This document shows, one piece after another, positions 1 through 64,000 of a stretch of 64,000 nt of DNA. A model generated the notes under the pieces. That model was not told the DNA's origin. It made no database searches and saw only the letters and a program-made list of their open reading frames with translations. Within the stretch, counting starts at the first letter, position 1. Each line of letters starts with the position of its first letter. This stretch comes from Cyanobacteriota bacterium (GTDB taxonomy: Bacteria > Cyanobacteriota > Cyanobacteriia > Cyanobacteriales > Nostocaceae). The stretch covers positions 64,001-128,000 of the forward strand of contig JBJOKS010000008.1 in NCBI GenBank assembly GCA_046045965.1, given 5' to 3'. Both the position numbers and the translations under genes were made by a program.

Positions 1-168
1 GAATTTAGGAAAATCAGAATGTTGTCTGAGTCTTTCATTAATAGTTTTCATCACTACTTCTTGACCTAAGTAATGATGCGTAGCTTTGAAGGTAATACCA
101 AATCCACCTCTCCCTATTTCTTGGATTATGGTATATTTTCCACTCTGCAAAATTGTACCTGTTAACAT
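1..168 (-). CDS. Ser/Thr protein kinase, N-terminal part (runs off the left edge)
   Basis: Not in the ORF track. Manual translation from ATG at 168 gives MLTGTILQSGKYTIIQEIGRGGFGITFKATHHYLGQEVVMKTINERL, with a GxGGFG P-loop and the VxMK lysine of Hanks-type kinases. Confidence 0.85.
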   Translation of the reverse strand, partial: MLTGTILQSGKYTIIQEIGRGGFGITFKATHHYLGQEVVMKTINERLRQHSDFPKF

Positions 169-462
169 AGGGATTCTTGAGTCCTAATTGAGCAGCTGAC
201 ACTCCCATCAATGGTTTTGTCTTTATCAGTCTAGAACTTTTTTGTGGGTTTGGAGTTGAGGAGTTGTTTGGTGGATGATAAAGGGGAGTGTTTGCACAGG
301 ATAACTGGAATTTGCGGAACTGACAAGGAATTTAAAGCGGATGTGGATACCTTTAAGATTTATTTTTATACAAAAAAGCGGGAATTTTAGATAGCGAAGC
401 TATGCTGCAAGCAGTTTACCAGTTCTAAATCCCCAAACGATCAATTTTCCTTATGTGACAGT

Positions 463-1446
463 TTAGGGTGCGGAATGTGGGATATTAATCTTTAAGGTTT
501 CCTGATTAGGAATTATTCTTGCATCATCAGATGATTCATCTTCAAGTGTGGAAGATGGGTTAGAACGAAGTCGAATTAAATAGAAGCCATCTTTTTCAAC
601 CACAGGAGTTGTGTGTTTTTCTTCCTTGATCTGATACCAAATAACTGGAAGACTAGAACGATTATATATAGTTAAATAGACATCATATTTATTCAGTAAT
701 AACGGATTTATTTGGAAGTTTAAAGAGCAACCCTGATAAATCACCCCATAGAAAAACTCGTTATTTGTATCTCCAACAGGTAAATATTCTTGCTGAACCC
801 ATTTTTGTGATATCCATTTTTGGCAAATGAGTAGAGTGAATATGTAATAATTAAGGCAGCGATAAAAAATATTATCTCGTACTGTTAAATTTTTGAGGTA
901 ATCGTTGATATCATCATTGTTAATTGCTTGAGTATTAATAATTTGATTTCCATCTACATTGATAGCTGGTAAATCAACCTGATCAGACCAACGATAGTAT
1001 CTTATGCCTAAAGTATATTTTCCAGGATTAAGCTTTAATTGATGCCATTGTTCCTGAAAACTTGAACCATCAGATGCTATATGTGTAATAGCTTTTGCAC
1101 TAGGGAAGCTATAAACACCAATAGTCCATGATTGGGCTGAATCTAGACAAGATTTTACATCTATGGCTAACGATTCCTTAACATCAAATGGTCCAGCACC
1201 AGCAGCAATTACATGGGGATTCCAACGGGGACCAGTAACTAGAATAGATGGTAATATTAAAGGCTTTCTTAGTAGTTCATCAGAGTATAATAGCCATTTA
1301 AAAACTGTTTTTTTGTTAAAATTTGCATTGATATTTACAAGAGTGCGTATTAAAAACCTCACAGTTTTAAAGAATATCCAAGATAAAAAAGCCAGTGGAA
1401 TTTCCCACAAAAGTTCTATATCTAAAAGGTTTTCGCTATTTCTCAT
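463..1446 (-). CDS. PKS-associated protein of unknown function (tentatively DUF6208-like)
   Basis: 327-aa ORF starting 24 nt after the stop of the last PKS gene, same strand. It has a hydrophobic N-terminal helix and a GPRWNPH motif. The family name is from recall and unverified. Confidence 0.7.
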   Translation of the reverse strand: MRNSENLLDIELLWEIPLAFLSWIFFKTVRFLIRTLVNINANFNKKTVFKWLLYSDELLRKPLILPSILVTGPRWNPHVIAAGAGPFDVKESLAIDVKSCLDSAQSWTIGVYSFPSAKAITHIASDGSSFQEQWHQLKLNPGKYTLGIRYYRWSDQVDLPAINVDGNQIINTQAINNDDINDYLKNLTVRDNIFYRCLNYYIFTLLICQKWISQKWVQQEYLPVGDTNNEFFYGVIYQGCSLNFQINPLLLNKYDVYLTIYNRSSLPVIWYQIKEEKHTTPVVEKDGFYLIRLRSNPSSTLEDESSDDARIIPNQETLKINIPHSAP

Positions 1447-1470
1447 TGATTAATTACCTGATGGTGTTGT

Positions 1471-8148
<6,678 letters not shown>

Positions 8149-8149
8149 G

Positions 8150-11100
8150 TTATACCTCCTTGTTAAGTAGGTTTTGGATCTGTTTGAGTTTTTCGGTAAT
8201 CGCGTCCGTTGCTGGTTCTGGGGAAGTTGCTTGTTTGTCTCCAGAAACATCTACTGGTGGTTGTTGTTGACCATTGTTGGCAATTTCAACCGTCGCTGCT
8301 AGTTTTTCTGCCAAAACCTCTGTGACTAGATACTCAGCTAAAGACTCAATATTCGAGTATTCAAACAAAATTGTTGAGGAAACAGCACAACCCAAACTGG
8401 TTTGTAGCAAATTTCTTAACTCTAAAGCCAGCAAAGAATCCATTCCCATATCAAAAAATCCTAGTTGTGGGTCTAGCAGTTGAGTGTCAGGGAATCCTAG
8501 TAACTTACCGACAACACCTTGGAGATAAGTCGTCATTATTTGGAGGCGATCACTCGTTTTAGCTGCCTTTAGTTCTGCCAAAAACTCGTTAGTCTGAGTT
8601 TCTTGGACTACAGATTGAGAATCAATAAATGCCTCCAATACTGGCATCTTCATTCCTGCTGGCAATTGTGTGACAAATTGAGGCCAGTTCACAGGAAACA
8701 CCCCTACTGAAGTTGCAGATTGACCCAACAACCGATCTAAAAGTTGCAACCCCTGTTCTGGAGGAATGCTACCCATACCTAGAGAACGAATTCGGCTTTG
8801 GAATTGATCTGCTAACCGACTTGCCATACCGCTTTCTCCCCAAGCACCCCAGTTTACACTTAATCCTGGTAAACCTAGCGATCGCCGATGCTGTGCCAAG
8901 CCATCCAGGAAAGCGTTAGCGGCTGCATAATTACCTTGACCAGTTGAACCTAACAAAGATGCTGCTGAGGAAAAACCAACAAAGAAGTCCAACGGTAACT
9001 CCTGTGTTAATTGGTGCAGATGCCATCCCCCTTGAATTTTCGGAGCCATGACTTTTGTAAACCGTTCCCAGTTCATCTGCTGTAGAACCCCATCATCCAA
9101 GACTCCTGCGGCATGAATCACACCCCGCAATGGTGGTAGGGATGCCTTGATCTGTTCTACAATCCTGGCTGCATCTTGTTTAACCGCAATATCTGCCAAC
9201 AATACTGAAACTTGAACTCCGGTTTGTTCTATTTCGGTAATGGTTTGTTGTGCTGTTTCTGAGGGTTGCCGTCGTCCTGTCAATACCAAATGTTTAGCAC
9301 CCTTATCTGCCAGCCACTTAGCCAACTGTAGTCCTAACGCCCCCAGTCCACCAGTAATTAGATAACTGCCTTCAGGAGTAATGGTAATTTCTGGCTGTTC
9401 TTCAGTAATTGCCTGTTTTTGGCGTACCAGTCGCGCTACCCGACGTTCTCCCTGACGGTAAGCAATCTGATTTTCGTCTGTTGTTGAGCAGAGTTCTTGA
9501 TGTAGCTGTTGTACCAGTTCTGCTTCTGTGGTGTTCGCTTCTAAGTCAAGTAACCGACATTGCAGTTCTGGATGTTCGAGAGCTACCACCCGACCTAATC
9601 CCCACACTGGTGTTTGTTGCACTTGCACTGCTTCGCCGTCTGTACCCATACTCATCGCTCCTTGGGTGACTACCCACAAAGGAGCTACCTGTTGCTGTTT
9701 GGTCTGTACCAAAGCTTGTACCAGATGTAGCAGACTCGAACAACCAGATTCTATGGCTGTTTCTAACTGAATATCAGTTGTTGACAGATTCCACAGATGA
9801 ACAATTCCCTGAAGTTGTGAGTTTTGAGCAGTGATTTCACCTAACAGACGTTTAAATTCTTCGGGAGCAGTGGGATTAAGTTGATAGTGTTTTGCGTCTA
9901 TCTTTTGATAACTTAAACCAGGCGATACAAAAATACATCCTGTACCCAATTTTTGCACTAACCCTTGTGCCAAAGTCCCTGGTTCTGTAAATACTAACCA
10001 GTTTCCTGTTGTTTGTTGTGAAGGAGTTGAGGGTTTTTGGGCTTGCCATTCTAGTTCATAAAGCCAACGCTGTGGTGTTACCTCTGAATAAGATGATAGT
10101 TGAGCCAGTATTTGTTGATTCCACTCAGCTATTTTTTCCTTGGATAACTGTTGTTGCTTTTGAGCCGTTAGCAATACATAGCTGGCTATGCCTTTGCTGA
10201 GAACTTTACCTAATTGATAGTAAGATTTGAAACCAGACCTGACGTTATCATCACGATTTCTTTGATACAACTGCTCCAAACGTTCCTCAAAGTCTGCATC
10301 GTACAAAAAGTTAGATATTTCTGGACTCACATCAATGGCTGCAACCAATTGAAGATGATGTTCAGATAGTAACTCTACCCACTCTGATTTAGTAATAAAG
10401 TAGGAAGATGTTTCTTGGTGATCAATGGACAATTCGCTGTTAGAGATGAAATCTGCTAACACCAAATATCCCTGTTGATTCAAATGATTGCCGATATTGG
10501 TAAATAATGCTTTTTTATCGAGAATGTGGTGGGCAACTTCAAACCCAAATACTAAATCATAGTTGTCGGGAAACTCATCTTTGGCACTATCTCGATTAAA
10601 GATTTTTACCCGTTCTTGGAGTTGATTTTCGTCTGCTTTTGTGCTACCCAGTTTGGCTTGTTCACTGGAAATTGTGTAGCCATTCAATTGCAGATGTTCA
10701 TGTTTTTTGGCTAACTGAATTAAATCGGAAGCGTATCCACAGCCAAAGTCTAAAACTTTTTGACAAGCGGAAAAATCAACTTGAGCAAACAATAATTTTC
10801 TCAACTCTTTTTGAGACTCAAGAATCATCTGACGTGATTTTTCTTGATTCGGTTCGGTGAGACATTTAATCCAAGAAAAATCAGGTACTTTTTCCGGGAA
10901 TAACCCAAAGGTTAAGAATGCGGAGTCTGATTTTGCATCTTCCTGATTTCCAGCTTGTTCTTGACCCAAAATTGCGACAGCATTGTAATATTCGTGAACG
11001 ACACCACCTTTAAATTCCAGATAATTTTGCTGTCTTTTAACCAAAAGTCCCAGTAATTTTGGCAGTAATTCTCGCTCTTGTGCGGTCAGTTCCCCAGCTA

Positions 11101-13951
11101 ATTCTAATTCCTGAGCTAACCCCTCTGTTGCACCTTGGTTGAGCAATTGCACAATTGGCGTTGAAACAGTTTTATCATTGTTTTGTTCCACTTCCTGCCA
11201 ATAGCGTTGCCGTTGAAATGGATAAGTTGGCAATGTTACTTTGCGACGGGGATAATCACTATCAAATCCTGACCAATCTATTGCTACTCCTTTTGTGTAT
11301 AGTTGCCCTAAACTGGAGAGGATTTGTTGCCAATCTTCTTGCGGTGGACGTAATGAAGGCAACCAAGTACCTACTTCTTCTGGTAAACATTGACGACCCA
11401 TTCCCAGGAGTATGGGTTTAGGTCCAATTTCCATGAAGATTTTATATCCTTCCCGATGCAAAGTTTGCATACTCTGGGCAAAATGTACTGGTTGTCGGAC
11501 ATGGTTTACCCAATATTCTGGGGTGGTGATGGCTGCTGTTGCCTGTTTTCCGGTGACATTAGAAATTATGGGTATGCACGGTTGATTGTACGTAATTTCT
11601 TGAGCAATAGCTGCAAACTCCCCTAACATTGGTTCCATCAGCGGGGAGTGGAAAGCATGAGACACTTGTAGGGGTTTGGTCTTGATTCCCATGTCTGCGA
11701 AATTCTGACAAATTGCTTCTATGGCTTCACCAACACCAGAAATCACAATACTGTCTGGACCATTGATAGCTGCGATTGCTACTTTATCTGCATAAGTGGC
11801 AATTGCTTCCTTTACCTGCGACTCTGAGGCCAAAACGGATACCATCTCTCCACCGCTGGGTAACTGCTGCATTAACCTGCCCCTAGCTGCAATCAGTTTT
11901 AGTCCATCTTCTAGGCTGAATACGCCGGCTATAGTTGCTGCTACATATTCGCCTACGCTATGACCCATGACTACATCTGGTTTGATGCCCCAAGATTGCC
12001 ACAATTTAGCCAAAGCGTATTCTATGGCAAAAAGCGCAGGTTGAGTGTATGCAGTTTGATCTAAAAGTGCGGAATTTTCTACCAGTGCTGTTGATTGTGG
12101 ATAAAGCACCGATAACAAAGGCTGATCTAGGTAAGGACGCAGAATTTCATTACATTCTTCCAAAACTTGCCTAAAAGTGGGTTGAGTTTGGTATAGTTCC
12201 CAACCCATATTTACATACTGGCTACCCTGACCTGTAAACAGAAAAGCTACTTTAGGTGAACTTGTGCTAGTTGAGATTTGACCAGAAAATAGTCCAGTAA
12301 CTTCCTTACCTGCGGACAGATTGCTGAGTTTTGTAGCGAGTTCAGCTTTATCACCAGTAATCACTGCCAGTCGATGATTAAAATGCGATCGCCCTGTATT
12401 TGCGGTGTAACAAATGTCTTTTAGCTCTAATTCTGGATGATTTTCCAGATGTTGGGCATAACTACGAACTAATTCTTCCAGAGCCTTGGGAGTTTTTGCT
12501 GAGAGAGATAATATATCTAATTTACGTTCTAAAGATTCTTCTGATGGAACTTGTGCTGGTGCTTCTTCCAAAATTATATGCACGTTTGTCCCACTAATTC
12601 CGAAGGCACTGATACCCGCCATCCTGGGCTGATTACCGACATTCCAGGGAATTGCTGAAGTAGGAACTACCAAAGGCAGTTGATGCCAAGGAATATGGGG
12701 ATTGGGTTGGTTTAAGTGCAAATGGGGTGGTATTTCTTGATTCTGAAGCGATAAAACCACCTTAATCAAACCAGAAACTCCTGCTGCTGCTTCCAAATGC
12801 CCAAAATTGGTTTTGACTGAACCTACTACCAAGGGTTGATTTATGGGGCGATTTTTGCCATAAACTGCTGCCAAAGACTCTAACTCAATCGGATCTCCCA
12901 GAGATGTTCCAGTGCCGTGCGCTTCCACATAGCTGACTTGATGCGGCTCTACTCTCGCATTTTGTAGTGCTTGCTGAATTACTTCTTTCTGAGCCATTTT
13001 GTTGGGAACTGTCAGACCGCTACTTGGTCCGTCATGGTTGACAGCCGAACCTCGAATCACCGCTAAAACGTTATCACCATCAGCTATAGCATCGGAAAGA
13101 CGTTTTAGAACTACCATTCCACATCCTTCTCCCTGTCCATAACCATCTGCGGAAACATCAAATGTTTTGCAGCGACCATCTGGAGCTAAGGCTTTCAATT
13201 GGCAACGAGCAATAGTGCTGAGTGGCCAGAGAATCAGATTTACTCCACCGGCGAGGGCAAGATTAGATTCTTGGGAACGCAAGCTCTGGCAAGCTAGATG
13301 GACAGTTAGTAATGAAGAGGAACAGGCAGTATCTAGCTGAATATTCGGACCTTGTAAGCCAAGGAAGTGAGAAATACGACCTACAGCCATACTGCGGGCG
13401 TTACCTGTACCAGAATGACTATCAAATAAGTGGAGCTTTTCCAGACTCACATTCCGTTGGCCATAGTCATCTGTGCAAATACCTACATATACACCTGTTT
13501 GGCTATTTCTGAGTTTTGTTGGTGTTTGTCCGGCATTTTCTAGAGCTTCCCAAGTAACTTCTAAAAGCAGTCTTTGTTGAGGGTCTAAACTTACTGCTTC
13601 TCTGGGAGAAATCCCAAAAAATACAGGATCGAACTGGTCTACTTTTTCGATAAAACCACCTTGTTTGGTGTATGTTTTCCCAGGTTTATCGGGATTGGGA
13701 TCATAGAAGGCATCAACATCCCAGCGACCAGGTGGGACTTCTGTTACACCATCAATACCTTCATGCAATAAACGCCAGAATGAGGCAGAGTCATTGGCAT
13801 TACCAGGAAATCTGCAACCTAAACCAATAATGGCAATAGGTTCAGTTTTTTCTTTGTTGACTGCTTCCAGTCTATTTCGCATTTCTTTGATAGTTTGAAG
13901 CACTTGTTGAGAGGAAACAATTTGTTGTTCTGTCTCTGAATTATTAGTCAT
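8150..13951 (-). CDS. Type I PKS module KS-AT-O-methyltransferase-KR-ACP (CurL-like)
   Basis: Intact KS triad; [24 protein letters not shown] and GFEVAHH placed between AT and KR; KR LDD; ACP MGMDSL. The likely start is ATG at 13951 (MTNNSE), just past the upstream stop. Confidence 0.93.
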
Positions 13952-13952
13952 T

Positions 13953-16900
13953 TTATATTTCTTGGTGAAGTAAAAGTTGAATTTCTTTAAGTTCATCCTG
14001 AAGAGCAGTCGCAATTAGTTCCTCTTGAATGGCCTTGGCGATCGCTTCTTCATCTAATGCTTTGAGTTCTCTATCAACAAACTGTTGTTGATTCTCATTG
14101 CTATCAATTTCCAATTTCTGCTCTAATTCCCCTCCGAAAATCTTTGTTATTAAATACTTGGCCAGCTTTTGAATATTAAAATGCTCAGACAATGTGGTTA
14201 CTGAAATAGAACAATTGAAACTTGTTTCTAATAGATTCCTGAGTTCGAGCATCGTCGAATAGTTCATACCCATATCAAAGAATCCTAACTGTGAATCTGG
14301 ACTTTGGGTATCATCAAATCCTAACAATTGAGTAATCAAATCTTGCAGGTAATTTATCATTAGCTGCTGGCGTTCTCCCTGGGGAGTTTTCTCCAGTTTT
14401 TGGAAAATTCCTAAGTCTTGTGCTGGCGATTGATCATATTCTTGAAACCGAGTAGTTAAAATTTTTAGGAGTTTAGGTAGCAATTTTTGCTCTTGTTCTG
14501 TCAGTTGTTCCTGGAAATTCAACTCATCTGCTAACTGCTCCGTATTAATTTTATTTAGTAATTCAGCAATTGTATTTAGGCTATTGTCCAGGATATCTTG
14601 TTGATGTCCATTTTGTTGATTTCTTTTTTCAGAAGTTTCCAGCCAATAGCGTTGTCTTTGAAACGGATAAGTAGGCAGTGCTACTTTGTGTCTCGGATCA
14701 TCTCGGTCAAACCCGGACCAGTCCACTTTCACCCCTTTTACATACAACTGCCCTAAACTGGAAAGCATCTGTTGCCAATCTTCTTGATCAGGATTTAATG
14801 AAGGCAAGCATAATCCCAAATCTTCTGATAAATATTGCTGTCCTATTTCTACGAGTATTGGCTGCGGACTAATTTCCAAAAATAGTTTATATCCTGACTG
14901 ATGCAGAGTTTGCATACTCTGAGTAAAATCCACAGGTTGTCCGATCTGGTCTATCCAATATTCAGGAGTGGCAATTTCTGATGTGGCTTTTTCTCCAGTT
15001 AGATGAGATATGATCGGGATCTGAGGCTGGCTGTAGGTAACTCCTTTAGCTACCGCTTCAAATTCCCCTGATCTAGATTCTACGAGCCTTGCTCTAGTTG
15101 TAATCAGTTTCAGTGCATCTTCTAAGCTGAATACTCCAGCAACAGTTGCTGCTACATATTCGCCTATACTATCACCCATCACCACATCTGGTTTGATGCC
15201 CCAAGATTGCCACAATTTAGCCAAAGCGTATTCTATGGCAAAAAGTGCTGGTTGGCTATAAGCGGGTTGGTCTAGTAGAGATGAACTTTGCTTATCTATG
15301 GTTGGAGGATAGAGAACGGAAAGCAGGGGATATTCTAAATCACCACGGAGAATTTGATCACATTGGTCGATGGCTTGCCGAAATACAAATGTTTTTTGAT
15401 ACAAATCCTTTCCCATTTGTACATACTGGGAATCTTGAGCGGTGAATAAGAAGGCTACTTTCGGCGAACTAGCATTGCTAGGTAATTGCCCGGAAAATAG
15501 TCCATTTACCTGTTCAGCTTGTAAATAATGATGGAGTTTTTCTGCTAATTCTTGTTGGTTAGTGGCGATCGCAGCTATTCGATGGTTAAAGTGGGCGCGT
15601 CCAGTATTGGCTGTATAACAAATGTCTGCTAGTTCCAATTCCCGATGATTTTCCAGATGATTGCGGTAAAGACTGACTAACTCTTCCAGAGCTTGTGGAG
15701 TTTTCGCCGACAAGGTTAATAGATGAAGTGGACGTTCGCTGGCATTCTCTATTTTCGCTGGAACGGGGGCTTCTTCTAAAACGACATGAGCATTGGTACC
15801 ACTAAAACCAAAAGAGCTAACCCCCGCAATTCGTGTTTGCGAATTAACTGACCAAGGAGTGAGTTGAGTTGGGACACTAACTGGTAGTTGATCCCAGTTG
15901 ATGTAAGGATTAGGCTTCTTCAGATGCAAATGGGGAACAATTTCCTGATGTTGCAATTGTAGGACGACCTTGATCAGACCTGCTATACCCGCCGCCGCTT
16001 CTAAGTGACCCATATTGGTCTTGAGTGAACCAATCATCAAGGGATTTTCTTGGCAATGATTCCCACTAAATACTGCCCCTAATGCCCCCACTTCAATGGG
16101 GTCTCCCAGAGATGTACCTGTACCGTGGGCTTCAATATAACTGACCTGGGATGGTTCAACCCCGCCATTTTCTAAAGCCTGAGAAATGACTTTTTGCTGG
16201 GATGGTCCATTGGGTACTGTCAAACCGCCAGAAGAACCATCATGGTTAATGGCAGAGCCTCGAATCAATGCTAAAATATTATCTTGGTTTTTGATCGCAT
16301 CTGAGAGTCGCTTGAGGACAATCACACCACAACCTTCCCCCCGCACATAACCATCCGCGTCGGCATCAAAGGTTTTACAACTACCATCAGGAGATAACAT
16401 TCTCGCCCGTGAGAAGACGATGCTGCCTTCTGGTGAGAGCAGCAAGTTTACCCCACCTGCTAAGGCCAGACTACACTCCTGCTGACGCAAGCTTTGACAG
16501 GCTAAGTGTACAGCGACTAAGGAAGAAGAACAAGCGGTATCTACAGCCAAAGAAGGTCCAGTTAATCCCAGAAAGTATGAAAGTCTGCCGGCAACAGTGC
16601 TGTAAGCATTGCCAGTGCCAAAATAAGCATTGAGTTCCTTAGCTGCTGAAAGTCTTCTAGCGTAATCATTATTACAAATACCAATAAATACTCCTGCGGG
16701 GCTGTCAGATAACTTTTCAGGGACTTGATGAGAATCTTCTAGGGCTTGCCAACTCACTTCCAGCAATATGCGCTGTTGGGGATCAAGACTCATTGCTTCC
16801 CGAGGTGAAATATTAAAGAAACTCGCATCAAAAGTCTCTACGTCATTGACAAAACTGCCGTAACGGGTATACATTTTGCCGATCGCATTGGGATCGGGGT

Positions 16901-17150
16901 CATAGTAGGCATCAGCATCCCAGCGAATTTTCGGCACTTCGGTAATGGTATCGACTCCATCGCGCAAGATCCGCCATAATACTGCTGGATGATCAATTCC
17001 TCCTGGGAATCGGCAGCCCATACCAATAATTGCAATTGGTTCAGTCTGGGCATATTCTAAAGCATCCAACTTAGATTGCATCTTCTCTAGTTGAAGTAGA
17101 CCATCTGCCAGCAAAGACTTATAGTCTATACTTCTTGGCTCTTGCTTCAT
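13953..17150 (-). CDS. Degenerate PKS module KS-AT0-ACP0 (intact KS, inactive-looking AT and ACP)
   Basis: [22 protein letters not shown] is intact. The AT has TAQDSQ for TGQGSQ, GDSIG for GHSVG, and lacks the segment containing HAFH. The ACP reads GMNYSTM instead of GMDSL. No KR. Confidence 0.88.
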   Translation of the reverse strand: MKQEPRSIDYKSLLADGLLQLEKMQSKLDALEYAQTEPIAIIGMGCRFPGGIDHPAVLWRILRDGVDTITEVPKIRWDADAYYDPDPNAIGKMYTRYGSFVNDVETFDASFFNISPREAMSLDPQQRILLEVSWQALEDSHQVPEKLSDSPAGVFIGICNNDYARRLSAAKELNAYFGTGNAYSTVAGRLSYFLGLTGPSLAVDTACSSSLVAVHLACQSLRQQECSLALAGGVNLLLSPEGSIVFSRARMLSPDGSCKTFDADADGYVRGEGCGVIVLKRLSDAIKNQDNILALIRGSAINHDGSSGGLTVPNGPSQQKVISQALENGGVEPSQVSYIEAHGTGTSLGDPIEVGALGAVFSGNHCQENPLMIGSLKTNMGHLEAAAGIAGLIKVVLQLQHQEIVPHLHLKKPNPYINWDQLPVSVPTQLTPWSVNSQTRIAGVSSFGFSGTNAHVVLEEAPVPAKIENASERPLHLLTLSAKTPQALEELVSLYRNHLENHRELELADICYTANTGRAHFNHRIAAIATNQQELAEKLHHYLQAEQVNGLFSGQLPSNASSPKVAFLFTAQDSQYVQMGKDLYQKTFVFRQAIDQCDQILRGDLEYPLLSVLYPPTIDKQSSSLLDQPAYSQPALFAIEYALAKLWQSWGIKPDVVMGDSIGEYVAATVAGVFSLEDALKLITTRARLVESRSGEFEAVAKGVTYSQPQIPIISHLTGEKATSEIATPEYWIDQIGQPVDFTQSMQTLHQSGYKLFLEISPQPILVEIGQQYLSEDLGLCLPSLNPDQEDWQQMLSSLGQLYVKGVKVDWSGFDRDDPRHKVALPTYPFQRQRYWLETSEKRNQQNGHQQDILDNSLNTIAELLNKINTEQLADELNFQEQLTEQEQKLLPKLLKILTTRFQEYDQSPAQDLGIFQKLEKTPQGERQQLMINYLQDLITQLLGFDDTQSPDSQLGFFDMGMNYSTMLELRNLLETSFNCSISVTTLSEHFNIQKLAKYLITKIFGGELEQKLEIDSNENQQQFVDRELKALDEEAIAKAIQEELIATALQDELKEIQLLLHQEI

Positions 17151-20100
17151 TTTATGTTTTCCCCTTTGAGGCTAGATAGTTTTTGGGCAAATAGGTTAGC
17201 AATTTCATCTTGAGACATTTCTTGTAATTGATCTTTGAATTGATCCAAGGAATCAGCCTCCGGCTCTGGGGCTTTTAAGTTAGAATCAGATGAAACAAAA
17301 AACTCCAGAGAAAGAACATCTGACACCAGATGATCCACCAGCTTTTCCAATGTAGGATAGTCAAACAGGACTGTAGAACTGATGGATTTCCCTAAACTGG
17401 ATTGGAGATGATTTCTCAACTCCACCGCCATCAAAGAATCTATTCCCAAGTCAAGTAACGATTCTCGTAACCCTATCTGCTTAGGTAATGTTACCCCCAA
17501 AACTTTGGCGGCTTGCTCCTGAACATGAATCACTAACAACTCCCGACGCTCTTCCACTGGAGTCACTTCCAGTCGCTGCATAAAATTGGACTTCCCTTTC
17601 CCCATATTTGACTGCCCCATCGTGGAAGTAAAAGCCTCCAAAAACGGCATCTTAGTCCCAATAGGTAACTGCTTCAAGAAATCAGACCAGTTGATTGACA
17701 AGACTCCCACCTGAGTAGCATCTTGTGCCAACAAGTCAGCCAATACCTGCAAACCTCCTTCAGCAGAAATGGGAATGAGTCCCTGAGTCAATATTCGATG
17801 CTGATGCTGACTTCCCAGACGTGCAGCCATTCCTCCTTCCGCCCACGGTCCCCAGTTAACACTCAGTCCCGGTAAACCCATTCCTCGTCGATAGTGAGCC
17901 AAGGCATCCATGAAAGCATTAGCGGCTGAATAATTCCCTTGACCTGGTGACCCCAGCACGGAAGCGATGGAAGAGAAACAAATGAAAAAGTCCAACGGTA
18001 GATGCTCAGTCAAGGTGTGCAGATACCAAGCCCCTTGGACTTTCGGTGCCATCACTTGTGTAAATCGCTCCCAACTCATCTGTTGCATTAAACCATCATC
18101 CAATACCCCCGCTGCATGAACTATACCTCGTAACGGTGGTAAAGATGTTTCGATTGACTCCAGAATTTTAGTCACATCTTCTGCTTGGGAGATATCCCCA
18201 CACAGAACTAATACCTGTACTCCTGCCTTTTGCAATTCTTCAATGCTTTGTTGAGACAAATCTGATGGCGGTTTACGTCCAGTAAGGACTAAATGTTTGG
18301 CTCCTTGTTCTGCCATCCACTTCGCTGTATGTAACCCCAGTGCGCCCAAACCCCCGGTAATTAAGTAACTGGCTTCGGGTTGAATCGAAGCTGGTTTTTC
18401 ATCAGTTTCATCAGCTTGTGGCATCGATACTACGACCTTGCCAATGTGTTTGCCTTGCTGCATATAGCGAAAAGCTTCCACAACCTGTTCGATGTCAAAG
18501 ACTTTATGAGGTAAAGGCTTTAAATAACCTTGTGCAAATTGCTGTCCCAAACAGTCCATGATTTGGGTAATTAAACCCGGATTTTCTTGAGCCACTTCCC
18601 CTAAGTCGAAGGGAAAATACTGAGCATCTGGTCTTTTCTGTTTGACCTGATCTTCATCCCAAATCCCAATTTTGCCAATTTCCACGAACCGCCCCCCGGG
18701 CGCTAAAACCTCAAAGCTCTTGGTAATAAATTCCCCATTCAGACTATTGAGTACCACATCCACACCCTGTCCCTGGGTAAGATGCATGACTTCTGCGGCA
18801 AAATCTAAAGTCCGGGAGTTCATCAGATGTTTCACACCCATAGATTTGAGAAATTCCCATTTGGAAGGGCTGGCCGTCGCAAATATTTCTGCTCCCGCTT
18901 GTTGTGCTATCTGCACTGCTGCTTGCCCCACTCCTCCTGCCGCAGCATGAATTAATACTCTGTCTCCTGGTTGAATTTTCGCTAGGTTATGTAACCCATG
19001 ATAAGCAGTGGAGAAGACTAAGGGAATGGTTGCTGCTGCAAATGAGTTCATCTGTTTGGGTTGAAGAACTACAAACTCGGCTCTGGCGGTGATAAAACTA
19101 CTCAAAGCACCAGGCAGAAGGTTGGCCATCACTTCATCCCCCACTTGCAAATGAGAAACCCCTTCTCCAACTGCCACAATTGTGCCGGCACATTCAAACC
19201 CAAAAGTCAGTTGTTCGGCACTGGTAATGCCGAGATGTTGGGCATAGTAATCTTTCAGCAGCCCTAAAGCATTCAGTACATCGCGGAAATTCAGTCCTAC
19301 AGTTTTCACTCTTATTTCCACTTCCTGTGGACCTGGGGAGCGACGTTCCATTGGTTGTAAGCTGAGATTGTCTAACAACCCATATTCTGATAACTTCAGT
19401 TGGAATGGTTGTTGCGAGGAAATTTCTAATCTGCCTTGTGTGGATCTTAGAGCTTTTTGTTGCCGTGTTAACCTGGCAACATGACGTACCTGTTGACGGT
19501 AAGCGATTTGGTTTTCATCACCAGGGGATAATAATTCCTGCAACAAAGTTGGTACTGCTTGGAAATCTTCTCCAGCAGGATCTAAGTCTAAACACCGACA
19601 TTGTAATTCCCCATTTTCCTGGGCAATTGTTCGCCCCAGTCCCCACAGTGGGCTTTGTTGAAACTGTATATTATGTGACTTATTACCCACTGATTGAGCG
19701 CCTTGAGTCACTAGCCACAATGCAGGGGGATTTTTTATTTGTTGATTTTTGACTATAGCTTGTACTAAGTGAAGTACGCTGCCACAACCCAATTCTTGGG
19801 ACTTTTGCAACTCCTGTGCCGATGTTGGTGTTGTTAGTGTTGCTTGTAAACTCCACAGATGGACAATTCCTCGTAATGGGGGTTGCTGCTCTAAGCTCTC
19901 TTGCAATAGGCGCGGGAATTCACTGACATTAATCGGATTGATTTGATAATGATGGGATGCTAACTGCTGATAATTCTCCCCTGGTGTCACTAAGATACAA
20001 TGCTGACCTTGTTTTTCTAAGGATTCTGCCAGTTGTTTGCCTATACCTGTGGGTGGGGAAAACAGTAGCCAGCTACCTGGTTTTGTTAAGTCAATGGATT

Positions 20101-23100
20101 GGTTTGCCGGTGACGTTGATTGCGGTTGCCAATGGATTTGATATAACCAATTACTGACATCTGGTCTGAGAGTATTTAGTAAGGCTTGGCGAGAAGTACG
20201 TAATACGGTTAAACCTTCTACTTGAGCTACTACTATTCCCTGTTCATCCAATATCCGGACAACACCTGTCAACGTTCGTTCATTGGTTTTGATTGCACCT
20301 ATCTCTACTTGCGTCCACAGATGATTACTAGCAGGACGATAAACTTGTAGCCGTTTTATGTTGACTGGTAAGTAAGTACTCTGATTTTCAGTTTCATCAA
20401 AAGCAGCAGCCAACAGATGGAAACTAGCATCTAACAGCACGGGGTGCAGTTGGTATTTTGTTGCTTCTGGGACTAAGGTTTCTGGTAACTGAATTTTACC
20501 TAGTGCTTTTCCTTGACTGCGCCACAGTTGCTGAACAGCTTGGAAACTTGAACCGTAATCAATGCCTCTATCTCTATACTCTTGGTAGAAGTCTTGAGGT
20601 GATATTTGTTGATGATACTCGGCTTTAATGGCTTTTAAGTCCGTTTTTTCTAGTTCATCATCCTGATCCCCTGCCAGCAATTTTCCTTGTGCATGTAGAA
20701 TCCACCTCGATTCTGACTTCTGAGAATCCATCTCCAGACTCAAAATCTCGAAACTATAAGTTTGCGCTTCTTGTGGGGTTAATACAACCTGAATCGTTTT
20801 GATTTCATCTTCTGATAAAATCAGTGCTTGTTGAATAACAACATCTTCTAGGATTAAATTTTCTGATTTGAATAAAGTTGCACCTGCTGCTAAAGCTATT
20901 TCTAGATAACCTGCTCCTGGAAAAACGGGTTTAGAAAAAACACAATGGTGTTGCAGGTAAGTCGGATGGGAAGCACTGAGAAGGCACTGAAAACGAATTT
21001 GCTGTTCTAAGCCAGCTAAATACAATCTCTGACCAAGTAGAGGGTGAAGATTCTCATGGTTTGATAAAAATTGGGTTTTATTCGTCAGATTATTATCTGT
21101 CTCCCAATACCGTTGCCGTTGAAAGGGATAGGTGGGCAACACCACTTTACTATGGGAATAATCTTGCTCAAAGCCTAACCAATCTACTTTCATTCCCCGC
21201 ACATATAATTCTCCCAAGCTCTGTAGTATTTGTTGCCAGTCTTCTTGACCCGAACGCAAAGAAGGCAACCAAACCCCAACTCCTTCTGGCAAACACTGTC
21301 TTCCCATCCCTAACAATATTGGTTTGGGTCCTATTTCTAGGAAGATTTCATAACCTTCTTGGTGCAATGTCTCCATGCTTTGGGCGAATTTCACTGGTTG
21401 GCAGACATGATTTACCCAGTAGCTGGCTGTGGTAATACTCTCGTCGGCTCTTGCTCCTGTGACATTCGATATCAATGGAATCCGAGGTTGATGGTAGGTT
21501 ATTTGATTGGCTACTGCTTCAAATTCCGCTAACATCGGTTCCATTAAGGGTGAATGAAAAGCATGAGATACTTGTAGCTGTTTGGTCTTGATTCCTTCTG
21601 CTTCTAAGCTCTCCCTCAGTTTTCCAATGGCTTCTGCTTCACCAGAAATGACAATGCTCACAGGTCCGTTGATGGCAGCTATGGCCACTTTTTCTGTGTA
21701 TGGGGCAATCAGTTGATTTACTTTCTCTGGGGATGCCATCACAGCTAACATCTCACCACCGTGAGGTAACTGCTGCATTAACCGTCCCCGATGGGCTATC
21801 AGTTTGAGTCCATCTTCTAAACTAAATACTCCTGCTACACAAGCTGCGACATATTCCCCAACACTATGACCCATCACCCCATTTGGTTTCATCCCCCAAG
21901 ATTCCCATAACTTAGCCAGGGCATATTCAACGGCAAATAAGGCAGGTTGAGTATACGCGGTTTGGTCTAGCAAAGAGGAGCTTGACGCTTCCTGCGTGTT
22001 AGGATAAATAATTTCTAGAAGTGTATGTTCCAGATAGGAACTGAGGATTTGCTCACATTGATCTAAAGCTTGGCGGAAAGTCGGCTGAGTTTCATACAGT
22101 TGTCGCCCCATGTTCAGATATTGGCTACCTTGACCTGTGAATAGGAAGGCTACTTTGGGCGCACTGCTACTACTTGGTAGTTGTTCTGAAGATATTCCTG
22201 CTGCTTCTGACCCGGCTTTGTGTTGCAGAAGTTTTTCTGTTAGTTCCTGTTGGTCAGAGGCGATAATGGCTAGACGATGGTTGAAGTGGGCGCGTCCAGT
22301 ATTGGCTGTATAACATACATCTGCAACTGCTAATTCTGGATGAGTTTCTAAATGATGTTGATAACGACTGACTAAATCTTCAAGGGCTGTTTCTGTTTTT
22401 GCCGATAAGGTTAATATATGGAGTGGACGTTCTAAATTATCTTCACTTTTGCCTGGGGATTTTTGATTTTTGACTGGCTCAGGAAATTCTTCCAAAACTA
22501 TATGGGCATTAGTGCCTCCCATGCCAAAAGAACTAATCCCTGCTATTCTTGCTTGACCTGGACAAGACCAAGGCATTAATGAGGTAGGAATTTTTATCGG
22601 TAATTTATCCCAATCTACATGGGGGTTAGGTTGTTTAAAGTGTAAATGAGGTGGAATTTGCTGATGCCCAAGTGCTAAAACCACCTTAATCAAAGCTGAT
22701 ACACCTGCTGCTGCTTCTAAATGCCCAAGATTAGTCTTTACTGAGCCAACAACCAAAGGTTGATCCACTGGACGATTTTTGCCGTATATTGCTGCTAGAG
22801 CTTCTATCTCTATGGGATCTCCTAAAGAAGTTCCTGTGCCGTGAGCCTCGACATAGGTTATTTGATGGGGTTCTAACTTGGCATTTGTCAGTGCTTCTTG
22901 AATGACCTGTTTCTGAGCCATTCTATTGGGAACTGTGAAAGCACTACTTGGTCCATCGTGGTTAACAGCAGACCCTCGAATCACTGCTGAGATTAAATCA
23001 CCATCAGCAATAGCATCGGATAAACGCTTTAAAACTACAACACCACATCCTTCTCCCTGACCATAACCATTGGCAGAGGCATCAAAAGTCTTGCAACGAC

Positions 23101-23875
23101 CATCTGGAGATAGTGCTTTTAATTGGCAGCGACCTATCGTGCTGGTGGGCGCTAAGATCAGATTGACTCCACCTACTAATGCTAAGTTGGATTCTCCTGA
23201 ACGCAAGCTCTGAGAAGCCAGATGGATAGCAACTAGAGAACTTGAACAAGCTGTGTCTATCTGTATATTAGAGCCTTGTAAACCCAATAGATGAGAAATA
23301 CGACCGACACCAACACTTCTACTCTTACCGAGAGCAGAGTAAGTACCAGCACTTTGATTTTGGTGCATGATACTCAAGGCAGAATAGTCATCTGTGGAGA
23401 TGCCGATGAAAACACTTGTCTTGCTATTCTTCAGGTTAGCCCATGTTTGTCCGGCATTTTCCAGTGCTTCCCATGTCACTTCCAACAGTAGTCTGTACTG
23501 AGGATCTAAACTAATTGCTTCCCGAGGAGAAATTCCAAAAAATAGGGGATCAAACTGGTCAAATTGATCAATAAATCCCCCCTCTTTGGTGTAGGTTTTT
23601 CCAGCAACTTCTGGGTCTGGATCGTAATAAGCATTAACATCCCAACGCTGAGGAGGCACTGGTGTAATGGCATCTATGCCATCATGTAATAAGTTCCAGT
23701 ATGTCGATAGGTCATTAGCACCACCAGGAAATCGACAGGCCATGCCAACAATAGCGATTGGTTCGGTTTTGGCTTTATTTACTGCTTCCAGCTTACTTCG
23801 CATTTCTTTGAGAGCTTGAAGCACTGCTTGAGATGAGAAATTTTGTTGGGTTGTTTGAGAAATATCACTAGCCAT
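17147..23875 (-). CDS. Type I PKS fully reducing module KS-AT-DH-ER-KR-ACP (CurK-like)
   Basis: KS triad; AT GHSVG/HAFH; DH HPLLG...[10 protein letters not shown] and [39 protein letters not shown]. The stop overlaps the next start (ATGA). Confidence 0.95.
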
Positions 23876-23876
23876 T

Positions 23877-26800
23877 TTAGTTCTCCTCCTTTAGCAAAGC
23901 CTGGATTTCTTGTAATTCTGCCGCGATCGCAATATCAATTTCCTCTGGCGTTTCCCTATTGGGAGGAGGTACATTTGGCAGATTTTGACTGTTTTTAAGT
24001 TCAAGTTCTTGGTCTTGACCTTCTGGGAAAATTTCCTTAATTAAGTATTCTGCCAAGTCTTGGATATTAGAAGTCTCAAACAATGTAGCCGTACTAATAG
24101 AACAACCAAAAGTAGAACTCAACAGATTTCTCAATTCGACAGCAATCAATGAATCCATTCCCATTCTAAAGAATCCTAATTCTGGCTGAGGAAGTTGAGA
24201 TTTCGAGAATCCTAATAAGTTACCTATTTTTACTTGAAGATAATGAATCATAATTTGGTGGCGTTCAATCTCGACTGCTGCTTTCAGTTGTTCCAAAACT
24301 TCTTGACTCTTGGTTTCTTTCTGTTGTTTTGAAACCAATGCTTCTAAGCATGGCATTTTTACACCACCAGGCAAATGTTCGGCAAATCTAGACCAATTGA
24401 TCGGAAATACTCCTACTTGACTGACTGGCTGTGATAATAGCTCTCCTAATATCTGTAATCCTTTTTCTTGAGTTATAAAACTCATTCCTGTTGCACGTAG
24501 CCGATTTTGATGTTGACTTCCTAGACGAGCTGCCATTCCCCCTTGCTCCCAAGCCCCCCAGTTGATGGTTAATCCTGGTAATCCCATGCTCTGACGATAG
24601 TAAGCTAAAGCATCCATAAAGGCATTCGCCGCCGCATAGTTTCCTTGACCTGCTGAACCAAGTAAGGATGTGATGGAGGAAAAACAAACAAAGAAGTCTA
24701 GTGGTAGTTTCTGAGTTAAGTGATGTAAATGCCAAGCTCCTTGTAATTTTGGAGCCATAACTTTCCGAAACCGCTCCCAGTTCATCTGCTGTAAAACACC
24801 ATCATCTATGATTCCTGCTGCATGAATCACACCTCGTAATGGTGCTGGAGATTCCTCAATCAGCTTCAGGATACTAGCGACATCTTGTTCCTCAGATATA
24901 TCTCCTAGTCTGACTGATATTTTTGCTCCTGTTTGTTCCAACTGCTGAATAGTTTCCTGGACTCTTGCTGAGGGGGGGCGACGTCCGGTTAATACTATAT
25001 GTCGCGCGCCCTGTTTAATCATCCATTGAGCTACTTCCAATCCCAAAGCTCCCAGACCACCAGTCACTAAATAACTTGCTTCTGGTTTTAGTGTTATTTG
25101 TTGCTGTTGTTCTGAGATTTGATCTGGCGATCGCCTGACTAATCTAGCTACATAACGCTCTTTTCCACGGATGGCTATTTGGTCTTCATCGTCAGGATTT
25201 AATATTTCCTTGGCTAATGCTTCTAATGTTTCTGAGCTTTGGGTTTGGTCTACATCAACTCGCCGACATTTTAGCTCTGGGTGTTCTAATGCTATCACCC
25301 GACCCAAACCCCATAAAGGTGCTTGCTGTACTTTTACTTGCTGTTGATTTTCTTCTACATTTTGTGTTTCTTGGGTCACTAACCATAGAGGTACTACTGA
25401 TCTCGGATCTGATCCCATTGCTTGCACTAAATGTAGTACACTTGCACACCCTAGTTCTTGAGCAGTTTCCAACTCTTCTGTTGAGGTATTAATACTCCAT
25501 AAATGAACGACTCCTACTAATTTATTTTGAGTAGTCAACAACTCTTTTATTAGTTGTTTAAACTCTTGGGCATTGGTGGGGTTCAGTTGATAGTGTTGCT
25601 TGTCTAACTGATTGTAGCTAGATCCAGGAGTGACGATGACACAATTCTGATTCTGTGCTTCTAAAACTGTTTTTAACTCTTGGGTTGGTTCGTCGGCAGC
25701 GAATATTAGCCAATTCCCTGTCTCCTTTGGTGAAATTGACTTTTTCTGGGGAGATTGCGTGACTTTCCATTTCAATTCGTAAACCCATTGTTTAACTGCC
25801 ACTTCTGAGTAAGATAACAGTTGACTTAGAATTTGTTGGTTCAACTGATAAATTTGCTGTTTGGGAATTTCCTCTTGTTTTTTAGCCGTTAATAATACAT
25901 AGCTGGCTAATCCTTTTCTGAGCAGCTTTCCTAACTGATTGTAGGAGCGAAAAGCAGATTTAATATTCTCGTCATGACTTTTTTGCTCTAATTCATGTAG
26001 ATTATCTTCAAATTCAGGATCTTCCAAATAGTTAGCTATTTCCTGACTGATATCTATGGCTTGAATGAGTTGCAGATGATTTGTTGATAGTTGCTCTACC
26101 CAATGCTGTTTGGTAATAAAGTAAGAGGAAGTTTCTTCATGGTCGATATCAAAGTCTCCATTGGCAATAAAATCTGCCATGACTAATAATCCTGCTTCCT
26201 GAAGATGCCTACTTATATTAGAAAATAACAGGGATTTATTTTTAATATGATGAGCTACTTCAAATCCAAATACTAGGTTATAGTGATCAGGAAATTCATC
26301 TTTGGAGCTATCTCGGTTAAAAACTTGGATCTGCTCTTGCAGTTGATAGGCATGAATTTGGCTTGTGGCAAATTTAGCTTGTTCACTGGAAATCGTATAA
26401 CCATTCAGTTGCAGGTGTGGGTAAGTTTTGCCTAATGTGATTAAATCTGAGCCATATCCACAACCAAAATCTAATACTTTCTGACAGGACGAGAAATCTA
26501 CTTGTGCAAAACACAGGTTTCTTAGCTCTTTCTGTGACTCTAGCAAAGCTGTTTGATATGTTGGGTTTTGATGGGGGTTGGTAAACACTTTTACCCAGCA
26601 AAAACCAGGGATAATTTCTGGTAATATCCCAAAGGTGATGAATTGTAGTGATTTACCTTCTGTCTGTTCTTCTTGGCTTAACTTTGCTTTACTAACTTCT
26701 GTAAAGGAATTATAGTAATCATGAACTACATTGCCTTTAAATTGAGAAGAATTTTGATGCCGCTCAGTTAAAATTCTGAGCAACTTGGGTAACAATTTTT

Positions 26801-29759
26801 GTTCGTCTTCCGTTAATTGTGCCGATAACTTCAGTTCTTGAGTTAATCCTTCTGTATCACCTTGATTCAGTAAGTTAACAACCAAACTTGAGCTTTCTTT
26901 GACAGTGTTCTCATATTTGCTTTTGGAAGTATCGATCCAATAACTTTCCCTCTGAAAGGGATAGGTGGGCAATGCTACCTTCTGACAGCTATACTCTTGC
27001 TCCAACCCTGACCAATTTACCTTCACTCCCTGCACATACAACTGCCCTAAACTTTCTAACATCTGCTGCCATTCTTCTTGAGGAGGACGCAGCGAAGGCA
27101 ACCAAACTCCCACTTCTTCTGGTAGACATTGATGCCCCATCCCCAGCAAAATGGGCTTGGGTCCGATTTCCAAGAACAGTTTATAACCTTGATCATGCAG
27201 AGTTTTCATACTCTCGGCAAACCGCACTGGTTGCGTGACATGATTCACCCAATATTCGGCAGTAGTCATTTCCGAATCCACTTGTTTGCCAGTGACATTA
27301 GAAATAAGTGGTATTCGAGGGTTGTTGTAGGTGACTTGTTTGGCTACAGCTTCAAACTCTGCCAGCATTGGTTCCATCAGAGGGGAGTGGAAAGCATGAG
27401 AGACCTGTAGGGGTTTGGTCTTCAGTCCCATAGCTTCTAACTTGCTACAAATATCTCTGATGACATGACTCACACCTGAAATCACGATGCTGTTGGGACC
27501 ATTGATGGCAGCTATAGCTACTTGTGAAGTATAGTCTGCTAGAGTCTCTCTTAAGAGCGATTCTGATGCCATCACTGAAACCATTTCTCCTCCTGGGGGC
27601 AACTGTTGCATTAACCGCCCCCTTGTCGCTATCAGTTTCAGAGCGTCTTCTAAACTAAAAATTCCTGCCACACAAGCTGCTACATATTCCCCGACACTGT
27701 GACCCATGACGACATCTGGCTTAATGCCCCAGGATTCCCATAACTTAGCTAGGGCATATTCAAAGGCAAATAGCGCAGGTTGGGTATAAGCGGTTTGGTC
27801 TAGTTGCTTTGATTTGGATTCATCTATAGTGTGAGGATAAAGAACTTCTAGTAGAGGATGTTCTAACTCCGTTCGGAGGATTTGGTCACATTGGTCTAGG
27901 GCTTGACGGAAAACTGGCTGTGTTTGATACAGTCGCCGTCCCATGTTTAGATATTGGCTCCCTTGTCCGGTGAAGAGGAATGCCACTTTGGGTACACTGG
28001 TGCTGCTAGGGAGTTCTTTTGAGAAGACTCCGGCTACTTCTTCTCCGGCAGCATAGTTGAGCAGTTTTTCGGCTAATTCCTGTTGGTTGTAGGCGATCAC
28101 GGCTAAACGATGGTTAAAGTGCGATCGCCCTGTGTTGGCAGTGTAACAAATGTTGGTGATCGGATCTTGTCTGTGAGTTTTCAGATGATTGTGATAAAGA
28201 CTGACTAACTCATCAAGAGCTTTTTCTGTTCTTGCTGACAGCGTTAATATATGTGGACGCTCTAAAGAATCCTCATGTTTAATTTTTGAAGTTTGAATTT
28301 TGATTTCAATTGGTGCTTCTTCTAGAACCAGATGAGCATTAACTCCACCAAAACCGAAGGAACTTATACCAGCCCGCCGTGGAATCACCTCTTTTGTTTC
28401 TGTCTCTAACTGCTGCCATTCTTGAGTTTCACAGACTATATAAAAGGGGCTACCCTCTAACTCAATGCGTGGATTTAATTGCTGAAAGTTAGTTATCTTG
28501 GGCAATTTCCTATGCTTCATTGCTAATAGGACTTTAATCACCCCAGCAATTCCAGATGCTGGTTCCAAATGCCCAATATTTGTTTTAACTGCTCCTAGTC
28601 CACAATAGGGCTTTTGCAAGCTGGGTAACTCATACTGCTGATGCAGCTTTCTAAAGCTTCGTTTCAGGGCATTAATTTCAATTGGGTCTCCCAAGGGTGT
28701 GCCAGTACCATGAGTTTCAATATAAGAGACTGTATTAGGAGCGATATTAGCTTTAGTATACGCAGCCAGAACCACTTGGGATTGGGCATAAATATTTGGA
28801 GAAGTTAGGGTTCGTGCCTTGCCACCATGATTGACAGCACTGCCTTTGATTACACCGTAGATGTGATCGTTGTCCTCAATCGCTTTGATCAGAGGCTTTA
28901 ATAAAATTACCCCTGCGCCTTCTCCCCTAACATAGCCATCTGCTTGACTGTCAAATGTTTTGCACTGTTCGGTGGGAGATAACATCCCCAATTGACTAAA
29001 GGAGATGTAACTTGTAGGCGTACACAAAACACTTACTCCACCCACCAGTGCCATCTCACATTCGGATTCTTTGATAGAATTGATGGCTTGATGAATTGCT
29101 ACTAGTGAACTGGAGCAAGCTGTGTCTACAGGTACACTAGGACCATGAAAATTGAAAAAGTAGGAAATTCGATTGGCAATGATGGTGGTATAAGTTCCTG
29201 TTGCAGTATGCCCTTCAATCAATTTTTCATCCTGGTACTGTAACTGATCGTAGTCATGGTTACAAACTCCAAGAAACACACCTACAGGACTACCAGACAG
29301 GTCTAATGGCGAATATCCAGCGTCTTCTAAACAAGACCAACTCAACTCCAGCATGATTCTTTGCTGAGGGTCCATGCGTTGCGCTTCTCTAGGGGAAATG
29401 CCGAAAAATTCGGCATCAAATTTGTCTACCCCTTCAATTATTCCTCCCCATTTACTGATGCTTTTGTGTGGCTCTTGAGGATTGGGAGAATAATACTTCT
29501 GCACATCCCACCTCTGGGGGGGAATTTCGGTGATGCTATTGACTCCTGCTTCCAGGTTGAGCCAGAATTGCTCGTAATTATTAGCTCCTGGAAAGCGACA
29601 ACCAATACCTATAATAGCGATAGCGAAGCGATCCGTAGGAATCGCTTCACTCTTGTGTTGCTCTGTTTCTTCAGTTTGGTTGGTTGGTTGCTTTTGTATT
29701 TCCACTTCTTGTTGACTGGAAGAAAAATTCTCTTGATCTTGTTGGGAATTTTGATTCAT
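23877..29759 (-). CDS. Type I PKS first module KS-AT-O-methyltransferase-KR-ACP
   Basis: [46 protein letters not shown] and GFEVAHH; KR IDD; ACP MGMDSL. No loading domain. Confidence 0.93.
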   Translation of the reverse strand: MNQNSQQDQENFSSSQQEVEIQKQPTNQTEETEQHKSEAIPTDRFAIAIIGIGCRFPGANNYEQFWLNLEAGVNSITEIPPQRWDVQKYYSPNPQEPHKSISKWGGIIEGVDKFDAEFFGISPREAQRMDPQQRIMLELSWSCLEDAGYSPLDLSGSPVGVFLGVCNHDYDQLQYQDEKLIEGHTATGTYTTIIANRISYFFNFHGPSVPVDTACSSSLVAIHQAINSIKESECEMALVGGVSVLCTPTSYISFSQLGMLSPTEQCKTFDSQADGYVRGEGAGVILLKPLIKAIEDNDHIYGVIKGSAVNHGGKARTLTSPNIYAQSQVVLAAYTKANIAPNTVSYIETHGTGTPLGDPIEINALKRSFRKLHQQYELPSLQKPYCGLGAVKTNIGHLEPASGIAGVIKVLLAMKHRKLPKITNFQQLNPRIELEGSPFYIVCETQEWQQLETETKEVIPRRAGISSFGFGGVNAHLVLEEAPIEIKIQTSKIKHEDSLERPHILTLSARTEKALDELVSLYHNHLKTHRQDPITNICYTANTGRSHFNHRLAVIAYNQQELAEKLLNYAAGEEVAGVFSKELPSSTSVPKVAFLFTGQGSQYLNMGRRLYQTQPVFRQALDQCDQILRTELEHPLLEVLYPHTIDESKSKQLDQTAYTQPALFAFEYALAKLWESWGIKPDVVMGHSVGEYVAACVAGIFSLEDALKLIATRGRLMQQLPPGGEMVSVMASESLLRETLADYTSQVAIAAINGPNSIVISGVSHVIRDICSKLEAMGLKTKPLQVSHAFHSPLMEPMLAEFEAVAKQVTYNNPRIPLISNVTGKQVDSEMTTAEYWVNHVTQPVRFAESMKTLHDQGYKLFLEIGPKPILLGMGHQCLPEEVGVWLPSLRPPQEEWQQMLESLGQLYVQGVKVNWSGLEQEYSCQKVALPTYPFQRESYWIDTSKSKYENTVKESSSLVVNLLNQGDTEGLTQELKLSAQLTEDEQKLLPKLLRILTERHQNSSQFKGNVVHDYYNSFTEVSKAKLSQEEQTEGKSLQFITFGILPEIIPGFCWVKVFTNPHQNPTYQTALLESQKELRNLCFAQVDFSSCQKVLDFGCGYGSDLITLGKTYPHLQLNGYTISSEQAKFATSQIHAYQLQEQIQVFNRDSSKDEFPDHYNLVFGFEVAHHIKNKSLLFSNISRHLQEAGLLVMADFIANGDFDIDHEETSSYFITKQHWVEQLSTNHLQLIQAIDISQEIANYLEDPEFEDNLHELEQKSHDENIKSAFRSYNQLGKLLRKGLASYVLLTAKKQEEIPKQQIYQLNQQILSQLLSYSEVAVKQWVYELKWKVTQSPQKKSISPKETGNWLIFAADEPTQELKTVLEAQNQNCVIVTPGSSYNQLDKQHYQLNPTNAQEFKQLIKELLTTQNKLVGVVHLWSINTSTEELETAQELGCASVLHLVQAMGSDPRSVVPLWLVTQETQNVEENQQQVKVQQAPLWGLGRVIALEHPELKCRRVDVDQTQSSETLEALAKEILNPDDEDQIAIRGKERYVARLVRRSPDQISEQQQQITLKPEASYLVTGGLGALGLEVAQWMIKQGARHIVLTGRRPPSARVQETIQQLEQTGAKISVRLGDISEEQDVASILKLIEESPAPLRGVIHAAGIIDDGVLQQMNWERFRKVMAPKLQGAWHLHHLTQKLPLDFFVCFSSITSLLGSAGQGNYAAANAFMDALAYYRQSMGLPGLTINWGAWEQGGMAARLGSQHQNRLRATGMSFITQEKGLQILGELLSQPVSQVGVFPINWSRFAEHLPGGVKMPCLEALVSKQQKETKSQEVLEQLKAAVEIERHQIMIHYLQVKIGNLLGFSKSQLPQPELGFFRMGMDSLIAVELRNLLSSTFGCSISTATLFETSNIQDLAEYLIKEIFPEGQDQELELKNSQNLPNVPPPNRETPEEIDIAIAAELQEIQALLKEEN

Positions 29760-30049
29760 TTCAACCCCTTACTCTGAGTGCGGAAACTTTTTAAGAATAT
29801 ATCCCTCTTCTGTCACTTTTCCTAACTAAATAAAGTGACTTAACCCTGGTAACACAATAGTTTTATTCCTAAGTAATGATTAGATAAATCACATTAGAAA
29901 ATAAAACCAAAAACCCATTCCCAGTGAGAGTTTTAAAAATTGTCTTCGATTGTTGTTTGCGGAAAGTGACAAAAGCGGGATCACCTCAAATATCACTTCT
30001 CACTGGGGATAAGAGAACTCGACACGGCTTTAATTCCAGCCCGGCGTTA

Positions 30050-33000
30050 CTAGTCAAAAAGTCTTCGCTTTCTAGATTTTTTGGGACGGATAATCACAAT
30101 CACTGGCTGTACATCATCATCTATTTCCCCTACTTCCTTTAGAGCATAAATTGTTTGTGCTACTTTTTTCCAAAGTTGACCCTCACCTTGTACAAAATCG
30201 CGGATATAATCCTTTTTCTGTCTGCCGAATTCAAGAATAATAGTGTTGGCTTTTTTCCCTCTACTTTCTTGATTGTTAATTTCTTGATCATTATCTGGGT
30301 TCAGGTCGGATTGAATGGATTCTACGTCGATTAACTCTAGGATTTCCCACTCATTAATTCCTAGCCCGTTAGCAAGAATTATGCCACCGCCACCTTGTTG
30401 AATAGAGATGTATTTACCGTGACAACCCTTGATTGCTACCTTGTTGTCTCCCAATTCAATCAAGTCCAGCATTTCCCATTCTTGAATGTCATCAACCCAG
30501 GTAAAGTTACCATCTGGATTTATGCTGAGGTATTGTTCTTGGAGGGGAGCTTTTAAGGCAAATTTACCATTTTCCAAGGTAATCAACCTGAAGGACTCCC
30601 AGTCGCTAATTTGAGAACTATTCGCTAAAAGTGAACTACCGCCACCATTTTCTGCTACTAAATATTGTCCGTTAGGAACCTGAAAGGCTACCAGTTGGAA
30701 TGTATAGCTTGAAGGTGGTGTTGGTTCTTCATCATCAGTGAGTTCTTCATCATCAGTGAGTTCTTCATCATCAGTGAGTTCTTCATCATCAGTCGATTCT
30801 TCATCATCAGTGAGTTCTTCATCATCAGTCGATTCTTCATCATCAGTGAGTTCTTCATCATCAGTGAGTTCTTCATCATCAGTCGATTCTTCATCATCAG
30901 TCAGTTCTTCATCATCAGTCGATTCTTCATCATCAGTGAGTTCTTCATCATCAGTCGATTCTTCATCATCAGTGAGTTCTTCATCATCAGTCAGTTCTTC
31001 ATCATCAGTCAGTTCTTCATCATCAGTGAGTTCTTCATCATCAGTGAGTTCTTCATCATCAGTCAGTTCTTCATCATCAGTCGCTTCTATTTCAGGATGT
31101 TGCTGACTTCCGCTCTTAAATAGCAACCGCAAATAATCAATCCAATGGAAACCATCACCTCCATCGGTGGTTATTGTCAATGTATGTTCACCCTGTTCAA
31201 GCGCACCTAAAGGGATTTGGTTTTGTTTGAGTATCCCTTCACCGGCTCCTACAATATTGGTCAGGTTATTTCCATCCAGAGATAGAGTATCTGTTTCTGA
31301 GCCAAAAAAATCATAGCCGAGTATCAGTTCGCCTTCATCATAATTACGCTCTAGCATGAAGCGAATATTTAGCTTATCGGTTGCAGCAAGCGATTTCCCA
31401 TTGAGCTTAGGTTTCTTCTTTAACCCTGGTTTTAGTAACAAGAAGGGCATCTTAGAGTTATTTACCGAGTCTTCCTCTGATCCGATGACATAGTTAACCT
31501 CCTTTTTCCATCCACCTAGTTGTGAAGATTCCTTGCCAATTTGACCAGGGTAGCCGATTTGCCAGAGTATTTGTGTTTCATCGTCTTCAGGAATTACTGA
31601 TGGAATGACTTGAGTTGTTTGCTCTTGTGAAGTAAATGATACTAAATTTCCCTTGACTGTTAATGAATAAATGCGATTAGTTGAATTAGAAAATGCTGTC
31701 GGGGCAGCGCCTGATGCTGTATACAAAACTGTCCCACTTAAGTTGCCCAAAGACGAAGGACTCTTAGCATCTAGAAAGAAACTCACAGAACCTGCTTGTG
31801 GATGGTATAAACCAACAAAATCACCGTTGTTAACTTTAAGCGGTGTAGAAAGTGAAAAACGGTTTAATCCCACAACAGGGGTTTGAAGCTCACTTTTCCC
31901 CACAACTGACCAAACATTTGCCTCTTTTCTGTAAATAATTAGTTGCACAGGTAAGGTCTTTTCTGAACAAATTGCCCACTCAGTTAATTCGCCATTGCCA
32001 TTGATAGCATTGTTAGTATCTACTAAGTAGAAATTAGTAGCTGAATCCGCAATCCCATATTTAGTGAGACTATTACCACCTGTAATTAAATTGATCTCTA
32101 TTCCATCAGATATTGCTGATTCAATTGGTAGTTCTTCTTGCTGCCAAATCGCGCCCTTAATTATACCGTTATTGCCGTTACCAGTTTTATCATCACCATC
32201 TCCATTTAAAGGATAATAACCCACTAATCCTGCTTCATCTCCCGTGAGACGAGAATTCAAATTTTGCTTAATTTCTTCTGGAGTGCGGGCAATATTCCAA
32301 ATCCGAAATTCCGTCAAGGAGCCTTTCCAATAGTGACCACCATTGACGTAAGAAGCAATAACTAATTTTTGAATTCCACTTAATTTTTTTGTATTTCCCT
32401 CACCTTGATGCCAGATTTCTCCATTGCGATAAATGTACATTTTTCCTGTGGTAGCATCTTTGACAAATGCCCAATGCGTCCACACATTATATTCTTCTAA
32501 TTTAACTTCTTTGTCTATGCGATCATATCCATTCTCGTTACCAGCATCCCAAAAAATTCGGGAATTTGCCACGTGCTGCCAAGGAAAATGGACATTTAAA
32601 ACGCGAGTATTTTGGGAATTATGAGCCTCAATTACACTGGTTTGTTGGCTAAGGCTATTTTCTCCTTTTGCCCAAAATTCGACAGTGATTGCTTTATCAA
32701 TTGTGGGAAAACCTTTAGTCAGGGTAAGATTATCATCTATGCCGTCAAACATTAGCACGGATTGAATATTTTTGGCTACAGGTTGGGAAACCTTTGCAGG
32801 TTCTAATTTGAAAGGGAGTTCCTCTTGCTGCCAAATCGCGCCATTAATTGTACCGTTATTGCCGTTACCTTTCTGGTCAGTCACTAGATTTCCAGAACCT
32901 TCATTTAAGGGCAAATAAGCAACTAAACCCTCCTCCTTTCCAGTCAGACGCTGATTCATTTTTGCTTGAATTTCTGCCCCTGTCAGGGCTTTATTCCACA

Positions 33001-35941
33001 CACTAACTTCTGCAATTTGACCAGGATAAAAATATTGTGGTTTTGCTTCGGTATAACCAGCACCAATTCTCAGCGGGCATCGGTTATTCAATGTGTAACC
33101 CACATTTTTGCTACCAACTTCTGTGCCATTGATATAAAGTTTTAGTTGCTTACCATCAAAGGTACTTGCTACATGAGTCCAAACATTGAGAACGACAGGA
33201 ATATCATTATTATTCACAACTTCCCAAGCACTGCCGTTACCTACCCAAGTTTGCCATTTATTATTATCTCCTGCATAGATAATATAACCTTTAAAGTGAT
33301 CACGGCTGGTAATCACAGAACGAAAGCTTCCTTGTCCTCCGGCAACTTTTACCCAACCAGAAACAGTAAATAAATCGGGATTAAGGGACTGGTTATAAGG
33401 AATTTCTACATAATCATCCTTACCATCAAACATTAACACGGATTGCAGATTTTTACATATTTCACTATTGTTTGTATTGGCTTGAATTGGCGGTTCTTCT
33501 TGCTTCCAAGTAGCGCCATTAATTATGCCGTTATTAGCATTGCTAGTTTGATCATTAACATCGCTATTCAGAGGATAATAACCTACTAATCCTGACTCTT
33601 GACCCGTCAAACGGAAGTTCATATTTTGCTTAATTTCTTCTGGAGTGCGGGCAGCATTCCAAATCCGAAATTCTGTCAAACAACCTTTCCAATAGTGACC
33701 TCCATTGACGTAAGAAGCAATCACAAATTTTTGAATTCCGCTTAATTTTTTGGTATTTCCATCGCCTTGATGCCAGATTTCTCCATTGCGATAAACGTAC
33801 ATTTTTCCGGTGGCAGCATCTTTAACAAAAGCCCAATGTGTCCAAACATTGTATTCTTCTAGTTTCACTCCTTTGTCGATACGATCATACCCATTCTCGT
33901 TACCAGCATCCCAAAAAATGCGTGAATCTGCCACATGCTGCCAAGGAAAATGAACATTTAAAACGCGAGCATTTTGCGAATTGTGAGCCTCAATTACACT
34001 AGTTTGTTGGCTAAGGCTATTTTCTCCTTTTGCCCAAAATTCGATAGTAATTGCTTTATCAATTGCGGGAAATCCTTTAGTCAGGGTAAGATTATCATCT
34101 ATGCCGTCAAAAAATAAGACAGAATTGTTTATTGTGATTGAATTCACAATTTCACTGACTGGTTTTAGCTTTGTGAATTTCCAGAATTGACCACTATAAT
34201 TTCCCGTAGCAGCCAGGATAGGTTTATTATTGTTTGTACCATCGTTGATGATATCTAGAGATTTTTGTTCTCCTTGCCATTGAGTGGTTAATCGGTAATA
34301 ACCATTTTCCAATGGAGTCAGTTTCCAGAATTGACCACTATAATTTCCCGTAGCAGCTAGGATAGGTTTATTATTGTTTGTACTATCGTTAATGATATCT
34401 AGAGATTTTTGTTCTCCTTGCCATTGAGTGGTTAATCGGTAATAACCATTTTCCAATGGAGTAAGTTTCCAGAATTGACCACTATAATTTCCCGTAGTAG
34501 CTAGGATAGGTTCATTATTATTTGTACCATCGTTGATGATATCTAGAGATTTTTGTTCTCCTTGCCATTGAGTGGTTAATCGGTAGTAATAGTTTGGCTC
34601 TATTATGGGCTGATCACCAGATATTACCGCTTGCATTGGTAGTTCTGCTTGCTGCCAAATAGCCCCATTAATAGTACCGTTGTTGCCTTTACCCGTCTTG
34701 TCGGCAACTGTGGTCTTAGAACCATCATTTAAAGGCCAGTAACCCACTAAACCAGATTCATTCCCTACCAGACGGCTGCTCATCTGCTTTTGAATTTCTT
34801 CTTGGCTGCGGGCAATATTCCACACCCTTACTTCTGCGATTTGACCTTCAAAGTAACCATCATTTGACCAGTTACTCTTCGCTATATAGTTCAGCGTCCG
34901 GTTGACGTTATCTGGAAGATGGAATGGTTTACTTTGGATTAATTGACCATTTTGATAAAGTTTAGCTACCCCTGATTTATCAATGGTTATTACTAAGTGC
35001 ATCCACTTACCCATTTCCAACGCGTTGGGGACTTCAATGATGTCTTTTCCCGCACTGGAATATAGATGGAATGCCAGGGTGTTAGATGTTCCCAGATGAC
35101 CCAAAACAATGCAGTTTTTTTCTGCTCCATTGCCGAAATCAATAATTCTTGACCAACTTTGTTGAAAGCTGGTGTACCGCGCCCAAGCTTCGACGGTGAA
35201 TCCCTGAGAATAATCCGTGTTTGCTGCGGGTAAGGCTACATAATCGTCTTTACCATCAAATGATAGTACGCATTGTAGTTTATTTGTCTTTTCGCTACCC
35301 GCAAAAGTAGCAATCAGCCCTTGTCCGTTTGTATGGGTAAGAACAACCTGATTAGCTGGAGAAGCTGGTTCTAAATCAACAATGCAGTTACCATTATTTA
35401 GATAAATCGCTTTCACTCCCGCAAAAATTGGATGGGTATTATTAATGGTTTGATTCCCACTAATACCGTTATATTCGCCCACAAGTTTGAAACCAAAGGC
35501 AGCGAGAAAGGTATTCCAACGGTCGGCTTCCTGTTGAGGTCCACCCACACCTGTTCCTGCACCGAGATAAACGTTACCCCCGGCTTTGACATAATCAATT
35601 AACACCTGATTATCAGCCAAGTCTCCACAGAGAAAGATGCCATCAAAGGTTAACAAGGTCGGCAAATCAATTTTAATATTGTTACCAACAGTCCAAGTGT
35701 AACCTGCTTTAGTCATTGTCTGTGCTAATACGGATTCGGTTAAGCCAAAGTTAGTGGAGTAGGCATGAAATTTGCCTGTAATACGCCCCCCAGTAAACCA
35801 TTTAGCAATGTTGATGACAAAATTTGTCGTGTCTGGTGCTTGTTTAAATCCATTATTACTTAAAGTCCATTCGTCAGAGTTAACAACAATCTTGCCAAAT
35901 TGAATATTGTTTGTGTTCGATAGGTCTAAGGAATTACTCAT
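30050..35941 (-). CDS. Large multidomain lectin-like protein: N-terminal domain, 4 LamG/ConA-like domains, triple-repeat ricin-type beta-trefoil, acidic repeat, fascin-like trefoil, small C-terminal domain
   Basis: Four units of (L/M/F)FDG.DD...E.R.WN.AR..EEI...GLVGY.PLN type; three 47-aa repeats ending GQFWK; (TDDEEL/S)n; a fascin-like NGQYLVAENGGG...WESF segment. No signal peptide visible. Confidence 0.85.
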   Translation of the reverse strand: MSNSLDLSNTNNIQFGKIVVNSDEWTLSNNGFKQAPDTTNFVINIAKWFTGGRITGKFHAYSTNFGLTESVLAQTMTKAGYTWTVGNNIKIDLPTLLTFDGIFLCGDLADNQVLIDYVKAGGNVYLGAGTGVGGPQQEADRWNTFLAAFGFKLVGEYNGISGNQTINNTHPIFAGVKAIYLNNGNCIVDLEPASPANQVVLTHTNGQGLIATFAGSEKTNKLQCVLSFDGKDDYVALPAANTDYSQGFTVEAWARYTSFQQSWSRIIDFGNGAEKNCIVLGHLGTSNTLAFHLYSSAGKDIIEVPNALEMGKWMHLVITIDKSGVAKLYQNGQLIQSKPFHLPDNVNRTLNYIAKSNWSNDGYFEGQIAEVRVWNIARSQEEIQKQMSSRLVGNESGLVGYWPLNDGSKTTVADKTGKGNNGTINGAIWQQAELPMQAVISGDQPIIEPNYYYRLTTQWQGEQKSLDIINDGTNNNEPILATTGNYSGQFWKLTPLENGYYRLTTQWQGEQKSLDIINDSTNNNKPILAATGNYSGQFWKLTPLENGYYRLTTQWQGEQKSLDIINDGTNNNKPILAATGNYSGQFWKFTKLKPVSEIVNSITINNSVLFFDGIDDNLTLTKGFPAIDKAITIEFWAKGENSLSQQTSVIEAHNSQNARVLNVHFPWQHVADSRIFWDAGNENGYDRIDKGVKLEEYNVWTHWAFVKDAATGKMYVYRNGEIWHQGDGNTKKLSGIQKFVIASYVNGGHYWKGCLTEFRIWNAARTPEEIKQNMNFRLTGQESGLVGYYPLNSDVNDQTSNANNGIINGATWKQEEPPIQANTNNSEICKNLQSVLMFDGKDDYVEIPYNQSLNPDLFTVSGWVKVAGGQGSFRSVITSRDHFKGYIIYAGDNNKWQTWVGNGSAWEVVNNNDIPVVLNVWTHVASTFDGKQLKLYINGTEVGSKNVGYTLNNRCPLRIGAGYTEAKPQYFYPGQIAEVSVWNKALTGAEIQAKMNQRLTGKEEGLVAYLPLNEGSGNLVTDQKGNGNNGTINGAIWQQEELPFKLEPAKVSQPVAKNIQSVLMFDGIDDNLTLTKGFPTIDKAITVEFWAKGENSLSQQTSVIEAHNSQNTRVLNVHFPWQHVANSRIFWDAGNENGYDRIDKEVKLEEYNVWTHWAFVKDATTGKMYIYRNGEIWHQGEGNTKKLSGIQKLVIASYVNGGHYWKGSLTEFRIWNIARTPEEIKQNLNSRLTGDEAGLVGYYPLNGDGDDKTGNGNNGIIKGAIWQQEELPIESAISDGIEINLITGGNSLTKYGIADSATNFYLVDTNNAINGNGELTEWAICSEKTLPVQLIIYRKEANVWSVVGKSELQTPVVGLNRFSLSTPLKVNNGDFVGLYHPQAGSVSFFLDAKSPSSLGNLSGTVLYTASGAAPTAFSNSTNRIYSLTVKGNLVSFTSQEQTTQVIPSVIPEDDETQILWQIGYPGQIGKESSQLGGWKKEVNYVIGSEEDSVNNSKMPFLLLKPGLKKKPKLNGKSLAATDKLNIRFMLERNYDEGELILGYDFFGSETDTLSLDGNNLTNIVGAGEGILKQNQIPLGALEQGEHTLTITTDGGDGFHWIDYLRLLFKSGSQQHPEIEATDDEELTDDEELTDDEELTDDEELTDDEELTDDEELTDDEESTDDEELTDDEESTDDEELTDDEESTDDEELTDDEELTDDEESTDDEELTDDEESTDDEELTDDEELTDDEELTDDEEPTPPSSYTFQLVAFQVPNGQYLVAENGGGSSLLANSSQISDWESFRLITLENGKFALKAPLQEQYLSINPDGNFTWVDDIQEWEMLDLIELGDNKVAIKGCHGKYISIQQGGGGIILANGLGINEWEILELIDVESIQSDLNPDNDQEINNQESRGKKANTIILEFGRQKKDYIRDFVQGEGQLWKKVAQTIYALKEVGEIDDDVQPVIVIIRPKKSRKRRLFD
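30722..31081 (-). repeat. 18-bp coding tandem repeat, 20 units, encoding TDDEE(L/S/P)
   Basis: The plus strand reads gagttcttcatcatcagt with cgattc/cagttc variants. Twenty TDDEE units were counted in the translation. Confidence 0.95.
34168..34590 (-). repeat. Three near-identical 141-bp (47-aa) coding repeats
   Basis: YYRLTTQWQGEQKSLDIINDGTNNNKPILAATGNYSGQFWKLTPLENG occurs three times. Boundaries are approximate. Confidence 0.9.
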
Positions 35942-35976
35942 ATTGCTGCTATTGGTACGTTTTAATTAGACAATAT

Positions 35977-36224
35977 CAATACTGTAGCCAATTTACGAGG
36001 GTGAGATGATGACGCTTTAACCATTAACTTCCGTTGATTTGAGGCTTGGCAAAAACAATCAGTTCTAAAAATTCCTTTAAGGTTTCCCGCCAGGATTTTT
36101 TAATGTATTAAAGGCAGGGTAATCGTTTTAGATTCCAAACTACCTTTTGTTAAAACGCTCATATGTGCTTATTTTGCCAGGGTTGCCAAAAATTATCAAG
36201 GCTCTTATTTTGGCTACAGTATTG
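35977..36224. mobile_element. Putative MITE, 248 bp
   Basis: Perfect 15-bp terminal inverted repeats CAATACTGTAGCCAA (35977-35991) and TTGGCTACAGTATTG (36210-36224), flanked by the direct repeat AATAT (35972-35976, 36225-36229). No ORF of 60 aa or more inside. Confidence 0.65.
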
Positions 36225-36776
36225 AATATAGTTCCAAAAAACATAGACAAATATCTCATGCCTTTTGTTTGCCGGGAATAACCCCGACGGGCCGAACTAC
36301 AACGCCCCCTATCCCTAGACTAAACGCTGTCGGGACTACTTTACGTAAAATACTTTTTTCCGGGTTCTCGTTTTTCAGTTCTGATTTGACTAGCTACTCT
36401 TGAGAATGTTTTATTTTGTCTGATTTATAGGATTTCCTGTCACACAGGAGCTATGGTTAGGTTAATTCCAACTCTCCGCAGTCTCAGATCAGGACTTTCA
36501 CCACTTCCCAGGGATCTACGCTTCTTGAACCCAAGAGTAATATATCACATTCACATCTTGCATCACATATCTAGGCAAAAATGATATTTTTGTGCCACAG
36601 ATGTTAATATTTGACTATATCTGACTATATTTTTCTTGTTTAAATCTAATACAACGCAATTATAATTTATGGCATGAAACTTTAATTTCAACTTTTTTTA
36701 ATCAGCAAACCTACCGTCATCATGTTATTATTTACTTGGAGCGTAAAGTTAACTTTGTCAAAAAAAACGAACGACC

Positions 36777-37088
36777 ATGGGTAATACAGATAGTCTTAAA
36801 CGGGTTGTAGTCCTACGTAGTGAGGATTCGTTTGGTGGCGAGCCGGACACCATTTACGGTGAGAGTCAAGGGAAAAGAAAGAAAAAGAAAAGAAAGAAGC
36901 AATCAAAACTTCTGAGTCCTACGGAGAAGATGGTCTTTGCTATGGCCAAACGTCTAGACAAAGCCACTACAGATTACCGAGATCGCCACTCAGCATCGAA
37001 TAAGAAGAAGAAAAATGGCTGGATTCGTGATTATCCCAAGAATTTGAGCAAAGCCTTGTCCAAGGCTGGAGGTATGAAACTATTTTAG
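36777..37088 (+). CDS. Small highly basic protein (tentatively DUF6312-like)
   Basis: 103-aa ORF with an ATG start, KRKKKKRKKQSK and a HSASNKKKKNGWIRD motif. The family name is from recall and unverified. Confidence 0.7.
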   Translation: MGNTDSLKRVVVLRSEDSFGGEPDTIYGESQGKRKKKKRKKQSKLLSPTEKMVFAMAKRLDKATTDYRDRHSASNKKKKNGWIRDYPKNLSKALSKAGGMKLF

Positions 37089-37454
37089 TTTTGTCCTTAA
37101 GCAGTATTTCCAACACAGATGGTAAATCAACTGCTCTTAAGCAGACTATTGGCAGCACAGAGGATGTTTTAAAAGATTCTTTAGCTTTCATAGCCAGGAA
37201 AGCAACGTATGTGAGTATACTAATAAAACATTGGGAGTTTGATACAACTGCCAAGGTAACTTTTAAAACATCCTCATCCAAGGAATAAGTCAGGAAAATT
37301 GATTTTTAGTGCTGTTGAGTAAAAAAACCTCAAATTCTACATTGTCAATCAATAAAAACCCTCAGTAAAAACTAGGATAGTTATATCCGATATTTCGACT
37401 GAGGAATTGTTTAGTTATTTATCTAAGAATACAAAGAAAACACCGAGGTCAATC

Positions 37455-37697
37455 ATGGTAGTGCCAGGAAATACCGCTGAAAGCAATCGGATTCAAGAAG
37501 CAAATACTATTATTCTTGAATTCAGCAGCGCGAAAAAGGATGATATCCGCGATCTTCGAGCAGGTGAGGGTAAGCTCTTCAAAAGAATACAAAACGCAAT
37601 TGACGAGCTGCAGGAAACAGGGGAATTAGGGGATTGTGTGCAGCCAGTGATTGTCATTGTTCAGCAAAAGAAATCTGACAAGGGAATATTAGACTAG
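37455..37697 (+). CDS. Small protein homologous to the C-terminal domain of the 1963-aa protein (tentatively DUF6200-like)
   Basis: ATG at 37455 after GAGG. ANTIILEF...KKDDIRDLRAGEGKL...VQPVIVIV matches the C-terminus of 30050..35941. Confidence 0.8.
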   Translation: MVVPGNTAESNRIQEANTIILEFSSAKKDDIRDLRAGEGKLFKRIQNAIDELQETGELGDCVQPVIVIVQQKKSDKGILD

Positions 37698-37802
37698 GGG
37701 TGATTTGGGTAATTTAAAACTATAACTACAAAACCAAGACCTTAGCCAATTTGCGAGGGTGGTTTAGTGTTTTTCCAAATTATTAACTCCCTTTTATTTC
37801 CG

Positions 37803-37845
37803 GTTTGGACTATAGGTAATTTTGATAGTCCAAACGGTAATTTTT
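37803..37845 (+). terminator. Possible intrinsic terminator hairpin
   Basis: An 11-bp stem, GTTTGGACTAT (37803-37813) and ATAGTCCAAAC (37825-37835), followed by a T-rich run downstream of the small gene. Confidence 0.45.
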
Positions 37846-38048
37846 CTGTTGAGCTATAAAAATCTGCAACCCTTGATTTAGCAATTCTTTTGTTTTTTTT
37901 TCAGCAACCCCTAATTAGGGATTGCTGTATTTTTCATGCACGATATTTTTAAGTAAAAAAAGTTTCTGTGAGAAAATTAAGCAAAGTGTAGTATAAATAG
38001 AGGCGCAGAAATTCATTAGTCCATAGGTCAAGAGGTCAAATTAATAAC

Positions 38049-39239
38049 GTGAAAATATTATTAGTCTGTACAGAAAAGTTACCTGTACCTTTTATTCGAG
38101 GTGGGGCTATTCAGACTTACATCAATGAGATATTGCCTTATTTGAGTCGAGAACATAAAATCACAGTTTTCTCGGTGACTGACCCAGATCTACCTGAACA
38201 TGAAGTTCGAGATGGAATACGCTACAAACGGGCTGGAGGAGATACTGAAGCGTACTATCAGGCGGTAGCCAATTTTGTGGCTGGGGAGATATTTGATTGG
38301 ATTATTATTTACAATCGTCCTAAATATCTTCCCATGGTCGCAGCAGCGTCTCCTCATAGTCGTTTTCTGCTTAGTATGCACAACGAAATGTTCGGAGATG
38401 GCAAGATTGATCCTGAGTTAGCTCGGCATTGCTTACAGCTAGTTGAGAGGGTGGTTACGGTTAGTGAGTTTATTGCTCATGGAATTGCTGATCTCTTTCC
38501 TGAATATCGGCACAAGTTACAACCAGTTTATGCCGGGGTAAACCTACAACGATTCCAACCAAGATGGTCTTCAGATGCTGCTGAACGACGAGCAGATATG
38601 CTAGACGCACATGGATTGAAGGACAGAAAAGTGGTGGTAAGTGTGGGGCGGCTGTCCAAGAAAAAAGGACCTCATATTTTGCTATCTGCTTTCCCTGAAG
38701 TAATTAAGCAACATCCGTCAGCAGTACTTTTCCTAGTTGGCAGTAAATGGTACGGAAAAAATGAAGAAGACACCTACGTTCGTCAGCTCAAGGAGCAGGC
38801 AAAAAGCTTGGGTGATTGTGTGCGTTTCAGCGGTTTCATCTCACCAGTTAATATTCCAGATTACTTCCTTCTAGGGGATATATTTGTTTGTGCCTCTCAA
38901 TGGCAGGAGCCTTTAGCTAGAGTCCACTATGAGGCAATGGCAACCGGGCTATCAATTATTACCACTGCCAGGGGTGGTAATGCTGAGGTAATTATTCCAG
39001 ACGGAAATGGTCTCCTCATCAACGATTACGAAAATCCTCATGCTTTTGCTACTCAAATCAACTACCTTCTATCTAGACCAGATTTGACTGAAGAAATGGG
39101 TCGAAAAGGGCGTTATCTGAGTGAGACTTATTATAGCTGGTATCGGGTTGCTTCAGATATTTTGAAGATTTTGGCAACCGACTACAAGAGCAATAGGATT
39201 TTATTAGATGAGTTAGTTCAAACATACACTGATCTCTGA
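38049..39239 (+). CDS. Glycosyltransferase family 4, CotSA-like
   Basis: TEKLPVP.IRGGAIQ N-terminus, GRLSKKKGPH, and the GT4 EX7E motif SQWQEPLARVHYEAMATG. Confidence 0.9.
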   Translation: MKILLVCTEKLPVPFIRGGAIQTYINEILPYLSREHKITVFSVTDPDLPEHEVRDGIRYKRAGGDTEAYYQAVANFVAGEIFDWIIIYNRPKYLPMVAAASPHSRFLLSMHNEMFGDGKIDPELARHCLQLVERVVTVSEFIAHGIADLFPEYRHKLQPVYAGVNLQRFQPRWSSDAAERRADMLDAHGLKDRKVVVSVGRLSKKKGPHILLSAFPEVIKQHPSAVLFLVGSKWYGKNEEDTYVRQLKEQAKSLGDCVRFSGFISPVNIPDYFLLGDIFVCASQWQEPLARVHYEAMATGLSIITTARGGNAEVIIPDGNGLLINDYENPHAFATQINYLLSRPDLTEEMGRKGRYLSETYYSWYRVASDILKILATDYKSNRILLDELVQTYTDL

Positions 39240-39622
39240 ACTTCAATAGTTTGAGAGCATTCAGGTGATATACTTTCGCTCAAACCATTGATTTTCTGTC
39301 CGAATGCTTCGCCTCTACAAGGTAAAAACTCTATTGTATAAACATTTCATGGATTGCCAATAAGCTGTTACGCATTTATTTTTTTTACTCAAAAGCCTTA
39401 CACAATAACTCTAGGCTACAAAATATTAAATTTAATTGCGCCTCAGCTTATTATATTTGTCAATTCAAATTTAGAATCGCTCATAATCTATTTTACGGAA
39501 TTATTCGAGTCTGGTACGATTAATATTTGCAGGTGAGTAATGGTGCTTTTTTTATCATCTTCTGCCAAAATGGGAACTCTTTAACTACTTTCGGATCACT
39601 ACCGTTATAAAATGCTTTTTCC

Positions 39623-41392
39623 TTAATATTCCTTTTGCTCTAAAATATCTGAACAAGTTGATAAGGTTTGGAAAATCATTGTCATTGCTATAAAGATCAA
39701 AATCCATTCCATGTATAGTATTGGCGGGATCTGTATGACAATTTCATCCAACAGCTGATTATGAATAAGTTTAATGATGGCAAAATGATGCTGAAAAAGG
39801 AAAGCATAGGCTAAGACAAATCCACCAATCAGTGTTGCATAGGATAACATACGTAAAACGAATGCGAGGGAAATAGCAAATTTGTTAATACTACCGTCAT
39901 AAGGTATAGTTTGTTGCCGTATTTTGGGAAGAATCAAAGTATTATATTCATCCACAGTTTCCAAAAACACGTTTATGGATGCCATAATACTCTTAGAATT
40001 AAGATTCTGAGCTAAAGCACGACGCGCTGCCTGTTTGCTATATTTGTTAATAAGATCTATAGAATTCATATTTGGCGTGAGGTACTGAAGCGAACCATCC
40101 AATGTCAGGAGAGATCTGGTTACCTTCAAAAATGACCAGTTGCTTGGTACTTGATATTTAGCAGTTATCTTGCTAAGTTCAGCACTAGCTCCACCTATGG
40201 ATTTTTCCTTAAATGATAACCCATCGAGCCGGGATTTAGCCGCCCAATTTCCAACTGCACTTGCCATTTCCGAGCGTAGTCTAGGTACATCGACTTTAGG
40301 AATACCTACAGCAAAGCGAATCAGATAGTCGGCTGCTTTCGGAAAATCCTCTTTTCCCATGGCCGCAGTGTAGTTTGAGTAATTAGTCTTCAAATCTTTG
40401 TCTAGGGAGCCAACGCTTCCTAAGTCAATCAAAACAAACTTGCTATCACGCAACAAAAATATGTTACCAGGATGTAGATCTGCATGATATAAATTATCTT
40501 CATATATTTGTCGAAATAAGGACAAAGATAATTTTTCTCCCACCTTTTCGCGGTCTACATTATTTTCTTCATCCCATTTCTTAACTTTGGCAGGATCGTT
40601 ATTTAAAACCTTGATGTAGTCAGACATCAATACACCAGGAATATACTCCATCACCAAAACCCGACGTTTGGAATATTTTCTATATACTGAGGGAGTGTAA
40701 ACACCATGTTTTTTGAGAGTCTTTTTCATCCGACGCATATTGGATGCCTCATAGCGGTAATCTAGCTCCTCATTAAAAATTCTCTCCACTTCTAATATGG
40801 CTTCATCCAAACGCAGATAAGTGCCAATATTGAACGCTCTCAACAAATTAGTGAAAAGTTTAATGACTTCTAAATCCCTCTGGAAAGCCGACTCTAAACC
40901 GGGACGTTGAACTTTGACCACCACGGTGGTTTTGTTTTTAGACAAAACTGCTCTGTGAATTTGAGCAATTGAGGCAGCTGCTATCGGTTCCTCATCAAAA
41001 GCTGCAAAGATTTTATCCATGGGAACACCCAATTCCGACTCAATAGTTGAGCGTACTATCTCCATTGGAAATCCAATAGCCCCATATTGCAAGCGTAGTA
41101 ATTGATTACATACTTCTTCAGGAAACAGGTCTGTTCGTAATGCTAGTAACTGGCCTGTTTTAACCCATAGACCACCTAACTCTTCAAATATTTCTCGCAA
41201 CCCGTTGGCCGTTTTTTGCATATCCGGCTTTTTGATAAATCGGCGGAATGATACGCCTAAAAAATAAACTATAAATCGCCATATCACATAAGCAATTGAA
41301 AAACGACGATTATTAAGTTCCTCAACTATTTCTACTTTTTTTCGCTGCTTTTTTTCAACAAGTGGCGTGGGAATATCTTTTTCCTTGAGCAT
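39623..41392 (-). CDS. ABC1/AarF/UbiB-family atypical kinase
   Basis: ELGGLWVKTGQ (KxGQ), AAASIAQIH, VVVKVQRP, HADLHPGN and IDLG motifs, plus two C-terminal hydrophobic segments. Confidence 0.92.
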   Translation of the reverse strand: MLKEKDIPTPLVEKKQRKKVEIVEELNNRRFSIAYVIWRFIVYFLGVSFRRFIKKPDMQKTANGLREIFEELGGLWVKTGQLLALRTDLFPEEVCNQLLRLQYGAIGFPMEIVRSTIESELGVPMDKIFAAFDEEPIAAASIAQIHRAVLSKNKTTVVVKVQRPGLESAFQRDLEVIKLFTNLLRAFNIGTYLRLDEAILEVERIFNEELDYRYEASNMRRMKKTLKKHGVYTPSVYRKYSKRRVLVMEYIPGVLMSDYIKVLNNDPAKVKKWDEENNVDREKVGEKLSLSLFRQIYEDNLYHADLHPGNIFLLRDSKFVLIDLGSVGSLDKDLKTNYSNYTAAMGKEDFPKAADYLIRFAVGIPKVDVPRLRSEMASAVGNWAAKSRLDGLSFKEKSIGGASAELSKITAKYQVPSNWSFLKVTRSLLTLDGSLQYLTPNMNSIDLINKYSKQAARRALAQNLNSKSIMASINVFLETVDEYNTLILPKIRQQTIPYDGSINKFAISLAFVLRMLSYATLIGGFVLAYAFLFQHHFAIIKLIHNQLLDEIVIQIPPILYMEWILIFIAMTMIFQTLSTCSDILEQKEY

Positions 41393-41422
41393 TTGTTACA
41401 GTCTCCTAAACACTGGACTTGA

Positions 41423-41560
41423 GAGGATGTTTGAAAAGTCAGAAAGTATCTAAAAAAGCTCTCTCAGTATTAAGCTGTGAATAGATAATAAACAGCACCT
41501 AGAGAGTGATACAAGTAAAGCATACCCCAGCAAGCTGACGAGCACCCAATATGAATTTCT
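41423..41560 (+). mobile_element. Left-end remnant of an IS5-family (IS1031-like) element
   Basis: An end-like GAGGATGTTTGAAAAGT sequence is followed by a frame reading SKAYPSKLTSTQYEFL, which resembles the N-terminus of cyanobacterial IS5-family transposases. It lacks a start codon and is truncated. Confidence 0.6.
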
Positions 41561-41590
41561 CGTATCGGCTCAATATCGGCTCAATACGTA

Positions 41591-42091
41591 GGGCTTGCTG
41601 AAAAAGTGGGGAAAGTCAACCTCAGGATTCTTTAGTTATTCAATCAAGATGTCAAGATAAGTTTTTTTTGTTTATAATGAAATAAAATATAAGCTTGGAT
41701 AATCTTAAAGGATTCTCCCTGATCTGCTCTACTGTTTCTCTATCACTTGTTCCTATCTTTTCTTTGATAATTAATGCTCTTAATGCCATCCGAAATGGTT
41801 TAGCTGGTGCGCCTATTTCTGAGGAAAACATTGCTGCATATTCCGCTTCAAATTCTGACCAAGGTATCATTTTCTCGATGATTACCCAACGATTATCCGA
41901 CGCTAGTTTGCACTCCTTGGATATTTCAAAGCTTTTCAGTTTCGTTTTTTGTTTTTTCTCTTTTCTATACATTTTGATGCTTTCGGATGCAAGGGTTTTT
42001 ACCTATTTTAACTCTTTTTCTTGCACCTTTTTCACCTTCTATCCCCTGAATCTCTTAATTTATCGGGGTTTTTGCCTTATTCAGCAAGCCC
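41591..42091 (-). mobile_element. Internally deleted IS5-family element with truncated transposase pseudogene (41652..41972)
   Basis: Terminal inverted repeats GGGCTTGCTGAA and TTCAGCAAGCCC, with TA on both flanks. The ORF DNRWV...IPWSEFEAEYA...GAPAKPFRMAL...SDRETVEQIRENP is a transposase N-terminus only. Confidence 0.85.
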
Positions 42092-42249
42092 TATTTAGTA
42101 GAAAAATATGCTATTGGTATTAGTTTAGGACTTCAACTATTAGCACCTAAACCTTTGGCTGGAAAACCCGTGAGTATATTGGCGGCTGTTTTAGTACAAC
42201 CACCAAGGGAATTTATTCGCTGGCTTTTAAGACAATAAAAATTTATCAG

Positions 42250-42331
42250 TGGGCGGGAGGAGAATCGAACTCCTATACCTTTCGGTGCCGCATTTTGAGT
42301 GCGGTGCGTCTACCAATTCCGCCACCCGCCC
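42250..42331 (-). tRNA. trnL: tRNA-Leu(CAA)
   Basis: The reverse complement GGGCGGGTGGCGGAATTGGTAGACGCACCGCACTCAAAATGCGGC...GTTCGATTCTCCTCCCGCCCA has anticodon arm CCGCA-CTCAAAA-TGCGG and a long variable arm. CCA is not encoded. Confidence 0.95.
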
Positions 42332-42410
42332 TTGTGGATGGCACTTCATTAGTATAACCTATTTTTTTGATTTTGCAACCAGGATTATTGATTTATTTAC
42401 AAATTTTTTT

Positions 42411-43490
42411 TTAGCACTGTCTAACCAAGCTAGAATCAATATCTTCTAAACTAGCACAACCGCCCAGAGCCATTGCTGTGGTTAGTTCCTCTTTGAGAAG
42501 GGAGATAACGTCAACTACTCCAGCTTGTCCAGATACCGCTAAACCCCATAGGACAGGACGACCTATAAGCACCGCTTTTGCTCCTAATGCTAAGGCTTTG
42601 AGGATATCTGTACCCCGACGAATACCACCATCTAACAAGACTTCTACTCTACCGTCAACTGCTGCTACTATTTCTGTTAAAGCATCTAAAGAAGCGATCG
42701 CCCCATCTAATTGTCTACCACCATGATTAGAAACCACAATCCCCTGTGCGCCAGATTCTACAGCCCGCAGCGCATCATCACCCCGCAAAATCCCTTTCAA
42801 TACCAATGGTAACGGACTCAGAGATTGTAACCATTCTAAATCTTTCCAAGTCAGTGCAGGATTTATTTGTTGAGCAAAATAGGTTAATAACCCAGACTCA
42901 CCCTGTCCCTGGGGAATATCTAACCCTGATATATTGGTTAAATTAGCAGGATGCAAACCAGGGGGTAAGGTAAACTCATTGCGTTGATCTCGCTCTCTTT
43001 TTCCCAACACTGGCGCATCCACAGTTAAACATAGTGCTTTGTAACCTGCTGCATAAGCTCTTTCTACTAATGCACGAGTTAAACCCCGATCTTTGTGAAT
43101 GTAAAGCTGAAACCATTGGAAACCATTGGAAACCGTTGCTACTTCTTCTAAACTCTTAGTAGCTAATGTACTCAGCACCATGCCTACACCTACTGAATCT
43201 GCTGCTGAAGCTGTAGCAATTTCACCATTTGGATGGGCGAGACACTGAAAAGCCATTGGTGCAATGAGCAGAGGTAACTGCAACGATGTACCTAAAACTT
43301 TAGTTGTCAGGTTGATATCACTAACATCAACTAGCATTTTAGGACGGAGTTTAACTCGTGTAAAAGCAGCCCGATTATCCTGTAATGTGATTTCATCCCA
43401 CGCACCACTACTGTAATAATCAAAAGCCATTTTTGGTAGATGGGCTTTTGCTAACTGTTCATATTCAAATAAGTTAATGGGTGATTTCAT
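42411..43490 (-). CDS. FMN-dependent alpha-hydroxy-acid oxidase (glycolate/lactate oxidase family)
   Basis: SNHGGRQLD, DGGIRRGTD and WFQLY motifs. The likely start is ATG at 43490. Confidence 0.93.
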   Translation of the reverse strand: MKSPINLFEYEQLAKAHLPKMAFDYYSSGAWDEITLQDNRAAFTRVKLRPKMLVDVSDINLTTKVLGTSLQLPLLIAPMAFQCLAHPNGEIATASAADSVGVGMVLSTLATKSLEEVATVSNGFQWFQLYIHKDRGLTRALVERAYAAGYKALCLTVDAPVLGKRERDQRNEFTLPPGLHPANLTNISGLDIPQGQGESGLLTYFAQQINPALTWKDLEWLQSLSPLPLVLKGILRGDDALRAVESGAQGIVVSNHGGRQLDGAIASLDALTEIVAAVDGRVEVLLDGGIRRGTDILKALALGAKAVLIGRPVLWGLAVSGQAGVVDVISLLKEELTTAMALGGCASLEDIDSSLVRQC

Positions 43491-43512
43491 CGCTTCCACA
43501 GTTCCCGGTTCA

Positions 43513-46344
43513 TTAATTTCCCTGCAAAGGAGCATTTAAAGCTTTTTCAATGCGATCGCGGGTTTCTAGTAAATGCGCTTTGGTATATTCATTATCTGAC
43601 TTCACCCGTTTGAGTTGTTGGTCTAATTGTTTGAGTTTATACCATGCTAAAGTGCGAGCATCTTCTGGAACATCTACTTTTCGTAATACCATCGCTGTTA
43701 AAAAGTTCACATATTGTCGTTGTAAACCCCGACGCAAACTAGAAATTTCTAATTTACCTTGTGGTTGTAAAACTTCTGTCCAAATTCCGGTTTGTAAAGT
43801 AGTAAATAATTCAGGCATAGTCAGTGCTTTTCCGGGTTCGCTTTTGAGTTCAATATCCTTCATCCGCGAAAGGCGATCGCTGGAGAGTAAATCGCTCAAA
43901 ACCGCACTCTGCACAAACAACACCAAATCATGAACAGGGAAATCTAAACGCCCCGTTACAGGTGTACTACCCCAATGTCGCCAGCGGGAAGGTGCTAATT
44001 TATTCAGTAGTTCTGGTGAAAATTTCAGTGCATCTTCAGCAAATACATACTCTTGTAATGTCGTTAATGCCTGTCTTTGTTGTTCCACCGGAACTGCTAC
44101 AAATGGTAATCTTCCTTTGTTTTCACTGGGATTAACACGGTAAAAAGACTGACCACCAACGTATTTAATAGTATAACTTAATTGCTGCAAATAATTACCA
44201 AAAATGGTGCTAAATTGTTCAGTTAAATCGCTGTAATTTTCACCAGATATGGAATAACCATTATTTAAACGTTCCCACATCACACGGGAATTATCCAACT
44301 GCCAGCGAGAATAAACTAGCACATTACGGCTATTATCCCAAGGTGCAGATGTCGGATCAATCTCAGAAGTATCCTCATCAGGAGAATAACTCAACTCTGG
44401 TTGTTCTGATTGTTTAGCTATTGCTGCTAAAAAAGGTTTTTCTGCGATCGCACTTTTTGCCCCAAAATGAGTATAACCATACTGTATTGCCCACATATCA
44501 TAACTTCCCAACTGACTAGGAAAATAATCTCCCTGGACTGTACCACGAGGGGCTATATTGGGAGGAACATAATCCATGACTGAAGCTGTCAAACCTTTAG
44601 TACGACTGATTTCTAGATTATTCATCTCCTCTGGTTGTAAGAGGTTACTACCGCGAAAATTATGCCGTAACCCTAAAGTATGACCAACTTCATGAGCAAT
44701 AATTAAACGTAAATATTGATGAATATAATCTTTGATTTTCTCTTTGCTAGGAGTAGTATTTGCTAATAGTGACATTGCCAAAGAACCAAAAGCAAATTGA
44801 TTAGCAGATTCTATACCATAGCATAAATCATACTCTCCTGCTAATTTAGATAAATTGCCGATTAATCCCTTCTGATTTTTATCACCTTTACTACAAAGGG
44901 GACGATTTTGCATCAATGCAGATAGGGAAGTTGGAGTTTGTGTTTGCTGGGGTAAAATAATTTGCCGATACTCATTTTTTAAAGCTCTGACAAAACTAGC
45001 ATCTACCAGAATATCTGCATCCAAAATTTCCCCATTCAAAGGATTAACACGGGATGGACCAAGAGCAAAATAACCATCTACAGTATTAATCCAGCGAATG
45101 GTATTATATCTAATATCTGCCGCATCCCATGTAGCATTATCTGGCATTTGTTTAACTTCAATCGCATCCTTGAATCCCGCCTTCAAAAAAGCTTGATTCC
45201 ACATTAATACCCCTTCTTTAATAGCATCACGATATTCCCAAGGTACAGCGTTATCAATCCAGAAAACAATTGGCTTTTTCGGTGGAGAAATTGCAGCGGT
45301 AGGATCTTGTTTTTCCAAATTCCAGCGATTAATGTAACGGACAAAAGCATCATTGCGATCATTTATTGATAAATCTTGATATGCAGTAATAAAATATCCC
45401 ACTCGATCATCTGCCAAGCGCGGTTGATAATTATTATTAGGTAGTTGAGAAATACTGTAATGAAGCTTGAGAGTAAAGCCACGACTGTCAGCCAGTACAC
45501 CAAAATTTGGGTTATTACCACTACTGTTAGAATAATTGAAAATTGATTCAATTTCTATATTGTTGGGGAAAACTTTGGCATTACCAAAATATGATTGTTC
45601 TAAATTAGCAGCTAATTCTAAACTTGCAGATAATCCCGCCAAATCTGCCAGCAGTAAATCACCTAAATCAATGAGTATTGTTTTGCGTTGTGGATGAATA
45701 CTTTTAATACTAAGATTGTAGAGAACAGAATCACTAAAAGAGCGAGCAAGGGAGCGAGATTGGGGATCACCTTCACGAGTCCGAAAATTCACATTACGAA
45801 CCACAAATTGTAAGTTATTATCTATGCGTTGGAAATAAAATAGAAAATCTTGCAATGGTAAACCACTATAAATTCCTCGTTCACCAATACCAGATTCTAA
45901 AGTTGCTGTCGCTAAGAAGTTTTTCTGGAGTTGTTCTGGTTGAATTTCTAAATAGATTTTATTAGTTTCTTTGTGGCGATAAAGAGTAAATATCCCTTCT
46001 AGTTTTTGACTATCTTTGACAACTTCATCAAATGCTTCCAAATCATCTGTTTTAGCTGGTTTAGTGCTTGAACTAGGTTTTTTTGTGGGCTTATTTTGAG
46101 TTTGAGCAATTTCCAAAAATGGTTGCTGTCTGGCTTTTTTTGGATCTGGAACAACCCACATAAAAGCTTGTTTTTGTACCTGTTTATTTTGATTAATTAC
46201 CCATACTTGCGATGATGGTAAAGTTCCTGGAGGTGAAGTTTCCAGATTTTCCTTTGCTTTTGTCTCTAATGACTCAGCGTTAGCAGTTCCCATCCCTAAA
46301 AACAAACTATGTAACAAAACGATATAAAAAGTTAATTTTTTCAT
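43513..46344 (-). CDS. Secreted zinc metalloprotease (metzincin; DUF4953/5117/5118 type)
   Basis: HEVGHTLGLRH zinc motif, SVMDY Met-turn, RLADDRVGYF, and a signal-peptide-like MKKLTFYIVLL start at 46344. Confidence 0.88.
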   Translation of the reverse strand: MKKLTFYIVLLHSLFLGMGTANAESLETKAKENLETSPPGTLPSSQVWVINQNKQVQKQAFMWVVPDPKKARQQPFLEIAQTQNKPTKKPSSSTKPAKTDDLEAFDEVVKDSQKLEGIFTLYRHKETNKIYLEIQPEQLQKNFLATATLESGIGERGIYSGLPLQDFLFYFQRIDNNLQFVVRNVNFRTREGDPQSRSLARSFSDSVLYNLSIKSIHPQRKTILIDLGDLLLADLAGLSASLELAANLEQSYFGNAKVFPNNIEIESIFNYSNSSGNNPNFGVLADSRGFTLKLHYSISQLPNNNYQPRLADDRVGYFITAYQDLSINDRNDAFVRYINRWNLEKQDPTAAISPPKKPIVFWIDNAVPWEYRDAIKEGVLMWNQAFLKAGFKDAIEVKQMPDNATWDAADIRYNTIRWINTVDGYFALGPSRVNPLNGEILDADILVDASFVRALKNEYRQIILPQQTQTPTSLSALMQNRPLCSKGDKNQKGLIGNLSKLAGEYDLCYGIESANQFAFGSLAMSLLANTTPSKEKIKDYIHQYLRLIIAHEVGHTLGLRHNFRGSNLLQPEEMNNLEISRTKGLTASVMDYVPPNIAPRGTVQGDYFPSQLGSYDMWAIQYGYTHFGAKSAIAEKPFLAAIAKQSEQPELSYSPDEDTSEIDPTSAPWDNSRNVLVYSRWQLDNSRVMWERLNNGYSISGENYSDLTEQFSTIFGNYLQQLSYTIKYVGGQSFYRVNPSENKGRLPFVAVPVEQQRQALTTLQEYVFAEDALKFSPELLNKLAPSRWRHWGSTPVTGRLDFPVHDLVLFVQSAVLSDLLSSDRLSRMKDIELKSEPGKALTMPELFTTLQTGIWTEVLQPQGKLEISSLRRGLQRQYVNFLTAMVLRKVDVPEDARTLAWYKLKQLDQQLKRVKSDNEYTKAHLLETRDRIEKALNAPLQGN

Positions 46345-46682
46345 TCTACATCCCCAATAACTATTTAACCCAAGCAGCATGAGTTTAACCGAGATAGGAC
46401 AGTCATCAGTTATCGTTGTTTATTGTTAACTGTTAACTTGCTCTTGCTTCTTATTTCCAGCCTGATTGACAATTTCTATAGTATAAATTTAAGAAACTTA
46501 AAACCTGATTTACCTATACAAAAATCAATAAATATCTGCCTACTCAAATTGTGTAGCTATACAAGCCAAATTTGCAACCTCCAACCAAAATTAATTCAAT
46601 TACAATGAATTAAGGTGAAGTTGCTAATTTTACAGTTTAATCTCTGAGTTTGGACTTAGCTCCGTTCTAGAAATTGTTGCTA

Positions 46683-47390
46683 TCAAGATTCTCTTAACAC
46701 ATATCCCACACCGCGTACCGTTTGAATTAGACGCTTTTGTCCTTCTTCTTCAATTTTCAGCCGCAAGTAGCGAATGTATACTTCAATCACATTGGACTCA
46801 CCCATAAAATCATAACCCCAGACATTTTCTAAGATTTGTTCACGGGTTAATACTTCGCGGGGATGTTCCATAAAGAACTTCAATAGTTCAAATTCCTTCA
46901 TTGTTAAGTCAATAGTTCTACTATTATAGATAGCGCGACGGATACCGATATCTAGCACCAAATCCCCAAAGCGCAACTGTTCGTTAGTATCAACATCAGG
47001 TTTGAGATATAGACGAATCAATTTCAGAAAATCTTCTGAACGATAAGGTTTGAGAATATAATCATCAGCACCGGCTTCTAGACAAGCAACACGATCATCA
47101 ACTGTATCTCTGGCCATTAAAATCAATACTGGGGAACAATAGCCGATGGTGCGGAGATTTCTGCACAAAGACAGTCCAGATTCTCCAGTCAGCATCCGGT
47201 CTACTACAATTAAAGCAGGTTGGCGATGGCTTGGATTGCTGGAGGCATCGCGCCATTGTTGCAAACCACTGGCCGCATCATGTGCCACAATGGGATCATA
47301 GCCGGCTTCTTGCAAATCAAAAGCCAATTGATTGGCTAAGGTATCATCGGGTTCAATCACCAGAACACAGGAACTCTGAGCAGTTATCAT
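46683..47390 (-). CDS. nblR: OmpR-family response regulator NblR
   Basis: Atypical receiver (VLVIEPDD, ILMARD) plus winged helix. Its position next to NAD kinase fits cyanobacterial nblR. Confidence 0.85.
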   Translation of the reverse strand: MITAQSSCVLVIEPDDTLANQLAFDLQEAGYDPIVAHDAASGLQQWRDASSNPSHRQPALIVVDRMLTGESGLSLCRNLRTIGYCSPVLILMARDTVDDRVACLEAGADDYILKPYRSEDFLKLIRLYLKPDVDTNEQLRFGDLVLDIGIRRAIYNSRTIDLTMKEFELLKFFMEHPREVLTREQILENVWGYDFMGESNVIEVYIRYLRLKIEEEGQKRLIQTVRGVGYVLRES

Positions 47391-47501
47391 ATCAGTTGGT
47401 AATTGGTAGTTGGTAATTAGTAATTGGTAAAAACCTTACAGCAGATTGCAGATCAATGAGGTAGAGAATCTAAATTGAAACCTATACACAAAGACAGTTT
47501 T

Positions 47502-47543
<42 letters not shown>

Positions 47544-47759
47544 CTATATGTCCTCAAAGATTACCGATTACGTTGTTGCATAAATCTCACGAAATACCAC
47601 CAGTTACAAATTGGTAACAATGATGTTTTAACACGTTCTGGTATAAAACATCGACTGTCCCAAGATGCAATTTCATTACTGATTTTCAATACAATTGGCT
47701 AACCACCAATTCTGGAAGAAAACCAGTTTTGACTACCGCTGACCACTGACCACTGACAA

Positions 47760-48677
47760 TTATGGCAATTCTACAGAATTGGGTTTAGCAATATGTGGCA
47801 GTCCCCAACCTAATTTTTCTCGTAAAACGCGGAAAAACTCTGGAGATTGTAAGCGAATAAACCTAGCCTTGTATGGCGATCGCTCTAAATATACCCGATC
47901 TTCTGGCAAAATATAACACCCACCATTTCCATCTACCACCATCACCAACCGAGGGATGTTAACTGGATAGATATTAACAGGTTCGCTATCGGGAAACACC
48001 AAAGCCCTAGAAGCCAGAGAATGGGGACAAATTGGTACTAGCTGCAACACAGGTACACCAGGCGTAATTACTGGTCCACCGGCGCTTAATGAATAAGCAG
48101 TTGAACCCGTGGGAGTAGAAACAATGACACCATCCGCCGCAATATCCACGGCTGCATGATGACCAATTTCAATCTCAAAATGGCACATCGAAGTTAAGGG
48201 TTCTCGATGCAGCACCATTTCATTTAAACACAGAGCTTCCCATAATACCGCATCTCCCCGCAGCACTTTGACATTAAGCATGGCTCGTTCTTCGATTTCA
48301 TACTGACCTGCCATTACCTGTTCTATGGCTTGGGGAAGTTGGTTTAGATAAGCTTCCGTCAAAAATCCCATGTGACCAGTATTCACAGTTAACAATGGTA
48401 TGCCACAGGGGGCAACTTGACGGGACGCTGCTAAAACAGTACCGTCTCCCCCTAATACCACTGCAAACTCCATGTCTGAGCCAAAACCAGGGGGTGTAAG
48501 AGCTTCTACTGGGGTGTGGCATACAGGACTATCAGGATTTGAGTAGCCCAGTATACCACCGATACTTGCTGTCACACATACATCCCAACCAGCAGCGGTT
48601 AGCTGGTCTTTCAGTTCGGTAGCGACTCGACCCGCTACCGGTTTAACGTCGTTGTAGATAATGCCTGCTTTCGGCAC
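47760..48677 (-). CDS. nadK: NAD(+) kinase
   Basis: GGDGT, LNE and [21 protein letters not shown] motifs. Confidence 0.95.
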
Positions 48678-48761
48678 ATTCAGATATCCAAAGTTTAGGC
48701 GATGCTTGATCTTTAGTAATGGTTACATATTTTTGACTGATCTAGTCATTCATCTGGAATT

Positions 48762-49760
48762 TTATTGACTATTAACTTTTGAAGATTGTTTAAAAGGGGT
48801 TTTTTTATCTTTTTTCTTTTTGGTCTTATTTTTTTCGTAGTCTAACTCCTTCAGCTTTTTCATAATTCTGCTGAAATACTCTTGCAAGTAAGTTTCTACA
48901 GTAGCTGTTTGTTGTTTATCTAAGCCAAAAACTGTATATACTTCGTCCATTGGCGCATTTAAGGCTTTACCACTGGCTAATACTTCTGAAAAAGCCAATC
49001 TATCAGCTACATTCCATCCCCACTGGAAAAACCGCAGTAAGCTTTGAACACCACGCAGTAAGCCAATTGGCATCCGTGTTACTCTGGCATCTTTTCCTGA
49101 TAAACGTTCACAAATATTTATTATTTCCTCTGCACTCCAAGCACGAGTACCAACCACGGGGAAAGTTTGTTTTTCGGTTTCTGGTACACTCAAAGCGCGA
49201 AGCGCAAATTTAGCAATATCTTGAGTATCCATATAAGCAACCGGGGAAGAAGCACCCGTTACCCACACTGGCTGATTTTCCAAAATGGGTATGCCATATT
49301 GACCAATTAAACCTTGCATAAACCCAGCTAAACGTAAAATTGTATAGTTTAAACCGGACTCAGCTAAAAATAATTCTGTACATCGCTTAATTTCCATCAG
49401 CGGTACATTGGGATATTTATCAGCATCGAGAATGGAAAAGAAGACAAAACGCTCTACACCAGCAGCTTTAGCAGCTTGAATTAAGGCTACTTTGCCATCC
49501 CAGTCTACCTGTTTAATAGTTAATGAATCTGTAGCGCGAGATGTGGAAGCATCTATCACTTGAGTTACACCTGCTAACGCTGCTTCCAGGGTTTGGGGAT
49601 AACACAAGTCTCCTCTCACCAGTTCTGCACCCCATTCTTTGAGAAATGCCGCTTTTTTAGGACTTCTAACCAGACAGCGTACTTTGTACCCCTCATCGAT
49701 AGCACGACGAGCCACTTGTCTTCCTAAGGTGCCAGTGGCACCGACGATTAATAATGTCAT
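48762..49760 (-). CDS. ycf39: Ycf39 atypical SDR/NmrA-like protein
   Basis: MTLLIVGATGTLGRQV, LKEWGAELV, FQWGWNVADRLAF. Confidence 0.88.
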   Translation of the reverse strand: MTLLIVGATGTLGRQVARRAIDEGYKVRCLVRSPKKAAFLKEWGAELVRGDLCYPQTLEAALAGVTQVIDASTSRATDSLTIKQVDWDGKVALIQAAKAAGVERFVFFSILDADKYPNVPLMEIKRCTELFLAESGLNYTILRLAGFMQGLIGQYGIPILENQPVWVTGASSPVAYMDTQDIAKFALRALSVPETEKQTFPVVGTRAWSAEEIINICERLSGKDARVTRMPIGLLRGVQSLLRFFQWGWNVADRLAFSEVLASGKALNAPMDEVYTVFGLDKQQTATVETYLQEYFSRIMKKLKELDYEKNKTKKKKDKKTPFKQSSKVNSQ

Positions 49761-49849
49761 GAGGGTCTTTATAAATTTTAATGTTTTATGATAAAAATCT
49801 TAACAGAATTAGTTATAGAAATAAAACTTTACATATTTTTAATGGGAAT

Positions 49850-49887
49850 GGGGACTGGGGACTGGGGACTGGGGACTGGGGACTGGG
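49850..49887. repeat. STRR heptamer repeat (GGGGACT)n
   Basis: About five tandem units. Confidence 0.9.
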
Positions 49888-49933
49888 AAATTAATATTTC
49901 TCCCTCTGCTCCCCTGCACCCCTGCTCCCCTGC

Positions 49934-50038
49934 TTATTCTTCTGCGCCTTGAATTTTCAGCAATAATGCGCCCAAAGCCCAGCCTACGAAGATTAAGCCG
50001 AAAGACAACATAGCTGCATTTAAGATTTCGCCGCCCAT
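49934..50038 (-). CDS. petM: Cytochrome b6f subunit PetM (34 aa)
   Basis: Not in the ORF track. Manual translation gives [34 protein letters not shown]. Confidence 0.93.
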
Positions 50039-50291
50039 TTTCTGTGATTCTCCTTTGTGAAGTGAATGGTTTGTGGATGTTTCCCGTTTATGAGACTGCT
50101 TAACTTAACTTGATCTCTCAAATCTCATTTTTGCTAGTCTGGTAATTCAGGTAAATCAGGTCTTCAACTGTCTTGAGGATTAGACCTGTCTCAATAATTC
50201 TAAAATAGTTTAGCAGCTAATTGAAATTGGGATCGGGTAAGCAGCGATGTGGCTTAATTAACAGTTTTCCTTATTCTCTATTCCCTGACTC

Positions 50292-51335
50292 ATGACAAAT
50301 ACTAATCAACGTCCACGTTTAGCACTGACACTGGGAGATCCCGCAGGAATTGGACTAGAAGTAATTTTAAAGGCTTTGGCAGATTCGGAAGTTAGCCAAA
50401 ACAGTGATCTTGTCGTAGTGGGTAGTCGGGATTTACTCACTCGGAATTATAAAAATCTAACATACAATACTGAAAATTTGTCCGCTTTGGCAAATCCAGA
50501 TGAGTTGACGGTGATTGATGTACCAAACTCAGGTGACATTATTACCGGGTTGGGTAATGCTGTTAGTGGTGCGGCGAGTTTTGCTTATATGGAATCTGCC
50601 ATAGCCCAAACTTTAGCGGGTGAGTTTGATGGTATTGTTACAGCACCTATAGCTAAATCAGCTTGGAAAGCGGCTGGTTATGAATATCCTGGACAAACCG
50701 AACTTTTAGCCGAAAAAGCTGGTGTAGAGCGTTTTGGAATGTTATTTGTAGCGCGATCGCCTTTTACCGGTTGGACTCTCCGCGCTTTACTTGCTACCAC
50801 ACATATTCCTTTATGTCAAGTATCCCAAGTCTTAACACCGCAATTATTAACAAAGAAACTGGATTTATTAGAAGAGTGTTTACAAAGAGATTTTGGGATT
50901 AAAAATGGGAGAATTGCGATCGCAGGTTTAAATCCCCACAGTGGAGAAATGGGACAATTAGGAACAGAAGAAATAGATTGGTTAATCCCTTGGTTGAAAG
51001 CAGAACAACAAAAAAGACCGCATTTACAATTAGAAGGACCCATACCACCAGATACAATGTGGGTGAAACCTGGTCAAGCTTGGTTTGGTAATTCTGCGGT
51101 GAAAAATCCTGCTGATGCTTACTTAGCACTTTATCATGATCAGGGTTTAATTCCTGTGAAGTTGATGGCTTTTGATCGGGCTGTAAATACTACCATTGGT
51201 TTACCATTTGTGAGAACTTCCCCGGATCATGGAACTGCATTTGATATTGCAGGTAAGGGTATTGCTGATGAAACCAGTATGAAAGCAGCGATACAGTTAG
51301 CAGTGGAGTTGGTGAAGCAGAGGTATAGAATTTAG
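50292..51335 (+). CDS. pdxA: 4-hydroxythreonine-4-phosphate dehydrogenase
   Basis: [39 protein letters not shown]. Confidence 0.96.
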
Positions 51336-51390
51336 GTTAGTGGAGATGTCTACAAATGAGTTTTTGAGTGGGAAGATTATCAGAGTAGAG

Positions 51391-51690
51391 ATGATGCCTA
51401 AAAGTACAAGTTATCATGCAAAATTAATTCAAGACTTAAAAGATCCACTGGAAGCAGCTACTTATATTGAAGTTGTTATAGAAGAAGGCGATCCTAAAAT
51501 GCTAAATAAGGCACTTAAAAATGTAATTGAAGCTCAAGGTGGAATTGATCAACTTTCAAAACCTGTACAGCAATGTTATGAAAACCTAGCCCAGAAATTA
51601 TCTGAGCAAGGAGAAATTGAATTTTATTGTTTAACTACATTATCAGATGCTTTGGGATTACAGTTAGCAGTAACCGTTAAGTCTGCTTGA
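51391..51690 (+). CDS. Putative addiction-module antidote-like protein
   Basis: LIQDLKDPLEAATYIEVVIEEGDPKML.KAL..VIEAQGG...ALGLQL pattern resembles the HI1420-like antidote family. Confidence 0.6.
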   Translation: MMPKSTSYHAKLIQDLKDPLEAATYIEVVIEEGDPKMLNKALKNVIEAQGGIDQLSKPVQQCYENLAQKLSEQGEIEFYCLTTLSDALGLQLAVTVKSA

Positions 51691-51711
51691 TTTTTTATTA
51701 CTAATTCCCCA

Positions 51712-52482
51712 TTACCCATTACCAATGCTTAATTTAACAATCACAGGAAAATGATCAGAAGGCCAAACAGCTTCCCACTGTTGACGGTCAATAATTACTT
51801 GTTCTATTTGCAAACGGCGATCGCAATATATCGTATCTATCGCATCCCCAGCTTCACCTGTAAACTCGTGAAAAGTTTTTTGTTCCTCTAAAGGAAAAGT
51901 TGCTAAAGCATCTTGTATTTTGTGATTATCAGCTAATATGATTCGTTCTAAAGTTCTCGGATTAGCGTTAAAATCTCCTGTTAACAGTAGGTAATCTTCA
52001 GCAGGAAATTCCATTAAACGTAAACTCACCAAACCTGCACCTAACTCTCTAGCTTTAGCACTTTCATGGTCTAAATGAGTATTGACAATAGTTAAGGAAA
52101 TACTAGGATTACCAACTACAAAATTAGCCCAAGTTGCCATCCGGGGTAAACGAGTTTCCCAAGTAATGCTACCAGGAATTTCTGGAGTATCGCTAAGGTA
52201 AAAATCTTTGGTTTGTTGAAGTTTTAGACGTTGGAAATTGTAAAAAACTGCACAATGTTCACCTTGTCCTGTACCCGTGCGATCGCCCCCAACAAATTTA
52301 TATTCTGGTATAAGTGCTTGTAAATCCCTTAATTGATGGGGTTTACCTTCCTGCGTACCCAGTAAGTCTGGTTGATAGTGTTGAATGAGAGATGCGATCG
52401 CACCTACACGCTTTTCCCACTGATGCACCCCCGGATCTGGTTTGTCGTAACGGAGGTTAAAACTCATGACGGTGATTTTCAT
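51712..52482 (-). CDS. Endonuclease/exonuclease/phosphatase family protein
   Basis: SFNLRY, GTQE, NTHLDH, TGDFNA and PSDHFPV motifs. Confidence 0.92.
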   Translation of the reverse strand: MKITVMSFNLRYDKPDPGVHQWEKRVGAIASLIQHYQPDLLGTQEGKPHQLRDLQALIPEYKFVGGDRTGTGQGEHCAVFYNFQRLKLQQTKDFYLSDTPEIPGSITWETRLPRMATWANFVVGNPSISLTIVNTHLDHESAKARELGAGLVSLRLMEFPAEDYLLLTGDFNANPRTLERIILADNHKIQDALATFPLEEQKTFHEFTGEAGDAIDTIYCDRRLQIEQVIIDRQQWEAVWPSDHFPVIVKLSIGNG

Positions 52483-52765
52483 TAACTTCTTTAATTTAAT
52501 CAATCTTGAGAAAAATATATATAGTGACTATATATTTTATAGTTCTGCAATAACTTAATGAGCAAGACTTAAACAAAAATCCCAAATTGGTATGAGGCTT
52601 GAGTAGATACAAATTCCCTGACCGACTTTAGCTTTAATAATTCCAACTCACACGAACTAAGCGATCAAGCCTCAGTCAAATTCTTTGGTAAATTCAGACG
52701 TACAACCCAGTTGTTAAATGAGAACCTGATTAATGTTTTTATGAGTCGTTTTTGCTATCGACAGC

Positions 52766-53482
52766 TTAAACTTTGCTACCTTCGGGTGCTTCAAACTTGT
52801 AACCATAGCCGCGCACTGTTTTAATAAACTCTGGTGTACTAGAATCAGCTTCCATTTTTTTACGCAGCTGACCAATATGCACATCTACCACTCGTCCGTC
52901 TCCTACATAGTCACAACCCCAAATTTTTTGAATTAGTTGGGGACGACTCCAAGCTTGACCAGGATGGCTGGCTAAAAAATGTAAAATATTAAACTCTAAA
53001 GCAGTTAAAGCCAAAGGTTTATCATTCAGTGTCACCTCTCTACCTTCTGGGTTAATTGCTAATTGTTTAAAGATAAGACGTTGTGATTGAGTAGGGTGAA
53101 TGTAACGGATACGCCTTAAAAGGGCTTCTACTCTGACTTCGACTTCTGCTAGGCTAAATGGTTTAGTCATGAAATCATCTGCACCTGCGGCCAGAACTTT
53201 AATTTTATCAGCTTCATCATTCCGGCTAGTGAGTATCAAAACTAAAACATTGGTACGACTTTGCATTTCTTGACAAAGTTTATAGCCATTAGCATCTGGC
53301 AAATTCCAATCCAGAATTACCAAAGCCGGATTGAATTGCTCAAATAATGCCATAGCACTCTTACCATCTGAGGCCGATTCTATTTGGTATTTTCGACTTA
53401 GAAACCGATAGACGAGATTTCTCACACTGAAATCGTCATCTACAATCATGATTTTGGGAATATTCGTGGGAAGCTTATCCAT
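52766..53482 (-). CDS. OmpR/PhoB-family response regulator
   Basis: IVDDD, LDWNLP, KPF and VVDVHIGQLRKK...TVRGYGY. Confidence 0.92.
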   Translation of the reverse strand: MDKLPTNIPKIMIVDDDFSVRNLVYRFLSRKYQIESASDGKSAMALFEQFNPALVILDWNLPDANGYKLCQEMQSRTNVLVLILTSRNDEADKIKVLAAGADDFMTKPFSLAEVEVRVEALLRRIRYIHPTQSQRLIFKQLAINPEGREVTLNDKPLALTALEFNILHFLASHPGQAWSRPQLIQKIWGCDYVGDGRVVDVHIGQLRKKMEADSSTPEFIKTVRGYGYKFEAPEGSKV

Positions 53483-54006
53483 AGTCCAATGCAGTCTAGA
53501 TGATTGATTTGGCGATTTTCTGTGGCGACAAGTTGTTTGAGACGTTGTTTTTGAGGAGTATCTGTATATTGCCTCCTGGTTAAATCAGTAGGAACAATGC
53601 CGTAGTCTTGGTATACACTTAATTTTCCTTGAAGTTTAAGCAAACTTCATAATAGTCTTTCTAAAATGTATCGGTAATGTATGATTTTGGTATTTTTTGG
53701 AAAAATATTGGTATAAAATGTAAGTTACTGCTGAGAGATAGGCAAGGATTCAGAGTTAAAACCTTATGAGTCTCAATTTTTACCATGAATTTTATAACAT
53801 CTCGAATCTGTTGATAACTGATTTGATAATTATTCTGACTCCTGACTCCTAAATTCTTTCCAATTGAATAGGACAGAAGTTAGATTTTATTAAAATTTAT
53901 TCACGCTAATTTTTATATTTTCATACTCAAGCAAGACCAATTAACTTAATTTTTTTGTTAATTTTAGTTTATTGTTTGTTGATTTAAAAAAATAGCGTAA
54001 AAACCC

Positions 54007-54456
54007 ATGAATAATAATATGATGGGTGGTATTATTCCAACCCAACCACCCATAGAAGCAGAGTCTGATGTTCATGTAGTTAAATCTCGTTTGGAATGGG
54101 GCGAACCAGCATTTACAATTTTAGATGTGCGCGATCGCTCAACCTACAACGAAGGTCATATTATGGGAGCAATGCCTATGCCCATAGATGAACTAACAGA
54201 CCGTGCAGTTACATCTTTAGATCAAAGCCGTGATATTTACGTTTACGGTACAAATGAGGGACAAACTGCTCAAGCTGCCCAAAAATTGCGTTCGGCTGGA
54301 TTTGATCACGTATCTGAACTTAAAGGTGGTCTGGGTGCATGGAAAGCCATTGGTGGACCAACAGAAGGCATTATTGAATCAAGAACTCCCGCCGGTGCAG
54401 ATGACTACAATGTTGTCTCTCGGATGCAAAATCATTTAGAAAATCAGCAGAAGTGA
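54007..54456 (+). CDS. Rhodanese-like domain protein
   Basis: ILDVR...YNEGHIMGA and LKGGLGAW. No Cys at the active-site loop (VYGTNE). Confidence 0.85.
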   Translation: MNNNMMGGIIPTQPPIEAESDVHVVKSRLEWGEPAFTILDVRDRSTYNEGHIMGAMPMPIDELTDRAVTSLDQSRDIYVYGTNEGQTAQAAQKLRSAGFDHVSELKGGLGAWKAIGGPTEGIIESRTPAGADDYNVVSRMQNHLENQQK

Positions 54457-54479
54457 CAGGTGAGATGGGGATAAATTAA

Positions 54480-54564
54480 GTCAAAAGTCAAAAGTCAAAA
54501 GTCAAAATTAAGGAAATTCTGCCTGTTCCCTGTTCCCTGTTCCCTGTTCCCTGTTCCCTGTTCC
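54480..54564. repeat. STRR heptamer repeats (GTCAAAA)4 and (CTGTTCC)6
   Basis: Directly visible between convergent genes. Confidence 0.85.
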
Positions 54565-54584
54565 CTTCTTTCCCAATTACCAAA

Positions 54585-55217
54585 TTAGTGTTCAAATAAA
54601 TCTTTGAATTGTAATAAATCCAAAGAAACTAATGTTGGTAGAACTTGAAAACATTCTTGAGCTAGTTGCCAACGTCCTTCTCTTTGCAACATTTGAGTGA
54701 GTTTTTTTTGTACACTTAGTAAGTAGCGGACATCATTAGCAGCATAACTTAATTGATCTGCGGATAAATGAACCGCGTTCCCCCAATCAGAACTTTGAGA
54801 GCTTTTATCTAGTTCTACTTGTTCTAATTCTTGTACCACATCTTTTAAACCGTGACGGTTTGTGTAGGTACGAGCTAACTTACTGGCAATTTTGGTACAA
54901 AAAACAGGCTGAACCTGAATATTGAGATTGTAACGTAAGGTAGCAATATCAAATCGAGCAAAGTGAAAGACTTTGATAACCTTGGTTGCTTCCAAGAGTT
55001 GTTTTAAGTTGGGAGCTTCTGTTTGTCCCTGAGCGATGCGGATAGCTGTGACTTTTCCCGCTGGGTTGCACAACTGAACAAGACATAAGCGATCGCGCTG
55101 TGGTAATAATCCCATTGTTTCAGTGTCCACAGCGATCGCATCAGATTGTAAATACTCTGAGAGAGTAGCTGCATCTAAATCGCGATCGCTCACCTGAAAA
55201 TCATGTAATGTCATCAA
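54585..55217 (-). CDS. Ribonuclease D-like 3'-5' exonuclease
   Basis: DEDDy motifs AVDTET, FHFARFD and YAANDV. Confidence 0.9.
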   Translation of the reverse strand: MMTLHDFQVSDRDLDAATLSEYLQSDAIAVDTETMGLLPQRDRLCLVQLCNPAGKVTAIRIAQGQTEAPNLKQLLEATKVIKVFHFARFDIATLRYNLNIQVQPVFCTKIASKLARTYTNRHGLKDVVQELEQVELDKSSQSSDWGNAVHLSADQLSYAANDVRYLLSVQKKLTQMLQREGRWQLAQECFQVLPTLVSLDLLQFKDLFEH

Positions 55218-55313
55218 TCGTTTCCAAATAAATTATAGTGTCTATCAGTTCAATCACTGTATCAGACACTAAATTATTATTGTGCAAATTGTGCAAAAAA
55301 TCAGTAATAAATT

Positions 55314-55859
55314 CTATCTGGTGTTGATAAATATTTGTGTGAGATAAACTTCACCTTTAGCATTAGTTGCCACTCCCACCCCTGTCAGCTTATATTTTCC
55401 TTGAATATTCTTCAAATGTCCAGGACTGTTGAGCCAACCTATCACAGCCTGTTTTGCCGGCTCACTATATCCGACGTTAAAAGCCACATTTTCGGAAGCA
55501 TTGTCATATTTAAGGGGGATAGCTTTCACTCGTTGTTCAAAGCCATGATGACTAAATTTAACTGTACCATTAGCCATGTTTTGACTGTGAATCCTTGCTT
55601 GCTCAGTTATACTTGTATTTAAGGTTAACTTTGATAATCCTTGAGCAGCCCGATATTGATTAATTTGCTCAAAAACTAATTTTTCTAAAGTAGCATTTTC
55701 AGAACCAAGATTCGACATAGCTGCCTGACTAGAAGTATTCAATGACTGGGTGTGAGCAATTTTTTTAGTAAAATTATTACCGGGAACCGGAGCAGTCATG
55801 AATCCACTAGCAAGGACAAGCGTACTTAAAGCCATGCCGAAAGCAGTTTGTCGGAACAT
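55314..55859 (-). CDS. CAP/SCP domain secreted protein
   Basis: INQYRA, HSQNMA, ENVA and WLNSPGHLKNI, with a signal-like N-terminus. Confidence 0.9.
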   Translation of the reverse strand: MFRQTAFGMALSTLVLASGFMTAPVPGNNFTKKIAHTQSLNTSSQAAMSNLGSENATLEKLVFEQINQYRAAQGLSKLTLNTSITEQARIHSQNMANGTVKFSHHGFEQRVKAIPLKYDNASENVAFNVGYSEPAKQAVIGWLNSPGHLKNIQGKYKLTGVGVATNAKGEVYLTQIFINTR

Positions 55860-56261
55860 AGAGAATTAGGTAGTGTATGGATTTTTCAGACATATACTCT
55901 ATCTTCTGATGATCAGAATAAGTACCAGGATACTGTTAACTATTCGTGAACTGAAGAATTACAGCAGGAGTCAGGAGTCAGGAGTCAGTAGGGGTTTATC
56001 AATGCTAAACCCGTACAGAAGTTTCATCATCAACTGATGATCAAATAAATATAGATACCAAAAGACTTTTGAAACTGTCACCTGTCACTTGCTATAGCTA
56101 TAATTCAGACCTCTGAGTTCACTTTCCTGAAAATGGCATTTTCTCTTCCTGAAAATCTACCAATTTGATAACTAAAAAAATGCAGTATCCAGTATATGCC
56201 TATGGTAGATGCCTCACCTCATTAAATGTTATTGTCACTACATTATTAATCAAAAAAATCT

Positions 56262-56300
56262 CAAAAAAATAGTATCCACTGACAGATGTCATGGATACTA
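56262..56300 (-). terminator. Intrinsic terminator downstream of the CAP gene at 56337..56852
   Basis: Stem TAGTATCCA...TGGATACTA followed on the minus strand by a T7 run. Confidence 0.65.
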
Positions 56301-56336
56301 AAATTATTAAACAGCTATTCTATTGCTCAAATAAAC

Positions 56337-56852
56337 CTATCTTGAGCGCAGGAAAATTTGTGTAAAATAAATTTGTCCTTTGCTGTTACTCGCTACACCA
56401 ATCCCAGTGAGGTTATAATTACCTTTGATGTTGGTAAGATGTCCTGAACTCTTGAGCCAGCCTTGAACAGCGGTAGTAGCAGGATCTCTAGATCCTTGGT
56501 TATAAGCCACATTTTCTGCAACCCCACTGTAGGGAATACCAATTGCTGTAACTCGCGCTTGAAATCCATCATGACTAAAGGCAACTTTACCACTAGCCAT
56601 GTTTTGACTGTGAATTCTAGCTTGATTATCAATACTAGAATTACGAGTTAGTGCGGGTAAGTTTTGGGAAGCACGGTACTGGTTAATTTGATTGAAAACT
56701 GAGGCTTCTATGGCCGCAGTATTAACCGTATTTTGTGCCACTTTGTAGCTTTCATTTGGTACAAAAGAGTAACTAGGAGCAGAACTAGCTAACGTACCAC
56801 TGACTAAAACTAACAAACCTGCACCAATAGCTGAAAGAGCATTTTTCAACAT
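56337..56852 (-). CDS. CAP/SCP domain secreted protein (tandem paralog)
   Basis: INQYRA, ARIHSQNMA, ENVAYN, WLKSSGH. Confidence 0.9.
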   Translation of the reverse strand: MLKNALSAIGAGLLVLVSGTLASSAPSYSFVPNESYKVAQNTVNTAAIEASVFNQINQYRASQNLPALTRNSSIDNQARIHSQNMASGKVAFSHDGFQARVTAIGIPYSGVAENVAYNQGSRDPATTAVQGWLKSSGHLTNIKGNYNLTGIGVASNSKGQIYFTQIFLRSR

Positions 56853-56861
56853 GATTGATGA

Positions 56862-58103
56862 TCAACTCTGAATTAAAAACTTAGCTGCTGTTTGCACATC
56901 TTTGTCACCTCTACCAGAACAGTTAATCACAATGCGGGGACTGCCTGATAGTTGAGGACACAAAGTTTCTAGATAGGCGATCGCATGAGATGTTTCCAAT
57001 GCGGGTATAATTCCCTCTAACCTTGATAGGCGTTGAAATGCCTCTAAAGCCTCAGCATCTGTCACACTGTAATATTCAGCCCGGCCAATATCTTTCATAT
57101 AGCTGTGTTCTGGACCAACACCAGGATAATCCAAACCTGCACTAATCGAGTGTGGCTCAATTACCTGTCCGTCATCATCTTGTAGAAGATAACTCATGGC
57201 TCCATGCAAAACACCAACCTGTCCTTTTGTAAGAGTGGCCGCGTGTTTACCAGTATTCACACCTTCACCAGCAGCTTCCACACCAATTAACCGCACAGAT
57301 GGTTCTTTGACAAACTCGTGAAATAATCCCATTGCATTGGAACCACCACCCACACAAGCTATGAGAATATCAGGTAAACCGCCCCATTTTTCCATTGCTT
57401 GAGCGCGAGTTTCTTCACCGATAATAGCATGAAAATCCCGTACCATCATCGGGTAAGGATGGGGACCAGCTACAGAACCCAGGATGTAATGGGTAGTTTC
57501 TACATTCGTTACCCAGTCGCGGATGGCTTCAGAAGTGGCATCTTTGAGAGTTCCCGTACCCGCAGACACAGGACGAACTTCCGCCCCCATCAGCCGCATT
57601 CTAAAGACGTTTAAAGCTTGGCGTTCCATATCGTGAACACCCATGTAAATAATACATTCCAAACCGAAACGAGCGCAAACTGTCGCAGTTGCTACCCCAT
57701 GTTGTCCTGCACCTGTTTCAGCAATGATGCGCTGTTTACCCATGCGTTTGGCCATTAATACTTGACCAAGAGCATTATTAATTTTATGAGCGCCTGTATG
57801 ATTTAAATCTTCACGTTTTAAGTAAATTTGCGCCCCAGTGCCATCAGGACGGGCATAATGGGCTGTAAGCCGTTCGGCAAAGTATAAAGGTGTGGCACGT
57901 CCTACGTAATCTTTTAGTAAACCTTGTAATTCTGCCTGAAAACTAGGATCATGGCGATATTGCTGATACGCTGTTTCTAGTTCAGCTAATGCTGGCATTA
58001 AAGTTTCAGGAACGTATTTACCACCAAAGCGGCCAAAACGTCCTAGTGTATCAGGTACTGAAGCGGTTGGTGAGAAGTTGGGGGAAAGGGGTGTAGTAGT
58101 CAC
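56862..58103 (-). CDS. trpB: Tryptophan synthase beta chain
   Basis: [14 protein letters not shown] motif, [20 protein letters not shown]. Confidence 0.98.
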
Positions 58104-58173
58104 GGATTAAGTTAAATTAGAGAACAAAGTTAATTTTAATTCTAGAACTTCTAAGGATGCTGATCAAAATCCT

Positions 58174-58258
58174 CTCGTTCCCAGTCTCCGACTGGGAATG
58201 CCATCTAGCAGGTTCTACCTCCAGGTATATATAGAGGCAAGCAGAGCATAGGAACGAG
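58174..58258. repeat. Small dispersed palindromic repeat
   Basis: CTCGTTCC...GGAACGAG ends with an internal TTCCCAGTC/GACTGGGAA hairpin. Confidence 0.5.
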
Positions 58259-58260
58259 AG

Positions 58261-58302
58261 AATTACCAATTACCAATTACCAATTACCAATTACCAATTA
58301 CC
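58261..58302. repeat. STRR heptamer repeat (AATTACC)6
   Basis: Directly visible. Confidence 0.9.
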
Positions 58303-60054
58303 CTATCTTAGTAACTCTTCTACTTGATGCTGACTCCACAATTTCTGATATAATCCCGGTTGTTCCACAAGTTCTGAATGTTTTCCCATTTGGACAATTT
58401 TACCCCTTTCCATGACCATAATTCTATCAGCAGTAGCGGCAGCAGAAAGTTGATGGGTGATGAAAATCACGGTTTTCTTTTGAGTACCGCTGGAAAGATT
58501 TTTTAAGATGTCTGTAGCTGTTTGATTATCGACACTGGAAAGGGCATCATCTAAAATTAAAACTGGAGCATCAATTAACATTGCTCTAGCTAAAGCTGTA
58601 CGTTGTCGCTGACCACCGGAAAGGGTAATTCCTCTTTCACCAACGATTGTTTCATATTGCTGGGGAAAATTGTTGATTTCAGCTTCTATTTGAGCAAGAC
58701 GAGCAACTGTTTCCACGCTTTCTTGTTCGCGGATGGGGTCGCCATAACGGATATTATTTTTAATGGTGGTGCTGAATAAAAAACTATCTTGAGGTACATA
58801 AGCGATCGCACCTCTTAAATCATTTAAAGTTATTTTGGTAATATCCAACCCATCTAAAAATAATTGTCCAGCTTCAATATCCAACAACCGGGGTAAAGCA
58901 TTAGCTAAAGTTGATTTTCCGCAGCCAATAGCGCCGACAATTGCCACAACTTCCCCAGGAGAAATAGTAAAGTTAATATTATCTAAAGCTGGGATATTAG
59001 CATCAGGATAAGTGTAACTGAGATTTTTAGCTGTTACTTCCCCTTTAATTGCATTTTCTGGGAGAGAGATAGCATCTGGTGGATCTTGGATTTTCGGTGT
59101 TACACTCAAAATTGATTCTAGGCGGTCAATACTGACTTCACCTCTTTGGTAAGTAGTAATTGTAAATCCTAGTAAAGCCGTGGGGAAAACTAAACGCTCT
59201 ACATAAATTAATAAAGCCAGAAAATCACCCACAGCTAAAGAACCAGAAGATATCCGCATAGTTCCCAACCAAATAATAATTAGGGAACTGATATTAGCTA
59301 AACCACCAATAAGGGGAAATAAAGTATTTCGGGTTCGTGCTAATGAAAGATTAGCTGTTAATAAATCCTGATTTTTCTTTTGAAAAGCTCGACGCTCATT
59401 TTCTTCTTGAGCGTAAATTTTAATCAAAGAAATACCGCTAATATCTTCTTGAATTAACTCACTCATCTCCGATAATTGTTCCTGTAAAAAGGCTTGTTGT
59501 GTTCGCAAGCGATCGCTAAACAAATGCACCAACAGAAACATAAACGGATAAACTGCCAGAGAAGCTAAAGTCAAATCTACACTAATTGATAGCATCACTG
59601 GCAGCGTCAGAGTATAAGCAAAAAAAGTATTTGCTAAACTCAATACCGCAAAACCTAACAACCGTCTGATATTTTCTACATCACTGGTAGCGCGACTAAT
59701 TAAATCACCAGGAGTATTACTGGCAAAATAAGCCGGTTCCAATTTCAGTAAATGCTGAAAAATCCGCTGTTTTAGTTCAAATTCAACCTGACGACCCACA
59801 CCAAAAATCCAGATGCGGGAAGCCATACGCATCAGTAACATTGCGGAACTGAGCGCAATAATGATAATTACATAACGTAGTACCTGATCCAAACTAAAAG
59901 TTGTTGAAAGTGTATCTACCCCAGAGCGAATAAGCAAAGGAATATAAACGCCTAGCCCATTGACAGACAATAAAGCAACAATGCCTAAAGCCGTCTCCCG
60001 CCAATGGGGACGTAGGTAACTACCGAGTTTAGCAAGCCGTCGAGATTGTGCCAT
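58303..60054 (-). CDS. ABC exporter, fused permease/ATPase
   Basis: N-terminal TM domain, Walker A GAIGCGKST, LSGGQRQR and ILDDALS. Confidence 0.95.
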   Translation of the reverse strand: MAQSRRLAKLGSYLRPHWRETALGIVALLSVNGLGVYIPLLIRSGVDTLSTTFSLDQVLRYVIIIIALSSAMLLMRMASRIWIFGVGRQVEFELKQRIFQHLLKLEPAYFASNTPGDLISRATSDVENIRRLLGFAVLSLANTFFAYTLTLPVMLSISVDLTLASLAVYPFMFLLVHLFSDRLRTQQAFLQEQLSEMSELIQEDISGISLIKIYAQEENERRAFQKKNQDLLTANLSLARTRNTLFPLIGGLANISSLIIIWLGTMRISSGSLAVGDFLALLIYVERLVFPTALLGFTITTYQRGEVSIDRLESILSVTPKIQDPPDAISLPENAIKGEVTAKNLSYTYPDANIPALDNINFTISPGEVVAIVGAIGCGKSTLANALPRLLDIEAGQLFLDGLDITKITLNDLRGAIAYVPQDSFLFSTTIKNNIRYGDPIREQESVETVARLAQIEAEINNFPQQYETIVGERGITLSGGQRQRTALARAMLIDAPVLILDDALSSVDNQTATDILKNLSSGTQKKTVIFITHQLSAAATADRIMVMERGKIVQMGKHSELVEQPGLYQKLWSQHQVEELLR

Positions 60055-60179
60055 TCCAGCAATTTTACAACTTTCTCATCCTAACTGGCAAAAGGCATAG
60101 GGCAAAAGGCAAGAGGTTAATTTCTTCTAACTCCTGACTCCTGAAAGGGCGAACGGCCGTTCGCCCCTACGACTCCTGA

Positions 60180-60809
60180 TCATGAGCGCCCACGCAAGAA
60201 AACATAAATCTGGTTAAGATAACTTTCCCAAACTTGGGTTGTTAGTTGCAGGGTTTCCGCATTAGGTACAAAGTCTTCTACACGCAACCCTCTTGTACTG
60301 ATAGCTTGAGGATTTTGTAGTAGATAGGATGGGACTCTCATATCTCCCACAGGTAGGATGCCATTTCCTATGACATCAGAGATGTTATTTGAGGTAGTGT
60401 TTGCAGGACCAAAAGCTACCAATGTCGGAGAAGGCGCTATAGCTGCAACGGGTGATCTGACTAAAAAGTAAGCAATAGCTGGTGTACTGGACAATAACAA
60501 AATTGTCAGCGCCCAAGCTAGTAAGTTTCCTCCCGGTTTCTCTATCCCACCTCCTTTGATTTTTTGAGCAGCAAGCATCAACATTAAAGCGGATGCTCCC
60601 AAAGGCTTGAGAGGAAAAGATATAAACCGCCACAGGGAAGCCACCGCTGGTTCAGAAGGATTCAGAAATGCCAAAGCTAAAACAACAAGTACAAGCCCTA
60701 ATACAAATCGTCCCACAAAGCTTACTGTTGGGTAGAATCTTTGGAACAAAGAATAGGCAATAACGCCAATTAACAGCCACAGTAAGACCCGGCTTAGTAA
60801 TTGAAACAT
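60180..60809 (-). CDS. Hypothetical membrane protein
   Basis: 209-aa ORF with several N-terminal hydrophobic helices. Confidence 0.7.
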   Translation of the reverse strand: MFQLLSRVLLWLLIGVIAYSLFQRFYPTVSFVGRFVLGLVLVVLALAFLNPSEPAVASLWRFISFPLKPLGASALMLMLAAQKIKGGGIEKPGGNLLAWALTILLLSSTPAIAYFLVRSPVAAIAPSPTLVAFGPANTTSNNISDVIGNGILPVGDMRVPSYLLQNPQAISTRGLRVEDFVPNAETLQLTTQVWESYLNQIYVFLRGRS

Positions 60810-61187
60810 AGATTAACTCTCTAATTTTCTCGTGCGGCTGGTCTAGAGGATAAGGTATAGCAACAGTCAAGGCGGTTAGGACTTCAGTATGGTAATGAAA
60901 CTCTGGCTAAAACAGGGTTTTACTCCTGACTCCTGTACGGGTGAACGGCCGTTCGTCCCTCCTGACTCCTGACTCCTGCTATAAATGGGTTTATTTTATC
61001 GTCAAACTGCAATTTCTCAGTGACTTAAAAATAACTCAAAGCTCACGCACACAGACTACCGTCGTAGTGATTTTAGTGCAATTTTTTGACCCTGAGTGTA
61101 TTATTTGGAATTTTTCAAAAGACTAACCTAACACCAGTGGACTAAATTAATTGAGTAGTCGTCGTTAACTCGTTAAAAGGAAAAACT

Positions 61188-62186
61188 ATGTCGTCGCAAA
61201 AGCCCACGATTTTGGTAACAGGGGGAGCAGGTTATATTGGTTCTCATGCAGTGCTGGCTCTAGTCCAAGCTGGTTATCAGGTGAAAATCCTTGATAATCT
61301 GGTCTATGGGCATCGGGATCTGGTAGAACAGGTTTTGCAGGTAGAATTGATTGCAGGTGATATAGAAGATCGCCCTCTGTTGGATCATCTATTTCAAACT
61401 CACAACATAGAAGCTGTTATGCACTTTTCTGCCTATGCCTATGTGGGTGAATCTGTTACCAATCCTGCTAAATACTACCGCAATAACGTTGTTGCAACTT
61501 TGACGTTATTGGAAGCGATGCTGTCAGCGTCTATTAAAAAATTTGTCTTTTCTTCTACCTGTGCTACTTACGGAGTGCCACAATTTATCCCCATCACCGA
61601 AGATCATCCCCAACATCCTATTAACCCCTATGGCGCTACTAAGTTGATGGTAGAAAGGATTCTCTTGGATTTTGATGTAGCCTATGGGTTAAAATCTGTG
61701 TGTTTCCGCTATTTTAATGCTGCTGGTGCTGATCCTCGTGGCTTATTAGGAGAGGATCACGATCCAGAAACTCATTTAATACCTTTGGTATTGCAAACAG
61801 CTTTAGGTAAACGGGAATCAATTTCAGTATTTGGTACTGATTATCCTACCCCTGATGGTACTTGTATTCGTGATTATATTCACGTTTCTGATTTAGCAGA
61901 TGCCCATATTTTAGGGTTGGAATATCTACTTCAAGGTGGTGAAAGTGAAGTTTTCAATTTAGGTAATGGTAATGGCTTTTCTGTTAAAGAAGTCATTAGT
62001 GCCGCCCAGGAAATAACAGGAATAAATATACCTATACAAGAGTGCGATCGCCGTCCCGGTGATCCTCCTTCTCTTATTGGTAGCAGTGAAAAAGCTAGAA
62101 AAATATTAAATTGGCAACCTCAATATCCTGGTATTCAAGATATTGTCACTCACGCTTGGAACTGGCATCAAAAACGACATAAGTAG
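61188..62186 (+). CDS. galE: UDP-glucose 4-epimerase
   Basis: TGGAGYIGSH, YGATK, FRYFNAAGA, DGTCIRDYIHV. Confidence 0.96.
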   Translation: MSSQKPTILVTGGAGYIGSHAVLALVQAGYQVKILDNLVYGHRDLVEQVLQVELIAGDIEDRPLLDHLFQTHNIEAVMHFSAYAYVGESVTNPAKYYRNNVVATLTLLEAMLSASIKKFVFSSTCATYGVPQFIPITEDHPQHPINPYGATKLMVERILLDFDVAYGLKSVCFRYFNAAGADPRGLLGEDHDPETHLIPLVLQTALGKRESISVFGTDYPTPDGTCIRDYIHVSDLADAHILGLEYLLQGGESEVFNLGNGNGFSVKEVISAAQEITGINIPIQECDRRPGDPPSLIGSSEKARKILNWQPQYPGIQDIVTHAWNWHQKRHK

Positions 62187-62309
62187 GGACTGGGAACTGG
62201 GGACTCTTAAGAAAGCAGGGGAGGCAGGGGAGGCAGGGGAAGCAGGGGAGGAATATTAACTTTTACCTTTTGCTTTTTGCTTTCTGTTCCCTATTACCTT
62301 ATTTATGAA

Positions 62310-62900
62310 TTACGAATTACCCCTCATAGTTTGCACTAAGAAAACTACAATGCCTATAGATAACAGGAAAATTGCCACGATAATTATAGGCTGTGCTAAC
62401 GCTTTTGCCGCAGTTTGTTGTTGATTTATCTCAGTTACATTTTCTCCTGCTTGTGTTGCTGCTACTGCTTTACCTGCGGCCACGGTGACTTGAAACTTTA
62501 ATTCAAAAGGTCGAAAACTCGCATCTGTTGCTGGTTTACCACTCAGTTGCAGTTCATAAACCCCTGGTTTGGGAAAAGTAATTTCTGCCCCTGGTATGCC
62601 TTGATACCGTTCAGCATCAACAGGTTTTAAGGGAGGTTCAAGCAGTGCGGGTTCTCCTGGTGTATGAGGTTCGGCATAAATAGCCAATTGACAATTACAC
62701 TCTTTTAAGGGTAAAACTTTACCACCTTTACGAGTCAAAGCAAACCAAGTTTGGGCAGCTTCACCAGCACGGGGATTATCATTGGGTTCAATGTGAATAG
62801 TACCACCAATATCACCTGATATTTTGACCGTATGGGCAGAAGCAACAGGAAGAGATGTAAATGATAGAAATAATAAAAGTGGTAATAATTTGTAATTCAT
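62310..62900 (-). CDS. Hypothetical exported protein with C-terminal membrane anchor
   Basis: Signal peptide ending ASA-H and a C-terminal TM helix. Confidence 0.7.
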   Translation of the reverse strand: MNYKLLPLLLFLSFTSLPVASAHTVKISGDIGGTIHIEPNDNPRAGEAAQTWFALTRKGGKVLPLKECNCQLAIYAEPHTPGEPALLEPPLKPVDAERYQGIPGAEITFPKPGVYELQLSGKPATDASFRPFELKFQVTVAAGKAVAATQAGENVTEINQQQTAAKALAQPIIIVAIFLLSIGIVVFLVQTMRGNS

Positions 62901-62944
62901 AATTGAAGGCAGGAGGCAGGAGGCAGAAGTTTTTAATTTTTAAT

Positions 62945-64000
62945 TTATTTGTTATCTGTCTTCTTTGGGGGAATATAATACTTTTCAATATTTAAAATTG
63001 ACCACAAAAAGCGCGATCGCAATAATAAAACACCAAGGGTAATTATTACTAATAACAAAGTTGCTAATCTATTACCCCAAGTCAATCTTAAAGCACCCAA
63101 GTAATGAGAACCAATCAATACTACATGAATAACAGTCAATAGCAAAGCGGGAACGCTCAAAAGATGAATTTGTCGCCAAAGCTTACCTAAAGACTTTTGC
63201 AGAAAATCGAAACTTGTACAAGCCGCAGGAATCATCAACACCAAAGCCACAACTCCTGCACCCATTCCCCATTGAAATTCTAGCGGTAAGAACCAAAAAG
63301 CGGCAAAATTCCATTCTAGAGAGTGTTCTATATTATGAATGGTATGTACCACGGACAGGACAAAAGCCCCTACTCCGAAAGCCCGACGGTAGCGCATGGG
63401 TGATGACCACAAACCACTGAGAGGACGAGCAACTAACGCCAAAATTAAGCAGATCAGGGCAGCGTGTCCACTGTAGTCTACCATTGTGTCACCAGTTCGC
63501 AATAGAGTAATTGCGCCAATGATCAGTGTCACCCAACCACCCAAGCGAAATAACTGACTACGGCGATCTTTACTCATTAAGGAAATAGAAACACCTACTC
63601 CCAACATCGTCGGTAGAGTTCCCAAGCCAAAGGCTAACATAGTAATTGCACCATGCCACAAATTACCTGTAGCTGCGGCTTTAATTTGAGCAGCGTATAA
63701 AAAACCGCAAGGCATTAAACCCCAAGTCATGCCCAAAAGTGCTGGTGTCCACCATTTTGTATGTAAGGATAGTTTCACCATGCCCGCACTTAGTCGGTTA
63801 TGTAAACTACCTTTTAAGAGAGGATGTAGTAAGGGAATATGCGGTAATAAGTCTGGCTTAACTTGTCCTAAACCAAACCAAATTAACATGATACCAGTAA
63901 TTATAGCTATCCAGCGGCGTAAATCACTACCAATTCCCGCTAATTGTCCACCTTCAACTAATACCGAACCGAGAGCGCCAATACCTGCACCGACTAGAGC
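62945..64000 (-). CDS. Sulfite-exporter TauE/DsbD_2-like membrane protein fused to a ferric-reductase-like TM domain (starts beyond the right edge)
   Basis: WGLMPCGFLY and AFGLGTLP, then RRAFGV...H and WRQIHLL...H. The frame appears open to the window end. Confidence 0.75.
   Translation of the reverse strand, partial: ALVGAGIGALGSVLVEGGQLAGIGSDLRRWIAIITGIMLIWFGLGQVKPDLLPHIPLLHPLLKGSLHNRLSAGMVKLSLHTKWWTPALLGMTWGLMPCGFLYAAQIKAAATGNLWHGAITMLAFGLGTLPTMLGVGVSISLMSKDRRSQLFRLGGWVTLIIGAITLLRTGDTMVDYSGHAALICLILALVARPLSGLWSSPMRYRRAFGVGAFVLSVVHTIHNIEHSLEWNFAAFWFLPLEFQWGMGAGVVALVLMIPAACTSFDFLQKSLGKLWRQIHLLSVPALLLTVIHVVLIGSHYLGALRLTWGNRLATLLLVIITLGVLLLRSRFLWSILNIEKYYIPPKKTDNK

Follow-up and report, generated by a model that had tools for sequence, protein, structure and literature searches.

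In curacin A biosynthesis CurL works once, and CurM extends the chain, sulfates it and releases it as a terminal alkene. Programmed iterative modules are reused; their published accounts, in the parts available to us, describe back-transfer from the acyl carrier protein (ACP) to the module's own ketosynthase (KS), KS tolerance and downstream gatekeeping (bioRxiv 2021.01.15.426894; PMC5082578). Polymethoxy-1-alkenes (PMAs), lipids known since 1979, reportedly disturb the development of zebrafish (PMC3497026). The PMAs of Aphanizomenon ovalisporum are isotactic, with 7-12 methoxy groups, 58-Da steps, a terminal alkene and a pentyl tail (PMC3497026). Tolytoxin producers among Tolypothrix and Scytonema likewise contained PMAs. 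Further reports concern Raphidiopsis, Microcystis, Pseudanabaena and green algae (PMC7077266). In the literature, no paper assigning genes to PMAs was found. The polyketide synthase (PKS) genes described here most likely make PMAs by repeated reuse of one module, as judged from their sequences.

Gene organization of the PKS1-PKS5 locus

The window analyzed is a 64,000-nucleotide stretch of a contig from a cyanobacterium of the Nostocaceae. The PKS genes, including the PKS3-PKS4 cassette, and the genes accompanying them were located as follows.

463..1446, reverse strand: DUF6208 gene, adjoining the cassette in several loci and also located after curM
1471..8148, reverse strand: PKS5, Glu..His head, KS-AT-KR-ACP-sulfotransferase-thioesterase; predicted CurM-like terminal-alkene release
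8150..13951, reverse strand: PKS4, KS-AT (HAFH, malonyl)-O-MT (StiD/StiE family)-KR (LDD)-ACP; proposed iterating module
13953..17150, reverse strand: PKS3, intact KS, broken AT, no O-MT or KR, ACP with Tyr for Ser, Glu-subtype tail; proposed priming/adapter subunit
17147..23875, reverse strand: PKS2, CurM-type head (Lys..Arg), KS-AT-DH-ER-KR-ACP, CurH-type tail; fully reducing (Pfam, motifs, docking comparison)
23877..29759, reverse strand: PKS1, KS-AT-O-MT-KR-ACP, no docking head, Glu-subtype CurL-like tail (Pfam, motifs, tail comparison)
36777..41392, no strand assigned: accessory genes co-travelling with the cassette in several loci, comprising a small ORF (36777), a DUF6200-like ORF (37407), a GT1 glycosyltransferase (38049-39239) and an ABC1 kinase (39623-41392)

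PKS4 started with the ATG at 13951 and ended at 8150, and the start of PKS5 is most likely the GTG at 8148, which has AGGAGG ahead of it. The PKS4 O-MT was situated between AT and KR, carried a SAM motif and belonged to the StiD/StiE/CurL family, matching the solved StiD/StiE structures with an E value of about 1e-75. In PKS5, the Pfam and motif check identified SSPRSGST, GHSMG, GGHNLH and LDD, and its C-terminal ACP-sulfotransferase-thioesterase behind an active KR is the arrangement of CurM/Ols-type terminal alkene release. A Pfam scan detected no AMP-binding domain in PKS1-5 or 10 neighboring ORFs, so that the FAAL-ACP of the Ols type was missing from these, and no loading gene (FAAL/ACP) was present among the window ORFs examined.

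Conservation of the cassette and its probable link to PMAs

PKS3 and PKS4 were adjacent in 15 of 21 loci, and also in genome G261; PKS3 preceded PKS4 in 16 genomes besides that of the window. The starter arms of the cassette were a bare KS, FAAL-ACP, DH-C-MT modules or, here, the PKS1-PKS2 arm, and its terminators were ST-TE, TE or TubC_N-TE. A metagenome search with the O-MT alignment returned distant methyltransferases (E ≥ 1e-10) in 79 of the best 80 loci, none of which was used. In two metatranscriptome runs contigs spanned 29 of the 30 bins of positions 1000-20000; DNA carry-over is possible, and these contigs were not counted as transcription.

Umezakia (Aphanizomenon) ovalisporum Ak1311 contained a version of the cassette with three PKS genes and ST-TE at the end, and 10 near-identical PKS4 sequences, mostly named U. 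ovalisporum, formed one cluster. The cassette was also present in Scytonema sp. PCC 10023. In UHCC 0451 it lies within the scytophycin locus as Orf8-10, listed without assignment (PMC5772238 Table S3B). The PKS4 gene of Tolypothrix sp. PCC 7601 seems to be truncated. The link between cassette and PMAs is by species and genus: for no strain were a sequenced cassette and a PMA measurement both found. Raphidiopsis, Microcystis, Pseudanabaena and green algae did not occur among the locus titles and protein names of the cassette searches, in which most proteins were nameless. For A. ovalisporum a 22-methoxy 'skipped' isomer has been quoted, which would fit the PKS1-PKS2 arm; against this fit, the arm is absent from Ak1311 and the isomer would require a butyryl starter instead of hexanoyl. 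The Myriastra polymethoxydienes are a lead, since marine versions of the cassette with DH-C-MT modules may make them.

If the cassette makes PMAs, as the species link suggests, one O-MT module has to account for 7-12 methoxy units. The genome of Ak1311 (completeness not stated) had a single match to the PKS4 O-MT family at E ≤ 1e-8, which is difficult to reconcile with a colinear line. In such a line each module would act once, and the product would be a short terminal alkene with one or two methoxy groups. PKS4 would have kept its CurM-type head and KS from an ancestor with an intact O-methylating PKS3, and PMAs would come from other genes. We consider this doubtful, since the product is a variable series and no minimal cassette contained a second O-MT module. 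It is favored by a previous misdiagnosis of iteration, that of ebelactone (PMC5082578, in the part accessible to us), and by the need of a colinear line for orthogonal docking subtypes such as those described below. A stand-alone O-MT may also act with another PKS.

Phylogenetic analysis placed KS4 inside a 12-row clade (100/97) in which every other member (CurM, PKS2, PKS5) comes after an O-methylating module. KS4 was sister to KS5 (99/96), and its placement was the same in a 64-row quick tree. KS4 should therefore accept the product of its own module, as judged by phylogeny only. A CurM-type KS4 could also have persisted as a relic from a colinear ancestor in which one O-MT module followed another, an arrangement that loci L019/L020 may represent. 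The initial annotation had proposed multi-round use of PKS4, and the KS clade, the conserved cassette and the fit to PMA chemistry support this proposal.

Docking termini of PKS4

The six terminal peptides on which the annotation had based a self-docking model were all located at the claimed PKS termini. Four core motifs were compared for charge, the PKS4 positions being mapped to CurL and CurK by inference from sequence.

23924-23907, reverse strand: PKS1 tail core AAELQE, Glu subtype
13877..13891, reverse strand: PKS4 head core IKEMR, Lys22 and Arg25 mapping to CurL K70/R73
8180..8197, reverse strand: PKS4 tail core TEKLKQ, Lys1921 mapping to CurK E24 with reversed charge
8109-8095, reverse strand: PKS5 head core LEQVH, Glu..His

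The PKS4 head aligned with the CurL N-terminus of 4MZ0 and is a helical head of class 2 cis-AT type, situated ahead of the KS and conserved at the hydrophobic positions. Of the two C-terminal helices of an eight-helix class 2 bundle, only the last was conserved in a sequence comparison of PKS4 tails. Over 22 residues, 16 were identical to the CurM head in PKS4, 18 in PKS2 and 8 in PKS5, compared with 1-7 in the heads of CurH-CurL. Heads of PKS4 orthologues shared 13-16 of the 22 (18/18 rows), and in 14 other O-methyltransferase modules whose head could be read the number was 1-8; the combination of CurM-type head and CurL-type tail seen in PKS4 occurred in none of these 14. The PKS2-PKS3 pair stood apart, as had been claimed, with a CurH-type tail and a CurI-type head. 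The likeness among the remaining termini was also genuine, exceeding the docking-domain background, but they were not of a single type: two charge subtypes were present, and PKS4 combined the head of one with the tail of the other.

The position that distinguishes the subtypes maps to the site of the CurK/CurL salt bridge. From loci L076-L125, a pair entered the count only if the O-MT module had a CurL-like tail and the head downstream of it was CurM-like and readable; L061-L075 repeat earlier loci and L126-L132 lay outside the count, and the PKS4 of Microseira (L007), of G261 (tail replaced) and of L018 (no adjacent partner) were left out. Glu tails were opposite Arg heads in 36/36 pairs, one of which (Aetokthonos PKS3-PKS4) spans genes on different contigs. 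Lys tails were opposite heads without Arg in 17/17 pairs; these comprised 15 orthologues and two others, and hence at most three independent origins. A Lys tail with an Arg head, the combination of PKS4 with itself, was found in 0 of the 53 natural pairs, so that its own tail and head do not look complementary at the specificity positions.

Across 26 complete orthologue clusters the PKS4 tail was of the Lys type in 20, a short linear motif in five and of another kind in one, and never of the Glu type. The tail had thus been replaced in six clusters, and the Lys..Arg of the head was retained wherever readable. In G261 the PKS4 tail was a short motif and the next gene encoded a TubC_N docking domain with a thioesterase, which indicates that the tail tracks the downstream partner.

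These observations make self-docking of PKS4 unlikely. Iteration by docking of a PKS4 tail on the head of another copy, with the chain passed between copies and PKS5 competing for the tail, appears improbable to us even though head and tail both belong to the matching CurM/CurL family. According to the accessible part of PMC9113145, class 2 docking domains have their hydrophobic core in common and the CurK tail shows promiscuous binding of lower affinity; the rhabdopeptide NRPS, as far as the available text describes it, is a precedent for docking-driven iteration. On the other side, besides the charge pairing and the tail replacements, the O-MT module of L082, which has a post-O-MT-type KS, lacks a head entirely. 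We somewhat favor a docking code that holds PKS3-PKS4-PKS5 in order rather than PKS4 on itself, as part of the best explanation, and the reuse of PKS4 probably occurs within the module and not via end-to-end docking.

PKS3, a subunit with an inactive carrier protein

The AT of PKS3 had GDSIG at the active-site motif and a 78-aa deletion that removes HAFH. The phosphopantetheine position of its ACP was altered as well; the initial annotation had overlooked both defects.

14259..14261, reverse strand: PKS3 Tyr964 (GMNYS replacing GMDSL) at the ACP phosphopantetheine Ser position

Tyr occupied this position in 17 of 18 PKS3-like rows, and the motif was not found in the remaining row (L014). The Ser at +1 was considered as a shifted attachment site and rejected, as three of 17 rows had Ala or Leu there and the Tyr was constant. 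The chain cannot pass through an ACP without serine, and a non-canonical step is therefore required in the colinear reading as well.

The dead ACP and the tail of PKS3 are under purifying selection, with dN/dS values of 0.28 and 0.18, respectively (6 pairs). The dead ACP grouped with the ACPs of O-MT modules (91), being sister to ACP4 at only 82, and the tail is of the same type. An ancestor with an intact O-methylating PKS3 is thus likely, which favors the colinear reading.

Alternatively, PKS4 may iterate and receive its starter directly on KS4, PKS3 being a mere scaffold or a decaying relic. One conceivable donor is PKS1, which has a Glu tail that should suit the head of PKS4. The degree of AT3 decay differed between PKS3 copies, dN/dS of PKS3 parts was 2 to 3 times that of PKS4, and the ACP motif not found in L014 would also agree with decay. 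Nevertheless, this is very improbable in our judgment. The KS3 catalytic cysteine was kept in 17/17 complete PKS3 rows, the PKS2 tail suits only the PKS3 head type, and in minimal clusters PKS3 was the sole upstream PKS, carrying a PKS1-type KS. Moreover, the KS3 clade changed along with the upstream module and the PKS3 head was swapped likewise, the behavior expected of a priming KS.

Proposed mechanism

The explanation we prefer, with a modest degree of confidence, is that PKS3-PKS4-PKS5 form a PMA synthase in which PKS4 iterates and docking keeps the gene order. A short acyl chain, hexanoyl judging by the pentyl tail of PMAs, would enter KS1; in this genome PKS1 and PKS2 would then add a single unit each, methoxylated in the first case and fully reduced in the second, as their domains suggest. 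With the chain on KS3, the Glu tail of PKS3 would dock on the Lys/Arg head of PKS4. As PKS3 has no working ACP, KS3 would pass the chain to ACP4 or condense it there, which presupposes that ACP4 reaches KS3; the access route counts against this explanation. KR4 and O-MT4 would form a beta-methoxy thioester, and the chain would go back to KS4 inside the PKS4 dimer for several rounds. ACP4 is of CurL type and KS4 of CurM type, normally a pair for handover between modules, which argues for such a return, and a single KR acting in each round would give the isotactic pattern. Finally, the Lys tail of PKS4 would recruit the Glu head of PKS5, which would extend once, sulfate and release the terminal alkene. 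Competition between KS4 and KS5 would yield a homologous series, and it is plausible that chain length is set by competition with PKS5.

More broadly, and with slightly less assurance, PKS3-PKS4 may be regarded as a portable 'polymerase cassette', a carrier-less primer under selection together with a self-accepting O-methylating module used for ~5-12 rounds, which cyanobacteria placed between varied starter arms and terminators. It would be the missing PMA pathway and probably that of related polymethoxy lipids, with L082 as a possible independent analogue. As a three-gene candidate for PMAs it offers a DNA marker for producers in blooms. PKS3-PKS4-PKS5 would be a small natural system for studying how a module is allowed to back-transfer a chain and how the number of rounds is determined, and the swap between Glu/Arg and Lys/Glu can be tested as a specificity code among cyanobacterial docking domains.

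Comparison with known systems

CurL-CurM of Moorena producens 3L share with this locus the order KS-AT-O-MT-KR-ACP, KS-AT-KR-ACP-ST-TE and DUF6208 gene, with O-MT about 61%, ST 76% and TE 78% identical and a common docking family. Unlike PKS4, CurL has a head that matches CurM at only 7/22 positions, and its KS falls outside the post-O-MT clade; curacin A also has no dead-ACP subunit, and its CurL-CurM pair is of the Glu/Arg subtype. With stigmatellin StiD/StiE, the O-methyltransferase domain family is the sole shared feature of PKS4. The rhabdopeptide/xenortide NRPS (Kj12ABC) resembles the locus in its single-module subunits, variable chain length and terminating subunit (PMC9113145); in the portion of that source at hand its docking is of beta-hairpin/SLiM type with cross-reaction shown, whereas PKS4 docking is helical and class 2-like, with reversed charges against self-docking. 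As in AurA (aureothin), borrelidin module 5, stigmatellin, azalomycin module 1 and NOCAP module 5, a single module would be reused in PKS4. Those modules reach a fixed product after two or three programmed rounds; if PKS4 iterates, its round number would be far above this, with a predicted 5-12 rounds, a variable series, O-methylation in each round and a dedicated dead-ACP priming subunit.

Gene Set and the PKS3 Subunit

Five cis-AT polyketide synthase genes are present in the window, all on the minus strand:

23877..29759, minus strand: PKS1, KS-AT-MT-KR-ACP
17147..23875, minus strand: PKS2, KS-AT-DH-ER-KR-ACP
13953..17150, minus strand: PKS3, KS-AT-ACP
8150..13951, minus strand: PKS4, KS-AT-MT-KR-ACP
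1471..8148, minus strand: PKS5, KS-AT-KR-ACP-sulfotransferase-thioesterase (ST-TE)

The PKS4 MT matches the StiD/StiE O-methyltransferase (O-MT) family (E about 1e-75). The ATs of PKS1, 2, 4 and 5 contain GHSVG and HAFH, the latter described as the malonyl motif of ATs (PMC11907408). The PKS3 AT reads GDSIG and is missing 78 residues including HAFH, and the PKS3 ACP motif is GMNYS versus GMDSL in PKS4. Tyrosine occupied the ACP serine position in 17 of 18 PKS3-like rows (L014 had no detectable motif), and the KS cysteine was retained in all 17 complete rows. By its motifs, PKS3 appears to be a subunit with a dead carrier. Over 6 pairs, dN/dS in PKS3 was 0.28 in the dead ACP, 0.26 in what remains of the AT and 0.18 in the C-terminal docking segment (tail), compared with 0.07-0.15 in the domains of PKS4 and 0.66 in the PKS4 linker.

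With the PKS4 O-MT as query 21 loci were found, one of which (L021) is the end of the curacin cluster in Moorena producens 3L. PKS3 lies immediately upstream of PKS4 in 15 of these and also in genome G261, and its KS and N-terminal docking segment (head) vary with the upstream gene. In minimal clusters PKS3 is a PKS1-type N-half fused to a PKS3-type C-half, which suggests that the window version gained two modules between these halves or that the minimal clusters lost them. Aetokthonos has the PKS1-PKS2 arm as in the window.

Distribution and Neighboring Genes

The PKS4 O-MT family was patchy: at E<=1e-40 it occurred in 13 of 389 genomes of the host's bacterial family, of which 10 had a match at >=89% identity, and it was present in 4 of 401 genomes of a phylum sample. 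Four cyanobacterial plasmids carried PKS3 matches at >=80% coverage. In the plasmid copy of Tolypothrix sp. PCC 7601 (L219:15277-21286), PKS3 is accompanied by a PKS4 gene whose annotation spans only about 925 codons.

The PKS3-PKS4 cassette occurs in several contexts. In Symploca, Dapis and Okeania (L046:7171-13944, L050:4660-11415, L051:410-7237) a KS-AT-DH-MT-KR module, whose MT was verified by Pfam in L046, lies upstream, predicting methyl-branched polymethoxydienes. In Microseira and a Moorena MAG (L007:219-18515, L047-L049) a FAAL loader precedes the cassette and modules ending in a thioesterase follow; the predicted products are polymethoxy acids or macrolides. In G261 (L056:12643-14562) a TubC_N-thioesterase and a gene resembling leucine carboxyl methyltransferases come after PKS4, which suggests polymethoxy methyl esters.

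Further genes flank the cluster:

463-1446, minus strand: DUF6208 gene
30050-35941, minus strand: 1963-aa protein containing at least four LamG domains together with ricin-B-like repeats and an acidic TDDEE(L/S) repeat; DUF6200 lies at its C-terminus
36777-41392: GT1 glycosyltransferase, ABC1 kinase and two small ORFs
41652-41972, minus strand: short ORF at the cluster edge, presumably a transposase remnant

The DUF6208, GT1, ABC1 and small-ORF genes adjoin the cassette in several genomes in varying order and may serve product storage, export or modification. A relative of the LamG protein lies immediately upstream of the cassette in Anabaena sp. UHCC 0451. A large KS-domain cluster on contig C5 of genome G000 (about 133-222 kb), with two O-MT matches at 36-37%, resembles the trans-AT scytophycin locus adjoining the cassette in UHCC 0451.

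Docking Termini and the Proposed Self-Docking

The initial annotation had grouped the tails of PKS1, 3 and 4 as one type and the heads of PKS2, 4 and 5 as another, and proposed that PKS4 may iterate by docking its tail on another PKS4 head. The quoted termini were correct. In L021, matches to the structures 4MZ0 and 4MYZ together with a UniRef name identified CurL and CurK; the remaining Cur names were assigned from gene order. CurL has a tail like those of PKS1, 3 and 4, and CurM a head like those of PKS2, 4 and 5, whereas CurL's own head differs from the CurM type. Against the CurM head all 18 PKS4 rows scored 13-16 of 22 and 14 other O-MT modules 1-8. PKS4 thus combines a CurM-like head and a CurL-like body. 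The initial observation is partly confirmed: the look-alike termini are genuine, but they are not a single type and split by charge.

A salt bridge is described between CurK tail E24 and CurL head K70/R73 (PMC9113145), and these positions were carried over via 4MYZ with offsets inferred from sequence. Among 53 tail-head pairs of the docking family, which are not independent (orthologues make up 15 of the 17 Lys pairs, and the genes of one Glu pair lie on different contigs), 36 had Glu tails, all opposite Arg at position 73, and 17 had Lys tails, all opposite heads in which this Arg is missing (Glu..His, Asn..Glu, Asn..Gln). PKS3-PKS4 is a Glu/Arg pair and PKS4-PKS5 a Lys/Glu pair, while self-docking of PKS4 would set the Lys of its tail against Lys and Arg of the head, a combination seen in 0 of the 53. 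PKS4 orthologues formed 27 clusters at >=75% identity; in the 26 complete ones the tail was Lys in 20, a short linear motif in five, another end in one and Glu in none, and the head was nearly invariant. In G261 a short-motif tail precedes the TubC_N docking domain and thioesterase. The tail tracks the terminator, and these natural swaps agree with charge pairing and argue against self-docking. Because the CurK tail is described as promiscuous (PMC9113145), weak cross-binding of PKS4 tail and head may occur; self-docking is an improbable route of iteration. Two short Moorena sp. SIO3H5 contigs (L019, L020) encode O-MT modules with Lys and Glu tail subtypes, perhaps a colinear two-O-MT line resembling the ancestor.

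Polymethoxy-1-Alkenes as the Likely Product

Umezakia ovalisporum Ak1311 (L006) contains PKS3-PKS4-PKS5 and one genome match to the PKS4 O-MT family. We take this species to be Aphanizomenon ovalisporum, as supported by sequence names in a PKS4-relative cluster. We also assume CurM-type ST-TE release for PKS5; rounds of O-MT and KR action followed by such release would yield exactly the structure of polymethoxy-1-alkenes (PMAs). Lake Kinneret A. ovalisporum is described as making isotactic PMAs that form a series of 7-12 methoxy groups in 58-Da steps and have a terminal alkene at one end and a pentyl tail at the other, and Scytonema is cited there for penta- and hexamethoxy PMAs, a PKS origin being put forward as a suggestion only (PMC3497026). 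The same source attributes to Banker et al. a 4,6,...,18,22-nonamethoxy isomer, whose skipped methoxy pattern equals that predicted from PKS1 plus PKS2, although its tail is two carbons too short for a hexanoyl start. That source also describes PMAs as first found in tolytoxin producers. The cassette lies within the scytophycin locus of UHCC 0451 as Orf8-10 without assignment (PMC5772238). Raphidiopsis, Microcystis, Pseudanabaena and green algae are further reported sources (PMC7077266); none occurred among the locus titles and protein names of cassette relatives, most proteins being unnamed. This and the patchy occurrence of the O-MT family count against the link. Among openly accessible papers, no assignment of PMA genes or of this locus was found. 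PMA synthesis by PKS3-PKS4-PKS5 is likely as the best reading, with a link at the level of species, not strain.

KS4 and Probable Iteration of PKS4

KS4 fell within a 12-row clade (100/97; 26-row tree), whose other nine members all lie downstream of an O-methylating module, and was sister to KS5 (99/96; same tree), as in a 64-row quick tree. ACP4 grouped with ACPs of O-MT modules (91, in an alignment of just 80 columns). One protein thus holds an ACP-KS pair that usually passes a beta-methoxy chain downstream, and KS4 should take its own module's product. The multi-round use envisaged by the initial annotation is retained without its self-docking route: across models, PKS4 probably iterates. 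Once primed, PKS4 would accept its own product, O-methylate it in each round and build polymethoxy-1-alkenes.

A Leptolyngbyaceae MAG (L082:3-11613) encodes a KS with a broken AT and no ACP, followed by an O-MT module that lacks a docking head. The KS of this module clusters with KSs that follow O-MT modules (98/92 with the KS downstream of it); the pair is possibly an independent iterating cassette.

In work by Kapur in 2012, an ACP made to fit its own KS reportedly turned a DEBS module iterative. For stuttering modules, back-transfer from ACP to the module's own KS is described as the accepted route (bioRxiv 2021.01.15.426894), and known iterative modules are described as performing two or three rounds (PMC5082578). 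Compared with these, PKS4 would be a new variant of programmed iteration, for which we do not claim a separate class.

Follow-up and report, generated by a model that had tools for sequence, protein, structure and literature searches.

A Ghost Module with a Dead ACP, Probably a Chain Starter for an Adjacent, Putatively Looping Module in a Cyanobacterial Polyketide Synthase Cluster

M3, a ghost module encoded in a window of 64,000 nucleotides from a cyanobacterium of the Nostocaceae, is probably a conserved cyanobacterial part that starts chains for the adjacent, putatively looping module, M4. It retains an intact KS next to a dead AT and an ACP that has tyrosine in place of its phosphopantetheine serine, and its cluster looks like a gene cluster for polymethoxy-alkene lipids. 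The reading favored here, at somewhat better than even chances, is that the KS of M3 (KS3) primes on the ACP of M4 (ACP4), the KS of M4 (KS4) loops, and M5 releases polymethoxy-1-alkenes (PMAs).

All features described here lie on the minus strand. M1 (KS-AT-OMT-KR-ACP, 23877–29759), whose KS is of the type seen on first-gene ghosts, is followed by the fully reducing M2 (KS-AT-DH-ER-KR-ACP, 17147–23875), the ghost M3 (13953–17150, 1065 aa), the putative iterating module M4 (KS-AT-OMT-KR-ACP, 8150–13951), and M5 (KS-AT-KR-ACP-sulfotransferase-thioesterase, 1471–8148). The OMT of M4 (10082–10996) matches the StiD/StiE O-methyltransferases, while the sulfotransferase (ST) and thioesterase (TE) of M5 match CurM at E values of about 1e-144 (structures 4GBM and 3QIT), pointing to a CurM-like terminal-alkene release. 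A DUF6208 gene (463–1446) co-travels with the cluster, which is adjoined by cysC in a related plasmid. The cis ATs of M1, M2, M4, and M5 are intact (4/4). Within the cluster there is no free-standing ACP, no loading module, and no starter source.

The motifs of M3 were judged against the four sister modules, and its domain content was assigned by Pfam. The frame is free of internal stops, the M2 stop and M3 start overlap (ATGA), and M4 starts one base past the M3 stop, in agreement with the preserved frame and translational coupling reported in the initial annotation. From its N-terminus, M3 comprises a docking region (17043–17150) whose type varies among homologues with the C-terminus of the upstream module, a KS (15771–17042), an AT remnant (14706–15458), a post-AT helical element (14436–14579), a pseudo-ACP (14139–14405), and a conserved C-terminal docking helix (13956–14060) with a doubled A-I-A-x-A motif, of the same type as the C-termini of M1 and M4. 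The KS motifs are whole (DTACSSS, 16541–16521; EAHGTGT, 16133–16113; MGHLE, 16013–15999). As had been annotated, the AT harbors AQD for GQG (15440–15432), GDS for GHS (15176–15168), and an in-frame loss that includes HAFH, here placed at about 15063–15089 and counted as 78 residues. In the ACP, GMDSL has become GMNYS by three in-register substitutions, with Tyr964 (14261–14259) at the phosphopantetheine serine position. Compared with a canonical cis-AT extension module, M3 thus has the KS but neither the AT motifs nor the ACP serine, and domain-prediction tools would score it as a normal or as a dead module.

The sequence EQKLLPKLLKIL (14492–14457) is followed by a short linker and then the ACP, with OMT and KR absent by Pfam, in line with the proposed clean MT-KR deletion. 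The post-AT element was said to be shared with M1 and M4; it is indeed nearest to those of these OMT modules (27/50 and 24/50 identities), but it is not exclusive to them, as M5 has a weak counterpart (15/50). The AlphaFold model of M3 (mean pLDDT 67, pTM 0.49) shows folded domains, including four helices in the pseudo-ACP, and not their arrangement. Foldseek with this model returned ordinary KS-AT didomains only, the top fold match being the CurL KS-AT (4MZ0).

An assembly artefact was ruled out as the source of M3 by contigs from four runs in four studies, which cover all 30 bins of 8150–28000, none being flagged as a possible source. The pieces 13149–14801 (X3), 13711–14523 (X6), and 15666–17436 (X4) show zero differences from the window. 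No piece among those listed spans the AT deletion, and the same deletion end is present in homologues. The stretch was also found in two metatranscriptome assemblies; since such contigs do not show transcription, they were not used as expression evidence.

A ghost with an open frame occurs in 17 of 69 loci, corresponding to 16 cyanobacterial genomes, and directly precedes an M4 orthologue (KS-AT-OMT-KR-ACP) in 15 of the 17; in L042 and L049 it is not followed by M4. Among 389 genomes of the family, ten carry an M4-type OMT (at least 89%), and all ten carry the ghost too. The metagenome loci with M4 have the ghost upstream in 6/6, their content overlapping the genome set. The cassette is rare, because the M4 OMT was found in 3/401 genomes of a phylum-wide sample and the ghost C-terminus in 7/401 of an order-wide one. 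An ST-TE match is absent from three of the five genomes tested (G020, G293, and G062).

Across 25 aligned ghosts, the KS residues corresponding to Cys207, His342, Lys377, and His382 are invariant, confirming the live Cys-His-His KS of the initial annotation, and the phosphopantetheine serine is retained in none (Tyr in 24, His in one). The AT is far more variable: its serine persists in 11/25 and HAFH in 2/25, the domain is whole in L070/P0022, and the deletions are of at least five lengths (about 60, 70, 74, 78, and 82 aa). The conserved lesion of the ghost is therefore the ACP, not the AT. AT lesions were rejected as a signature on account of these deletion lengths and the intact AT. In L044 and L132, the pseudo-ACP is mostly deleted while the remaining cluster is intact, so this domain is not essential everywhere.

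Pairwise dN/dS values for seven Nostocales ghosts are 0.16 for the KS, 0.21 and 0.25 for the AT halves, 0.21 (0.13–0.30) for the ACP, and 0.25 for the C-terminal dock; over all regions they range from 0.16 to 0.38, with every interval below 1. M3 has neither the frame breaks nor the dN/dS near 1 of a pseudogene. That it is a functionless decaying remnant, as its variously eroded AT motifs and one plasmid (L142) in which the ghost is intact but the adjacent M4 is truncated might suggest, is largely refuted by these intervals, by the absence of any frameshift or stop in the 17 loci, and by the co-occurrence with M4 in ten of ten genomes; the chance of it is very slight. The proposal that M3 is a selected part rather than a decaying gene stands.

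The ghost ACP evolves much like the ACP of M4 (dN/dS 0.21 vs 0.17), and in both this constraint and its modeled fold it resembles a working carrier. It is nonetheless quite improbable that it is loaded through the neighboring serine or in an unusual way, so that M3 would act as a KS-ACP module supplied by an AT from elsewhere. A serine at +1 is found in 18/25 homologues, but in the other seven, close relatives L035 and L038 among them, it is replaced by A, L, T, K, or P; at the canonical site there is a Tyr or His, and L044 lacks the domain. The ACP serine is hence not "shifted", as first described, because the neighboring serine is not conserved.

Quick trees were built without L040, and for the clade tests the L068 row, with its long branch, was also removed. 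The Tyr-ACPs (n = 16) form a single clade (support 99) within the OMT-module ACP clade and had a single origin. In contrast, a single clade of 18 ghost KSs is rejected (p-AU 2.6e-34): they fall in five or six lineages, none within the β-methoxy clade, and the nearest neighbors of the M3 KS sit after reducing modules. The ghost KS and N-terminal dock have been swapped repeatedly to match the upstream partner. M3 thus works like the docking adaptor first proposed, because its N-terminal dock and KS track what lies upstream, with an unchanging C-terminal dock. The adaptor is not specific to PKS2 (M2), however: ten of the 17 loci (L035–L040, L043, L044, L049, and L099) have a ghost whose KS is of the M1 type and which no PKS module immediately precedes, so that it is the entry point there.

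M3 could alternatively be a scaffold only, bridging two docking types while the upstream ACP delivers directly to KS4 and KS3 stands idle. The C-terminal dock is conserved in L044 despite the ACP deletion, and constraint on the dead AT suggests structural selection. Yet the KS has the dN/dS of 0.16 and an invariant active site and is swapped along with its upstream context, and where the ghost is the first gene, there is no module before it to link; this reading is improbable.

The 16 KS4 rows share a 32-row clade (support 99) with 16 KSs of the M2 and M5 types, of which 15 can be seen to come after an OMT-KR module. Since KS4 is thus placed among KSs downstream of O-methylating modules, M4 is probably iterative, acting on what it has itself produced. 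The β-methoxy rule is not strict, since the KS after M4 in L068 lies outside the clade, and KS4's position could be inherited from a stage at which M3 still had its complete OMT-KR architecture.

A non-elongating relay, in which KS3 passes the chain unchanged to holo-ACP4 and on to KS4, which makes all C–C bonds, was part of the initial proposal. Conservation, the docking swap, and the live cysteine would fit it equally, and a product series of variable length does not discriminate by count. Non-elongating KSs usually lack the first histidine. Both histidines and the lysine are retained in all 25 ghosts, and, with both histidines invariant, condensation is favored over passive relay; KS4 would also need to accept non-methoxy chains, contrary to its clade. 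The relay is thus unlikely, and the accompanying suggestion that M3 might prime iteration now appears to be its best reading. In a further alternative, KS3 joins the loop and alternates with KS4 on ACP4. A live KS is tethered next to M4, and the degraded KS-AT of MmpF is reported to be able to iterate with separate ACPs (PMC10098928); but ghost KSs come from several lineages outside the β-methoxy clade while KS4 is 85–95% conserved, which leaves this arrangement rather improbable.

Under the favored priming model, M3 would descend, with a single origin, from an OMT-KR module stripped of these two domains and of the ACP serine. What M3's N-terminal dock and KS receive would be the saturated product of M2 in this cluster and a starter acyl group in three-gene clusters, while its C-terminal dock, judging from sequence, would keep it on M4. 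As the M3 ACP would carry nothing, KS3 would condense the chain with malonyl on ACP4; loading of this malonyl by the AT of M4 would render the M3 AT redundant. It counts against the model that cis-AT KSs do not normally extend chains on the ACP of a protein further down the line. After this putative transfer to ACP4, the KR and OMT of M4 would convert the extended product to a β-methoxy chain, and KS4, a presumed β-methoxy acceptor that is not refilled from upstream, would take it back and loop several times. M5 would then take the chain off and its ST-TE would release the 1-alkene. The predicted product, here as for other five-gene clusters, is a homologous PMA series that lacks one methoxy close to the tail; in it, M1 would place a methoxy, M2 a methylene, and M4 the repeats.

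In type II fatty acid synthesis, FabH primes and FabF elongates on a shared ACP. The likeness to M3 is functional only, as M3 has a type I Cys-His-His KS and not a KAS III. In the KS0 modules of trans-AT PKSs, the first catalytic histidine is lost, the ACP is live, and no unit is added on the module's own ACP. M3 has the reverse lesion, with His342 invariant and the ACP dead, and is not a KS0 module. Curacin CurL/CurM and the olefin synthase ST-TE resemble the cluster in an OMT-KR module followed by KS-AT-KR-ACP-ST-TE; curacin has no ghost module and is reportedly colinear at this step. The term KS0 itself is in use in PMC10921412.

MmpF of mupirocin (PMC10098928) shares with M3 a Cys-His-His KS fused to a truncated AT without the catalytic dyad, takes a starter, and elongates it on the ACPs of other proteins ahead of the downstream module. 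Unlike M3, MmpF belongs to a trans-AT system with free-standing ACPs, has no ACP remnant, and iterates itself, whereas M3, which retains a dead ACP and a docking helix of cis-AT type, seems to supply a neighbor that iterates. In its putative repeated use, with a downstream KS as gatekeeper, M4 would resemble AurA (aureothin) and the borrelidin, stigmatellin, and azalomycin modules, which are listed as programmed iterating modules (PMC10921412, PMC10098928). None of these iterating cis-AT modules is described, in the portions of those papers that were covered, with a dedicated upstream KS and dead ACP, and the M4 loop would differ from them in up to about 12 repeats, O-methylation in every round, and a variable count.

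The cluster fits PMAs because of its CurM-like ST-TE end. It also has an O-methylating KR module and fewer modules than the known structures have methoxy groups (PMC3497026). Known PMAs form a homologous series with 5–12 methoxy groups, one isomer being 4,6,...,18,22-nonamethoxy (PMC3497026). Against the fit, the starter needs differ, being C4 for this 22-methoxy isomer and C6 for the pentyl-tailed series attributed to three-gene clusters. According to PMC3497026, PMAs have been reported for A. ovalisporum, Tolypothrix, and tolytoxin-making Scytonema, among others. The cluster itself occurs in Umezakia ovalisporum (L043), Tolypothrix (L036, L040), and the tolytoxin and scytophycin producers Scytonema PCC 10023 (L038) and Anabaena UHCC 0451 (L035) (PMC5772238); the overlap is at genus and species level only. 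PCC 7101 and NIES-22 are further cultured strains with the cluster, and the M4 on the plasmid of PCC 7601 is truncated. Reports of PMAs in Raphidiopsis, Microcystis, and green algae (PMC7077266) also count against the fit, as none of these is among the named cluster matches. A literature search covering titles, abstracts, and selected passages, with few subscription journals included, found no description of a PMA gene cluster or of a dead-ACP priming module.

It is possible, at a little under even chances, that the cluster embodies an undescribed loop rule, in which the upstream ACP is dead yet docked, the M4 KS is never refilled, and the upstream KS primes on the ACP of M4, together with a portable ghost-M4 "polymethoxy cassette", its input changed by swapping the ghost KS and N-terminal dock (five or six natural versions) and its output altered through a different terminal gene, and is the unreported synthase of PMAs, first isolated in 1979. 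The mechanism behind vectorial translocation in modular PKSs has been called "a virtual mystery", and a reopened module at first favors the upstream ACP (PMC11907408). A natural two-protein system with a dead upstream ACP offers a direct test of what stops or allows back-transfer, and the ghost shows natural KS-plus-dock swapping ahead of a fixed module. PMAs are reported zebrafish teratogens of bloom-forming cyanobacteria (PMC3497026, PMC7077266), and the cluster, as a candidate for their genes, would permit genetic monitoring.

On its minus strand, the window carries a cyanobacterial cis-AT PKS cluster composed of M1 (23877-29759, KS-AT-OMT-KR-ACP), M2 (17147-23875, KS-AT-DH-ER-KR-ACP), the ghost module M3 (13953-17150), M4 (8150-13951, KS-AT-OMT-KR-ACP), and M5 (1471-8148, KS-AT-KR-ACP-ST-TE, ST-TE being a sulfotransferase-thioesterase); it also includes a DUF6208 gene (463-1446, minus strand). 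None of the genes M1-M5 in the window encodes a loading module. The M5 sulfotransferase and thioesterase match CurM structures (E about 1e-144), and the M4 methyltransferase matches the StiD and StiE O-methyltransferases. The DUF6208 gene, a LamG-repeat protein (30050-35941), a GT4 glycosyltransferase (38049-39239), and an ABC1 kinase (39623-41392) are recurrent cluster neighbors in several genomes. The C-terminal third of the LamG gene encodes two kinds of repeat: an acidic six-residue unit (DDEELT/DDEEST) in about 20 tandem copies, and a ricin-lectin-like unit of 48 residues present three times.

In an alignment with the four neighboring modules, M3 has an intact KS triad, lacks OMT and KR, and carries an AT in which GQG is replaced by AQD, GHS by GDS, and 78 residues, HAFH among them, are lost in frame. 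The missing stretch is presumably the small ferredoxin-like AT subdomain. The ACP motif GMDSL reads GMNYS, with Tyr964 in the position of the carrier serine. The change is in register and not the serine shift of the initial annotation; the next residue is a serine in only 18 of 25 aligned ghosts. The reading frames are coupled to both neighbors, and contigs of four other studies show zero differences over the ACP region and the junctions with either gene. In a single-chain model, the AT remnant is folded, the ACP consists of four helices, and the C-terminus forms one long helix, the domain arrangement being of low confidence.

The ghost alignment comprises M3, 19 of 25 database matches, and five loci. 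The matches left out are P0002, P0016, and P0021 (partial, all with the Tyr), P0005, P0024 (OMT module of ordinary type), and P0025 (most of the ACP missing). The KS Cys, His, Lys, and His are retained in 25/25, and the ACP serine position is occupied by Tyr in 24 and His in one. The AT His persists in 8/25, the AT Ser in 11/25, and HAFH in 2/25; the AT deletions have at least five different lengths, and the ghost of L070/P0022 has a whole AT, so that the AT lesions initially listed as part of the ghost's signature do not serve as such. Because the catalytic KS residues are invariant, the ACP serine never retained, and the AT damage variable, the hallmark of the family is a dead ACP following a live KS, with AT decay secondary. 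The Tyr codon is TAT in 14 of 19 genes and TAC in four, the segment missing in one.

For seven Nostocales ghosts, pairwise codon counting (NG86-type, Jukes-Cantor, codon bootstrap) places dN/dS at 0.16 in the KS, 0.21 in the ACP, 0.25 in the C-terminal docking region, and 0.38 in the post-AT helices, the two AT halves having 0.21 and 0.25. M4 domains of the same genomes range from 0.07 to 0.25 (ACP, 0.17), and a 15-genome set is concordant but near saturation. The earlier proposal of a selected part is thus borne out in every ghost region (0.16-0.38), and a pseudogene is rejected on these values and the open frame. M3 is likewise neither a KS0 module (the first KS His is retained and the ACP is dead) nor a normal extension module (AT motifs and carrier serine are missing).

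Scanning of genome contigs with the C-terminal half of M3 yields 69 loci, 17 of which, in 16 genomes of Nostocales and Oscillatoriales-type families, have the same 1016-1165 aa architecture in an open frame. An M4 orthologue (KS 85-95% identical) lies directly downstream in 15/17. The ghost of L042 is followed by unrelated genes and no M4; the ghost at L049 (8342-11509) stands alone, has an M1-type KS, and is the second in its genome, which also contains L048; with it, a single M4 might be entered by two routes. Conversely, the M4 OMT finds matches in 12 of 389 genomes of the family, ten at ≥89%, and all ten contain a ghost; in metagenomes, a ghost lies upstream at all six loci that contain M4, the genome and metagenome sets sharing genomes and thus not being additive, nor kin independent. 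In genome G020, ghost and M4 lie on separate contigs and no ghost adjoins M4.

In a 50-row tree of only 90 columns, 16 Tyr-ACPs form one clade (support 99) inside the OMT-module ACP clade (100), which supports a single origin and the OMT-KR deletion initially suggested. The ghost KSs (n = 18) fall into five or six lineages, a single clade being rejected (p-AU 2.6e-34). Ten loci carry an M1-type KS on the ghost with no PKS module directly upstream; others are preceded by a DH-KR module, a fully reducing module, or an acyl-AMP ligase (L068). The N-terminal docking region varies with the KS and the upstream C-terminus, and the C-terminal one is constant. M3 of the window is a mosaic: up to about codon 630 it shares 73-95% of its nucleotides with the L042 ghost, and thereafter 81-97% with the L035 ghost; the seam lies at 15260-15350 (minus strand, codons about 600-630), the L042-like half upstream. 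This suggests that a three-gene cluster acquired M1-M2 and a new KS by recombination.

It is proposed that the docked upstream ACP delivers the chain to the M3 KS (KS3), which would condense it with malonyl-ACP4, the M4 ACP being the only live carrier downstream. Charging of ACP4 by the AT of M4 would account for the repeated decay of ghost ATs. Condensation is more likely than not, and is favored over plain hand-over of the chain by M3, an unlikely alternative, since both KS3 histidines are retained and the M4 KS (KS4) looks specialized for methoxy chains. According to PMC10098928, an iterating KS has to stay free of new starters, and PMC11907408 notes that a reopened module favors the upstream ACP first. 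These remarks suggest a purpose for the dead ACP, which, docked yet empty, would remove upstream competition for KS4. The domain itself seems dispensable in some loci, since it is mostly deleted in L044 and L132. We infer the docking partners of M3 and M4 from sequence comparison, in which the M4 N-terminal region is nearest to that of M2 and the M3 C-terminal region to those of M1 and M4. The M1 C-terminal region (23877-23960) is of the M3 type and the M4 N-terminal region (13840-13951) resembles that of M2, so M1 might bypass M2-M3, with the unskipped series made as well.

In the KS tree, KS4 (16 rows) falls within a 32-row clade (support 99) with M5-type (12) and M2-type (4) KSs. Among the 16 other members, 15 visibly follow an OMT-KR module; in L042 the upstream gene is cut. 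Since the gene ahead of KS4 is unable to methylate, the simplest living source of a β-methoxy chain for KS4 would be the ACP of M4 itself. Counting against iteration by M4, the clade signature may instead date from an ancestor whose M3 was still undecayed, and in L068 the KS that follows M4 is not a clade member.

Polymethoxy-1-alkenes (PMAs) form isotactic series that have a terminal alkene and bear 5 to 12 methoxy groups, one on every other carbon; PMC3497026 reports a 4,6,...,18,22-nonamethoxy-1-pentacosene isomer, mentions a suggested PKS origin, and names A. ovalisporum and tolytoxin-making members of Tolypothrix and Scytonema as early producers. With a C6 starter, ghost-M4-M5 would yield the regular series. 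M1-M2-ghost-M4-M5 would give methoxy, methylene, and then repeats, which from a C4 starter is how the 22-methoxy isomer is arranged. The cluster is present in Umezakia ovalisporum (L043), Tolypothrix (L036, L040), Scytonema PCC 10023 (L038), and Anabaena UHCC 0451 (L035), the last two being tolytoxin and scytophycin producers (PMC5772238). On this fit of architecture and taxa, the product is probably PMAs. PMAs are also reported from Raphidiopsis, Microcystis, and green algae (PMC7077266), which have no counterpart among the cluster matches here. The window's genome also contains a large trans-AT PKS (contig C5, about 133700-221500; 19 KS matches and one stand-alone AT-like match), likely of tolytoxin/scytophycin type, with 72% identity to the gene flanking the putative PMA cluster of L035.

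The ghost-M4 cassette occurs in several variants. In G293 (C92, 147640-158463), M4 lacks a C-terminal docking region, and downstream of it lie a thioesterase-like gene, which stands alone, and an LCM methyltransferase; the product may be polymethoxy acids or esters. L068 (3372-20119) combines the cassette with an acyl-AMP ligase, a 454-aa protein without Pfam match, and a thioesterase-ended module, and L070, with its intact ghost AT, adds three extra modules. A DH-KR module ahead of the ghost (L041, L045, L048, L059) would introduce an alkene within the chain; PMC3497026 cites polymethoxydienes of a sponge. In L142 (13427-19436, Tolypothrix PCC 7601 plasmid), the ghost is intact, M4 is cut at about residue 918, no M5 lies within the stretch, and cysC is upstream, making it a natural negative control.

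The nearest functional precedent is MmpF, whose live KS on a degraded AT elongates on other ACPs; unlike M3, it is trans-AT, lacks an ACP, and iterates itself (PMC10098928). Known iterating cis-AT modules are given without a partner of the M3 kind in the published lists consulted. Neither an M3-type module nor a PMA gene cluster was found described in the literature searched, which includes few subscription journals; PMC5259702 lists orphan PKS clusters for the strain named for P0018. Within that literature, M3 is a previously unrecognized variant of modular PKS logic, real and selected, for which a plausible product and a testable mechanism can be proposed.
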